Source: Azolla caroliniana (Eukaryota; Plantae; Polypodiophyta). Taken from it: a stretch of DNA of 64,000 nucleotides. Below the pieces are notes generated by a model. That model had not been told where the DNA came from. It saw only the letters and a list, made by a program, of their open reading frames with translations, and searched no databases. The DNA lies in assembly GCA_043228905.1 (NCBI GenBank), contig JBHGNT010000013.1, positions 11,222,001 through 11,286,000 of the forward strand. Reading direction: 5' to 3'. This document shows, one piece after another, positions 1 through 64,000 of the stretch. Within the stretch, counting starts at the first letter, position 1; each line of letters begins with the position of its first letter. The translations under genes and the position numbers were made by a program.

Positions 1-68
1 CGGTCGGCTTGTCTGCTCATGTGGCCCTTATCAGCTCTTCTACTGTTGCGATGTTGACGCTTCTCCTG

Positions 69-3000
69 CTACCTTTTCTTCCGTTTGGGCCTCGGTTGAT
101 TCAACGTATCTGAATCAAACATCCGAACCGACTCGGCTACCTCCGATCGGTTTTCGCTCTCATCTGAGTTGGTTGTCTCCAACTTGTCTTCGGTCTTCTC
201 GCCCTCGATGGCGTCATCTTCCCCATGCATGGTTGGCTTCGGCTCTCTCCTTCGGCTGTTCCCCTTCTGTCCGCTTCCGGACTTTTCCGCGGGTCCGCCC
301 TCGGCTTCTTCAGCCGATCCGAAGTCGAACTCGACAACCGACTCGGTGTCGCGGTCTCCGCTCCTTTCCTGCTGCCTTGCTTGGTTGTTCGGGACTATTC
401 TCCCCCTCAAGTTTGGCACGTCGAGGTGACGCAATCCGAGCGCACCGGAGAATTGCTACAACTTGTCCAGACCAAGAGGCTTAGTGAAGATGTCAGCAGT
501 TTGCCGATCCGTCGGCACGTACTGAAGTTCGATTTCACCGAAAAGGACACGCTCACGGACGAAATGGTAGTGCACCTCAATGTGCTTGGTCCGTGCGTGG
601 AAAACGGGGTTTTTAGCGAGCTGGATGCTGCTGAGGTTGTCGCAGTAGATCGTCGTCGGATCTGACACCTCCTCTTGCAGGTCCTTAAGTAGCCGCTTCA
701 ACCATATGGCTTCGCATGTCGCGACAGCCGCTCCTCAGTACTCAACTTCGGTGCTCGACAGTGCAATTGTCGGCTGCTTCTTACTGCTCCACGCGATCGC
801 GGCACTCCCGAGGGAGAACGCGTATCCGGACGTGGATCGGCGATCAGCGGCGTTGCCAGCCCAATCATCATCGGTGTAGCCGACTAACTGCACGACTGCA
901 CCGGTTTGATATAGCAGTCCCTGATCCTTAGTGCCGTTGACATACCGAAGTATGCGTTGTGCACACTGAAGGTGCTCCTTGGTAGGTCGCGCCATGAACT
1001 GACTGATCACCCCGACCGGATAACTGAGGTCGGGTTGGGTGATGGTCAAGTATATGAGGCTTTCGACAATTTTTCGGAACCTCGTCGGGTCGCATACCTT
1101 TCCCGTATTGGGACGAAGCTTGACGGTTCTGTCCAGAGGAGTCGAGACGAACTTACAGTCGGCCAACCCGAATTTGAAGAGCATAGTCAGCACGTAATGA
1201 CGTTGGCTGATCAATATGCCTTCGGGGGTACGGATCACTTCGATCCCGAGGAAGTAATGAAGGTCCCCCAGATCCTTCATGTCGAACGATATCGCAAGCT
1301 GGAGCTTCACGCGGTCGATTTCACCTAGGTCGGCGCCGGTGATGACCAAGTCATCAACATATAGTAAAATACTAACCGGTCCGAGTCGACCTTTCCGGAT
1401 GAACAGGGAAGAGTCCGATTTTGACGTGACGAAGCCCATCCGACGCAGTTGTTGCGTGATCTTCGTGTTCCAGGCACGCGGGGCTTGCTTCAGTCCGTAA
1501 AGGGACTTCTTCAGTCGGCATACTGCCGAGGAGTTCGTTCCGGAGTGAAATCCGGGGGGCTGTACCATGTACACCTGTTCCTCAAGGTCACCTTGCAGGA
1601 AAGCATTCTTTACATCCATATGATGTAAGTGCCACCCCTTCACCGCAGCTACTGCGAGCAAAACACGGACGGTCGTCATTTTCGCGATTGGTGCAAATGT
1701 CTCATCGTAGTCGATGCCGTGTTTCTGCGCGTAGCCTTTTGGCACTAGCTGAGAGCCTTGTACCGGTTGACCGAGCCATCAGTGTTGTACTTGACCTTGT
1801 ACACCCATCTACACCCGATCGGTTTTACCCCTCTTGGTGCGTCAACCAGGTCCTAGGTCTCGTTCTCCGCCAATGCGTGCATCTCTTCCTCCATCGCGGC
1901 ACGCCAATTCGCGTCTTTAGCCGCTTTTGCGTAGCTCTCTGGCTCACGCACTTTCGCTACACGGGTCATGTACGCATAATGATGCGCCATGTACTCGTTG
2001 TATCCGAACCGCAAAACAGGATTCTTCTGGCGGGTAGATCGGCGTAATCTCGCATTAGCCGATGTCGAGGCCTTCTCGGTCGACGCGGACTTCACCTTTA
2101 AAGACCCGTCACCGGTTCCCTCGGAGTCGGACTCGCGTTGGTCTGACTCGTTCCTATCCGTGCCGGAATCCGACACCTTCTTCTTCCCTTTCTCTTTGCG
2201 CGTAAGCCGTCTCCTCGGCTTCCTGCGCGGGGAATGCATGGCCGAGTCTCCACTACTCGCCGGCTCTTCATCGGACTGGTCGTACCGACTCAATCGTCTA
2301 ATCGGTCCACTTAAACGGAGTGAAATCGGACTCTCTTCGTGGGTCTCGATTTCGGGCTCATTCGGAGGCATCTCGGCCTTGCTGATCTCATCGTCAGAGC
2401 TCGGATTGGAGTCAGGTTTCGGAGTCGGGGACTGGTACCAGGACGCGGACTCGTCAAACACAACGCCGCGGCTAACACGCGCTTGTTTGGTGCGAGGATT
2501 ATAACACTTATAACCCTTCTGCTCGTCCGAGTAACCGACCAGGATGCATTTCTCGGCCTTTGCATCCAGCTTCCTCCTTTTCTCCTTCGGTACATGCACA
2601 TACGCAATGCTACCGAACACCCTCAAGTGTCGCAAGTTTGGCTTCGTTCCGAAATATAGCTCGTGCGCTGACACTTTGTCTCCGATCCGGTTTTGGATGT
2701 ATACCGCGGTCCTTACCGCCTCGGCCCATTAGAACTTGGGCAAGCTCTTCTCCTCCAGCATTGCCCGTGCTGCTTCCACAACTGACCGATTCTTCCTCTC
2801 GGCCACGCCGTTCTGCTCCGGCGTGTATCTACAACTGAATTCGCGCCGAATTCCTATTTGTTGTAGATAACCGTTGAATTGACCGGAAAAGTACTCTTTC
2901 CCGCCATCCGACCGCAGACACTTGATCTTTCGTCCCGTTTCCATTTCCACGAACCCTTTGAGGTCCCAGAAATAGTCGAAGACTTCGCTCTTCCTCTCAA

Positions 3001-4709
3001 TGAGGTAGATCCATGTGTGCCGCGTGTGGTCATCGATGAAGGAGACGAAATATCGGTTCCCGCCAAGACTAACGTTTTGTGCCGGCCCCCACACATCGGA
3101 GTGTATAAGGTCGAGCTTGTTCCGGCTCCGGTTTCACTTGTTGGGGAAAGGAAGTCGGTGTTGCTTCCCGAGCTGGTAGGCTTCACAAATTTGTGCCTTT
3201 CGGCCACTAAATTTGGGCAATCCGAACACTACCTGTTTCGATTGCAGATCTTGAAGCCGCTGGTAGTTGACGTGGCCTATCCGCTTGTGCCACAAGTTGA
3301 TGTCCGACTCGGTTTTTCTTCCCTTCGCGAACATTGCGGTGCCGCCGTCAGTGAAGTCGAGGATGAACATCCTCCCGTCTCTGCACCCTTGTGCAATCAC
3401 ACGGCCTTCTTCCTCAATGAAGCACCCGAGGTGTGTAAACCGAACCTCCATCCCTTGGTCGACGATCTGTCCGACCGAGACCAAGTTCTTCGTGATTGTC
3501 GGAACGTGCAACACGTTCATGAGCTTCCCTTTCTGCCTGACATGGCTAAGGGGAACTTCTCCAACATTCGCGATCGGATGCAGAGTGTCGTCTCCCGTTG
3601 CGACTACTCCAGGTTGTATCGGTTTTTCAAGGTACGAGAAACCACTCCTTATGGCTCGTCATGTGGTTTGACGCGCCGGAGTCTACGTACCACACCTCGT
3701 CCGATCTCGTGGTGTTCTGTTTCATTGAGTTTGCTTCGTGTCTCGTCACGAAGGCAAACCCTTCTCCGGCTCTCCCGGAGTCTTCGGCGTAGTGCGATCG
3801 CTGCCGATTTCCCTTGTCGGTATGTCCGGAGCCGTTTCCGGAACCAGTTCTCTCTGAATCGGCGCGCTTCTTCCAGCACTCACTTTCCCTGTGGCCTTTC
3901 TTGCCACAGTACCAGCACTCCGCGATGCCCTTCCCTTGCCGGTTCTCATCGCTTCGACTCCCCCTGTTTCCGGAGGGTCCGGAGTTGATGTCGGCATCAC
4001 TTCGATGCCTTCTTCCTTGATCTCGTCGGCCGCCTCCATTGCGCGCCGACTCGCCTCGTCCTCCACGTCCACGGGGCCTATCTCCCTCCGTGTACAGCAT
4101 TCTGCTGTCGGTGTGCGTGCTTGTAGACGCACCCGCTTGGTTCTCCTCTACCAGGAGCATTGACTGTAAGTCGAAAAAGGACGACGACGTATTCTCCCGG
4201 GTACACACAGCCATTCGGAACGCTCCGAACTTCGACGCCAAGCCTCCGAGACAGATCTGGACCATCTCGCTCTCCTCGATGTTCACCTCTATGGAGGCGA
4301 GGGAGTCGCAGATATCCTTGATCTTCGAGGTATAGTCCGCGATCGATAAGTCGCGTTGTCTTAGGTTGCTCAACTCCTGTCGGAGCTGAAGCTTCCTGGC
4401 TGTGGTGCTCGCGGCGAAAATCTTCTTTAGATTTTCCCACGCACCCTTCGGCGTCTTTGCATCCCGAACATAGCTCAATAGCTGTTCGCCCACACACGAC
4501 GTGAAGCAGTATAATACCCTGCTCGCCGATTGCTCCCACGATGGGAAGTCTCTGTGTGTCGATTCGGGTGCCGCGTCATTAGCTCCTTCGACATAACTCC
4601 AGTAGCCGTGCCCGAGTAGGTACTGGTGCATCTTGTAGGACCAAGACGCGTAGTTGGTTCTATCGAGCTTCTCTGTTGGAAGTGAGCTCGCCATGCCTTT
4701 ATCCATCAT
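69..4709 (-). pseudogene. gag-pol: Copia gag-pol polyprotein, broken by stops/frameshifts, with acidic C-terminal extension after RNase H
   Basis: ORF pieces 3627-4709 (gag with CWYCGKKGHRESEC knuckle, PR start), 3134-3520, 2729-3094, 1853-2674, 735-1745 (RT), 456-701 (RH), 69-434 (extension). Confidence 0.93.
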
Positions 4710-4766
4710 TCTTCTTGTTCTTCTTCGTCAAGCTGTGACGGCTGCAGAGAGGTTCTCAACCCTCGC

Positions 4767-4778
4767 GCTCTGATACCA
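4767..4778 (-). promoter_or_regulatory. Primer-binding site, tRNA-iMet (TGGTATCAGAGC)
   Basis: gctctgatacca on + strand directly adjacent to the LTR end. Confidence 0.9.
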
Positions 4779-5223
4779 TGTAGAAAGTAGCGTGCGGAAG
4801 CAAGTATGAAGACCGAACAAAAGGAAGAACGCTCAGGTTTAATGGAGAGCTTGAGCTTACACAATATACGAGGGAGAGACAGAGAGAGAGTGAGAGAGAA
4901 AACACAAGAACTATGTTCAACAAAACATTACTCAATCTCTATTCACCACTCTATACATATGTGTGTTCAATGAACACTTTTATACAAGTCCTAGAAGGAC
5001 TGACAGTACTTCAATGCTCATTAAGAGCTCCTACACTAACTCCCAAATATATTCCTCACAGAATATCTTTCCTAACGGCGTCCCGGTTTACGCACCGATC
5101 CGACCCTACCTACGCACCGGTTTGCGTACCGGTTTACGCATTCGGCCTAACCGATCGGTCCCAACCAATCCAGTCCTCGGCTTCTTCAGCCGATCCGGCC
5201 GATGTTGAGCTTGTCTCTCAACA
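4779..5223 (-). repeat. 5' LTR of Cop1 (TG...CA)
   Basis: Termini tgtagaaag...ctctcaaca, PBS-adjacent; homologous to the partial LTR at 53150-53397. Confidence 0.88.
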
Positions 5224-7312
5224 GAATGTTTATCAAACTCACATAGTAGTCTATCAAAAGAATCTCCCAAACTACAATTTTATTGGAAGGGCTAATTAAA
5301 GGCCACTTGAGTGGTGTGTTTTTGGATGTCAAGAATATTGGACCACCGCCTTGTGCGTGGTGTACATACACTTTTGAGTGTGAAATGGTGAGATATGAAT
5401 GCTAGGAGTAGAGGTAGAAAAAGGGGTATTTAATATAGCCTCCCCTCTCCTCCTCTCCCTACAATTAAAACCCCTCAAGGAGGATAATAAGAGTGAAAGG
5501 GAAACTCTAAGTGAGTGTGAACCTACCCTTCCCTCTCCTTCTCTCCCATATGATGAAGAAGCATATGAGATACATAATTCAAAACTAGGCCACCCTACTA
5601 TGGCACTAGTCTAAGAATATTAATTATTGTTAAGGAAAAGTATGGAGAGAAATAAGGAAGAAATGGTGATGGTCTTGTTGGCATAAAAGGCCAACTCCTT
5701 CCAATTTGTATCTTAGTGTGAACACGTCTAAATAGTTAGGGTTTAGTATATAAGCAATAACCTAATGTTGTAATAATAGAGCTTCTTCATCATTCTTGTA
5801 TCATGAGTCTCTGAGAGAGAGATAGAACGAATGCAATAATAGAGCTTCCATTAAAGCTTAAACCGTGTCTATCCTCTCTTGTATCTCCTTGCCTCCACTT
5901 TGTGTGTAGTTTGCTGAACACATACGACAGGTCCTCACACATACGTTTCCGCGCATATTCAACTACAACAACTGGTATTAGAGAGACTTGCGGTTTGATA
6001 GCAACAAACAACAGAAAAGTTGAAAGGAAAAAGACCAAGTCAGAAAAATCTCACTTAGAAGAAGAACATGGCTTCAACATTTGGAACAAGAGTTGAAATC
6101 AAAAAATTCGACGACAAAAACTTTGCCCTATTGAAGGAGATGATGCAAGATGTGTTGATCATCAGAAGACAAGTCGAAGCCATTTGACACAGTGAAAAAC
6201 ATGCCTCAATGATAGCTGAAGAATGGAGATCTATGGATGAAATTGCTCGCTCCACCATTTGAATGCACCTAGTCGAAAACGTCTACTTTAGTATGGGAGA
6301 AGCTACAAGCCATGTACGAGAAAAAGTCATCATCTTGAAAATTGATTTTTCTCAAACAACTGTTCAACATGATGATGAGAGAGACCGATCCGACTACCTC
6401 CCACATCAACACCTTCAGCCGGGTGTTGTAAGAACTCTCCTCACAAGGGATCAACTTCGAAGAAGAAGTGCTCTTCAAAGTTGATCCCCTGCCCTCCTAT
6501 CGAGCTTGTTGGCAAGTTGGGATGTATTTTGCATGACCTACGCCAATAACTGACCAATCCTAAATCTGGATGAGACAATCAGCCAAGTCCTCACCGAAGA
6601 CATTCAAAGAAAATCGATGGGACTCACCATCAATGAGTCGGCAGAAGCCCACCACTCGACCGAGCCGACCAATACATTTAGTTGATCAAGAGAGCAAGCC
6701 GATAGAACCAGTCGGAACACCAACCGATCGAAGATGAGGGGAGACCGACAATGGTCGAAGTTGAGAACAGGCCGATCAGGTGAAGTCTGCACACACTGCC
6801 GAAAATTTGGCCACAATGTTTCCGACGGCTGGTGGATCAAGAGGAAAGAGAGTGGTCGGCGATCCAAGCAAAATCGAGGACGACCCGACTCAGACCACTC
6901 TCCGATTGGCAACCAAATCAACGTTGCTGACACTCGATCAGGAGAAATTCTCTCATTAGAGGATTCAATGATCGGAGAAGTCCTCTACAGTGCACAAGAT
7001 GCACACACGTGGTTATTGGATTTGGGTGCCATATTTCACGTGACCCCAAACATCGAGTGGTTTTCAAACTATTCGGTCGGTGCCAACGGCACAATCCGAC
7101 TAGGCAATAGGTAGGTGTGTAGAATAGTAGGAGTTGGCAAAGTACCGATTCAATTGCCAAACGACAACACAATAATCTTCCATCAAGTCTGACATGTACC
7201 CGATCTGAAAAGAAGTTTGGTCTCCATCGGCATGCTAGCTGAAGATGGGTATCGAACGACTCTAAGTGAGTCGACATGGATGATCAACTAAGGAAACTTG
7301 AGGATAGGAGGC
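5224..7312 (+). mobile_element. Ty1/copia element CopE, 5' part (LTR remnant, PBS at 5973, degenerate gag-protease)
   Basis: caaca-ac-TGGTATTAGAG at 5966-5983; gag MASTFGTRVEIKKFDDKNFALLKEMMQD from 6069; knuckle CTHCRKFGHNVSDG; protease WLLDLGAIFHVT. The LTR start is not defined. Confidence 0.8.
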
Positions 7313-7616
7313 TGTCCTAATATGGCAAGACTCGAACCCACTACCTTATATTATATGGGTCGAGCTCTTGACCATTAGACTATATGTTGTAATATGAAGG
7401 ATATTATTTTCATTTAAGTTTTACAATAGAAAATTGATGTATATTCTAGATTTCTTTCGAACATTCTAGAAACTTCAGGAGTACTCCTGAGAACACTATA
7501 AAAGGAGGCACAAGGCATTATTTCGAACCAAATCGGTTCAATGCTAGTCTTAAGCCTCCTAGCTACTAATGTATATTCTCTTAACATAATATATATCTTT
7601 TGTTATCATCATTCTT

Positions 7617-7649
<33 letters not shown>

Positions 7650-7790
7650 GAGTCTCTCTCTCTCACTCTTTCCTTCTCTCGAGAGTTCTACACCTCCCTT
7701 AGTACTAATCCTCATCTTTTAGTACTAATTCCTTCTCTGTCTTAATACTGTTCCTGACAGTACGTCTTTGTCTTAGTATTGCTCTTGATA
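7313..7790 (+). repeat. 5' LTR of ChrA
   Basis: Matches 25915-26292 and 28635-29095; TATA box TATAAAA at 7497; (CT)n tract ~7620-7665. Confidence 0.9.
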
Positions 7791-7792
7791 GT

Positions 7793-7805
7793 TTGAACCG
7801 ATTTG
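7793..7805 (+). promoter_or_regulatory. Non-tRNA PBS complementary to LTR R region (putative self-priming site)
   Basis: TTGAACCGATTTG is the exact reverse complement of CAAATCGGTTCAA at 7529-7541, ~30 nt downstream of TATA. Confidence 0.75.
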
Positions 7806-7884
7806 TCTTCTTCCTTCTCTTCCTTTATCTTCTTACTTCTCCTTCCCTTCATACTAATCTCTTATTCCTCTTTTCTCTCATACT

Positions 7885-9015
7885 ATGGCCACTGTTAGCA
7901 CTCAAGGATATCAATCCGTTTTTTCGGAGTTGCAATGCTTGAAAGAGAAGTTTCTCGCATTGGAACAAGAAAATCAATGGTTGTTGGGGGAACTTCAACA
8001 AATCTCCTTAGAGAAGCAACATACGCAACAACAACACGGGGAACTAGTGTTACGGGTGCAACAACTCGAAGCAACCATAGTAGCAATGCAACAACAAGGA
8101 CCTAGTACGTAAGGGGTTCATAAAGAACCCAAGATCGGCCATCCCATGAAATTTGATGGAACACGATTGCAGTTTAGAGGATTCCATAATCAAGTACAAT
8201 TAGTCATTCAAATGCATCATGCTCGATATCCCACCGATGCATCACGAGTGGGTTTTGTAGGCACGTTGTTAAGTGGCTCAACTTTGGCATGGTTCACTCC
8301 GTTGTTAGAAAAGGAATCTCCTTTACTAAACAATTTTGAAGAGTTTTTAAGTGAGTTTAAAGCTTGTTTTGGAGATATTGACAACATAAGGACAACAATC
8401 AACAAATTCCGACGATTACGTCAAGGTGATCGTCCAGCCTCCATATACGCTGCAGATTTCCGCCTACTCACCTCCTATATCCCATGGGATGACCAAGCAC
8501 TTATGGAGCAATTTCGTTATGGTCTACATAACGATGTCAAGGATTTACTCTTGACCTTGATGGAAGCAATCAGTCGCGCAGTGAGATGCAACAACCGTCT
8601 TTTAGAACGACGTTCGGAATGTCAGTTCCAGATGCCAAGGGCAAGATCAGAGCCCACCTATGCCTCAGTGGTAGCAAAACCTTTTCCAAGGGAGTCATAT
8701 AATGCGTCTCCAGTGAATACTCCAACTCCGATGGAAATTGACACTACACGTCGTCACAGATCATTATTGGAAGAAGAAAAGCAGCGACGCTAAGCAAATC
8801 GACTATGTCTTTATTGCGGTGGAGCAAGGCATATTGCAGTGAACTGTCCCCATAGGCCAAGAAGACAGTCGAACCAAATAGTTGCTAGTTCTAATTGTAC
8901 TAAACCCGAGTCTATTTCAGTAAGAATATCTGATAGTCCTAATAGTACTAATAGCCCAAATCTATCGAACAAATTTGATGTCCTTAGTCACTTAAAAGAA
9001 GAGTTAAACGACTAA
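7885..9015 (+). pseudogene. gag: Chromovirus Gag (coiled-coil N-terminus, capsid, CCHC knuckle)
   Basis: ORFs 7885-8112 and 8146-8793; PTPMEID motif; CLYCGGARHIAVNC in frame after a premature TAA; terminal stop after EELND. Confidence 0.9.
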
Positions 9016-9055
9016 GTTCAGCCAAAATAGGAGCCGTTTGGTTGGAGAACCCTAG
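9003..9055 (+). promoter_or_regulatory. Putative -1 ribosomal frameshift signal (G_TTA_AAC + stem-loop/pseudoknot)
   Basis: Slippery heptamer in gag frame one codon before the stop; the -1 frame is open into protease; stem 9017-9026/9037-9046. Confidence 0.65.
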
Positions 9056-9472
9056 ATCTGTGCAGCCCATTAGTGGTTCCATTCCCTCTAAGCAAGTTAG
9101 TAATGTGTTCTTAGCCCAAGTAACCATTAGTACTAAAAGTACCTCTCTAGTACATGTCTCAACACTCCTAGATTCCAGAGCTAATTCTTGCTTCATGGAT
9201 AGGAATTTTCCCAAGGTCATCAGATATCCCTAAGGAAACTCCCGTGTCTAGTCTCTGTAGTAGTCATTGATGGTCGTCCTATTGCTTCCGAAAATATCAT
9301 AGAAGAGTCAGAGCCCATTAATATTGTCCTAGATAATTTAGCGTGTGTAGTATCCTTTAATATAACTAGTATCCTAGAACATCCCATTGTTTTGGGATTA
9401 CCATGGTTCAAATTACATAACCCAGACATAGATTGGAGAATAAGAGAAATCCGGTATCGACAAACCCGAGGA
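9016..9472 (+). pseudogene. pol: Chromovirus aspartic protease (ChrA)
   Basis: LLDSRANSCFM (degenerate DSGA) and IVLGLPWF motif; homologous to 40566-40949. Confidence 0.85.
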
Positions 9473-10521
9473 CTCCACTATATATAAGAAGGTTGTATCA
9501 CGTGCGTTCATGACATCATTTATAAACCCCTTATACATATGTTTTTTACTATTTTAGTGACCCTTGTGTAGAAAAAAGATTAATAAAAATACCCCTTATT
9601 ACGAATATATTTTTTGATAATCACCCATTTTAAATACCCTTACATATAAAATATACATGCACACATAGTTTCTATTCCTAGACAGGATCAATGACCGTCT
9701 TTACAATTGATGACTCGCAAAATTATGAATCAACATTAGACATCATATGCAAATTCCTAGAAATGCTTCATCAAGTGCCACATAGATTGAAAACACAATC
9801 TGTAAAGTTCAAAGTAATGCACACACAATTAGGAAACATTACCCAAAAACACTAGAGGTATAATATATACAAGCCACATATAAGTTTTTGTTTTTAGTTT
9901 ATTGAGACGTATGAAGAATAGACTGATAAAAAACAATGTAATTTACAATAAAACAATCTTGAACTTAACATATATATCTCAAAAAACACACATGGAACAA
10001 TCTAAAATGCATATCAATAATGAAATTACTAACAAATTAACATTATGTTTGGTTTCATGGATAGACTCATATGAAGCCATACCATTCTTTTTTCTCAAAC
10101 ACATTGATCAAACAAATGACAACCTACTTCATATTTCCATTTGAAATGTAAGACATCATCTATTCACACATTCTTACCCCAATCAAAATGAAATAAAATA
10201 AATCATTTTGTTATTGCAATATCTACTTAAAAGACTTATTACAATAAAGGTTGCCCTTATAAAGACCAACTATATAAAAAGAAAACCCTAAGAAGTTCAT
10301 TTTAGGCTATAAATTTCATGTCGTTTCCATCTTCAACGTTGGACCTGTATTATAACATGTAACAACAAAGGCAAGAAAACTTAATATACATGGAAGTAAA
10401 TAATATCTTAAAGAAATCAGAAAATATATTTGGAATACCGTATGTTTATATTTGGTTTCTACTCTTTTCTCCTTTTCCTATTAAAATAAAAGGCATAAAT
10501 ATTAAGTTACTTTAATATATA

Positions 10522-13500
10522 TTATATATGTACATGTATGCAAGTATATAATTCAAAACAACTTATATATACATACCTGGATTTCATTTCCAAAAGAAAA
10601 TTGTTGAAAACTTTACAATCACTTCCGTCTAACAGATAATTATCACATTTTGCATTATATGTGAGGTTCGCTAGTCCAATAATTGACTCAAAGTCAACCA
10701 TTTTTATATTTGTCAAATCATATGCAAATAATCTACTCCCTTTAATCTTCCTATACCAACCTAGTTGTAATTGAACATCTTCAAGCCTATCCATCAAGTC
10801 AATTCCTCTCTTGTACTCCACAAATTTATTTCCAATATTTCTTCGCATCCTTTGTACTCGTCCTAAGTACCAAACAACATTTTCATTTGATATTCCTTTT
10901 CTTTTGGGTCTTGTTGAATTAACATCTTCTTCAATAAAGAATACAACGCAATCTAAACCAATCCCAATTAGGAAATTATTTGCATTCTCACATGAGTAGA
11001 AGACCCCTTCTCTTACACGTGTGAGTCTATCCTTTGACAATGTTGGATTACCATTTAGATGACTCACAAGTGTTGATTTAAATATAATCTTATCATCCAC
11101 TTGAACAAATGAAGAGACTTTAGAGTTCACATTGTTGCCATCCAATATAACATCCAATTCATGGCGAATTTCACTTATTGCAATCTCATCATCATTCTCC
11201 ACACATTCATGCATTGTTAAGTTTTTATTGTGTTCAACACATTCTTCATCATCTTTCTCTCCATATATATAACTCAAGGATTGTTTTGTCTCAATCCCGG
11301 GATAATTCCACCATTGCCCATTGAGTTTAGGCTTCATATTTAACGACTCACATAAAATTTGGGCTTCTTTTAAACCTTCTTTAAGTGCAAAAACAAGTTG
11401 ATCATCATTTGAGATATCAATGTAGTCTTGTAAGTTTGCAAGAGGCTTGCCATGCATGAAATTGAGTTTAGACCATATTGATTCTTGCTTCTTGTGAGCT
11501 TTTGGAAAAACCAATCCACTATCACTGCACTCAAATTTGGCAAGCTTGTTTACATTTCCACTACAATGCAAAACATCTGATATATCAAATGCACGCTCCA
11601 TGCCAATCATTCCCCCTATTTTACTAAAAAATATCTCAGCTCCATCAGACCCTGTGAGATGCAATGGACATTCTAGTTGTGGATAAAAGTCACGAAACAT
11701 TTTTATAAGTAAAACTACAAAGTGACAAGATATTTGTACATCCAAAAATGTTTCCCGACTAATGAAATTGCTTTTTAAATTATAAATTGGATTATTTAGA
11801 ATCCATAATCTCCATATTTGAAAGAAGAATGCAACTTTAGATGCAAGTACCACACGCTTGAATAAGCTTTCATGAGGGGATAGAAAAATATCAATATAGT
11901 CACCTAATATATGCAAGTATACATGTGTTCCCAAAGCTCCTCTTTCTCTTACTTTGACACCTTCTCCACCTTGGTATAACATCTTTAAACAATTAGTAAC
12001 ATTTCTACTTGCAATTCTTTGGGCTCCAGCCCAATTTTGTCTATCTTCTCTCTTAATATCACATTCCCTTAAGCCACGTGCATCGATAGAGAAGTTATTA
12101 TATACCAATGACACATGATTCAATGTGATCCATACATCTCCGATTACTAATTGTCTTGAGGGATTATCGAGTGCATTCACAAGTTTCTTTCCATTATGGA
12201 TGAAATCTTGATCATGAAGACAACTTACCATATCATTATGCATTTGACCTGTGAAGATCCAACCATCCCAAGGCAATTTATATCTTAAGCATATGCTTGG
12301 GGTTAAGTAATCTTGAGGCATAATCTTTCTTCTCCTACTATCTCCATCTGATGCATGTCCAACAATTGGCACAATACTTGTGGATAGGTGTTTTTCCCAT
12401 AGAGTTTCCAGTTCATTCCATTGGCATTTTACAAAATCCACATCAAAGCAATTACATGTACATTGTACAACCAATACTAATCGTGGAAGTTTAGGGTGAA
12501 GAGGATTCACAATTAACACCCTAGCATAGTGTCCAACCACATAGTCTTTAAAGGAGCTAACAATGGTTTCATAACCAACATTAGAGTCACCCACCTTTAT
12601 CATACATGATGAGACAATTGATGATTGGATGACTTCAGCCCACAAAAACCCAAAAGTAAATCATTTGAGCTATCCCACTTAACATTCCGCTTAATCATAG
12701 TCTCATCCTCGGCAATAATGAAAGGAACCTTTGTTATAATGCCATGCACTCTTTTTTCATTTTCATAAATCTTAGCCACATCCTGGAATATATATTCATG
12801 GATCCCTAGAAGGAATTTAGTTGTCTTCCTCTCAACTCTCTTTGTAGTGCTTAATGATGGTCCATCTAAATTTTTAGAAACAAAGTCGTGTAATCTTGGT
12901 CCACCCCACATTTTTTTCATGAAGAAAATTGCCTTAGATGTGTCTTTGAATCGTTGTCCAGCTAGCTTTTGAGTAAGGTTTTGTGCAACATCTGTCAAGA
13001 AATCCCATAATGCATTCTTTCCACCAAAATTTCCAGCTCGATGAGCCACAATAATGTTATTACAAAATCTTCGAACATCCTTCTGTTCCACACTCTCAAG
13101 GGATGCTTACTTGAGAGTCATTACCTTTACCGAAAGCATTGCAATGTTGCAAGCTAGCCACCATATTTGTCTATGAGCGTGACGGATAGTTTGCTTAGAA
13201 CTTGAAATTTCCTTTCTTGTCTCTTCTTAAGTAAGATAATCTAGTCGCCTACCCTCCCTAGTTCCTCGATTACCTCTTTTGACTTTAGCCCCACGCTCCC
13301 TATACACCCTCATATGGAAATCATTACATTTTGGAATTTCAGTACATTTTTCACATGTAAGATTATGAAAGGGTTCTTCAAGCGTCGATACTCTTTTACA
13401 ATCAAAATGGTGAAAACATCCATCAATAACACACTGTTGCATCTCGTACATCACAACAGCTTTTGTGTAAGGCTCAGAGAATCATAAGGCTCCATGATTT
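10522..13500 (-). pseudogene. P-element/THAP9-like DDE transposase (~1000 codons, two stops and one frameshift)
   Basis: Motifs in order: AEDETMIK...WD...LLGFCG, HASDGD, DQDFIHNGKKLVN (DxxHxxK), EDRQNWAGAQRI, GSDGAEIFFS. 707-aa open segment 10522-12645; splice-donor-like CAG|GTATGT at 10576. Confidence 0.7.
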
Positions 13501-14229
13501 TGATCGATGAGAAATGATTTTACATGTATCTCAAGTCTCCCTTTACTTTGTGTTACACTTAAGGTTATGCTTTTTTATTGTTTACGGTTTAATCATTTTA
13601 TTAGTTTTTATGTTTAGCCCCCACCACGCCCCAGCCCCCTTCCCCTTTCTCCCTCTCTTTCATTTTTTAATTAGTGTCACAAAATGTGAATATAAAGGTT
13701 TGAACTTGTGACCTTCAAACAATGGTCTTACACTTCAACCATTGCACCAACTCATTTTCATTAATAAATACATTTTCATATTATTATTATTCAAGAACTG
13801 TAGAGCACTAGACACATTAGATGATCGCCAAATGGCATGCACCCTGTACGCCAAGTGGCGCACAACATGTATGCCAAATGGCGATCATGCACATTTTGAT
13901 GTTCAATATATAAGTCAAAGATCTGCTTAGTGTTGAACCATTCCGGTTCAACACCAGTCTTCAGCAACCTTGTAATCTCGGTTTCCGGTAATAGAAATTC
14001 TTGTATTTTTGTCTTGTAAACGTCTTCTCGTTTGTTATTATCTTCTTTTCTTCATCTGATGGAGTGTTCGTGGGTTTAGGGTTTCCGACATCCCAACTTG
14101 ATGTGCTTGATGGTTCGTGTGGCGCTCCTTAACTAGTATAGCTACTAGCACTTGATCTAGGGTTTAAATGCTTACTGACAACATACTTTTCATAGCCTCC
14201 CTACATCATTTCGAGCAATTCCAAAGAAT

Positions 14230-14453
14230 TCTTCTTTAAAGTGGCAGTAACGTGTTTGAAGAGATAACACAATAGCTTCAAGTTGTTGGACACGTTTCGA
14301 GAGTTCCTCATGTTGTTGTGCCTTTTCAATGCTCACTTGTTGCAAGTCGCCAAGAAGTTTATGATTCTCTTGTTCCAATGCAACAAATTTTGTTGTTAGG
14401 AGGTCAAGTTCTGAGAGAATACGCATATACTCTTGTTTACTGACGGTCTCCAT
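14230..14453 (-). pseudogene. gag: Inverted Gag N-terminal fragment of ChrB
   Basis: METVSKQEYMRILSELDLL...LEQENHKLLGDLQQVS is homologous to ChrA Gag MATVSTQGYQSVFSEL...LEQENQWLLGELQQIS but on the opposite strand to ChrB pol. Confidence 0.85.
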
Positions 14454-14484
14454 TGTGACGGAAAAACTTCACTAGATACTCGAG

Positions 14485-17252
14485 AAAAAAAAAAGTGGGC
14501 TCTTTACGTTTGGGCGTAGATTATCAAGGCTTGAACAAGGTTATGATTCGAAATCGATATGCTCTACCATTGATTCCAAATCTCTTGGAACGTCTCAATG
14601 GGGCCAAATACTTCACAAAGCTAGACTTACGAGGAGCTTACAACCTTGTTCGTATTCGACCTGGTGATGAATGGAAAACTGCTTTTCGCACACGATATGG
14701 TCATTTTGAGTACACAGTAATGCCATTCGGGCTTACAAAAGCTCCAACAATTTTTCAATATATGGCAAATGATATCTTTCGAGATTTCCTCGATATCTTC
14801 ACGATAATTTACTTGAATGACATACTAATCTATTCAAAGACACAAGAGGAGCATAATAATCATGTTAACAAGTTCTACAACGATTACGGGAATTTGGTCT
14901 TTATGCCAAACTAGAGAAGTGTTGGTTTGACCGCAATCAAGTCGAGTTTCTAGGGTATATGGTCTCTCCAGAAGGTATTTTAATGGATCCAAAGAAAGTA
15001 CAAACAATTCTAGATTGGAAGACACCAGGCTCAGTTCGTGATCTGCAATGTTTCTTGGGATTTGCGAATTTCTACCGCAAGTTCATCAAGAGTTACTCAA
15101 AAGTTGTTTTGCCCCTCACGGAACTAACATAGAAGAACCGACCATTTGTATGGACATCAAGCACAACTGATGCATTTAATAGCTTGAAGCAAGCATTTAC
15201 ATCTGCTCCCATTTTGGTCCACGTTGACCTTAAAAAGCCGTTTATCATAGAAGTAGATGCATCTGATTTTGCACTAGGAAGTGTTCTATCACAAGTAGCG
15301 GATGATGAGAAATTACATCCAGTTGCATTTCATTCAAGAAAGTATGAACCTGCAGAAATCAATTATGAAATCCATGACAAAGAATTGTTGGCAATTGTTG
15401 ATTCTTTCGGACAATGGCGTCACTTCTTGGAAGGTTCTCCCCACCAAATTATTGTTTACAACGATCATAAAAAGCTCACATACTTTCAAAATGCTCGAGT
15501 TCTAAATCGACGACAAGCTCGATGGGCACAATTTCTAACACGGTTCAACTTTGTGATAACATATCGACCAGGAACACAACAAGGTAAAGCTGATGCCTTA
15601 TCAAGACGCTCTTATTTTGCACCAAAACCGGGGGACCCAACTTACGACAATCAAGGTAAAGCTGATGCCCTAGTCGTGTACGATTAATGGTGACAAATGT
15701 TGCTGAGACAACTTTGGATTCAAAATTTCTCGATTCTATTCGCTCGAGCATTGGTTCAGATGATTTTGCACAAGATATTTTAGACCACATTGTTCCAGAT
15801 CGTGCTTCTTGTTCACGCTCCAAGTTTTCTCGCATGGATTATGGGAACTTCAGTTGGCATGATGGGTTGTTTTTTCGAAACAACCGTACTTATATTCCCA
15901 ATGGACCTTTTTGACTTGAAGTCTTGCATCACTGCCATGATTCACCGCTAGCTGGACATTTCGGAGTTTTGAAAACATTAGAGCTAGTTACCCGAAACTA
16001 TTGGTGGCCTCAGGTTCGTCAGTTTGTCATAAACTATGTTTCTACTTGTGATGTATGTTGTCGATCAAAGATGCCTCGACATCGGCCATATGGTTTGTTG
16101 CACCCATTGCCCATTCCAGATGGTCCGTGGAAATCCATTTCTATCGATTTCATCACAGATCTCCCATCTTCCCAAGGCTATGATGCAATTCTTACAGTGG
16201 TGGATCGCTTTACAAAAATGGCACATTTTCTTCCATGTAGAAAAACTTTTACTAGTCAAGAATTGACAAGTCTTGTTATCCGAGAAGTTTTCAAGCACCA
16301 TGGCCTTCCAGATGAAATCATTAGTGATTGTGGACCACAATTTATTGCAAAGTTTTGGACACACTTACTTGAGAGCCTTGGAATTTCTCGTAAACTATCT
16401 TCAAGCTACCATCCTCAAACCGATGGGCAAACGGAACGCACAAATCAAACATTAGAACAATATCTCTGTTGCTTTATCAACTATCAACAAGATGATTGGA
16501 TGGATTTCTTACATATGGCAGAATTTGCTTACAATAATTCAATCCATTCTTCTACGGGATTCACTCCGTTCTTTGCAAACACAGGATATCATCCTTGATG
16601 GATGATGCTCAAATGTCCAAAAGTCTCAAAAAATCCCACGGTCAAAGATCGTCTAGAAAAACTCAAAGAAATTCAAACCAACCTTTCTCACAATTTGCTT
16701 CATGCTCAAGCCAAGTACAAGAAGATGGCGGATAAACATCGCTTAGATTCTTCATTTGAAGACCCTAAGTTTAAAGTTGGTGATCGTGTTTGGTTATTGC
16801 GTCGTAATGTGAAAACTACTCGACCAAGTGTCAAATTGGATTTCCAACGTCTAGGTCCATTTGTAATCTCTCATCAAGTCAATGATGTTGCATTTCGTCT
16901 GGACCTACCTTCACATATGCGTCTTCATCCAGTATTTCATGTTTCATTATTAGAACCATGGACATCAAGTTCTATTCCAAATCGGGTTATCCCACCACCA
17001 CCTCCGGTTCAACTTGCTGAAGGACCTGAATATGAAGTAGAAGCTATTTTGGACTCTAAGGTCATCTGCAATAAGTTATATTATCTAGTAGATTGGCTAG
17101 GATACATGCCTGCGGATCAGACATGGGAACCTGCAATGAACGTCACTAATGCCTCTGAACTTATACAAGAGTTTCATCTTCGTTATCCCCATAAACCAAA
17201 ACCTAGTTCATGCATTGTGACTCATGGAACTCGTCGTCAAAGGAGGGGATGA
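14485..17252 (+). pseudogene. pol: ChrB pol: RT, RNase H, integrase, chromodomain
   Basis: [65 protein letters not shown]...YYLVDWLGY...TWEP. Confidence 0.95.
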
Positions 17253-17667
17253 TGTCACAAAATGTGAATATGAAGGTTTGAATTTGTGACCTTCAAACAA
17301 TGGTCTTACACTTCAACCATTGCACCAACTCATTTTCATTAATAAATACATTTTCATATTATTATTATTCAAGAACTCTAGAGCACTAGACACATTAAAT
17401 GACCGCCAAATGGCATGCACCCTGTACGCCAAGTGGTGCACAACATGTATGCCAAATGGCGATCATTCACATTTTGATGTACAGTAAATAAGTCGAAGAT
17501 CTGCTTAGTGTTGAACCATTCCGGTTCAACACCAGTCTTCAGCAACCTTGTAATCTCGGTTTCCGGTAATAGAAATTCTTGTATTTTTGTCTTGTAAACG
17601 TCTTCTCGTTTGTTATTATCTTCTTTTCTTCGAAATTGACCTTGTCTTCGAAGCTTGGGTCGTGACA
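17253..17667 (+). repeat. 3' LTR of ChrB
   Basis: Near-identical to 13675-14053; TG...CA termini. Confidence 0.92.
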
Positions 17668-17859
17668 ATTAGTATGTTAATCCTCTACCCTTGCACGTCT
17701 TCTTAATACCTACTCCCGTCTCTTCGTATACACCAAGCACTCTATCAATTCGGGTGCGCTCAATCGACCTTGGTGTTCCTCTTCTCTGATATCTCCTCCT
17801 GCCTGCCGATGATCCACCATTTCCGCACTCCTCGTCTACAACCTCGCGGTCAACAATAA

Positions 17860-18222
17860 TCTACTCATAAGATTGCAACCATTTCGCTACATCAATTGCG
17901 TGAGGAAAGACAAAAGGAAGAAATGTTTCTCTTTGCGGTATCAGTAAAACCCTCCAACACCACTAAAGAGGAGTCCACCATTCAACTTCTAGAGAACTAT
18001 CGTCATTATGCCGATGTGTTCAATAAAGTACAAGCCAATATGCTTCCTCGCTATCGATCGTATGATTTCCCCATCGATTTACAACGGGGAAAAGAGCTAC
18101 CATGGGGACCGATCTACAATTTGTCAGCAACCGAGCTAGAAGTCCTTTGAGCCTATATAAAGGAGAATTTGGCAAATAGTTTCATTCGACATTCAAAATC
18201 TCCAGCCAGCGCACCCATTTTC
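17860..18222 (+). pseudogene. pol: ChrA pol resumes (RT N-terminus)
   Basis: YADVF...[16 protein letters not shown]...SKSPASAPIF; continues at 23368 as [11 protein letters not shown]. Confidence 0.9.
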
Positions 18223-18977
18223 TAACAGGACTACACGCTCCCGGAAACAACGCTTGGCCACAACCGAGTCTAGGACCAAACACAGAAAAACGGGTAATGT
18301 ACGCAATACACAATAAAGAGAAGAGTACACAGGATGTTTACGTGGAAAACCCAAACACGGGAAAAACCACGGCAGTCCACAGACTGCAAACTATCACTAT
18401 GTTACAATATACAATAGATGAACACAGAGGCAACGACCTCTTGTTCACTGTCTTCGCCACAGGCGGCGGTTACAACAGAGACAACGTCCTCTTCGTCTCT
18501 CACTCTCTCTCTCTTTGTACACGGTTGCACTCAAATCTTGCACCAACAAGAAAGACAACTATTGCTCACTAAGTTTGCCCTAAGTCATATTTATACTAAT
18601 ATGACTTTTCGGCTATTTACAAATATAGCCCCAATGGACTCTCAGAAACATATTTACGAATATGTCCCTTCATCTGGTGAGCACTCCTCACCGGGCCTGC
18701 ATCATCCGACTCTTGCCGGGCACTCGTCATCCGGTTCTCATCGGGTCTTCACCATCCGGCTCTTGCCGGGCACTCGTCATCTGGTTCTCACCGGGTCTTC
18801 ACCATCCGGCTCTTGCCGGGCACTCGTCATCCGGTTCTCACCAGGTCTTCCGTTGCCGGGTACTCGTCATCCGGTTCTCACCGGGTCTTCCGTTGCCGGG
18901 TACTCGTCATCCGGTTCTCACCGGGTCTTCTGTTGCTGGGTACTCCTATCCCATCCAGAGGGATCTGTTTCCTAACA
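18223..18977 (-). repeat. 3' LTR of CopD with CCGG-rich ~50-bp and 40-bp tandem units
   Basis: Repeated catccggttctcaccgggtcttc units ~18700-18945. Confidence 0.92.
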
Positions 18978-18990
18978 AACTCCCCCTTCA

Positions 18991-21900
18991 CTACGGCATG
19001 GGATGTCTTACTAGTCCGATCTGCTTCCGACATGCATCCAGCTTGTCGGGAATCAACACTTTGGTCATCATATGTGACCCGTTTTTGGCCGTGTGGATCT
19101 TCGTCAGCGCGAACTCTCGATCTTCTACTCGCTCCGGGATCCAGTGATACCTGCGTTGGATATGCTTCGTCCTGGAATGATACGCTGCGTTCTTAGCAAG
19201 GTGGATGGCACTTTGACTATTGCAATAGAGCCGGTATTCATCTTGCCGGATACCAAGCTCTCCGATGAAGTACTTCATCCATAATATTTCCTTGCCAGCT
19301 TCCACAGCCGCCATGTACTCCGCCTCCCTGGTTGACAACGCAACCGTCTTCTACAACCTTGACTGCCACGAAACAACTCCCCCTGCATATGTCATTACAT
19401 ACCCAGATGTAGACCGGCTGGTATCCACATCAGCTGACATGTCCGAATCGGTAAAACCGTCAAGTTGAGGTTTACCGGAGCCGAATAAGAGACACACATT
19501 CGAAGTTCCCTTCAAGTACCGGAGTATCCATTTGACCGCGTTCCAGTGCTCCTTGCCGGGATTGCTCATAAACCGGCTCACCACTCCAACTGCGTATCCA
19601 ATATCGGGCCGAGTACACACCATTGTGTACATCAAGCTCTCGACGACAAAGGCATATGGAACCTTCATCATACCAGCCTTCTCTGCTTTCTTCTTCGGGC
19701 TTTGCTTACTGGATAGTCTGTAGTTTGCCGGGAGTGTCGATCCGACCGGTTTCGCTTCCAACATGTTGAACCGCTGAAGCACCTTTGTCACGTATTTCTC
19801 CTGTGACAGCCACAATTGCTTCTTTGACCGGTCCTGGACGATGTGCATCCCCAATATTTGTCTTGCCGGACCCAAGTCTTTCATTGCGAAAGTTCGGTTG
19901 AGAGCCTTCTTCAGCATCCGTATTTTGGCTTGGTCCCGTCCGACGATCAACATGTCGTCCACGTACAGAAGGAGTATCAGGAAGTCGCCTCCTTCGAACT
20001 TCTTCACAAACACGCAGTGATCGGCCTGCGTCTTGTGGTACCCTTGATCGGTCATGAAGGAGTCGAACTTTCGGTACCATTGTCGGGGAGCCAGCTTCAG
20101 TCCGTACAGCCTCTTCTTCAATTGGCAAACCAGGTGCTCCTTCCCTTTCTCCACGAATCCTTCCAGTTGCTGCATGTAGATCTCCTCTTCGAGGTCACCG
20201 TGAAGGAATACCGTCTTCACGTCCAGCTGCTCTACCTCAAGGTCGATGCTTGCCGCTATACCGTCCGGATGGAGGTCATCTTTACTACCGGGGCAAATAT
20301 CTCGTCGAAGTCCACGCCCTTCTTCTACTGGAACCCCTTTACCACGATCCTTGCTTTGTATCTCGGGGGGTTGCCGACATCTCCCGGTTTCAACTTGTAC
20401 ACCCACTTGTTTCGGAGTGCTCGCTTTTCTTTCGGCAACTCCACCAATTTGTACGTATAGTTCTCATGCAGGGAATCCATCTCATCCTGCATGGCACTTA
20501 ACCATTTGTGACTGTGGGTGTCTTCCTTCGCTTCTTCGAAGCTTTTTGGCTCCCCCTCATCGGTCAGCAGCACATGCTCTGCATCCGGAAATCTCCGGGG
20601 GGCCCTTCTCTCTCTGAGAGGATATCTCCGTCTCTGGGCTCCTTAGCTACATGCACATACGCGAGACACCCGAACACCTTCAAATGCCGGTAGGACACTT
20701 CCTTACCGGTCCATACTCTCTGCGGCGTGTCTCCGTCCAAGGGTACTGAGGGTGATCAGTTTATCACATATGTCGCAGTCGACAGTGCCTCAGTCCAAAA
20801 CTTCTTGGGTAATTTTGCATGCGCCAGCATACTCCGGACCCTCTCCATTATGGTCTGGTTCATCCTCTCGGCCAGTCCGTTTAGTTCCGGAGTCTTCGGC
20901 ACGGTAAATTCGAGCCGGATTCCCTTCGAGCGGCAGTACTCCTCGAACTGCCCCCGGTATTCACCTCCGTTATCTGCTCGAACCGCCTTCAGCTTCCGGC
21001 CAATTTCTCTTTCCACTCTCACGTGGAGCTCTTTGAAGACGGATAGCACCTGATCCTTCGTCTTCAACGGTGTGGCCCATAGCTTTCGGCTATGGTCATT
21101 TTTGAACGTCACGAAGTACTGCGATCTTGCATGTGACTTCCTGTCCACTTGACACACATTAGTATGCACCAACTCCAGTCATGCATTACGTCTCATCGGT
21201 GGCCTTGATCGGAAGGAGGTCTGGTTTTGTTTACCGGCCATACACTCAGTGCACTTCTCCAAGTGCACGTTCTTCACTGGAATGAGGTTGTTGTCTGCAA
21301 GCCTCTTCATCCCCTTCTCGCTCATGTGACACAGCCTCTTGTGCCACAGCTCACCGGCAGTGTCAGATGCCACGTTCACTTCCTCCGGACATAACCGGGC
21401 ATTCATCAAGTACAAAGTGTTGACTTTTCGGGCCCGAGCCACTATCAAGCTCCCTTTGCTGAACTTCATGACACCGTTCCGAATGCTACCCATGTAGCCT
21501 TCATCATCTAGCCGACCGGCTAATATCAGGTTCAGTCGAACCTCTGGAACGTGTAGGACATCTTTCATTAACATCTTGCATCCGGTTGGTGTTGTCAACC
21601 ACACGTCTCCTATGCCGACAATTCGGCATGTACCTTCATTCCCCATCCGGACACAGCCGTGATCACCGGCTGTGTAGGATGAGAAGCATTTCTGGTCCGG
21701 GGTAAGGTGGAACAACGCTCCAGAGTCGACCACCCAGGTCATCTCGTCGCCGGCAAGGTTTAGCTCACTCTCCTCGGTGATGAGCATGAACTCTTCTTCA
21801 CTTGTCGCGATTGCCGTCCTTCCCTTCCAGTCCGGCCCCCTCCGGTCTTTTTACCGTTTCGGTCCGGTGTCCGCTTCGAATCGTTGCTGTCGGTTTCCTT

Positions 21901-22660
21901 GTCTTTTCGGAAATGCCGACAGTTCTTCTGGAAGTATCCCGGCTTGCCGCAATAGAAGCAAGTAGGCATCCCCCTTGACTTTGACTGTGTCCTTGATTTT
22001 TTCCGGTTCTGGGGACTATGGTTCCTTTGTCTTCCGCGTTCCGATTCGGTAATGAGTGCTTTGGAGTCGGAGTTCATAACCTTGTCTTTCCGACGCGCCT
22101 CCTCATCTAGCAAGCTCGACTTCACTCTTGCCAGGGATAACCGTTTCCCTTCCGGCCCGGCGTTGCCCAAAGTGACAACCAACGTCTCCCAGCTATCTGG
22201 GAGGGAACCGAGCAGGAGTAGTGCTAGTACCTCATCGGCGAGAGGTACTTCCAATGATGTTGCCTGGTGGAGCAGCCCTTGGAAGGCATTCATGTGCTCC
22301 GCCTCATGCTAGAGCCATCTTGGTATCAGAGTCTTACTAGCTTCCGAAATACCGAAACTTGATTAACAACATTTTTGTTTTGAAACATAATGCCGATCTT
22401 CTCCCAGAGCTCATGAGCCTTGCTCTCTTCATTGAAGTTGTTGTATAGACTCATGTCGATGAAGCACCGTATGAACGCCGTTCCGTTGTCTTCATGTGCA
22501 TCACCTCCCATATTGTGGCATCAATTTTGTCCGGTCTCTTGTCCCCGAATAGAACCGGCAACCAAAGATCTTTAACCATGAGCATGTCCCTCATCTTCGA
22601 CTTCCACACTGAGTAATTAGAGCCGGCGAGCTTGAAGATGCCTCCCAACAATTCGTCCAT
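18991..22660 (-). pseudogene. gag-pol: CopD gag-pol (degenerate; deletion in integrase C-terminus/linker ~20620)
   Basis: CFYCGKPGYFQKNC, WVVDSGALFHLT, PELNGLAERMN, LYVDDML, RTKHIQRRYHW. Confidence 0.93.
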
Positions 22661-22690
22661 TTTCTGTGTCGTTTCGCTTTGATACCACTT

Positions 22691-23367
22691 TGACAGGACT
22701 ACACGCTGTCGGAAACAACGCTCGGCCACAACCGAGTCTAGGATCAAACACAGAAAAACGGGTAATGTACACACGACACAATAAAGAGAAGAGTACACAG
22801 GATGTTTATGTGGAAAACCCAAACACGGGAAAAAGCACGGCAGTCCACAGACTCCAAACTATCACTATGTTACAATATACAATAGATGAACATAGAGGCA
22901 ACGACCTCTTGTTCACTGCCTTCGCCACAGGCGGCGGTTACAACAGAGACAACATCCTCTTCGTCTCTCACTCTCTCTCTCTCTCTATACACGATTGCAC
23001 TCAAATCTTGCACCAACAAGAAAGACAACTATTGCTCACTAAGTTTGCCCTAAGTCATATTTATACTAATATGACTTTTTGGATGTTTACAAATATAGCC
23101 CCAATGGACTCTCAGAAACATATTTACGAATATGTCCCTTCATCTAGTGAGCACTCCTCACCGGGCTTGCATCATCCGGCTCATGCCGGGCACTCGTCAT
23201 CCGGTTCTCACCGGGTCTTCACTATCCGGCTCTTGCCGGGCACTCGTCATCCGGTTGTCACTGGGTCTTCACCATCCGACTCTTGTTGGGCACTCGTCAT
23301 CCGGTTCTCACCGGGTCTTCCATTGCCGGGTACTCCTATCCCATCCGGAGGGATCTGTTTCCTAACA
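22691..23367 (-). repeat. 5' LTR of CopD
   Basis: Matches 18223-18977 but has two fewer 40-bp units. Confidence 0.92.
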
Positions 23368-25914
23368 TTTTCTTCGTCAAGAAAAAGGATGGATCACTTC
23401 GTCTCGTAGTAGATTACTGTGCCTTGAATAAGGTCACCATCAAGAATAGGTACGCACTTCCCCTTATTTCAATTCTTTTAGAACGGATCAATGGTGCAAG
23501 GTTCTTCACAAAGATCGACTTACGAGGAGCATATAACTTCGTACGGATCCTACCAGGAGATGAATGGGAGACCGTGTTTTGCACCAGATATGGGCACTTC
23601 GAGTATACGGTCGTGCCATTCGGCTTCACTAATGCGCCAACAGTCTTCCAACACATGGCAAATGATATATTCCGAGATCTCTTGGATCTTTGTTTGATCA
23701 TCTATTTGGATGATCTACTGTTTTATTTGAAGAGCCAGGAAGAGCATGATTCTTATGTACAATTAGTACTAAAACGACTTCGAGAACATGGTCTTTATGC
23801 AAAGCTAGAAAAATGTAGTTTCGAGTGCAACCAGGTAGAATTTCTAGGCTATGTCATTTCCTCGGAAAGCATCTCCATGGATCTGGCTAAGGTCAAAACG
23901 GTGGTAGAGTGGCAGAATCCGTGTTCGTTGTGAGATGTGCAATGCTTTTTAGGCTTTGCCAATTTCTACTGCAAGTTTATACAAGATTACTCAAAGCTTG
24001 TTCTGCCTCTCACACAACTCACTAGGAAGGGACACTCGTTTTTTTGGTCCGAAGAAGCAGACATGGCTTTTGAGGGTCTTAAGAAGGCATTTACATCAGC
24101 TCCTATTCTGGCTCATGTTGATCTAGAAAAACTATTCATCATCGAAGTAGACGTGTCGGATTTCGCGTTGGGTAGCATTCTGTCACAATAAGGCGATGAT
24201 GAAAAGCTCCATCCTGTGGCTTTCAACTCACGCAAGTTTGACACCGCCGAAATCAACTATGAAATTCATGATAAGGAGCTATTAGCAATAGTGGACTCTT
24301 TTACGCAATGGAGACATTTTCTAGAGGGATCTTGTCATCAAGTCACCGTATTCGGTGATCACAAAAACCTTGCCTACTTTCAAAATGCTCGTGTGTTAAA
24401 TTGACGTCAAGCTCGGTGGGCCCAATTCCTTACACGTTTCGACCTCAAAATGACAGATCATCTGGGGAAGCAACAAGGGAAGGCAGATGCATTATCACAG
24501 CGCTCGTATTTAGCACCGCGTCCTGGCGAGCCAGTTTTCGATAACCAAAAGCAAGTAATCCTGGGACCAACACGACTGCAAGCAACTTAGGTCTTCGGAA
24601 TGCCCTTGGATTCCCACGTTATCGATATCATACGTGAGGACTTGAAGACAGATGCTTTCATCCAAGCCCTTCTAGCACAAATTGATCCCTCTCGAGCAAC
24701 TTGTTCACAGTCGCAACAACCAAGCACGGACTATCGACAATTCAAATGTCATGATGGATTACTATTCTTTAAGAAACTCTTGTATGTTCCTAATCATTCT
24801 TGTCGCTTCGAGTAGTCCAAAACTGTCATGACACATCAAGACTTAACACTAGTAGATCAATATACGATCTTAACAGTAGTAGATCAATATATGAAGATGA
24901 CCCATTTTCTGCCATGTACTGAGGAAGTCTCCAGTGAAGAAACCGCCGAAACTATCATGTGTGAAGTATGTCGGCATCATGGCCTTCCCGATAGTATCAT
25001 CAGCAACCGGGGACCCCAGTTCGTCTTGAAATTCTGGAAGCACCTCTTTAAAATGCTCAAGGTCACTTGTAACCTCTCCTCCGGCTACCACCTGCAAATA
25101 GATGGCCAAGTAGAACGAACAAATCAAACGTTGGAGCAGTATCTTTAGTGCTTTCTAAGCTATCATCAAGATGATTGGGTAGATATTCTCCAGTTCGCCA
25201 AATTTGCGTATAATAACTCCGTCCACTCATCGACAAAGGTTACACCATTTTATGATTATACGGGCTGTCACCCTCGGTGGTGTGTATTTGAAACCCCAGA
25301 GTTACCCACAAATCCTTGTATAGAGGATCGTTTGGAGCAGTTATGCAAGATACAAGCGGATTTATCTACTCATCTACAACAAGCTCAACAAACACACAAG
25401 GTTTACGTGGATCGTCATCGTCTTCCATCCAATTTTAACATTGGAGATCGGGTATGGCTACTTCGACAACACATCAAGACTACTCGCCCATGCGAGAAGT
25501 TGGATTATCGGCAATTAGGTCCTTTCCATATTATCGGAAAAGTTAATGATGCCGCTTTTTGTCTCGATCTACCTCCACAACTTCGGATACATTCGGTGTT
25601 TCATAGTTCTCTCCTCGAACCCTATCAAGACAACACCATCCCAGGTCATATTAAACAACCTCCACCCCCGATCGAACTTGAAGATGGACCTGAGTATGAG
25701 GTTGTCGCCATCCTCGATTCCAAGATTGTTCGCAACAAGCTCTACTATTTAGTCGATTGGCTAGGATATAATCCCAGTGAGCATACTTGGGAGCCAATAG
25801 AGAATGTGAGCAATGCTCATGCTATTCTTGAAGATTTCCATTGTCAATATCCAGACAAATCGGGTCCTCAATACAAAACGATTCGTGATAGTCGTTGTTT
25901 TAAAGGGTGGATAG
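23368..25914 (+). pseudogene. pol: ChrA pol: RT, RNase H, integrase (partly deleted), chromodomain
   Basis: YLDDLL, EVDVSDFALG, DGQVERTNQ, YEVVAILD...DWLGY...TWEP; PPT AAAGGGTGGATAG before the 3' LTR. Confidence 0.93.
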
Positions 25915-26292
25915 TGTCATGACATGGCAAGACTCAAACCCATTACCTTATGTTACATGGGTCGAGCTCTTGACCATTAGACTATATGTTGTAATACGAA
26001 GGATATTATTTTCATTTAAGTTTTGCTATAGAAAATTGATGTATATTCCAGATTTCTCTGGAACATTCTAGAAACTTCAGAAGTACTCTTGAGTACACTA
26101 TAAAAGGAGGCACAATGGTTATCATCATTCTCTCTCTCTCTCTCTCTCCCTCTCACTCACTCACTCACTCTTTCCTTCTCTCGAGAGTTCTACACATCCC
26201 TTAGTACTAATCCTCATCTTTTAGTACTAATTCCTGCTTTGTCTTAGTACTGTTCCTAACAATACTTCTCTGTCTTAGTACTGCTCCTAATA
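25915..26292 (+). repeat. 3' LTR of ChrA (~100-bp internal deletion removing the R/self-primer segment)
   Basis: Aligns to 7313-7790 but jumps from ggaggcacaa to ttatcatcattc. Confidence 0.88.
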
Positions 26293-28634
26293 GAGGCAGG
26301 CACAAGTACAATAACTTGTACCCATTAATGGCGATCAACCTAGAAGGGGTCGTGAACATAGCCGAAAAGACTGACCCAAACCTATGGCATGGCTGACTTG
26401 GTCATATGTCTCAAGCTGGTCTCGATCGATTGATGGCAGTCGGCTACATTTCGAAACTCCAAGCAAAGACTGACTTCTGCGAGCATTGTCGATACAGAGA
26501 ATAGACCCGATGTCCACACTCTCTCCACGACGAGACGGTATGACAACCCCTAGAGCTCGTGCACACAAATATATGTGCGCCCATGCTAGAGTGATCACTA
26601 GGAGGCTCCCGATACTTCATAACTTTTGTAGATGATTGTAGACGGAAGGTCTGGGCCCACTCCATCAGGTCCAAAGATGAAACGCTCGAGGTCTTCTCTC
26701 GGTGGACAACTGAAGTGGAGAACCGGTTAGGATACAGAGTGAAGACACTCCGATGAGACAATGGAGGAGAATACACCTCTCGAGCCGTCAAACAATACTT
26801 GTTCGACAAAGGGATTCGACATCAAAAGACCGTTCCATACACACCGATGCAGAATGGAGTGGCAGAACGGATCACGAACGATCCAGGAGAGGATGATGGT
26901 AATGCTGCAACAAGTTGGACTGAAGTTGGAGTTCTAGGTCGAAGCATTGCAGACGGTAGTATATCTGATCAATATGTCACTGTCAAAAGCAATCAGGCTT
27001 GAAGTGCCACAGGCACTATGGTCAGGCAAACAACCGATCTACGATAGGCTCCGGATATTTAGATGCTAAGCCTATGCATTCATCCCCAAGGAGAAAAGGA
27101 CTAACATGGCATCCCATGCAACAAAGTGCATATTTCTCGGTTATGGAAGTGATGGGGAATTCGTCTATAGGCTATGGGAGCCAGAGAACCGAAAATTGAT
27201 CCGGAGTAGAGACGTAGTCTTCAATGAAGACTCTATCTTCTCTCCGCGGAACCAACAGAATATAGTTGTTAAAAAGGTATCCTTCGAAGGCGACAAAGAT
27301 GTCGTAGAAGGATCGACCCACCGGGCCAACTCAGAGATTCGACAAACAGTCGAACTTGAACAAGCCGACAATATACCTGCCTTCTCCGAATCGGCAACTG
27401 GTCCAATAGTTGAACTCAAAGACAGAGTCAAAGTCAACAAAGACAAAGTCAAATAGACTAGAGTCGAGAATGACAGAGTCAAAAGAGTCAAGAGTCCAAC
27501 TGACCAAAACATCGGATATGGCTCAAATGAGATCCGAGTCGACCGAGTACCCAAGGGAGAACGACATGGCACGACATGAGGATAGGTCATCCATTAAGAC
27601 TCCTGGCACAAATGGTTCAACAAATACCGATCGAAGGATCTGAAGCACTCATTTCGGCACCCAAGAGATTTGGACGAGCTCGAAGGCAAATAGAGTTCTA
27701 TCAACCGGGCCTTAACTATGTCCATTACACCAATGTAGGTGAACCCAACACATATGACGAAGCTATGACCGCACCAGATGCCGGCACATGGCTACAAGCC
27801 ACGAAATCCAAAATGGACTCGATTCACAGGAATCAAACTTGGGAGCTGGTCGAACTACTAGCTGGAAGAAAGCTGCTGCCTTGCAGATGGGTTTTCTAAT
27901 ACAAATATGTATCTAACTCACACAAACCCAAGTACAAAGCTCAGTTTGTTGCAAAAGGATTCAAACAAGAATATGGGGTCGACTATGACAAGATATTCTC
28001 ACCAGTAGTCAAGATGACCACCCTTCGACCCCTCCTAGGAGTCGTAGCGACAAAAGACATGGAGCTCAAGTAGATGGACGTAAAGACGACATTCCTACAT
28101 GGAGATCTAGAAGAAGACAACTACATGTCTCAACTGGCAAGCTTGACGACGACGGGGGAGGAAAATCACCTCGTATGTCGATTGAAGAAAAGTCTTTATG
28201 GCTTGAAATAGGCACCAAGGAAGTGGTACCAGAAGTTTGACTCCTATATCAGGTAGCTTGGATATCACCAATTTGACTCTGACCCATGCATGTACATTCA
28301 ACAACTAGCCGACGAGTCTAGGATTTACCGGATCCTATATGTCGACGACATGTTGATTAGAGGTAGCAATCAAACAGAAATAAGGAAGCTGAAGCGGAAC
28401 CTTTATGACAAGTTCGTGATGAAAGAATTCAGACAAGCCCAAGACCGCTTCCGACGTGGATCTGACTATGGGACATAGACTCTCCTTCAACGGACAAGGA
28501 GAGAGAGCTTAATGGGAAGATGCCCTACCCATTGGCCGTAGGAAGTATCATGTATGCAATGGTGGTGACTCGAACCGACCTACCCTATGGCGTAGGGGTG
28601 GTCAGCTGGTACATGTCAAACCCAAGAAGGAAGC
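26293..28634 (+). pseudogene. pol: CopE 3' part: integrase and RT, degenerate
   Basis: TPMQNGVAER, KCIFLGYG, EPNTYDEA, LYVDDML; truncated by the ChrC LTR. Confidence 0.88.
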
Positions 28635-30031
28635 TATCATAATATTGCAAAACTTGAACCCATGACCTTATGTTACATGGGTTGAGCTCTTGACCATTAG
28701 AATATATGTTGTAATACATAGGATATTATTTTCATTTAAGTTTTACTATATAAAATTGATGTATATTCTAGATTTCTCTGGAACATTCTAGAAACTTCAG
28801 GAGTGCTAAGAACACTATAAAAGGAGGCACAAGGCATTATTTCGAACCAAATCAGTTCAACGTCAATCTTAAGCCTCCTAGCTACTATTGTATATTCTCT
28901 TCACATAATATATATCTTTTGTTATCATCATTCTCTCTCTCTCTCTTTCTCTCTCTCTCTCACTCACTCACTCTTTCCGTCTCTCGAGAGTTCTACACCT
29001 CTCTTAGTACTAATCCTCATCTTTTAGTACTAATTCCTTCTCTGTCCTAGTACTGTTCCTTACAATACTTCTCTGTCTTAGTAATGTTCTTGAAAGTTTG
29101 AACCAATTTTCTCTCCTTCCTCCTCTTCCTTTTATCTTCTTACTTCTCCCTCCCTTCATACTAATCTCTTATTCCTCTTTTCTCTCATACTATGGCCATT
29201 GTTAGCGCTCAAGAATATCAATCTGTCTTTTTGGAGTTGCAATGCTTGAAAGAGAAGTTTCTCGCATTGGAACAAGAAAATCAACGGTTGTTGGGGGATC
29301 TTCAACAAATCTCCTTAGAAAAGTAGCAGACGCAACAACAACATGGGGAACTAACGTTACGCGTGCAACAACTCGAAGCAACCATAGTAGCGATGCAACA
29401 ACAAGGACCCAGTACCCAAGGGATTCATAAAGAACCCAAGATCGGCCTTCCCATGAAATTCGATGGAATGCAATCGCAATTTAGAGGATTCCTTAATCAG
29501 GTACGATTAGTCATTCAAATACATCCTTCCCGATATCCCACCGATGCATCACGAGTGGGTTTAGTAGGCACGTTGTTAAGTGGCTCCGTTGTTAGAAAAG
29601 GAATCTCCTTTATTAAACAATTTTGAAGAGTTTTTAAGTGAGTTTAAAGCCTGTTTTGGAGATATTGACAGCATAAGGACAACAATCAACAAAATTCGAC
29701 GATTACGTCAAGGTGATCGTCCAGCTTCCACATACGCTGTAGATTTCTGCCGATTCGCCTCCGTTATCCCGTGGGATGACCAAGCACTAATGGATCAATT
29801 TCATTATGGTCTACATAACGATGTCAAGGATTTACTCTTGACCTTCCCCAAAGAACGAAAGTCATTGACAGAAGAAATCAGTCACGCGGTGAGATGCGAC
29901 AACCATCTTTTTGAACGACGTTCGGAATGTTAGTTCCAGATGCCAAGGGCAAGATCAGAGCCCACCTACGCCTCAGTGGTAGCAAAACCTTTTCCAAGGG
30001 AGTCATATAATGCGTCTCCGGTGAATACTCC
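28635..30031 (+). mobile_element. Truncated chromovirus ChrC (ChrA family): 5' LTR 28635-29095, degenerate self-priming PBS, gag
   Basis: Highly similar to 7313-8725; breaks at ~30031. Confidence 0.9.
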
Positions 30032-30599
30032 ATGAACTTCCCTAAAGATACTAAAAAAAGAGACGGTAAATCCCTTGGTTTAAGCGACTTCCTAACTAGA
30101 GCCTTTCTTTTACACACATTCCCTGCGAAAGTTGTGTCCACAGTGTCAAATAACTTAACAGGGATTAATATTTCACTACTCAACTCTTTTGGACACTACC
30201 TAAATCTACTAGGTCCACAATCTTGGCATATACCCATGACACATTTATAATTGTGGAAGATAGCCTCAAATCTTGAATCTAAAAAACCACTTATTGATCT
30301 ATGCATACATTGCCAAATGACTTAAAGTGCTATGTCTAGGTAGATTGAGAAATTGGGCAGTCACAAGTGCATACCACATCCTGTAGTGAGGAGCTATGGT
30401 GATGTAGTAGATTAATGGAATCCTTGAGAAAACCCATTTGTACAATGATGGTAAGTGCAACAAGTTAATCGATCCTTTAAGCTTCTCACACAGAATGGTT
30501 TAAGAGAGTCAAATGTTCGTAGTTGAACGTTGATTGTTGGAATCTGCACTTGCTTGAAACTAATAAATAATTCAACCTACATTCAAAGAAGGGGGCCTT

Positions 30600-32000
30600 T
30601 AACTGATATAGCTAACTATCTTTGACTAATAACGGATGTAGCTAATTACCTGATATCGCTAATAAGTTAAGGCCACTAACTGATATTGCTAAAAAGCTAA
30701 GGCCACTAACTTGTAATTAGTTAAGGCCAATAGCTGATATCACTAAAAAGCTATGGACACTAGCTGATATTGCTAATTAGTTAAGGCCACTAGTTGATAT
30801 CGCTAAAACGTTATGACTAGTATGTTGGGAGACAGGTCCCTCTGGATGGGAAGGGAGAAGAACAGTGCCGATGAACAAACTCGGCCGAGGCCGAAACCGT
30901 ATGAGGTGGACCCGGCTACGGAGAGCCGGATGATGCAAACCCGGTGAAGACCGGATGAGGAGTACCCGGCTACGGAGAGCCGGATGGTGCAGACCCGGTA
31001 TGAACCGGATGAGGAGTACCCGGCTACGGAGAGCCGGATGGTACAGACCCGGTGAGAACTGGATGAAGAGACTATATTTGTAAATAGCCGAAAAGTCATA
31101 TTAGTATAAATATGACTTAGGGCAAACCTTTTTTTTTATGATGTGAGTGTTGTTACTTTCTTGTTGGTGCAAGAAGAAGAGAGAGCACGTAACAATGTAC
31201 AGAGATAGAGAGAGGAAGAGGTCGCTGCCTCTGTTGTAACCGCCGCCTGTGGCGAAGATCGTGAGCACGAGGTCGCTGCCTCCGTGAACTCACTGTTTTG
31301 TACATTCTTACATAGTGATAGTTTGTAGCCTGTGGGCTGTCGTGGTTTTTCCCTCTTTGGGTTTTCCACATAAACCTCCTGTGTATCTTCCTCTTCTTTG
31401 TGTCGCGTCTTATTTCCCGTTTTCTGTGTATCAATCTAAGCTCGGTTGTGGCCGAGCGTTGCGCATAAGGAACGACCAGTTCCCGTCATAGTAGTTGATA
31501 TTGCTAATTAGTTAAGGCCACTAGTTGATATCATTAAAAAGCTATGGCCACTAGCTAATATCACTAAAAAGCTATGACAACTACCTGATATTGCTAGTTA
31601 GCTAAATACTTTAGCTGATATCGTTAATTAGCTAAATACTTTAGCTGATATCTCTAATTAGCTAAATACTTTAGTTGATATTGCTAATTAGCTAAAGACT
31701 TTAACTGATCTAGCTATTTAGGTAAGGCCACAAGCTGATATCGCCAATTACCGAAATACTTTAATTGATATCGCTATTTAGCTAAGGCGGGTAGTTGATA
31801 TCATTAATTAGTTAAAAACTTTAGCTGATTTAGCTATTTAGCTAAGGCCACTAGTTGATATCGCTAATTAGCTAAAGACTTTAGCGGATCTCGTTGTTTA
31901 GCTAAGGCCACTCGTTGGTATAGCTAATTAGCTATGGACATTACCAAGTGCTAATGAGCTTTGACCACTACATGTAGCTAATTAGCTTTGGCCACTAATT
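30600..32000. repeat. ~30-bp palindrome-rich tandem array (consensus ~TAGCTGATATCGCTAATTAGCTAAGGCCAC), split by solo LTR
   Basis: Repeated units at ~30600-30815 and ~31490-32000. Confidence 0.85.
30823..31488 (+). mobile_element. Solo LTR (CopL/CopD-related family)
   Basis: TGTTGGG...CGTCA; TSD TAGTA at 30818-30822 and 31489-31493; homologous to 63228-63929. Confidence 0.92.
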
Positions 32001-32715
32001 GTCGCAGGTAATCACCTAGTTATTGTAATGTGTGGAATAGGTGTTCTACTATAGTGCTAGCTACTTGTGACAATAAGCTTAATAATAAGAAAAGAATTAA
32101 ATATTTGTGGCTAATAAGCAATTAAGAACTTCGAATATTGAAGTACAAGACTTAGATAAATAGGAATCTTAGATAAATGTAGATACCTGAGGTACATCAA
32201 GAAGATGATTGGGATGCTCCTTGTATTGATTCCATCCAAAACATTTCTTGCACAAATCGTTCTTATTTAGTGAAACCCTACTCTCATTAGTCCAAAATAT
32301 GGTGATTATATCCTTGATTTTTGATGTTATGGGTGTCACTGGCTTACAACTTGTGGTTAGCTTTAACATACTACTTCCTTCACCACTTGAAATTAACCGA
32401 TTCATTGTATTGTACACAGTTTTTCTACTAACACCAATTACCTTAGATAGCATATTGATGTTAAGATCGTCGACATCACTATTAAATAACACCTTTAAAT
32501 TAGAACTTTTAAGACAAGATCATCTTCTAACTTGCTCATGTTGACTAAACTATTCTGGAGATTATTTACTAGTACATTTGTTACATTTCCATTGAGACCA
32601 TCAAAATCAACTATATCTTTTATCGATGGATCATTTAATATTCTATTAAGTTTTACCTTCTTGTCTTCGTACATGATGTGCTTGGTCAAATTATTGAAAT
32701 AGTCTACAAACTTCC

Positions 32716-33612
32716 TCTCTATGATGCTCCAAACTTCCATTCTCAACCATAGGAGCCACACCTTCATGCATATATAGCCTTTGTACATAGTCTAACATCT
32801 CTTCATTTGTAAAGTGGCCTTTCACATCTTCTTTCTTATCCTTGAGTTGTCCCCATGCTAATTTTGGTTTGAGCTTAAACAAGTTTTTCTTTTTCATCTC
32901 TTGCATTTGGAAATATCTTCTTTTCTTTCTCCTCACTACTTTCTTATATAGGTGCCATGCAACAATCTTTTCATTTCCCCCCTCTATGGACTTAAACCAT
33001 TTGAGATACATCTTACATTCATCGTCAAACCAAGAATCACATGGAAAACTACATGTATGTCTTATGCTCACCCACATGCCTCTTAAAGTATTGATACCCA
33101 ACCTTAAAGATGATATCCTTCAAATGTTACCAATTTTCTTTAATGTTGTTGCTTACAGAAAAATTTAACAAATGGTTCTCCACTTCATTTGCATACATCT
33201 TAGCTTTTTTGTGGCAAGGTCGGATGATACATCTTTTTTCATCTTTCACACCATGGCATATATTGGAGAAATGTGGAATTGTAAGCTCTCGGTACAATGG
33301 CTTGTGGTCCGAGTCCGGAGATAGAGAACGAACATTAAACACATTCACCAATGATAGATCACATGCCAACATTAATGCGTAATCAACCACACTTCCTCCA
33401 CCCGAGGATGGTAAACATGTGATCACATTTGTCAATGGGAATGCCTTTATACCATTTAGGATAATGTAGTTTGTGCAATTTAACATATGTATCAAAAGTT
33501 TTCCATAATTAGACATGACACAATCCTTTGAGTCACGCAAAAGACAATGTTCTACTACATTTTCTTCAAATGTCTCCACATTTTGGAAATTTCCAACTCT
33601 TTCATTGAAGTC
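32716..33612 (-). pseudogene. Non-LTR retrotransposon (LINE) AP-endonuclease and linker fragment
   Basis: DFNERVG...RDSKD...YGKLL...IILNG...GGSVVDY...SDHKPL, then SWFDDECK linker. Confidence 0.8.
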
Positions 33613-33673
33613 AAGGAGAAAGATACAAGAACAACTAGGAGGCTTAAGACTGGCGTTGAACCGAATTGGTTCT

Positions 33674-36600
33674 TGTTGAGAATCAAGCTCAACATAGCAC
33701 AACGTGTGAACACACATTTTGAGAATCTATGATTACTCAAAGGTCAAGAGTCACACCACTACTCTCTACACATTAACTATGTGTCATAGAATAATATTCT
33801 ATAACACATAACTAATGAGTTACATATTCCCCATGACTATGAGTCTTCACATTCCCCAAGAGAGAGAGTGGTTGTTGTAAGTTAATGAAGAGAGAGGGTG
33901 ACTCTATATAAAGCACCCTCCTTATACTTCATACTAAGTTGGTTGTGACTCCTTAAAGAAGAAAGGAAGCGTAATCGACAATGAATACTCAAATGGGGAG
34001 CGCTCTCCCTAGTGAGAAGTTGGACTGAAACAACTTCGCATCTTGGGAGTACAAGATGCACCAATACCTTGTCGGCCAAGGCTATTGGGGTTACATCAAG
34101 GGAGCACAAGAAAACCGACCCAAGCCAAAAGACGCTGACTATGCAACGTGGGAGCAAGCGGCAAGCCGAGTGATGTATTGCTTGGCGACATGTGTTCACG
34201 ACCACATGCTTGGGTACATTCGAGAAGCCGAGACGCCGAAGGAAGCGTGAGAGAATCTACGAAAGATTTTCGCCGCCAACACTACCGCGAGAAAGCTTCA
34301 ACTCCGCCAAGAGTTGAACAACATCCAACAAAGGGATATTTCCATCACAAGCTACACCTTGAAGATCAAGGAGCTTTGCGACTCGCTTGGCTCGATAAGC
34401 GTCAATGTGGACGATGATGAGATGGTGCAAATATGCCTCGGCGGCCTTGCACCATGATTCGGCGTGATGCGGACCGCCGTACTAGCACGGGAGAATCCAC
34501 CCTCATTCGATCTTCAATCTCTGTTGTTGGTCGACGAAAACCATGTTCGAACGAGGAGCAACGCCTTGGAAGGCCACATGCTCTACATGCATTCGGACGG
34601 AGGAAGAGGATGCGGCCGTGCAAGAAGAGGCCGATTCGGCCAAGGACGAGGCGGACGAGGCCCGACGTACAAAAACAACTCACAATTTCGGCATCAAGAC
34701 GGAAGCCATCGAGGAACCTTCGGAAGAAGGGGGAGCTTCCATTCCAGTCCGAACCGACAAAGCTCGGTTGAATGCGGATATTGTGGAAAAATCGGTCACC
34801 ACGAAAAGAATATCGTAAGAAGATACGCGAGTCGGATTCCACTAGCCGATAACTCACCAACTACGCCATCAACTCTGACTATGACGATCACGGTGGAATG
34901 TTCGTGATGAGACATAGAGCGAATTCTATGTCGGCCTCTACTTCTACTAATGCCTCCGGTCCGAAAGATGTATGGTTCGTCGATTCCGGTGCCTCAAACC
35001 ATATGACGTCGCATCAAGAATGGTTCCGAGAACTTCGAGAGCTGGACCGACCTGGGTATGTCAAAACTAATGACGACACTATGCACCCGATTCGGCACAT
35101 CGGCAATGTTCCGTTCGGAGAAGAAGATAAACAAACTTATATTAAAAATGTCTTGCATGTACCAACTATCACGAAGAATTTGGTCTCCGTCGGCCAAGTT
35201 GTAGAGCAAGGAATGCAAGTACGATTTAATCAAGGCAGTTGCTTCATCGAAAAAGAGGGCCGACTCATCGCTTGCGAACGAAGAGAGGGCCGAATGTTCA
35301 TTCTTGACTCACACGAGATGAAATCGGCCATGTTCACAAAGGGCATGAAAGCTAATTCCGACATAGAGTTATGGCACAAGCGGATTGGCCATATCAACCT
35401 CCAAAAGCTCAAGGCAATGCAATCGAAAGGAGTCGTCATCGGGCTCCCGAAATTCACGGAGAAAGAGATTGAAGGCGTGTGTGCCGCTTGCCAATTCGGC
35501 AAGTGACATCGGCACCCATTTCCGAAGGAGCAGAACGTGAGAAAAGGCATACTCGACGTAATTCATTCCGATGTATGGGGATCGGCTAAAATGGTGACAT
35601 TCGGCGGATACCGATACTACGTGACCTTTATCGACGACTTCTCTAGGCACACTTCAATCTACCTGATGCGGCAAAAGAGCGAAGTGTTCAGACACTTCCA
35701 AAATTTCAAGAATGAAGTCGGGAAAGCCACTGGCCGACATGTACGATGTCTTCAACCAGATGGAGGGAAGGAATATTTCTCGGATGAGTTTACGGCGTAT
35801 CTACAGAAAGAAGGAATTCGGTGAGAGTTTTCGTGTCAACATACGCCACAACAAAACGGAGTGACCGAACAAAAGAATTGACACATCCTCGAAGTAACAT
35901 GGGCCATGAACGAAAAGCACGTTCCAAAGTCATACTAGGCAAAAGCGGCTAACACCGCCGTATACCTCATGAATCGGTGTAGGACATCGGCATGCATGAC
36001 CTTACTCCGCACGAGAAGTTCTTCGGAAAGAAGCCGGACCTATCACATGTTTAGATATTCAGCTCCATTGCGTACATGCACATCCCCGACGAGAAGCGTC
36101 AAAAGCTCGACCCGAAGTCGGAGAAATGTATTCTCATAGGATACTCACTGGAGCAAAAGGGGTAAAAGTGCTACAACCCCTCAACTCGAAAAATCTCGAG
36201 TAAGTCGAGACGTCGTTTTCAACGAGTCCACATCCTGGTACGCACCAGAGACAACTTCGACTTCGATTTTGCTCGACCTGGATTCCGCCGAAATAGAGAT
36301 AGACGCAGAAGATCGACTCATGCGCATGTTCGAAGAAACCCCAATTATGACAAGGCTTAGTGGGCCACAAGAGCCACCGAGCGATCAAAGCACATCTCGG
36401 CCGAGTCCGAAGATGGACAAAGGGAAGGTGAAAATGCCGGAGTATGAAGACGATCACTTCGACGGCAACGAATCAACTCACTCCCTCGATAGTGAGTTCG
36501 AAGGCCTTGAGATCCAGACAAATGGAGCGGAGAACGTTGTAGTATCCGCAAACAAGAAGCTCCGCCGATCCACCCGTGAAAAGAACCCCGTAAGCCAATT

Positions 36601-38746
36601 CGGCTACAACGATTATATGGCATACCATTATGCTTTTATGATGAAGGTAGCAATACTACGGGAGCTGGAAACCTTTTCTGAAGCCGCAAAGGACCTGCGA
36701 TGGATCGAAGCAATGAATGAGGAGATGCGTGCATTATGCAAGAATGAGAATGGGATCTCATTCCCCACTCACCGCACAAGAAGGCAATTGGCTGCAGATG
36801 GATCTACAAGGTGAAGTATAATGCCGACGGCTCCGTCAACCGCTACAAAGCTCGACTCGTAGCGAAAGGATACACACAAACACATGGAGTCGACTATGAA
36901 GAGAGCTTTGCCCTAGTGGCAAAGATGAAGACGGTGCGGACCATGATTGCACTTGCAGCGGCAAAAGGGTGGCACCTCCACCAAATGGATGTCAAGAACA
37001 CCTTTCTTCAAGGTGAATTAGATGAGGAGGTGTACATGGTACAACCACCCGGCTTCGAATCGTGCATTCATCCAAAACCCGTATACCAACTCAAGAAGCC
37101 TCTCTATGGCCTCAAGCAAGCACCGCATGCTTGGCATTCGAAGATTACGCAATATCTTCACCAAATCGGCTTTCGAATGTTGAAATCCGACAACTCCCTC
37201 TACGTACGACACGAATCTAGAAGCCTAATTATCATCATCCTATATGTGGATGATCTGGTCATTGGAGGTGAAAGTCTAGTCGACATCAACAAGGTGAAGT
37301 GCCTCCTCTCCGGAAAATTCGAGATGACGGACATGAAGGAGCTCCATTACTTCCTTGGCATCGAAGTAATTCGGATTCCAGCCATCATTATGATCTCTCA
37401 ACTGCACTACATTCTCAACTTGTTATACAAGTTCCGGATGACTGAGTGCAAAACGGTCGCTACACCTCTCGATTGAAACCTCAAACTAGATGCTCACTAT
37501 GGCACAGACGAGTGCGAGCCGACCCAATATCGTCAACTGATCGGGAGCCTCATCTATCTCACGATCACTCGACCTGACCTTAGCTATCCAGTCGGACTCC
37601 TCAACCAATTCATGCAAAAACCACGCGACATTCACTTGGATTGTGCTAAGCAAGTATTACGATATGTGAGCGGCACAATGGATTACAACGTTCTCTATGC
37701 ATCGGCCACACCAATACGACTCGAAGGGTACACAGACGCGGACTAGGCAGGCTACAAAGCTGTTCAACGATCTTGGAGTAGTAAGAAGCAGCCTACCATC
37801 GCACTTTCGAGTACGGAGGCCGAATATAGGGGCGCAACCATAGCTGCAGGTGAAGTTGTATGGCTCAAGAGGATTTTGAAGGATCTGGGCATCCCCATCA
37901 AGGATTCGACTCCCATTTACTGCGACAATATGACCAGTATATATCTGGCTCGGAACCCGGTGTTCCGCGCGCGCACAAAGCACATCGAAGTACACTATCA
38001 CTTCATTCGAGAGTGCGTATAGGCCGGAGATGTCGACCTTCAACACGTCAACACGAATCTTCAGACGACCGACATCTTCACCAAAGCCTTAGGAGCCAAC
38101 AAGCTTCAGCAATTCATGTCAGACCTTGGATTGACGATCCCTGACTTGCCAAGCTTGAGGGGGAGTACAAGTGAGAACTGGATATCGTCTGAACTGGGTA
38201 CGAGCCGAAGCGGATACCGGAGATCATCCGAACCGGATACCAACCGAAGCGGACATCAATCGAAATGAACCGACCCGAGTTGAGCTTGAGGGGGCGTGCT
38301 GAGAATCAAGCTCAACATAGCAAAACGTGTGAACACACCTTTTGAGAATCTATGATTACTCAGAAGGTCAAGAGTCACACCACTACTCTCTACACATTAA
38401 CTATGTGTCATAGAATCATATTCTATGACACATAACTAATGAGTTACATATTCCCCATGACTATGAGTCTTCACATTCCCCAAGAGAGAGAGTGGTTGTT
38501 GTAAGTTAATGAAGAGAGAGGGTGACTCTATATAAAGCACCCTCCTCATACTTCATACTAAGTTGGTTGTGACTCCTTATTATGCTACATTTTGTAATTC
38601 TTATTCTACTTGTGAAATATACACCTTCTTCTTGAGTATTCCTTTTTCTATCTATCTTGTGTTCTCTTATCTCTTCTCTTTCCTCTCACACATACACATA
38701 ACACACATCTCTTCCACTACACAAGAATCACCATTGATTCTTTATA
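33674..38746 (+). mobile_element. Ty1/copia element CopC inserted in ChrF LTR
   Basis: TSD GTTCT at 33669-33673 and 38747-38751; 5' LTR 33674-~33955 (truncated); 3' LTR 38297-38746. Confidence 0.92.
33981..38200 (+). pseudogene. gag-pol: CopC gag-pol, degenerate
   Basis: YKMHQYLVGQGYWGY, CGYCGKIGH, WFVDSGASNHM, LYVDDLV, TKHIEVHYHF. Confidence 0.92.
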
Positions 38747-38940
38747 GTTCTCAATAATGCCATGTGCCTCTTTTTATAGTGTGCTTAGGAGTATTCTTGA
38801 CATTTCTAGAATGTTCTAGAGAAATCTACAATATACATGGATTTCCTAAGTGAAATAATCAATGAAAACAATATTTCTCATATTACAATGTATAGCTTAA
38901 TGGTAGGGCTTCAACCCATGTGACATGGGTTCAAATCCTT

Positions 38941-40949
38941 TTGTCCGAAAGTCTTCACATATCGTATCGATAATGGGGGAATCCAATGGAGTGTCAAAAA
39001 CCCACGTTGCTTGCAGTTGTGTTGGTCCCAGATAACTTGCTTTTGATTATCAAATGTTGGATCATCGGGAAGAGGTGCTAGATACGAGTGACGCGATAAT
39101 GCATCTGTCTTCCCTTGATGCTTCCTAGGACGTTATGTAATTTTGAAGTCGAAACAAGTGAGGAATTGGGCCCATCGAGCTTGTCGTGGATTTAATACAC
39201 GAGCATTCTGGAAGTAGGCAAGATTTTTGTAATAACTAAATACGGTGACTTAATGAGAAGATCCCTCTAAAAAATGCCGCCATTGTGCAAAAGAGTCCAC
39301 TATTGCTAGTAGCTCCTTGTCATGTATCTCGTAGTTCATTTCGGTGGCGTCAAACTTGCGCGAGTGGAAAGCCACATGATGTAGTTTTTCATCATCGCCT
39401 TGTGATAGAATGCTACCAAGGACGAAATTCGACGTGTCTACCTCAATGATGAACGGTTTTTTTGGATCAACATGAGCTAGAATAGGAGCTGATGTAAATG
39501 CTTTCTGAAGACTCACAAAAGCCGTGTCCGCTTCCTTAGACAAAAAAACTACTCCCCCTTCTTGGTAAGTTGTGTGAGAGGCAAAATAAGCTTTGAGTAG
39601 TCCTGTATAAACTTGCAGTAGAAATTTTCAAAGCCTAAAAAACATTGCACATCTCATAATGAACGTGGAGTCTACCATTCCACCACATTTTTCACCTTAG
39701 TTGGATCCATAGAGATGCCTTCAAAGGAGATGACATAGCCTAGAAATTCCACCCGGTTGTAGTCAAAACTATATTTTTCCAGTTTTGCATAAAGACCATG
39801 TTCTTGAAGTCATTTTCGTACTAATAGTACATGAGAATCCTGCTCTTCTTGAGTCTTCAAGTAAACTAGTAGCTCATCCAAATAGGTGATCAAACTGATA
39901 TCCAAGAGATTTTGGAATATATCATTTGCCATGTGCTGGAAGACTGCTGGCGCATTGGTGAGACCAAATGGCATAACCGTATACTCGAAATGCCCATATC
40001 GGGTGCGAAAAGCGGTCTTCCATTCATCTCTCGGTTTGATCTGTACAAGGTTATATGCTCCTCGTAAGTCGATCTTTGTGAAGAACTTTGCACCATTAAT
40101 CCATTCTAAAAGACTCGAGATAAGGGGAAGTGCATACCTATTCCTAATGGTGACCTTATTCAAGACATGGTAATTCATGACGAGACGAAGTGATCCATCC
40201 TTTTTCTTGACAAAGAAGATGGGTGTGCCGGCTGGAGATTTTGAATGTCGAATGAACCCATTTGGCAAATTCTCCTCTATGTAGGCTCGAAGGACTTCTA
40301 GCTCGGTTGGTGACAAGTTGTAGATCGGTCCCCATGGTGGCACTTCTCCTGGTTATAAATCAATGGGACAATCAGACGGTCGATGGTGAGGAAGAGTACT
40401 AGCTTGTACCTTATCAAACACGTCGGCATAATGACGATACTTCTCTGGAAGTTGAACTATGGATTCCTCTTTAGTGGTGTTGGAAGGTTTTACTGATATT
40501 GGGAATACAAACATTGTTTCCTTGCGTCCTTCCTCACGCAATTGATGTAGCGAAATGGTTGATATTCAATGAGTAGATCCTCGGGTTTGTCGATACCGGA
40601 TTTGTCTTGTTCTTCTATCTATGTCTGGGTTATGTGATTCAAACCATGGTAACCCCTTGACAATTGGATGCTCTAGACTACTAATTATATTAAATGATAA
40701 TACACATACCAAATTATCTAGAACAACCTGAATCGGCTCTAACTCTTCTATGATATTTCCGGAAGCAATGGGGCGACCATCAATGACTATTACAAATGTT
40801 GGGCAAGGAAGCTTTCTTAGGGATATCTGATGAGCTTGGGCAAAATTCCTATCCATGAAGTAAGAATTGGCTCTGCAATCTAAGAGTGCTAAGACATGTA
40901 TTGGAGGGGTACTTTTAGTACTAACTGTTACTTGAGCTAAGAACACATT
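38941..40949 (-). pseudogene. pol: ChrF protease, RT, RNase H
   Basis: [36 protein letters not shown]. Confidence 0.9.
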
Positions 40950-43900
40950 TGTAAAAGAATACATTGTGCGGAAGTGTGTGCGTAAACTTAGAGTACATAG
41001 TTCGGAGGAATAAGACTGTTAGGTAAAACATAGAAAACGCAGAGATGGAGATGGAGAGGGAGAGACAGAGAGAGAGAGAGACACTATAGATCAAGTTCAA
41101 AATAATTCTCTATTCTGTGTATACATACTTCGTGCTCAGTGAGCACCTTATATACAAGCCTTGACAATGGGGCTAACACAAGTACTGACAGTACTGGAAT
41201 GCTCATAAATGAGCCGACTACACAAACTCCCAAAATTAGTCCCTTACGAGGAATAACGCTCTAACGGCCTCTTCGGTTTTCACACTGATCCGGCCCTATT
41301 TGTGCGTACTTTTTCACGCACCCAGTCTATGCACTGGGTTACGCTGCGTACTTCGCACCGAATGTTGAGCTTGTCTCTCAACACTCCCCCTCAAGCTCAA
41401 CTTGAGGTTCCACTTGCTCCACCGGATCTACGCTCTAGTTCCTTCTGGCTTCATGCCTCGCTCGCGCTCCTCGACCCATTCAATTCCGCGCTCTTCGACC
41501 CTTCCGGTTAGCTTGTTAGCTTGTTTGGCCCTTCTCAGCTCCCTTGCTGTCGCGGTGTTGGTGCGTCCTTCGCTGCCCTTTTCTCTGCATGGCCTTCAAC
41601 TGATTCGGCGTATCCGAATCGAACATTCCGATGGAATCGAACGCTTCCGATTCAATTCTGCTCTCATCCGAATTGGCTGTCTCCAATTCGTCCTGAATCT
41701 TCGGCCCCTGACAACATCCGACCACATCTTAGTCTTGGCCTTATCTCCCCTTGTTTCGGCTGTCCTCGACTTCTTCTCATGCTTACGGGCCTTGCTTCTT
41801 TCTTCGGCTTCTTCAGCCGGTTCGAAGTCAAATTCTCCATCCAACTCGGCATCTCGGTCACTTCCGCCGTGATGCTTACCTCCGCTCCTTTCACGCTCTT
41901 GTCCATGTTCTTCCTTTCTCCCCCTCAAGTTCGGCGTGTCGAGATGACACAACCCAAGCGCACCCGAGAATTGTCGTAACTTGTCGAGACCAAGAGGCTT
42001 GGTGAAGATGTCGGCAACTTGCCGATCCGTCGGAACATGCACTAGTTCAACTTCACCTGAAAGGACCTGCTCGCGGACAAAATGGTAATGCACCTCAATG
42101 TGCTTGGTCCGGGCGTGGAACACGGGGTTTTTCGCAAGGTGGATACTGTTGAGGTTGTCGCAATAGATTGTCGTCGGATCAGACACCTCTACCTACAAAT
42201 CCCGTAATAGCCGTTTCAGCCAAATGACTTCGCACGTAGCGACAGTCGCCCCTCGATATTCGGCCTCCGTGCTCGACAGTGCTACTTTTGGTTGCTTTTT
42301 GCTGCTCCACACGATCTCCGCACTTCCTAATGAGAAGGCGTATCCAGATGTGGATCTACGATCACTAGCGTTTCCGACCCAATCGGCATCTGTGTAGCCG
42401 ACTAACTGTTCGGCTATGCTTGCTCAAGATAGCAACGCCATGTCTTTTGTGCCGCTGACATATTGCAATATCCATTGCGCGCACTAAAAATGTTCGGCCG
42501 TAGGCTGCGACATGAATTCACTGATTAAGCCGTCCGGGTAGCTAAGATCTGGCCGAGTAATTGTCAAATAGATAAGGCTCCCAACAATCTATCGGAACCG
42601 TGTTGGGTCGCACGCCTTGCCCGAATCTGGGCAAAGCTTCACGTTTTTATCCAGAGGGGTCAAGATGGGCTTACAGTTTGCCATCCCGAACATGAAGAGC
42701 ATATTCAACGCGTAATGACGTTGGCTGATCAATATGCCTTCGGGGGTATGAATCACTTCGATCCCGAGGAAGTAATGAAGGTCTCCGAGATCCTTCATTT
42801 CAAACGATGCCGCAAGCTGAGACTTCACGCGGCGGATTTTGTCTAGGTTGGCACCGACGATGACTAAATCATCAACATATAATAGGAGACTAATTGGTCC
42901 GTGTTGACCTTGCCAAACAAATAGCGAAGAGTCTATTTTCGACGTTGTAAACCCATCCTATGCAGCTGTTGCATAATCTTCGCGTTCCAGGCTCGCGAGG
43001 CTTGCTTAAGTCCGTACAATCACTTCTTCAGTCTGCAAACCGCCGAGGTGTTTCGTTCGGATAGAAATCTGGGGGGCTGTATCATGTACACCTGTTCCTC
43101 AAGATCACCTTGCAGGAACGCGTTCTTTGCATCCATTTGATGTAAGTGCCACCCCTTTGTCGCAACTACGGCTAGCAGAACACGGACGGTGGTCATTTTT
43201 GCGATAGGCACAAAGGTCTCATCGTAATCGATGTCGTGTTGTTGCGCATAGCCTTTCGCTACTAAGCGGGCCTTGTATCGATTGACGGAGCCGTCGGTAT
43301 TGTATTTCACTTTATACATCCACCGACATTCGATTGGCTTCACACCCTTTGGTGCGTCAACCAGGTCCCATGTCTCGTTCTGCGTTAAGGCGCACATCTC
43401 TTCCTGCATTGTGGCACGCCAATTTGCGTCCTTCGCCGCTTCTACATAGCTCGCTGACTCACGCACTTCCGCCACTCGCGTTATGTACACATAGTAGTGC
43501 GCCATGTATTCATTATACCCATATCTCTTTACGGGGTTCTTCAGGCGGGTAGATCGGCGTAATTCGTGATTACCCAATTTCACGACCTTTTCGGCTACTA
43601 CTGACCTCTTCTGTGGAGGTTCTTTTTCAGTTTACCAGTAGTCAGACTCACTCCGATCGGACTCGGCGCTACCGAAGTCATATTCCGGCATTTTCTTCTT
43701 GCCTTTTTCCTTGCGCGTAAGCCTTCTCCTCGGCTTCCTGCGCGGGGAATGCACGACCGAGTCTCCACTACTCGATGTCTCCTCATCTGGCTGTCCATCT
43801 CGGCCCAACCCCTCATTCGGCCCGCTTAGCCGAAATGACATCAGTCTCTCTCTCAGAGCTCCGACATCCTCATCATGCGGAGGCATTTCAGCCTCGCTGA

Positions 43901-46119
43901 TTACTTCTTTAGAAATCAGAATGGAGTCACGAGGTTCTGGAGGTGAAGGCAAGTACCACGAAGCGGATTCGTCAAATACAACATCGTGGCTTACACGTAC
44001 TTCCTTTGTTTGGGGGTTATAGCAGTTATACCCCTTTTGCTCGTCTGAATAGCCGACCAAGATACATTTCCCGGCCTTGGCATCTAGCTTCCTCCTCTTC
44101 TCCTTTAGCACGTGCACATACATGATGCTGCTGAAAATCCTCAAGTGTGCCAAATTCGGTTTCTTTCCGAAATACAACTCATGTGGCGACCCTCCTCCAT
44201 TAGCCGAAGTCCGATTCTGCAGGTAGACAGCCGTCTTCACGGCTTCGGCCCAATAGAATTTCGGCATATGCTTCTCTTCAAGCATTGCCTTGGCCGCTTC
44301 TTCAATCATCCGATTCTTCCGCTCGGCTACGCCGTTCTGCTCCGGTGTATATCTACACGAGAATTCGTGTCGAATTCCCTCCTTTTGTAGATAACTTGTG
44401 AATTGGTCGGAGAAGTACTCCTTCCTGCCATTAGACAGTAGGCATTTGATCTTACGCCCTATTTCCCTTTCTACAAGGCTCTTAACCTTCAGGAAACATG
44501 CGAATACTTCGCTCTTCTTCGCGATCGTGCATACTCACGTGTGCCGAGTGAAGTCGTTGATGAAGGTTACAAAGTAACGGTTTCCACCGAGACTCACATT
44601 TTGTGTCGGGCCCCACACATCCAAATGGATCAAATCCAGTGGATTTCGACTACGATTACGCTCATTGGGGAATGGAAGTTGATGTTGTTTTCCCATATGA
44701 CAGGCTTCGCAGACTTGGGCATTACGGCCCCGAAATTTCGGCAATCCGAATACAATGTTCTTCGTCTGCATTTCACGAAACCGTGGGAAATTTACATGGC
44801 CGAACCGCTTGTGCCACAGGTCGATATCCGATTCGACCTTTTGTCCTTTCGCATACAATGCGGTTCCGGCTTGAGTAGTGTCGAGGATAAACATCCTCCC
44901 TTCACGGCACCCTTGTACGATTACTTTGCCTTCCTCTTCTATGAAGCAGCCGAGATGCATGAATCGAACCTGCATTCCCTAGTCGACGATCTGACCGACC
45001 GATAGTAGGTTCTTCGTTATTGTCGGGACGTGTAGCAGGTTCATGAGTTTCCCTTTCTGCCCGATGTGGCTGAGAGGAACTTCGCCGACATGTTTGATGG
45101 TATGCGGAGTGTCATCTCTGGTTTTGACCACTCCTTGTGATTCTGGTTTCTCCAGGTATGAGAACCATTCCTTGTGACTCGTCATATGATTTGATGCTCC
45201 GGAATCAACATACCACACCTCGCTTGATTTCGAGGTGTTCACGGCCATAGAGTTAGCCTTATGCTTCATTACGAAGGTTGGGCCCAATTTGTTTCCGGCT
45301 CGTTCAGAGCCTTCTGCGTAGTGTGATCTCTGACGCATCTCTGTGTCTCTTCGGCTTGATCCAGCTTTGTCCAAATCGGTTCGCTTTTTCCAGCACTCAC
45401 TCTCCTTGTGGCCTTTCTTGCCACAGTACTAGCAATCCGGTGCGGTCTTCTCTTGCTGTCTTCCGGCGCCACCATGACTCCCCCTGCTTGCGGAGGGTTC
45501 GGAATTGCTTCCGGCATCTCTATTATGCCGTACATTCTACTCTTTTCAGCCACCTCCATTGCGCGCCGATTCTCCTCATCCACCACAACCACGGGGCCTA
45601 TCATCCTCCGTGTAAAGCATCTTGCCATTGGCGTGCACACTCATCGACACACCCGCGTAGTTTTCTTCTACAAGCAACATTGACAAGCTCGAAAAACGAA
45701 GGCATAATCTCCCTCGTGCAGACAACCGTTCGGAAAGGTCCGAACTTTGACCCCAAGCCACCAAGACAAACCTGCACCATTTCATCTTCCTCGACGTTCA
45801 CGTTGATGGAGGCGAGAGAGTCACAGATTTCTTTGTATACATACTCTATTCTATGTATACATACTTCGTGCTCCGTGAGCACCTTATATACAAGCCTTGA
45901 CAATCGGGCTAACACAAGTACTGACTGTACTTGAATGCTCATAAATGAGCTGACTACACAAACTCCCAAAATTATTCCCTTACGAGGAATAACGCTCTAA
46001 CGGCCTCTTCGGTTTTCACACCGATGCAGCCCTATTTGTACGTACTTTTTCACGCACCCAGTCTACGCACTGGGTTACGCTGCGTACTTCACACCGAATG
46101 TTGAGCTTGTCTCTCAACA
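40950..46119 (-). mobile_element. Ty1/copia element CopG (Cop1-related)
   Basis: TSD ACATT at 40945-40949 and 46120-46124; 3' LTR 40950-41383; 5' LTR ~45843-46119 joined directly to mid-gag; pol motifs WYVDSGASNHM and TKHIEVHYHFVRE. Confidence 0.93.
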
Positions 46120-46288
46120 ACATTGCTAACTTGCTTAGAGGGAATGGAACCACTAATGGGTTGCACAGATCTAGGGTTGTCCAACCAAACGGCTCCTATT
46201 TTGGCTGAACTTAGTCATTTAACTCTTCTTCTAACTGACTAAGGACTTCAAATTTGTTCGATAGACTTGGGCTATTAGTAGGATTAGG

Positions 46289-49200
46289 TCAGATAGCCGA
46301 GTCAATCAGTTGATTGATTAATTAATATTATTATCAGTTAATAATAACCTATTACCATGTATAAATATGTAGAGTTACGGCAAAGTTTAGAGGTGTGTGT
46401 AGAGCGAGTATAGTAGAGCCACAAAAAAAGGAAGAAGATAAGAGCGGATGTGAGTGAGTGACGAAGAGTTTGGTGAAACTTGCGAAAACCCTAAGTGGGG
46501 ATTTTATGATTCTCAGAGATTTGTAATCTTTCTCTTGTACTTATCTTTTTGGTATAGTGAAATCTGTTGCCCGTGGGTTTTCTCTATTTTAGGGTTTCCA
46601 CATAAAATGTGTGTACATTGTATTTTATTGTTTTTTGTTTTACACCTATTTCAGCATATCTTTCTCGTCCATCTACGATTCAAATCTCTACAAACTGGTA
46701 TTAGAGCTTGAGGTGCTAGAATGGAAGAACGTGTGAGTGGTTTTCCAGGAATGATAGACTTCCTGAATTCACACAACTACTTGAATTGGAAGATCAAGAT
46801 GGAAGATCTTCTAATAGTCAAAGATCTACACGAACCCATAGACAGAAGTGAAATACCCACAGGGGTATTGGAGTTCGAGTGGAAACTCCTAAACAGGACA
46901 ATGGTGGCCACCATCAGACAATGTGTAGACGTGAGTGTTCTACGACATGTGGCTAATGACACAAACGCCTCTGAAATGTGGCACATGGTTGTACGAGAGG
47001 AAAAATGCCCTCAACAAAGCCTCTATGATGAAAAACATCATAAGATTGAAGTACAATGATGGAGAAAGCATAATTGTACACATCAACACTTTCATGGGGT
47101 TTGTAAATCAACTTGTGGCAGCCAATAGGGATCGGCAATGGCTTGGCTCAAGCCTAAACCGTTTGGCTTAGCCGGCTTAAAGCGGTTTAGTGGCTCGGCT
47201 TGGCTCGGTTTAGGCTTGAACTTGCCTTAACGGTTTGAGCTCGGTGTGGCTTGGCTTGAGCCTCGCCAAACCAGCTCAAGCCATTTAGAAACTTGAGAGA
47301 GAGGGGGGAAGAGAGAGAAAGAGAGGGAGGGAGGGAGACAACAGACAAGGGGAAAGAGAGAGAGAGAGAGAGGTTTCCAAAACGTTTACCAAACCGGTTT
47401 AGCCTAAACCGGTTTGTGAACCGATTCAGTTCAGTTCATGTTTGAGATCCCCAAAATGGTTTAGGCTTAGCCGGTTTGTCTTGGATCAGGCCAAACCGGC
47501 TAAGCCTAAAATGAACCGTTGCCGATCCCTAGTAGCCAAGTTTCTCCTAGATGATGCTCTACAAGCCCTATTGCTTCTGTGTACCCTGCAAGACAACTGG
47601 GAGAACCTAGTGGTGTCTCTCAATACCTCGTGCCAAGAAGAAATTGGTCCTTACAAGTGGCAAAGACAAGCATCCTAAACGAGGAGACAAGGAGGAAGGA
47701 CAAGTGTGTTGTGTCCCAGTCGGAGGCAAATGTGGCACAACACCCTGGCAGAGGAAGAAGTAAGAAAAGAAATCCACAGAAGAGAGACAAGTCTCATGCC
47801 AAATCCAAGTCCAGAGGAAATCTCACATGCTTCTACTATGGAAAACCTACAAACTTCTAGAAGGATTGTCAACACCTTATGAAAGACAATGGTGTGTTGA
47901 AGAATGTTGAACCTAGAAAGATTTCTAAGAAGAACGGCACTTCAGTTGTGGCTACAAGTGAAGAAGAGCTCTTTTTCATTTGCGAGCAAGCGAATGTAAA
48001 TCTCACAAATGAAGATTGCATTTGGATGATTGACTCTGGCACATCATTCCATTTATCTCCCTCGAGGGAATGTTTTTCATCTTACACATTCGGTGTCTAT
48101 GGTTGTGTAAAGATGGGCAATCATAATGGAGCATGCAAGATAGCTAGCATTGGAAGTGTATGTCTAGCAATATCGACTGGTTGTAGGTTGTTCCTAAGGG
48201 ATGTTTGACATGTGCCCTATATCAGGCTAAATCTAATATCAATTGGAAGATTGGACGATGAAGGCTATAGTGGTAGTTTTCATAATGGCATGTCGAAGTT
48301 ATGTAAAGGAAGTCTCATAGTGGCCCAAGCACAAAAACAGGGCACATTGTATGTGATGCATGCCAAATTAGCAAGGATGAAGCAAATGTGGCCACCAACT
48401 CAAACGGGGAGTTATGGCATAAGAGTCTTGGTCACATGAGTGAGAGAGGCATGCATATCCTAGCTGACAAGAAATTGCTTCCGAAAGTAAAAGGGGTGGG
48501 TGCACTTCAAGAAATGTGTCGACTGCTAAGTCGGAAAGCAAAATAGAGCTATATTCCACTCAAGACCACCAAAGAGAAGAGAATATGCGCTAGAATTAGT
48601 CCACACAGATTTATGTTACGTGAATGCTCCATCTCATCGTGGTGGAGAATATTTTGTGACATTCCTTGTTGACGACAATAGAAAGTTGTGGGCTTTCGTG
48701 CTGAAGTCAAAAGACCAAGTGTTGTCGTTCTTTAAGAAATTTCAGGCCAGAGTGGAAAGAGAATCTGGAAGAAAGTTGAAGGTTCTCCGAACCGACAATG
48801 GTGGTGAGTACAGAGGACAATTCGAGGAGTATTGCAAGACCCAAGGCATAAAAATCGAGTATACATTGCCTAAGAGCCTTGAAGTAAATGGTTTTTATAG
48901 AGAGGATGAATCAAACAAGAATGGAAAGGGTAAGGAGCATGTTGTCACATGCAAAGCTTCCAAAGTCGTATTGGGCTGAAGCTATGTTGATAGTAGTCTA
49001 TCTGATAAACAAGTCTCCCTTAGTTCCTCTGAAAGTGTTGTCTCACAACGGGCAGGGACAGGTAAAGATGTGTTGTATCAACACTTGAAGGTGTTCGGAT
49101 GCCTATCGTATATGCATGTTGAAAAGGATCAAAGGTCGAAGCTCGACAACAAGTCGAAACCACGCATATTCCTAGGGTACTCAAACGATGAATTTGGTTA

Positions 49201-51499
49201 CAAGCTATGGGATATACTCGACAAGAAAGTGGTGAGGAGTCAATAAATAATATTTATGGAAGGCAAGATGATTGAAAACTGGAAATAGCAGCAATCGGGG
49301 TCGTCTTCCCAGTCGATTCCCACCTCTCTGGACTCAGGACTAGTTGACTCTACACAGTTAGGAGACAGCCAGTTGAAACAACCAAATCGGAATTAATCAA
49401 CTCGAAGCAACCGATTAATACATATGAGTTGGAGTCGACTGACCTACAAAATTCAATTGAGGCATACGAGTCGTAGTCAGTCGATCTTCAGCAACTAATT
49501 GAAACATATGAACCCCGAGCCGGCCATGGGAGGTGGACGAAACTCACTCAAACAGAGGAGAGCACCCTCTTGATACTCCAATCAATATGTTCTATTGATA
49601 GATGAAGATGAGCCAGAATGTTACAAAGAAGCCATGGCAGGTAAGTACAAGGAGAAGTGGCAGAGTGCAATGCAAGACAAAATGGACTCCTTGCATGGAA
49701 ATTACACTTATGACTAGGTTGAGCTATCGAAAAATAAGAGAGCCCTAAGGAACAAATGGGTCTTCAAGCTAAAAAATGGGGAAGATGGCAGCGGACCAAG
49801 ATACAAAGCCCGAATTGTAGTGAAGGGATTTCAATAGAAGAAAGCCCGGTCAATTTTGATGAGATTTTTGCACCAGTCATGAAGATGACATCTATTCGAA
49901 CTGTACTAAGTATTGCTACCAGGATGGATCTGGAAATAGAGCAATTGGATGTCAAAACAACATTCCTGCATAGAGAATTAGTTTACGAGATCTATATGCA
50001 ACAGCCCAAAGGTTTTGAGGAGAAAGGAAAAGAGAATCTTGTGTCAATTGAAGAAAAGCTTGTATGGTCTAAAGCAAGCTCCACGCCAATGGCATAAGAA
50101 GTTTGAATCCTTCATGTTGGAACATGGGTTCCATAAAACACAAGCCGGTCACTCTATGTTTGTCAAAAGGTATAATGAAGGCGACTTCTTGATTCTCTTG
50201 CTATATGTGGATGACATGTTAGAGTTAGACAAGACAACAAGGAGATTGAGAGCTTCAAAAAAGCATTGGCAAGTCGTTTTCCATGAAAGTTATTGGACCG
50301 GCGAAGCAAATCCTGGGTATGCACATAGTTCGGGACAGAACAAATTGTTTCCACATCACGTTATGTGATGAACTATACATGGGGAGCAATGTCATGGCAA
50401 TCAAGATTGCAAAAGGTTTTGGCCTTGTTGACCACAGAGGCAAAATATATGGTTGTGGTAGAGGCCGGATAGGAGCTCATATGGATGAAGAATTTTTTTA
50501 GTGACTTAGGAATGAAACAAGAAAGGTTCCTACTCCATTATGGTAATCATAGTGCCATACATCTAGCCAAGAGCGTTGCTTACCACTCTCAGACCAAGAA
50601 TATACAGAGAAGGTATCCCTAGCTACGAGACAAAGGATGAGGAAAAATTTACCCTTGTGAAGATCCATACTGATGACAATGTATCCAACATGCTCACGAA
50701 AAACCTACCTATGGATAGACTTAAAGTCTTTTGATGGAAGACGGGATTGGCTGACTCTCCCTACACGAGGGTGATTTTGTTAAGATTTTGTCCCTCCTAA
50801 TGGGAGAAGTTGGCAGTCGATTAGTAGAATTGGTAGTCGAAAGTGGGTCAGTCAGTTGGATCGACCTGCGAGTCAACGTGGTATTCGATTGGGTGAAGGA
50901 AATGAAGAATCGACCAGTCGAGTCGATGAGAGACGATTTGGAGGTTGACTGTATTGGATGGATGATCCAAGTGAAATACTAGGCCGACTAGTCAGGCCGA
51001 CCTGATGATCATAGACAAGGCCACCTAGTTAGGCCGACCGGATGGTCGATGACAAAGTCTGCCAGTCGAAACGACAAGATAGCCGACATAGGAGTCAGCT
51101 AGTTTAATCGACTAGACTGCCGACTTGTGGGTTGGATAGTCGAGTCCATCAGTCGATTGATTAACTAATATTATTATCAGTTAATAATAACATATTCCCA
51201 TGTATAAATATGTAGAGCTACAACCAACTTTAGAAGTGTGTATAGAGCGAGTACATAGTAGAGCCACAAAGAAAAGGAAGAAGATAAGAGCGGAAGTGAG
51301 TGAGTGACGAAAGAGTTTAGTGAAACTTGTCAAAAACCCTAAGTGGGGATTCTTAGAGATTTTGTGAAATCTGTTGGCTGTGGTTTTTCCCTGTTTTAGG
51401 GTTTCCACGTAAAACGTGTCTATTGTGTATTTTGCCGTTTTCTGTTTTGTACTTATTTCAACATATCTTTCTCGTCCATCTACAGTCCAAATCTCTACA
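46289..51499 (+). mobile_element. Ty1/copia element CopH (CopD-like pol), degenerate
   Basis: Partial 5' LTR 46289-46692, PBS TGGTATTAGAGC 46696-46707, gag from 46721, WMIDSGTSFH, LYVDDML, 3' LTR 50778-51499. Confidence 0.9.
47126..47531. mobile_element. Non-autonomous hAT MITE in CopH gag
   Basis: 16-bp TIR TAGGGATCGGCAAYGG; 8-bp TSD GCAGCCAA/GTAGCCAA; subterminal AAACCG/GGCTTA repeats; central (GA)n. Confidence 0.88.
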
Positions 51500-51990
51500 C
51501 TTTCGTGTGCATGTTCTTGTCTCTTGCTTGTGTGTTTGTGCTTCTTGTGACGAAGAAGGTTTCAGGAAACCATGCACCTCTCTTCCTCATAAAGGTGTTC
51601 GGGCATTGTTGGGTTAAAACTCCCACTCTGCCCACCTTGTATGTCTAGTGTGAACACATAGTTAACCTAACTATATAACTAGGTTACTTACCTTGTAAAG
51701 ATGAGTTTGAAGGGTTAATGTAACACACTCTTCTTTGAGCACATCTCTTTCTCTCTACGCCATAGTGCATTCCTTCACTTATGTTGTTTGCCAAACTCTC
51801 TAACAAGTTCTCAATCATCTTCCGCATCATCACCAACATCGTCTTCTACATGTTAACATCAACATTTGGTATCAAAGCGACTTGCAGTTCGGAAGCAACA
51901 GAAACATAAACTTGAAGGAGGGACCAGGTCAGCAAATCTCATTTCTAATAGAACATGGCATCAACATCTGGCACATGACTAGAAATCCAG
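51500..51990 (+). mobile_element. Copia LTR 3' part + PBS + gag start (CopE-related)
   Basis: caaca-tt-TGGTATCAAAGC at 51867; MASTSGT*LEI resembles the CopE gag start. Confidence 0.7.
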
Positions 51991-51995
51991 TTTAG

Positions 51996-53397
51996 GGTTT
52001 TTCAAGGTACGAGAACCACTCCTTATGGCTCGTCATGTGGTTTGACGCGCCGGAGTCTACGTATCACACCTCGTCCGATCTCGGGGTGGTCCGTTTCATT
52101 GAGTTTGCTTCATGTCTCGTCACGAAGGCAGACCCTTCTCCGGCTCTCCCGGAGTCTTCGGCGTAGTGCGATCGCTGCCGATTTCCCTTGTCGGTATGTC
52201 CGGAGCCGTTTCTGGAACCGGTTCTCTCCGAATCGGCGCACTTCTTCCAGCACTCACTTTCCCTGTGGCCTTTCTTGCCACAGTACCAGCACTCCGCGAT
52301 GGCCTTCCCTTGCCGGTTCTCATCGCTTCGACTCCCCCTGTTTACAGAGGGTCCGGAGTTGCTGTGGGCATCACTTCGGTGCCTTCTTCCTTGATCTCAT
52401 CGGCCGCCTCCATTGCGCGCCGACTCGCCTCGTCCTCCACGTCCACGGGGCCTATCTCCCTCCGTGTACAACATTCTGTTGTCAATGTGCGTGCTTGTAG
52501 ACGCACCCGCGTGGTTCTCCTCTACTACGAGCATTGACTGTAAGTCGAAAAAGGACGGCGTATTCTCCTGGGTACACACAGGCGTTCGGAACGCTCCGAA
52601 CTTTGACGCCAAACCTCCGAGACAGATCTGGACCATCTCGCTCTCCTCGATGTTCACCTCTATAGAGGCGAGGGAGTCGCAGATATCCTTGATCTTCGAG
52701 GTATAGTCCGCCACCGACAAGTCGCGTTGTCGTAGGTTGCTCAACTCCTGTCGGAGCTGAAGCTTCCTGGCAGTGGTGCTCGCGGCGAAAATCTTCTTCA
52801 GATTTTCCCACGCACCCTTTGGCGTCTTTGCATCCCGAACATAGCTCAATAGTTGTTCGCCCACACACGACGTGAAGCAGTATAATACCCTGCTCGCCGA
52901 TTGCTCCCACGACGGGAAGGCTCTGTGTGTCGATTCGGGTGCCGCGTCATTAGCTCCTTCGACATAACTCCAGTACCCATGCCCGAGCAGGTACTGGTGC
53001 ATCTTGTAGGACCAAAACGCGTAGTTGGTTCTGTCGAGCTTCTCTGTTGGAAGCGAGCTCGCCATGCCTCTATCCATCGTTCTTCTTGTTCTTCTTCGTC
53101 AAGCTGTGTCGGCTGCAAAGAGGTTCTCAACCCTCGCGCTCTAGTACCATGTAAAAAGTAACGTGCGGACGCAAGTATGAAGACCAAACAGAAGGAAGAA
53201 AACTCAGGTTTAATGGAGAGCTTGAGCTTACACATTATACTTGGGAGAGACAGGGAGAGTGAGAGAGAAACACAAGAGGTATATTCAAGAAGAGTACTAA
53301 ATCTCTATACACAAAAAATGCATATGTGTGTTCAATGAACACTTTGTACAATTCCTAAAAGGACTGACCGAAGTACTGACAGTACTTCAATGCTCAT
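51996..53397 (-). mobile_element. gag: Second Cop1-family copy: gag (52397-53077 and onward), degenerate PBS, partial 5' LTR 53150-53397
   Basis: Near-identical to 3620-5020. Confidence 0.93.
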
Positions 53398-53734
53398 TCC
53401 CGGATTATCGATGTCATACGTGTTAACGTGAAGACGGACATTTTTGCTCAAGCCATTCTAGCGCACATTGATACCTCTTGGGCATCCTGTTCCTAGTCTC
53501 AACAACCAGGTATGGACTACTGACAATTCGAATATCATTATGGTTTATTGTTCTTTAAAAATCTTGTATATGTTCCCGATTGCTTCAAATCGTCTTTTGG
53601 ATCTAGTTCAATGATCTTTTTGGTGGCCCCATATACGACGTTTTCTCGACGACTACATTTGGACCTGTGATGCTTGCTGCTGAGTAAAGATGGCACGACA
53701 TCATCCATATGGCTTGTTGGAACCATTACCGAGC

Positions 53735-53985
53735 TTCAATGATCAACCTTCATAGCATAGGAAGTGTGAAACCATCGCACCTCGCTAATTTCTTGGAGAA
53801 CCTACTAAACATTTGATCTATGTGATCATGTGTATGACCAACTAGCAAGAAGTTGACCTTAATCTTTTTGAAAATACCCTTGTCTACTAACATGCTCAAA
53901 TAACCAAACACAGTTGAGTTCTTGTTTTCTCTCGCCATGTTATCAAGTTGCACGTATAGTACATTGAAAGGCCCAACAGCCAAGT
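53735..53985 (-). pseudogene. Sola-like (DUF7869-type) transposase catalytic fragment
   Basis: LYVQLDNMARENKN...FKKIKVNFLLVGHTHDHIDQMFSRFS. Confidence 0.7.
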
Positions 53986-54114
53986 GGCATAAAAAGCACA
54001 TTCTGGGTAGCTTCGCCACGTTTGAAGCCTTGCGGGATAAATTTCTATGGTTGTTTCACCAACAGGTGGACCAAAGGGAGCTCGTCGGTCAATTTAATAC
54101 GGTGTATCAGGAAC
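53970..54114 (+). pseudogene. Small Ty3/gypsy-type gag fragment
   Basis: AKWHKKH...FEALRDKFLWLF...ELVGQFNTVYQE resembles the retrotransposon gag capsid pattern. Confidence 0.45.
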
Positions 54115-54229
54115 TGTCAAGAATAGTACTAAAACAGAGAGAGAATTAGTACTAGAGAAGGGAAGTACTATTAGTACTAAGAGGACGGGACTGCGTAAGA
54201 CTCCCGAGAGAGGGAGAGAGATAGCGAGG

Positions 54230-54273
<44 letters not shown>

Positions 54274-56186
54274 GATGATAACAGATGATATATTATATGA
54301 AGAGTAAGTACAAAATGACTATGAGGCTTAAGATTGACGTTGAACCAATTTGGTTCAACCTAATGCCTTGTGCCTCCTTTTATAGTCTTCTCAAGAGGAG
54401 TCATGAAGCTTCATGTTCTAGAGAAATCTGGAATATACATTAATTTCCTATAATAAAACTTAAATGAAAATAATATCCTACATATTACAAGAGATGGAAT
54501 AATGGTCAAGAGCTCGACCCATATAACATAAGGTCATGGGTTCGAGTCTTGCCATATCATGACATTATCCCCCCCTTAAGACAACGAGTGTAACGAGTCA
54601 GCGCTGATTGAGGACCGGGTTTGTTTGGATATTGTCGGTGGAAATCAGCAAGAAGATCCTGAGCATTGGCGACATGCTCGACGGGTTCCCAAGTATGTTC
54701 GCTCAAACTATAGCCAAGCCAATCGACCAAATAATAAAGTTTGTTGCGAACAAATTTGGAGTCCAGGACGGTAGCAACTTCATACTCCGGGCCGACGTCT
54801 AACTCAAGCGGGGGCGGCGCTAGTGTAACACGATTGGGAATAGTGTTTGCTTTATAAGGTTCAAGAAGAGAACTATGGAAGACTGGAGGAAGATCAAGGC
54901 GGAATGTGACATCATTAACCTTACCGGTAATACAAAAAGGACCAAGTCGTTGATAATACAACTTGTCGCATGGTCGAGTAGACTTGATGTGACGACGTAA
55001 GAGCCATACTCGATCTCTGATGGCAAAAGAGGAGGGAAGCCGATGATGATCCGCATAAGTCTTCTATGTGTGTTGAGCATGAAGAACATGACTAGAGAGA
55101 TCCATCTGGATCTTGCGTAGCCTCTCCAAATGATCCTCGGCATGAGGATTGGTTGGTGGCTCCGGGGTGTCAATCACAGACCAGCGAGGATGAGAACCAG
55201 TATAAGCATAAAATGGGGAGACCCAAGTCGAGGAGTGAATAGCGTTATTATAAGCAAACTCCGCAAAGTGGAGAATATCAGCCCAATCATCCTGCTGATA
55301 ACTCAGAAAACACCGGAGGTATTGCTCCAATGTTCGATTTGTTCGTTCCACCTACCCATCGGTCTAGGGATGGTAGCCGGAGGAGAGGTTACAAGAGACC
55401 TTGAGCATCTTGAAGAGATGCTTCCAAAATTTGGAGACGAATTGAGGTCCTCAGTCATTGACGATACTGTTTGGTAGGCCATGATGCCGAAATACCTCAC
55501 GCATGACAAGGGCGAAGGTTTTCTCACTAGTGATGGCCTTAGTACACGGCACAAAATGTGCCATCTTAGTATATCGATCAACGATGGTTAAGATAGCATC
55601 GAAACCATGCGAGCCCGGCAGATCTGTGATAAAATCAAGACAAATAGACTGCCACGGCTTACTTGGAATCTAGTGGAGTGTGAAAAATCCGCGTTGTGTG
55701 CAAACGTGTTGGTCCCAAGATTACCTGCTTTTGATTATCAAACGATGGAACATCAAGACAAGGTGCAAGATATTAACACCATGATAGTGCATCTACTTTT
55801 ACTTGCTGCTTCCTCGGTCGATATGTGATTTTCAAGTCAAAACGCGTGAGGAATCGGGCCCACCGAGCTTGCCGTCGATTTAGTACACAAGCATTCTGGA
55901 AATAAGCAAGGTTTTTGTGATCACTGAAGACGAGGACCTGATGTGGAGAGACCTCTAAGAAGTGCCTCCATTGCACAAATGAATCCACAATGGCTAATAA
56001 CTCCTTGTCATGTATCTCGTAGTTGATTTCCGCGGCATCAAATTTGCGCAAATGGAAAGCCACAGGATGTAACTCTTCTTCATCTCCTTGTTGAGAAAGG
56101 ATGCTACCGAGGGCGAAATCCGATGTGTCGGCCTCCATGATGAATGGTTTGTTTATATCCACATGAGCTAGAATAGGAGTTGATAT
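54115..56186 (-). mobile_element. Chromovirus ChrJ 3' half: RH, integrase, chromodomain, PPT, 3' LTR 54115-54564
   Basis: EADTSDFALG, ERTNRTLEQYLR, YEVATVLD...DWLGY...TWEP; PPT AAGGGGGGGATAA; LTR similar to ChrA. Confidence 0.9.
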
Positions 56187-57488
56187 GTGGATATTTTGAT
56201 AAGTTAAGAACACTTGAGACCTTATTGTCTGACAATATAGAAGACATCCTACTAAGTGCATCTGCACTAGGCATTCATCTCCAACATCCTTGGGCAACCT
56301 TCGAAAATGTGGCAAACAAGTTTTTTTCTTATCCATTCCATCTATAATGAAGCACATATGTCTTTCTAGTGATTGAAGCGCTTTGTGACAATGGTGCATA
56401 GTTTTAGATCTTTCCAACGCCTGGCTTTCTCGATGTTCTCTCAATAAATTCTTGTATTTTTTTATTTCTTCATATGTTGTCCCACTCTTGGCCATGCTTT
56501 TTAAACTCACACATATAGAACAAACACCCATCCGAACCTTGCGGGGTATGACCACATTGTTAAACTTCAATCTCCATAAACGATTAAAATGTCGATATTG
56601 TATATAAGGTACACTTTCCAATAACATGTCATCCTTATACACTTGGTATACCTCACAACGAGTGAAGTTATCTGAAAAATGTAACCTTCCAATAGTGGGC
56701 ATAACATCACATTGCTTTGAGAAATATATCTCCATCCATCTAACGGCATGTCGCCCAATTAGACCCTTACATGTAGATTATGTATTGTTGAAAGGTACCT
56801 ACCACCCCTTAAGTAATCGATGTTGAATTCTTTGTAGCCTCATGTTCCCGATGCTATAGGCAATTTTAAAAGCAACTCAACAACTCTTCATAGTAAGTGA
56901 AAGGTAATATTCCACCTGCTGAGAACATGACACTGCCAGATGGTCCTTCACAATTTGCATATTTGTCGCAACCCCCGCAAGTTTGCCTTTCAAAATTTTG
57001 ATAAACAAAGGCTCCCACAACATACCTTGCATATATCAATTGCAATTTGGCGATCCTAACATAGAAAATTATATCGTTTAATGCTCACTTGTCGAGCAAC
57101 TCTTCGAAAATTTAGATGCTTGTTGACACAATCGTCGTCAACATTTGAAAAACTAGACTCGTCATGATTTTTATCTACTTTAATATTTCTTATTTTACCT
57201 AAGCTAAAGGGTTCTATCGAAAAAAGTGACATCAAACTTTGCTCTCGATCGTCGTTTGACTCTATATTGTTTATTATTAATATGGTTATATTCCTCGATT
57301 GAGAATAACGAGTTATCAAATAATTTAAAAGACTCAATACAAAACAAAGAATTTTAACTCGAGTTTGAGGACATTTTGAGTAAGGGGGGCTAAGATCACA
57401 AGAGTCCAAAATAGGCTCAAGTTTAGTTCTATAATAAGCACCATGTCCAAAAGCATTTATTTAAAATAAATTATTTTTTAAAAATCCC
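56187..57488 (-). pseudogene. Sola-like (DUF7869-type) transposase N-terminal part and upstream region
   Basis: CDVMP...RLH, FNRLWR...VVIP...MGVCSIC, HRESQALER, IIDGMDKKKTCLPHF; fused to chromovirus RH at ~56186. Confidence 0.65.
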
Positions 57489-57785
57489 TTCTTCTTCAAA
57501 GTTAATCCTTTGGGAGTAGAGTTCAGATAACACTCGAGTGAAGGTGTTAATGTGGGAGGTCTCCGGATCTGTCTCTCTCATCGTCATATTAAACAAATGT
57601 TGGATCAATATGAGCTTTGATGGGGAGGACTGCTTTTCATAAACTGCATGGAGTTTCTCCCACAAAGTAAATGTCGTCATCTCTTTGGCCATGCTGAAGT
57701 AGACATTCCTAGCCAGATGCATTCGAATGGTTGACCTGGTTATTTCATCCAGTGAGAGTCATTCGTCTGTTGTCATACCCCCAAG
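57489..57785 (-). pseudogene. gag: CopE-family gag N-terminal piece
   Basis: MHLARNVYFS...LWEKLHAVYEK...INFEEE; its continuation KALALLSSLP lies at 60993 on the + strand. Confidence 0.85.
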
Positions 57786-57792
57786 ATAGATA

Positions 57793-59627
57793 TGCAACAT
57801 TTAGATGAAGTATATGATTTCAAGCGGTTTTGTTTGGATGGTGATGGGATTGGATGTAGTGTTCTTGCTCCGCTTAATAATATAAGTGTAAACAATCAAG
57901 AGATGGATTCTTGTGAAGCGGAACAGGTGTGAACTATGTGTGTGTGTGTGTGTGTGTGTATGAGAGAGAGAGACACACACATAGAGTATACGCAAGGTTA
58001 AAAGTGTATTAACAAAGGAGAAAGACACAACCCAATACAAGGTGGGAGGAGGGTGCTTTATGTAGTCACCCTCTCTCTTCATTAACTACAAGGCTCATGG
58101 AGCATGGGGAATGTGAAAGCTCATAAGTTATGTGTCATAGAATATGATTCACTCATACTAAATGCTAGAATACAAAGAGGTGACTTAATGGTGACTCTTG
58201 ACCGTTGGAGTGTCTATTCACTCTCAAGGTGAGTTCACACACTAGACCAAGTTGAGCTTGATTCTCAACACGCCCCCTCAAGCTCAAGTCAGGTCGGTTT
58301 CAGATGGTATCCGAAATCCGCTTCGACTCGCGTTCTGGAGTCCGCGTCAACTCGCATTTATTCGGAGTTGCGGAATCCGTGCTCCAACTTGCGTTGTGCG
58401 TAGTTGCGAAGTCTATGCTTTGGCTTGCGTCTTTCTTCGCGGCTTTGCGCGGTAGATCGGCTCTTCGCGGCTTCGTTGAGTGGTTGCGTAATCCACGCGT
58501 TATTGCGTAATGTCTTCAGTACTCCCCCTCAAGCTTGGCAGGTCAGGGATCGTCAATCCAAGATCGGTCATGAATTGCCCTAGCTTGTCGGCTCCTAAGG
58601 CTTTAGTGAAAATGTCGGCCGTTTGAAGATTGGTGCTAATGTGTTGTAGGTCGAAATCACTAGCTAGAACACGCTCTCGGATGAAGTGATAGTGCACTTT
58701 GATGTGCTTTGTCCGCGCGTGGAACACCGGGTTCCGAGCCAGATAGATATTGCTCATGTTGTCACAGTAAAGGGGAGTCGGATCCTTGATGGGTACACCC
58801 AGATCCTTCAAAATCCTCTTGAGCCATACGGCTTCACACGCAGCTACGGTTGCGCCCCTGTATTCCGCCTCTATACTCGAAAGAGCGACAGTAGGCTGCT
58901 TCTTGCTACTCCAGGATATTGCTCCGCTACCGAGGGAGAAAACAAATACGGAGGTTGATCTTCTATCGGCTTTGTAGTCGGCCCAATCAGCGTCGGTGTA
59001 CCCCTCGAGTCGTATTGGCATCGCGGTCTTGTAGAGGATGCCGCAATCCATTGTGCCGCTCACGTATCGTAGAACTTGCTTAGCGCAATCCAAGTGAATA
59101 TCACGCGGTGTTTGCATGAATTGGCTAAGGAGACTGACCGGATAGCTGAGTTCGGGTCGAGTGATCGTGAGGTAGATGAGACTCCCGATGAGTTGCCGAT
59201 ACTGAGTCGGCTCACACGCTTTGGTGCTGGAGTTCGCATCTAGTTTGAGATTACGATCGAGCGGGGTTGCCACGGATTTGCACTTAGCCATACCGAACTT
59301 GTATAACAAGTTGAGGATGTAGTGGCGTTGAGAAATCATGATATGCAAGGTTAAAAGTGTATTAACAAAGGAGAAAGACACAACCCAATACAAGGTGGGA
59401 GGAGGGTGCTTTATGTAGACACCCTCTCTCTTCATTAACTACAAGGTTCATGGAGCATGGGGAATGTGAAAGCTCATAAGTTATGTGTCATAGAATATGA
59501 TTCTATGACTCATACTAAATGCTAGAATACAAAGAGGTGACTTAATGCTGTCTCTTGACCGTTGGAGTGTTTATTCACTCTCAAGGTGAGTTCACACACT
59601 AGACCAAGTTGAGCTTGATTCTCAACA
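57793..59627 (-). mobile_element. Internally deleted copia CopK (LTR-RT/RH-LTR)
   Basis: LTRs ~57793-58270 and 59342-59627 (partial); PPT 58271-58283; RT end and RNase H 58500-59340. No TSD found. Confidence 0.88.
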
Positions 59628-60992
59628 ATAAGTTTTAACCATGTCTTCCTCATCCGAAAAAGTGTGGTCGGTCACTACCAAACCATGTTGTATGCCAAAC
59701 AATACTCATCTAGTTCGCAATGGGAGACACAAGAAGAATGTAGGCTCTTATTGCATTTCCTAGATGCAATAAACTATGGTGCTGAGCAAATGCCCTTTGA
59801 CGACCATAAAAGATTGGTTGTTGGGAGTTCAATTGAAGAGCAAAAGATATATTTGATGTGGTGCCTTCAGGAAAAACGTAAAAATATTGAGAGAACCAAA
59901 AAGTACGCTGGTGATCAGGATGTGGATTCGTGGGATGTCTTCTTTAATCATCAACATACAATATTAGATAACCACTTTAGTAACAGGGTACTAGCCACTA
60001 CAAAATCAATTCGAATGGGCACTTGGTGGCCCATCAATGACAAGCACGACTCCTTTACAACCACTAGATAATCTTGAATTGAATAATCTAGATCGTCCAT
60101 GACAAAGAGATATTTACGTGGGACCAAGATTATCGCATGTTGCAGAGGCAAGGTGGCAAGGCAATCTACATGAGCTACAAGTTGGTATGTTAGTTGTAAC
60201 ATTAGTTGGGGGTGATAAGTTGGGCCATCCCTTCTGGATTGCCAAAATCATTGAAGTTATTAAGGATGATGAAGGCAATAAAGTAAAGTCAATTATGGTT
60301 CATTGGTATCATACCTCTTCCAAAGATGCATTTATTGGGAAGTACTCTTTAGAGATGGTTAAGGATGTCCACGGCACAAGCAGAAAGCGAAGAAGAAAGA
60401 ATCTACCAAGCATGTCTACTCTAGCACTTGATAATGTCGACATACTCGTGTATGACTTCTCCTTGACCAAAACAGGCCATCTAAGACAGACTACAATCAA
60501 TATAATAAAAGAGAAGATCCTAGATGTTCTAGTTGATGCAACATAGAGACGAACAAGGAGTATGTCTCATAAGCACATTGACGTTGGATTGCAATTGGAT
60601 GAAGACAATGCATTGGTTGCTAGTGATGATGAGGATGAGACCTCACAATGCTCTTCTAGTTCATCGGGTGGGTCTGAAGAGGAATGCGTATTTCTGGGAA
60701 GTGATGGATCTCATATATGAAATGTAAATATTGTATGTTACATCAATATGGCGATTCACAAATATGTATAAATATACATGTTAGTCATTTTGTAATTTTT
60801 GTACGTTCTCCTATCAATTTCACGTGTCGATTATTAGGGGCACTTTTTGAAAGCCCTAAATTTTTGGACATCATATAAATCAATATATTTTGATTCAATT
60901 TTCGTCCTTTTTGTGAAATGGCCTACTTTGTGCCTTTTTTGGATGGATTTTTCTTAAATTGCGACATATTACTTGTTTCAAATGACCCGGTG
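59628..60992 (+). pseudogene. Probable C-terminal part and 3' end of the Sola-like transposon
   Basis: ORFs 59664-60071 and 60118-60546 (VGMLVV...HPFWIAKIIEV...VHWYH, beta-barrel-like), acidic tail, AT-rich end abutting copia gag. Confidence 0.5.
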
Positions 60993-62270
60993 TTGAAAGC
61001 CCTTGCCTTACTTTCGAGCTTGCCGGTGAGTTGGGAGATATTCTACACAACTTTCGCCAACAACTGTCCAAAGTTGAACTTGAACAAAACGATCGGACAA
61101 GTCCTCATTGTGGATATTCGACGAAAATGGATGGGCCTCACCATTGATGATTTGGCAGAAGCCCACTACTCTACCAAGCCAGCTTGAAGAACCGACTGGA
61201 AAACGAGTCAGTCGAGGAGGATTGACAATCGACAGTGGTCAAAGTCGAGGAATAGTCGATCAAGTGCTTTCTGCACTCATTCCAGAAAGTCTGGTTACGA
61301 TACCTTTGACTATTCGTTGATCAAAATGACGGAGAATAGTCGATGATTCGAGCGGAATCCAAGACAATCCGATTTGAATCGTTCTCCTACTGGCAACCAA
61401 GTTAATGTTGCCGAATCCCGGTCGGGACAAATTCTCTCCCTGGAATTATATCCTATACAATGCGCAAGACATGCAAAAATGGCTATTGGATACCAGAGCC
61501 ACATTTTATGTAACCCCCAACATCGAATGGTTTTCAAACTATTCGACTGGAGCCCACGACACTGTCCGACTCAGCAATGGGCAGGACTGTAAAATAGCTG
61601 GAATCAAGGAAGTACCAATTCAATTGCCAAATGACAATACAATTGTTTTGCACGAAGTCTGGCACGTACCCGTGCTAAACAGGTCTCTTGTCTCCATTGG
61701 CATGTTGGCCGACGCCGGGTACAGAATGACTCTCATTGAGTCATCATGGACGATCAATCGAGGAAATTGGAAAATCGAGAATGGATACAAGTACAATAAC
61801 TTGTATGCACTAATTGCGATTAGTCCAGAAGGGGTAGTGAACATAGCCGAATCGTGGAACTCAAACCTATGGCATGATCGACTTGGCCATATATCACAAG
61901 CAGGACTAGACTGACTAATGACGATTGGCTACATCCCGAAGCTCCAGACAAAGACAGACTTCTGCGAGCATTGTCATTATAGGAAATAGACCCGAAGTCC
62001 ACACTTCTGAGATGGTATGACAACCCCTAGAACTAGTCCACACAAATATATGTGGGCCAATGCCCGAAAGGTCACTCTCTAGCTCCCAATACTTCACCAC
62101 ATTTGTGGATGACTGTACATGGAAAGTTTGGACCTATTAAATTACGTCAAAAGACGAAGTGCTTGAGGTCTTCACTCATTAGTTAGTTGAAGTGGAGAAT
62201 CGGTCGACATATTGAATAAAGACACTTTGATTTGACAGTGGAGGTGAATACACCTCCCTAGCCTTTAAAC
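60993..62270 (+). pseudogene. CopE-family gag C-terminus, protease, integrase start
   Basis: KALALLSSLPVSWE, WLLDTRATFYVT, LWHDRLGHIS; homologous to 6490-7312 plus 26293-26790. Confidence 0.87.
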
Positions 62271-62446
62271 TACTACTACTTAGGAAGGAGACACATACAA
62301 GATAATATGTTGGCTCAATCCCATAGGTGAGATCTAGCGTCATCATGAATGATAAAATATCTATTCTATGTGCTCCATTCTGTAAGAATCGTTAGTGATG
62401 TAGGTGATGTTGTGGAGCGGAACTAAACTGTGTGTGCATAAGACAA

Positions 62447-62488
<42 letters not shown>

Positions 62489-62682
62489 AGAGCTTTGAAC
62501 AAAAAGGTATATTAGTAAAAATAGAATTACATCCAACAGTAACTAAGTTACCAAGAGTTGGTTTAAATACCAACTAGTCTAGGGCAAGTGCCCTTTCTAC
62601 TAATTACAAAACTAATCTAGTATGATGTCCACTAGTTAGTGTGAACACTATTTCTATGGGAAGTTGAGTTCGATTCTCAACA
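62271..62682 (-). repeat. Copia-type LTR fragment with (AG)n tract
   Basis: Ends gttgagttcgattctcaaca like other copia LTR termini; 62542-62612 recurs inverted at 63930-64000. Confidence 0.6.
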
Positions 62683-62695
62683 TGTCCCTTCGAAC

Positions 62696-63929
62696 ACAAC
62701 TTCAAATATGTGTCTCCGATTCGGCTCCGGAAAACCTCAACTTGACGGTTTCCCCGATTCGGACATGTCAGTTGATGTGGATACCAGACGGTCTACATCC
62801 GGGTATGCAATGACATATGCAGGGGGAGCTGTATCGTGGCAGTCGAGGCTGCAAAAGACGGTTGCATTGTCAACCACGGAGGCGGAGTACATGGCGGCTG
62901 TGGAAGCTGGCAAGGAAATATTATGGATGAAGGACTTCATTGGAGAGCTCGGTATCCGGCAAGATGAATACCGGCTCTATTGCGACAGTCAAAGTGCCAT
63001 CCACCTTGCTAAGAATGCGGCCTACCATTCCCGGACGAAGCATATCCAGCGAAGGTATCACTGGATCCGGGAAAGAGTAGATGACCAAGAGTTCGCGCTG
63101 ACGAAGATCCACACAGCCGAGAACGGGTCAGATATGCTGACCAAAGTGCTAATACCTGACAAGCTAGATGCATGTAGGAAGCGGATCGGACTAGTAAGAC
63201 TGCCCATGCCGGAGTGAAGGGGGAGTTTGTTGGGAAACAGGTCCCTCCAGATGGGAAGGGAGAAGAGCAATGTTGATGAGCAAACTCGGCCGAGGCCGAA
63301 ACCGGATGAGAAGTACCCGGCTACGGAGAGCCGGATGGTGAAGACCCGGTGAGAACCGGATGAGGTGTACCCGGCTACGGAGAACCGGATGGTGCAGAAC
63401 CGGTGAGAACCGGAAGAGGAGTACCCGGCTACGGAGAGCCGGATGGTGAAGACCCGATGAGGAGTGCTCACCGGATGAAGAGACATATTCGTAAATATGT
63501 TTCTGAGAGTCCATCGAGGCTATATTTGTAAATAGCCGAAAAGTCATATTAGTATAAATATGACTTAGGGCAAACTTTTATTAGAGTCGTTGTCATTCTT
63601 GTTGGTGTAAGAAGAGAGTGTGTGTAACAGTGTACAGAGAGAGAGAGAGAGGAAGAGGTCGTTGCCTCCGTTGTAACCGCCGCCTGTGGCGAAGGTCGTG
63701 AGCGCGAGGTCGTTGCCTCCGTGAGCTCACTGTTGTAATCATTGTGATATAGTGATAGTTTGGAGTCTGTGGATTCCCATGGTTTTTCCCTCTCAGGGTT
63801 TTCCACGTTAAACATTCTGTGTACTTTTCTCTCCTTTGTGTTGTGTCTTCACCTTTCCCGTTTTTTGTGTATGATTCTAAGCTCGGTTGTGGCCGAGCGT
63901 TGCGCATAACGAGCGTTTAGTTCTCGTCA
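62696..63929 (+). mobile_element. Copia CopL 3' end: RNase H ORF 62708-63217, PPT, 3' LTR 63228-63929 with 54-bp tandem units
   Basis: ALSTTEAEY...YCDSQSAIHLAKN...RTKHI; PPT GAAGGGGGAG; LTR TGTTGGG...CGTCA. Confidence 0.92.
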
Positions 63930-64000
63930 GTTTTGTAATTAGTAGAAAGGGCACTTGCCCTAGACTAGTTGGTATTTAAACCAACTCTTGGTAACTTAGT

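What the first reader, a model, noticed from the sequence alone, without database searches (positions are those of the whole stretch)
7497..7805. tRNA-independent self-priming signature in a plant chromovirus
Seen: every copia here with an intact leader has a tRNA-iMet PBS, but ChrA does not. Two nt after its 5' LTR sits TTGAACCGATTTG (7793-7805), the perfect 13-nt reverse complement of CAAATCGGTTCAA (7529-7541), which begins 32 nt after the TATA box at the expected transcription start. ChrC shows the same pair in decayed form (28848-28860 / 29098-29110). Established: S. pombe Tf1 primes reverse transcription with the first 11 nt of its own mRNA, folded onto the PBS and cleaved by RNase H. Inference: this family uses the same mechanism. 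I cannot check whether that is already described for this lineage.
Basis: partly seen in the sequence, partly recalled or inferred. Interest (0 to 1): 0.8.

Follow-up and report, generated by a model that had tools for sequence, protein, structure and literature searches.

The report
Self-priming Tcn1-type plant retrotransposon
A dead copy of a plant jumping gene has, where others bind a host tRNA, 12 bases that match the predicted start of its own RNA, and dozens of relatives keep the match with different letters, so it likely primes its own copying as yeast Tf1 does, a mechanism already predicted in print for this group.

Summary
Observation confirmed. The mechanism is likely right but already predicted in print. 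ChrA is a decayed, nested Ty3/gypsy chromovirus (7313-26292, duplication GAGGC). Its primer site is the exact complement of 7529-7541. The working duplex is probably 12 bp (7530-7541 / 7793-7804); the 13th pair occurs in 1 of 37 elements. Across 37 elements with 18 primer-site variants, the LTR word and the primer site change together (7.39 of 8 free positions paired versus 3.68 permuted, 0 of 100,000). The word starts 32-35 nt after a TATA-like box in all 37. The family looks like Tcn1 (RT 80 of 100 residues identical to SM-Tcn1 by eye), for which Neumann 2019 predicted self-priming in 83% of 1500 elements. My searches found that hairpin in no paper. This scan noted both it and Tcn1 self-priming earlier on other genomes. 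No transcript start or cleavage was tested.

The parts
7308..7312 (+). Left target-site duplication GAGGC (right copy 26293-26297)
7313..7790 (+). 5' LTR of ChrA (TG...TA; canonical CA end decayed); 347 of 378 aligned bases identical to the 3' LTR
7497..7503 (+). TATA box TATAAAA, 33 nt before A7530
   Evidence: spacing 32-35 nt in 37 of 37 elements
7523..7529 (+). U3 arm TCGAACC, a partial copy of the primer site; GAACC can pair with GGTTC of the primer (5 contiguous bp here, 9-13 bp in 13 of 37 relatives)
7530..7541 (+). Predicted self-primer AAATCGGTTCAA, the predicted first 12 nt of the RNA (start inferred, not mapped)
7542..7551 (+). Post-primer motif (CACCAGT-like in relatives, decayed here) predicted to pair with the U5 end next to the primer site
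   Evidence: most contig depth reads C at 7542 and 7545
7741..7792 (+). Tandemly duplicated U5-terminal unit (about 31-nt period) plus the GT spacer 7791-7792; other copies go from the first unit straight to the primer site
   Evidence: joints and loose ends at 7761
7793..7804 (+). Primer-binding site TTGAACCGATTT (G7805 adds an incidental 13th pair)
7885..9467 (+). gag (capsid domain, zinc-knuckle-like motif) and start of pol, broken by stops and frameshifts
   Evidence: Pfam PF03732, PF19259
17872..18223 (+). Next piece of ChrA pol, cut off by nested insertions
   Evidence: blastn to L002 and L004
23366..25914 (+). Rest of ChrA pol: RT, RNase H, integrase, SH3_Tf2-1 and a chromodomain with Y/W/Y cage residues; broken
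25915..26292 (+). 3' LTR of ChrA; lacks the 86 nt matching 7514-7599, which hold the U3 arm and the primer word
28849..28860 (+). ChrC primer word AAATCAGTTCAA (decayed sister copy)
29098..29109 (+). ChrC primer site TTGAACCAATTT, 10 of 12 pairs
13930..13954 (+). ChrB (distant family) U3/primer hairpin, 10-bp perfect stem; second copy at 17508-17532. ChrB's own primer site is lost; its relative L012 has the matching TTGAACCGGAAT
54338..54360 (-). U3/primer hairpin (9-bp stem) in the 3' LTR of another copy of the ChrA group

Best explanation
ChrA is a dead Ty3/gypsy chromovirus, likely of the Tcn1 clade, whose family likely primes reverse transcription with the first 12 bases of its own RNA instead of a tRNA. 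Shown: the 12-nt LTR word is complementary to the site after the 5' LTR, and the two change together across relatives. Inferred: transcription starts at A7530 (C|A, 33 nt after TATA). The RNA's 5' end folds onto the primer site, a second short duplex (post-primer motif with the U5 end) stacks beside it, the element's RNase H cuts after the final CAA, and RT extends that end into U5 and R, as established for Tf1. Covariation would be kept both by selection and by copying, because the new primer site is copied from whatever served as primer. The U3 arm is an optional extra. It would exist only in the 3' copy of the repeat in the RNA, where it could hide the second primer copy.
For: Exact complement, not chance. 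Full Watson-Crick pairing over the 10-12-nt word in 26 of 37 elements; 5 more have one G-U, 4 one mismatch, 2 two mismatches. On 23 distinct pairs, 7.39 of 8 non-anchor positions pair versus 3.68 +/- 0.35 permuted, 0 of 100,000; on five merged classes 1 of 120 permutations. Three loci first dropped for lying near a contig end (L007, L029, L051) all match perfectly over the 11 nt tested, two through single compensatory changes against their sisters. TATA-like box 32, 33 or 35 nt before the word in 37 of 37. Predicted helix probability 0.8 or more in 27 of 34 leaders, 0.95 for ChrA. Second duplex: five pairs kept in 33-37 of 37, one of them switching C-G / U-A / U-G (55 of 20,000 permutations). 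The published SM-Tcn1 shows the same layout by eye. Tcn1 self-priming is predicted in PMC6317226; the Tf1 mechanism is summarised in PMC7175516.
Against: No RNA start, cleavage or cDNA end was observed. The anchors were chosen after seeing the first hits and L028 was located by complementarity, so the set is not blind; the second-duplex columns overlap the anchors, and positions 8-10 together are not significant (1550 of 20,000). The TATA search was confined to 20-40 nt upstream, and the C|A start had three allowed positions. 7 of 34 leaders fold otherwise (P under 0.8). Four loci with a primer site and over 700 nt upstream (L017, L018, L023, L047) show no matching LTR word; they look like cut LTRs. 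Many loci are collapsed high-coverage contigs, and three use the 3' LTR. The third pretzel duplex was not found. Host tRNAs could not be searched, as no genome is held.
Confidence: 0.9

Rival explanations
1. A host tRNA, half-tRNA or T-loop-ended fragment primes. GGTTCAA resembles the tRNA T-loop word (recalled consensus GGTTCRA), and the LTR match would be secondary.
For: 7-8 nt likeness to the T-loop word in ChrA's group. Neumann's table gives tRNA-Met for 5% of Tcn1 elements.
Against: No TGG start; 18 primer-site variants each matched in cis by their own LTR; most classes lack the T-loop word; no tRNA gene in the window and no Rfam match in 7300-7900 at E up to 5.
Confidence: 0.04
2. The duplex is real, but the RNA starts upstream of it, so the pairing is a packaging or translation structure, or the primer is cut out on both sides.
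For: The start is not mapped. In SM-Tcn1 the complement runs to 15 nt by eye, and to 13 nt in ChrA.
Against: Pairing stops at the A of C|A in 36 of 37 elements, at a fixed TATA distance. With 26 nt of U3 kept, the predicted helix falls to 0.1 or less in 7 of the 27 leaders that otherwise form it, so an upstream start would harm those families.
Confidence: 0.05
3. On the U3 arm alone: it is a neutral by-product of template switching or quasi-palindrome correction during reverse transcription, not a selected masking device.
For: Stem of 9 bp or more in only 13 of 37, and only 5 bp in ChrA. The own primer is the best partner in only 4 of 10 primer classes. In L006/L009 the primer and primer site changed but the arm did not follow. 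No arm seen by eye in SM-Tcn1. Tf1 cDNA often carries single-stranded PBS ends that could seed copies (PMC11042837 passages).
Against: Strong stems occur in three separate gag lineages with unrelated primer words. Class-level permutation 83 of 3,628,800. In L029 one base change appears in primer, primer site and U3 arm together. Copying would also give that pattern.
Confidence: 0.5
4. Chance match.
For: None beyond the shortness of the word.
Against: 0 of 3000 shuffles exceed 10 nt; covariation.
Confidence: 0.005

Closest known systems
Plant Tcn1-clade chromoviruses (REXdb, Neumann et al. 2019, PMC6317226; passages and Additional file 5 read; Additional files 1 and 3 too large to read)
   Same: Chromodomain with cage residues, 5-bp duplication, no tRNA-type site, 10-nt or longer complement between the post-LTR site and the 5' LTR (their criterion); self-priming predicted for 83% of 1500 elements.
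   Different: The passages read give no covariation test, TATA spacing, second duplex or U3 hairpin (the word 'hairpin' occurs 0 times in the main text). This family's exact sequence may or may not be in the unread files.
SM-Tcn1 of Selaginella moellendorffii (Novikova et al. 2010, PMC2864245; passages and sequence supplement read)
   Same: By eye: RT 80 of the first 100 residues identical to ChrA's; the same layout of a 12-nt word ending CAA plus CACCAGT, then LTR end TGACA, GT, and the complementary site.
   Different: That paper reported no evidence for tRNA priming or self-priming, yet its own sequence holds the match. Different primer letters; no U3 arm seen by eye.
Tf1/Tf2 of Schizosaccharomyces pombe and the Tf1/sushi group, with the 'pretzel' leader (passages of PMC7175516, PMC4600332 and bioRxiv 2022.12.06.519325; of the primary Levin papers, the two I tried were not held)
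   Same: A 5' RNA word pairs with the post-LTR site; similar length (10-12 versus 11 nt); a flanking duplex between post-primer sequence and sequence next to the site; SH3_Tf2-1 and chromodomain.
   Different: Tf1 priming is shown by experiment, here it is only inferred. The third pretzel duplex was not found. A U3 copy of the primer site was not described in the passages read.

Membership tests
Chromovirus (Ty3/gypsy) | gag, then protease-RT-RNase H-integrase order, with a C-terminal chromodomain | tested here: met
   Pfam on window ORFs; ChrA pieces co-linear with L002 and L004; RT translation
Tcn1 clade | RT/RH/INT phylogeny groups with Tcn1 references | tested here: inconclusive
   No tree with named references could be built. 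By-eye count: 80 of 100 RT residues identical to SM-Tcn1; no other clade's RT was compared
Tcn1 clade | Group I chromodomain with aromatic cage (Y, W, Y) | tested here: met
   EYEV...LVDWLGY in 3 of 3 window chromodomains. The cage also occurs in Chlamyvir and Galadriel, so it is not exclusive
Tcn1 clade | 5-bp target duplication | tested here: met
   GAGGC for ChrA, ATTAG for ChrB
Tcn1 clade | Post-LTR site complementary to 10 or more nt of its own LTR, no tRNA CCA match | tested here: met
Tcn1 clade | Host is a non-seed plant | tested here: inconclusive
Tf1-type self-priming | RNA 5' end coincides with the primer word | not testable with these tools
   Only contigs were available; inferred from TATA spacing
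Tf1-type self-priming | RNase H cleavage releases the primer, which RT extends | not testable with these tools
   Needs biochemistry or particle cDNA
Tf1-type self-priming | Three-duplex pretzel leader | tested here: inconclusive
   Central and upstream-side duplex predicted and partly covarying; no conserved duplex 3' of the site

The most novel reading that the evidence does not exclude
Self-priming retrotransposons face a problem that tRNA-primed ones lack: their RNA carries a second copy of the primer at the 3' end. Several Tcn1-like lineages have evolved a primer-site copy between the TATA box and the start site. It is absent from the RNA's 5' end but folds over the 3' primer copy and blocks it from competing for the primer site. 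It tracks primer changes base by base (L029), making it an undescribed cis-element of reverse transcription.
Probability: 0.4. Interest if true: 0.6.

Novelty: new member of a known kind. Interest (0 to 1): 0.3.

Why it matters
The main claim is not new: self-priming was predicted for plant Tcn1 elements in 2019. This work adds comparative support (compensatory changes across 18 primer-site variants), a simple sequence grammar that predicts start and cut site, and a correction to the 2010 statement that SM-Tcn1 shows no sign of self-priming. If the U3 hairpin is functional, it would explain how self-priming elements keep the two copies of their primer apart, and it is testable with a few paired mutations.

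Tried and rejected
No whole genome is held, so host tRNAs and genomic copies could not be searched. Viral contigs gave no relative. The run search listed no RNA holder; contigs from runs guessed as RNA were laid but cannot show a start or expression. A motif search of the SM-Tcn1 supplement gave 0 hits only because the file is in blocks of ten; reading it showed the motifs. ChrA versus ChrC as covariation evidence: rejected, both differences fit CpG decay. A 13-bp duplex as the family norm: rejected (1 of 37). A local ACTGT/ACAGT stem at the U5 end as a universal feature: not kept across families. A per-element shuffle test of the U3 arm was significant for few elements, and not for ChrA (p 0.21). 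Rows dropped before the count: of 79 loci, 35 entered the set of 37. The 44 left out lacked one or both anchors or lay too near a contig end; 13 of them with a primer site were re-examined: 3 perfect, 1 decayed (L069), 9 without a matching LTR word (4 with under 150 nt upstream, L025 with other repeat sequence upstream, 4 apparently cut LTRs). Searches for a printed U3/primer hairpin listed no paper on it; most were seen as listings only, and subscription papers such as Butler 2001 are not held.

Full report
Observation. The two 13-mers are at the stated places and are exact reverse complements. The upstream one starts 32 nt after the first T of TATAAAA at 7497; the downstream one starts after a GT spacer behind the LTR end at 7790. 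Expected chance hits in the LTR are 6e-6, and no shuffle of 3000 gave more than 10 nt. ChrC pairs at 10 of 13 positions, with core mismatches at CG sites. The copia comparison holds where checked (one exact and four one-mismatch tRNA-iMet-type sites; motif recalled) but was not tested for every copia.

Anatomy. ChrA runs from 7313 to 26292, with the 5-bp duplication GAGGC and LTRs identical at 347 of 378 aligned bases. Its coding region is in three pieces (to 9467, 17872-18223, 23366-25914) split by nested insertions, co-linear with metagenome relatives L002 and L004. It holds gag, RT, RNase H, SH3_Tf2-1 and a chromodomain, broken by stops and frameshifts. The 3' LTR has lost 86 nt that include the primer word. 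The family is highly repeated: 2174-4821 contigs were laid in each of four runs under three species labels. Nearest named homologues of two window proteins come from a fern and liverworts, so the host is probably a non-seed plant (inference).

Covariation. Using two anchors, CAACACCAGT in R and TGACAGTTTG at the LTR end, both chosen after a first look, 35 loci gave both parts; with ChrA and ChrC that makes 37, or 34, 32 and 25 clusters at 95, 90 and 70% leader identity. The word pairs fully in 26 of 37. On 23 distinct pairs, 7.39 of the 8 positions outside the anchor pair, against 3.68 when permuted (0 of 100,000); on five merged classes, 1 of 120. All of positions 4-11 show changes on both sides, and five of them (6, 8, 9, 10, 11) show three or four Watson-Crick pair types. 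Three loci first dropped for lying near a contig end all match perfectly over the 11 nt tested; L007 and L029 do so through single compensatory changes against their sisters. Four loci with a primer site and long upstream DNA lack the word and look like cut LTRs. Pairing ends at an A preceded by C, giving 12, 11 or 10 nt by lineage; ChrA's 13th pair is private. A TATA-like box lies 32 (21), 33 (13) or 35 (3) nt upstream, as expected if the word is the start of the RNA.

Mechanism. Established for Tf1: the first 11 bases pair with the PBS and RNase H cuts between bases 11 and 12 (PMC7175516, passage), within a three-duplex 'pretzel' (bioRxiv 2022.12.06.519325, passage). Inferred here: start at A7530, a 12-bp helix (probability 0.95 in ChrA's predicted leader, 0.8 or more in 27 of 34), and a cut after CAA. 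The conserved motif after the primer is predicted to pair with the U5 end beside the site: five pairs are kept in 33-37 of 37, one switching between C-G, U-A and U-G (55 of 20,000 permutations), though these columns overlap the anchors and the wider test is not significant. No conserved duplex was found 3' of the site. From general knowledge of LTR replication, the new PBS is copied from the primer, so a PBS that follows its own LTR across lineages is itself a footprint of self-priming. A tRNA primer cannot explain 18 site variants each matched in cis.

The U3 arm. Between TATA and the predicted start, several LTRs carry a copy of the primer site's first bases, forming a hairpin with the primer word. 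The stem is 9 bp or more in 13 of 37 and 7 or more in 16, but only 5 in ChrA; the cost of opening the primer ranks in the top 5% of local windows in 11 of 36. Across 10 primer classes, own arm-primer pairing beats permutation (83 of 3,628,800), driven by 4 classes. Strong stems fall in three gag lineages with unrelated words, needing at least four gains or losses on well-supported branches. In L029 one base differs from its sisters in primer, site and arm together. Against: L006/L009 changed primer and site but not the arm, the other classes show weak or no arm, and SM-Tcn1 shows none by eye. Because U3 is transcribed only at the RNA's 3' end, the hairpin would hide the second primer copy; keeping U3 abolishes the predicted primer-site helix in 7 of 27 leaders, though not in ChrA. 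Function (about 0.4) and copying by-product (about 0.5) cannot be told apart from sequence. I saw the hairpin, before consulting earlier notes.

What is known. Neumann et al. 2019 state that most Tcn1 elements lack tRNA-type PBSs and are predicted to self-prime (passages), 83% of 1500 (supplement 5), by a 10-bp complement rule. Novikova et al. 2010 found no priming signal in SM-Tcn1 (passage), but its supplement shows by eye the same layout as ChrA, and its RT is identical at 80 of the first 100 residues. With cage residues in 3 of 3 chromodomains and 5-bp duplications, Tcn1 membership is likely, though no reference tree was possible. Six searches listed no paper on the U3 hairpin; the primary Tf1 and sushi papers and two REXdb supplements could not be read and may bear on that. 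This scan earlier reported Tcn1 self-priming in a peat moss and the U3 hairpin in three other genomes; these are unchecked notes, not support.

Verdict. A real, well-supported self-priming signature in a new member of a clade where it was already predicted. Interest 0.3; the hairpin is the only part that could rank higher.

Noticed in passing
window 13675-17667 (ChrB): Rearranged sister element with duplication ATTAG: its 5' LTR is cut at about 14053, the primer site is gone, and leader plus gag start (14258-14499) lie inverted, breaking right at the 3' edge of where the primer site sits in L012, with microhomology to RT.
   Followed up: partly
window about 38750 and 33610-33672, minus strand: An LTR of the ChrA group is split at its U3/primer hairpin: U3 ends near 38750 and R resumes near 33672, with a copia element and 170 nt of other DNA between.
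   Followed up: partly
window 10522-13106, minus strand: 712-aa open frame without Pfam match (next frame has a weak nSTAND3 hit), 94% identical to a 1122-aa protein in a 58-member cluster, with relatives in ferns, liverworts and animals; nested inside ChrA and probably a mobile element gene.
   Followed up: partly
window 53800-54100, minus strand: The chromovirus 3' LTR ending near 54117 abuts coding-like DNA with a GHTHDHIDQ motif (DUF7869/transposase-like, recalled).
   Followed up: no
window 30600-30835 and 31463-31973: Arrays of a 30-nt tandem unit flank a copia solo-LTR-like piece at about 30819-31488.
   Followed up: no
L056, L065, L072, L074 leaders: In this lineage the primer site is predicted to pair with sequence downstream in a long alternative hairpin that competes with the primer helix; possibly a switch.
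   Followed up: no
PMC2864245 supplement (SM-Tcn1 positions about 395-515): The published element holds a 15-nt LTR/PBS complement that the paper said was absent (by eye).
   Followed up: yes

Follow-up and report, generated by a model that had tools for sequence, protein, structure and literature searches.

The 64,000-nucleotide stretch of DNA analysed here (the window) raises the question of whether a long, damaged reading frame on its minus strand descends from a P-type transposase, a kind that the earlier note on this DNA took to be overlooked in land plants, and whether its family was retained there or acquired from elsewhere. We consider it probable, relying on structure prediction for the protein, that the window holds a dead, 5'-truncated copy of a young, multi-copy cut-and-paste DNA transposon with 17-bp terminal inverted repeats (TIRs) and 8-bp target duplications, whose transposase is predicted to have the P fold and likely stands for a branch of the P superfamily that is divergent, lacks THAP and has likely resided in non-seed land plants since before ferns and liverworts split.

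The AT-rich frame of about 1,000 codons with few lesions, described in the earlier note, is real. It is carried on the minus strand as three pieces (Table 1) in a region of 28-38% GC, and its lesions, as judged against other copies, are two stops (13227-13229 and 13107-13109) and one frameshift, a 1-base gap near 12617, with an additional 18-base in-frame gap near 10968. The motifs that had been read in it, in the order DET, SDGD, DxxHxxKxxxN, DRQN, GSDxxExFFS, VWYLGRVQRM and LGWYRK, are all present and are conserved among 171 relatives that cover the core. The unbroken protein is represented here by the database protein P0003 (1,122 aa), which is 94% identical over the 712-aa piece and is possibly derived from a collapsed assembly of many copies. 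In P0003 numbering the D/D/E triad corresponds to D389, D509 and E746, found in 88%, 97% and 94% of the 171 relatives; D389 was placed by alignment with D230 of P transposase, and D509 and E746 by motif and fold position. The DxxH behind the second Asp (D556-H559) is conserved too, H559 reaching 99%.

Table 1. Features of the window, with positions counted from its first nucleotide.
Feature	Position	Strand	Remarks
Host Ty3/gypsy element (gag, protease)	7858-9472	+	interrupted by the transposon fragment; resumes at ~17860
3' terminal inverted repeat	9465-9481	-	window copy reads CCCGAGGA.. inward; family CCCGGGGACT[C/T]CACTAT
Subterminal ~10-bp motif WAAGGG(G)TWTT, two copies	9588-9642	-	picked by eye from the same ends
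GT..AG intron	10344-10438	-	downstream of the reading frame; spliced in X20 contigs
Splice acceptor	10477-10478	-	in X20 joined by two upstream donors, catalytic exon skipped
712-codon open frame	10522-12660	-	starts at beta-3 of the RNase H core; also holds the helical insertion domain, the catalytic D and E and the C-terminal domains
Donor-like site CAG/GTATGT (cut 10577/10576)	10571-10579	-	after the last conserved helix
Predicted C-terminal beta-barrel domain, BAH/Tudor/chromo-like	10590-10980	-	structure prediction
LGWYRK	10764-10747	-	motif
VWYLGRVQRM	10875-10846	-	motif
GSDGAEIFFS	11652-11623	-	motif
DRQN	12045-12034	-	motif
DQDFIHNGKKLVN (DxxHxxKxxxN)	12213-12175	-	motif
SDGD	12351-12340	-	motif
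EDET	12710-12699	-	motif
168-codon piece	12600-13106	-	HTH domain and first catalytic Asp (EDET, aligned with P transposase D230)
84-aa piece	13227-13481	-	Cys/His-rich, zinc-binding-like, not THAP; region extends to the break at 13532
Unrelated young Ty3/gypsy element	13675-17668	+	LTRs 97% alike, 5-bp ATTAG duplication; adjoins the break

Compared with full copies, the transposon match in the window spans only 9465 to 13532, where it breaks off; the copy is dead and lacks its 5' end. The fragment separates the protease of a host Ty3/gypsy element from its reverse transcriptase, and the outer 8 bases of its 3' end also belong to this retroelement, whose own junction sequence, CCCGAGGA, resembles the transposon end at 7 of 8 positions; intact host junctions are present in DNA runs. 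Because the junction 8-mer is common to host and transposon, two origins can be considered: either the copy inserted and then lost one duplicated 8-mer together with its 5' half, or it is filler DNA captured through microhomology. A clean insertion was rejected, since one end and the target duplication are absent. The segments 13533-13674 and 17674-17859, divided by the young LTR element, match neither transposon nor host. Further along the window, a minus-strand frame at 55773-56777 begins with some 185 codons (WMEIYF..C..MP..H..C..C..H..IIDGMD) that stand ahead of a retroelement RNase H and resemble part of another DNA transposase, perhaps a Sola-like one; the Pfam matches of this frame are to RNase H only. 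A 30-bp tandem unit with many TAGCTA/GATATC palindromes forms two arrays, at 30600-30835 and 31463-31973, and a 199-codon minus-strand frame at 33127-33726 has the appearance of a LINE endonuclease fragment (SDH motif), with no Pfam match.

Beyond the window, 67 protein matches, which are a lower bound and not a copy number, are distributed over large contigs of the 523-Mb genome, and exact searches returned 37 matches for a 24-base 3' end and 20 for a 34-base 5' end, reversed controls returning none. The inverted ends measure 17 bp (CCCGGGGACT[T/C]CACTAT), with 16 of the 17 terminal bases matching, and both share a subterminal CACGTG.GTTCAT and a repeated 10-bp motif; the latter, WAAGGG(G)TWTT, of which full copies carry two or three instances close to the 5' end as well, would likely provide transposase binding sites, its shuffle control being flattering because the motif was chosen by eye. 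Among 30 loci examined, 20 copies had both ends, two of them representing one duplicated site, and an 8-bp target duplication was found in all 20 (16 perfect, 4 with 7 of 8 positions). The ends start with CCC (CCCGGGG), every paired copy begins with CC, and the 3'-terminal G is kept. Copies measure between 3.7 and about 15 kb and are TG/TATG-rich in the middle, and one further copy spans about 32 kb between its ends. The 190 pairs that can be formed from 20 copies give a pS of 0.056 and a pN of 0.028, which points to a young burst under some purifying selection; none of the 20 copies examined has an unbroken frame, which counts against the reading preferred here. All five short copies examined carry the same two internal deletions at different sites, each with its own duplication, and were therefore moved in trans. 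For copy number and TIRs, which the earlier note had named as a check, the outcome is a transposon in many copies, its ends inverted and its targets duplicated over 8 bp. Copy pairs with common flanks were also observed on C3 (23.02/23.06 Mb), C5 (12.97/13.00 Mb) and C17 (2.25/2.33 Mb), and these are either local segmental duplications or assembly duplicates.

The relationship of the transposase was approached through its predicted fold. The AlphaFold model of P0003 has a pLDDT of 83.7, with a confident core. Foldseek placed 6p5a first (E 2.8e-10), ahead of RAG1 (5.7e-5), Transib (3e-3) and Hermes (7e-3), and VIA-align against 48,161 chains gave Drosophila P transposase a Z of 25.6 (rmsd 4.6, 407 residues, 15% identity), followed by RAG1 (8.8), ISCth4 (8.6), Transib (8.3) and Hermes (7.9). 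In this predicted model the match covers the HTH, the RNase H fold and the helical insertion domain that splits it, which agrees with the earlier assignment of the motif order to the P-superfamily RNase H fold and, in the structural check against rival superfamilies, leaves hAT far behind. Sequence searches speak in part against this assignment: the family stays below the cut-off of every P family in Pfam (PF21787 comes closest, E 0.055), and neither phmmer nor the first profile (A1) found P transposase among PDB sequences. A profile of 62 divergent relatives did rank P transposase first among PDB sequences (E 0.031), aligning EDET with D230 and DRQN with the K398-K400 stretch, and Atlas neighbours bear P-type Pfam families.

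It is highly improbable that the frame is contamination or encodes a hAT, MULE, Transib or Kolobok transposase. Although RAG1, Transib, Hermes and ISCth4 all appear among the fold matches, and hAT elements, whose transposases have a Hermes-type fold with a BED finger and a dimerisation domain, likewise produce 8-bp target duplications, the rival folds among those matches, none of them a Kolobok structure, remain at Z 7.9-8.8 and Pfam gave no hAT match; Kolobok duplicates TTAA, whereas the duplicated 8-mers here vary freely in sequence. Contamination, which the earlier note had already held to be unlikely, fits poorly with copies on many large contigs among plant retroelements and with element DNA in runs of at least five organism labels, as well as in leaf and plant metagenomes.

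Closeness to the P/THAP9 family in the narrow sense is another matter. The Cys/His-rich N-terminus that had been noticed is present, but Pfam scans of the window pieces, P0003, exon 2 and the relatives found no THAP domain, so that the designation "THAP9-like" was not borne out and THAP9 homology of the N-terminus was rejected. P element ends begin with 5'-CA. Narrow membership was set aside as well, given the missing THAP domain, ends that start with CCC and not CA, and a weakly BAH-like C-terminal barrel. The residues that contact GTP in P transposase have been given as D528, K385, K400, V401, S409, F443, D444 and N447 (PMC7776569). The terminal G of the P element contacts GTP as well, and P-type transposition is further marked by a GTP requirement and a 17-nt staggered cut at the ends. 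According to a weak alignment (1.1 bits) and motif position, three of the eight have identical counterparts (D528 in D743, D444 in D661, S409 in S622) and five are changed (K385 to G601, K400 to N613, V401 to W614, F443 to I660, N447 to L664); no canonical P-type GTP domain (PF21788) passed the cut-off in this genome.

These differences bear on whether the family should instead be regarded as a separate superfamily, sister to P, with the same core fold and 8-bp stagger but other end recognition, no GTP cofactor and a chromatin-reader C-terminus. The low identity to P would accord with this, as would the number of relatives that a profile search recovers among 50%-identity clusters (5,958 at E<=0.001) when only one of 40 distant ones tested passes the Pfam cut-off for the P HTH, the CCC ends without THAP, the changed counterparts of K385, K400 and N447, and a C-terminal barrel in 78 of 96 long relatives where PMC7776569 describes an all-helical P domain. 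We nevertheless judge it unlikely, since the high Z value extends over HTH, RNase H and insertion domain together, the D528 counterpart is kept in 85% of the 171 relatives, the 8-bp duplication and 3'-terminal G are the same, and the Atlas neighbours grade into P-annotated clusters; what separates the two readings is in part a question of naming. On the modelled fold, the likely placement is within the P superfamily, as a divergent branch. The family works like a P element in its ends, 8-bp duplication and trans-mobilised deletions, as its copies demonstrate, and it is predicted to do so in fold and triad.

The beta-rich C-terminal domain that had been claimed is indeed a predicted beta-barrel. 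Folded alone, it best matches BAH domains (Z 8.1, 79 residues, rmsd 2.5); in Foldseek its best E is 3.4e-3, with no match at E<0.001, and it has neither a Pfam nor an Atlas match. Its BAH likeness stands at the level of a common barrel and may serve as a lead. Among distant relatives, P0096, P0098, P0142 and P0145 carry extra C-terminal domains over the Pfam cut-off (Tudor PF21743, SAP, C1), which suggests repeated gain of chromatin- or DNA-binding modules.

Splicing was followed in contigs of a single run, X20, whose RNA status is a guess, mapped on the fuller copy L021. GT..AG joints were seen at 6489/6408, 2904/2794 and 6100/2942; another, at about 7097/2942, is close to canonical, and a loose end is compatible with an intron spanning 8586 to 7225. 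Where 2942 is the acceptor, the catalytic region is left out entirely, and short finger proteins would result. The splicing check thus gave GT..AG joints in a probable RNA run, but the joint inside the window (10344-10438) was absent from three other runs examined, and polyA raw-read runs (organism label D) yielded 0, 0 and 7 reads, too few to test splicing. The splice-donor-like site that had been noticed near the 3' end of the frame is present at 10577|10576, although no joint uses it; one X20 contig ends at 10579, a weak hint in its favour, and this donor could plausibly join the acceptor used by the skipping forms. Upstream lies a coding exon of 244 codons that includes a CxxC..H..H finger and resembles Adiantum proteins (E 1e-26); it is open in two of the five copies that contain it whole. 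Together with the main exon it would give a protein of about 1,380 residues, a length derived from the splice joints.

Concerning the host, the genome encodes an LHCII protein of land-plant type, which agrees with the land-plant host proposed earlier. Among 120 relatives listed, 22 are labelled (8 Adiantum, 10 Riccia, 1 Amphiura and 3 belonging to a EukProt set, probably of a jellyfish), none of them from seed plants, and those labelled are annotated as "hypothetical proteins". Two trees were built: a FastTree of 156 rows, for which the 238 of 519 proteins that covered the core were thinned out at 85% identity, and an IQ-TREE quick tree of 73 rows, in which the plant group was defined from the earlier FastTree. 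The named plant rows (Adiantum and Riccia) fall in one clade outside the animal clades (FastTree 1.0; SH-aLRT 100); in the quick tree, 8 of the 29 rows of this clade are named plants, most tree rows being unlabelled. The clade is long-stemmed and the family is sister to Adiantum (99), so the host is likely a fern.

Transposons often move between hosts, and a transfer into plants from an animal, fungus or protist, once early or repeatedly, would explain the 35-41% core identity of animal relatives, which is high for a divergence of such depth, and the patchiness of the named matches, with two plant genera. Such a transfer is nonetheless rather unlikely: the fern and liverwort sequences form a single long-stemmed clade separate from those of animals, a pattern that speaks for long residence in plants more than for recent transfer or contamination, and a scan for close relatives, insensitive to distant ones, found none in viral or prokaryotic contigs. 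Of the two origins offered in the earlier note, retention in an old plant clade is the one that the tree favours, and recent acquisition from animals is not; a single transfer before land plants diversified is possible. The sequences indicate that the lineage has likely been in non-seed land plants since before the fern/liverwort split.

As to novelty, the plant TIR superfamilies number six in the review PMC9033089 and seven in the review PMC10741241, and both lists omit P. By contrast, the 2015 survey PMC4438587 records P for every group, land plants among them, and in its supplement P is ticked for Linum, Gossypium raimondii, Azadirachta, Coffea canephora and Actinidia, not for Selaginella, so that the qualifier "overlooked" holds for the former lists and not for the latter. 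An existing entry for the family as a plant P element, whether in Repbase, in Dfam or in a genome paper, would be in keeping with that survey and with the curated P elements of Chlamydomonas and some fungi (PMC9977147 and PMC5751038, respectively). We doubt that there is one, since the ticks were compiled from genome papers and all concern angiosperms, the TIR lists omit P, and the named relatives are no more than "hypothetical proteins". A search of the literature on plant P elements, with Repbase, Dfam and key reviews outside its scope, found no description of the lineage, nor did one on BAH domains in P-type transposases; passages of PMC12477816 on the subject mention neither P element nor BAH.

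Taken as a divergent P branch, the family can be given a provisional mechanism. The protein of about 1,380 residues would likely bind the transposon ends through two C2H2-like fingers, the Cys/His domain and the P-type HTH, and the D389/D509/E746 site would likely cut out the element; the 3'-terminal G of each end would then likely be joined to target sites 8 bp apart, a spacing shown by the duplications. Deleted copies with intact ends multiplied in trans, as common breakpoints with different flanks show. The C-terminal barrel might perhaps help to choose chromatin targets, and forms that skip the catalytic exon would likely give short DNA-binding proteins acting as repressors. A wider scheme, namely an undescribed lineage, sister to P and spread across eukaryotes, that has persisted in land plants from before the fern/liverwort split and is lost or rare in seed plants, with GTP-free P-type chemistry, BAH-like targeting and self-restraint by exon-skipping forms in parallel to the fly P repressor, is speculative and improbable as a whole.

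The family is thus a real one of P type, mobile until recently in a land plant outside the seed plants. With it, the few cut-and-paste superfamilies curated for land plants gain one of P type, and it illustrates how a large family can escape Pfam, its unannotated relatives numbering thousands across plants, animals and other eukaryotes. To our knowledge, no transposase other than P transposase needs GTP; where that cofactor came from and whether it is necessary become testable with a natural relative that keeps the fold and the terminal G while its pocket has changed. As a recently active plant element, it could also serve mutagenesis in ferns and bryophytes.

Among known systems, the P element of Drosophila melanogaster (PDB 6p5a, 6pe2; PMC7776569) shares with this family the HTH, the split RNase H fold with helical insertion, the D/D/E triad, the 8-bp duplication, short TIRs with subterminal repeats, the 3'-terminal G, internally deleted non-autonomous copies and alternative splicing. 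It differs in having THAP in place of two C2H2-like fingers and a Cys/His domain, TIRs of 31 bp as opposed to 17 bp with CCCGGGG ends, a length of 2.9 kb as opposed to 8-12 kb with TG-rich introns, and a helical C-terminus as opposed to a beta-barrel, five of eight GTP-contact residues being changed here and short forms arising here from skipping of the catalytic exon. THAP9 and the zebrafish P-like elements also have the P-type core, short TIRs and 8-bp duplication (PMC7776569, PMC10983969), whereas THAP9 is a single-copy human gene with a THAP domain and the present family is mobile and THAP-less. Chlamydomonas P-2_cRei and the fungal Repbase P elements are non-animal members of P (PMC9977147, PMC5751038). 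RAG1/Transib, Hermes (hAT) and ISCth4 (IS256/MULE) share an RNase H fold with helical insertion, at the far lower Z values already given. The C-terminal domain, finally, resembles the BAH domains of DNMT1 (BAH1), ZMET2, EBS, AIPP3 and ORC1b (Z 7.3-8.1, about 80 residues, rmsd 2.5-3.5) at 8-17% identity, with chromo, Tudor and PWWP barrels scoring nearly equal.
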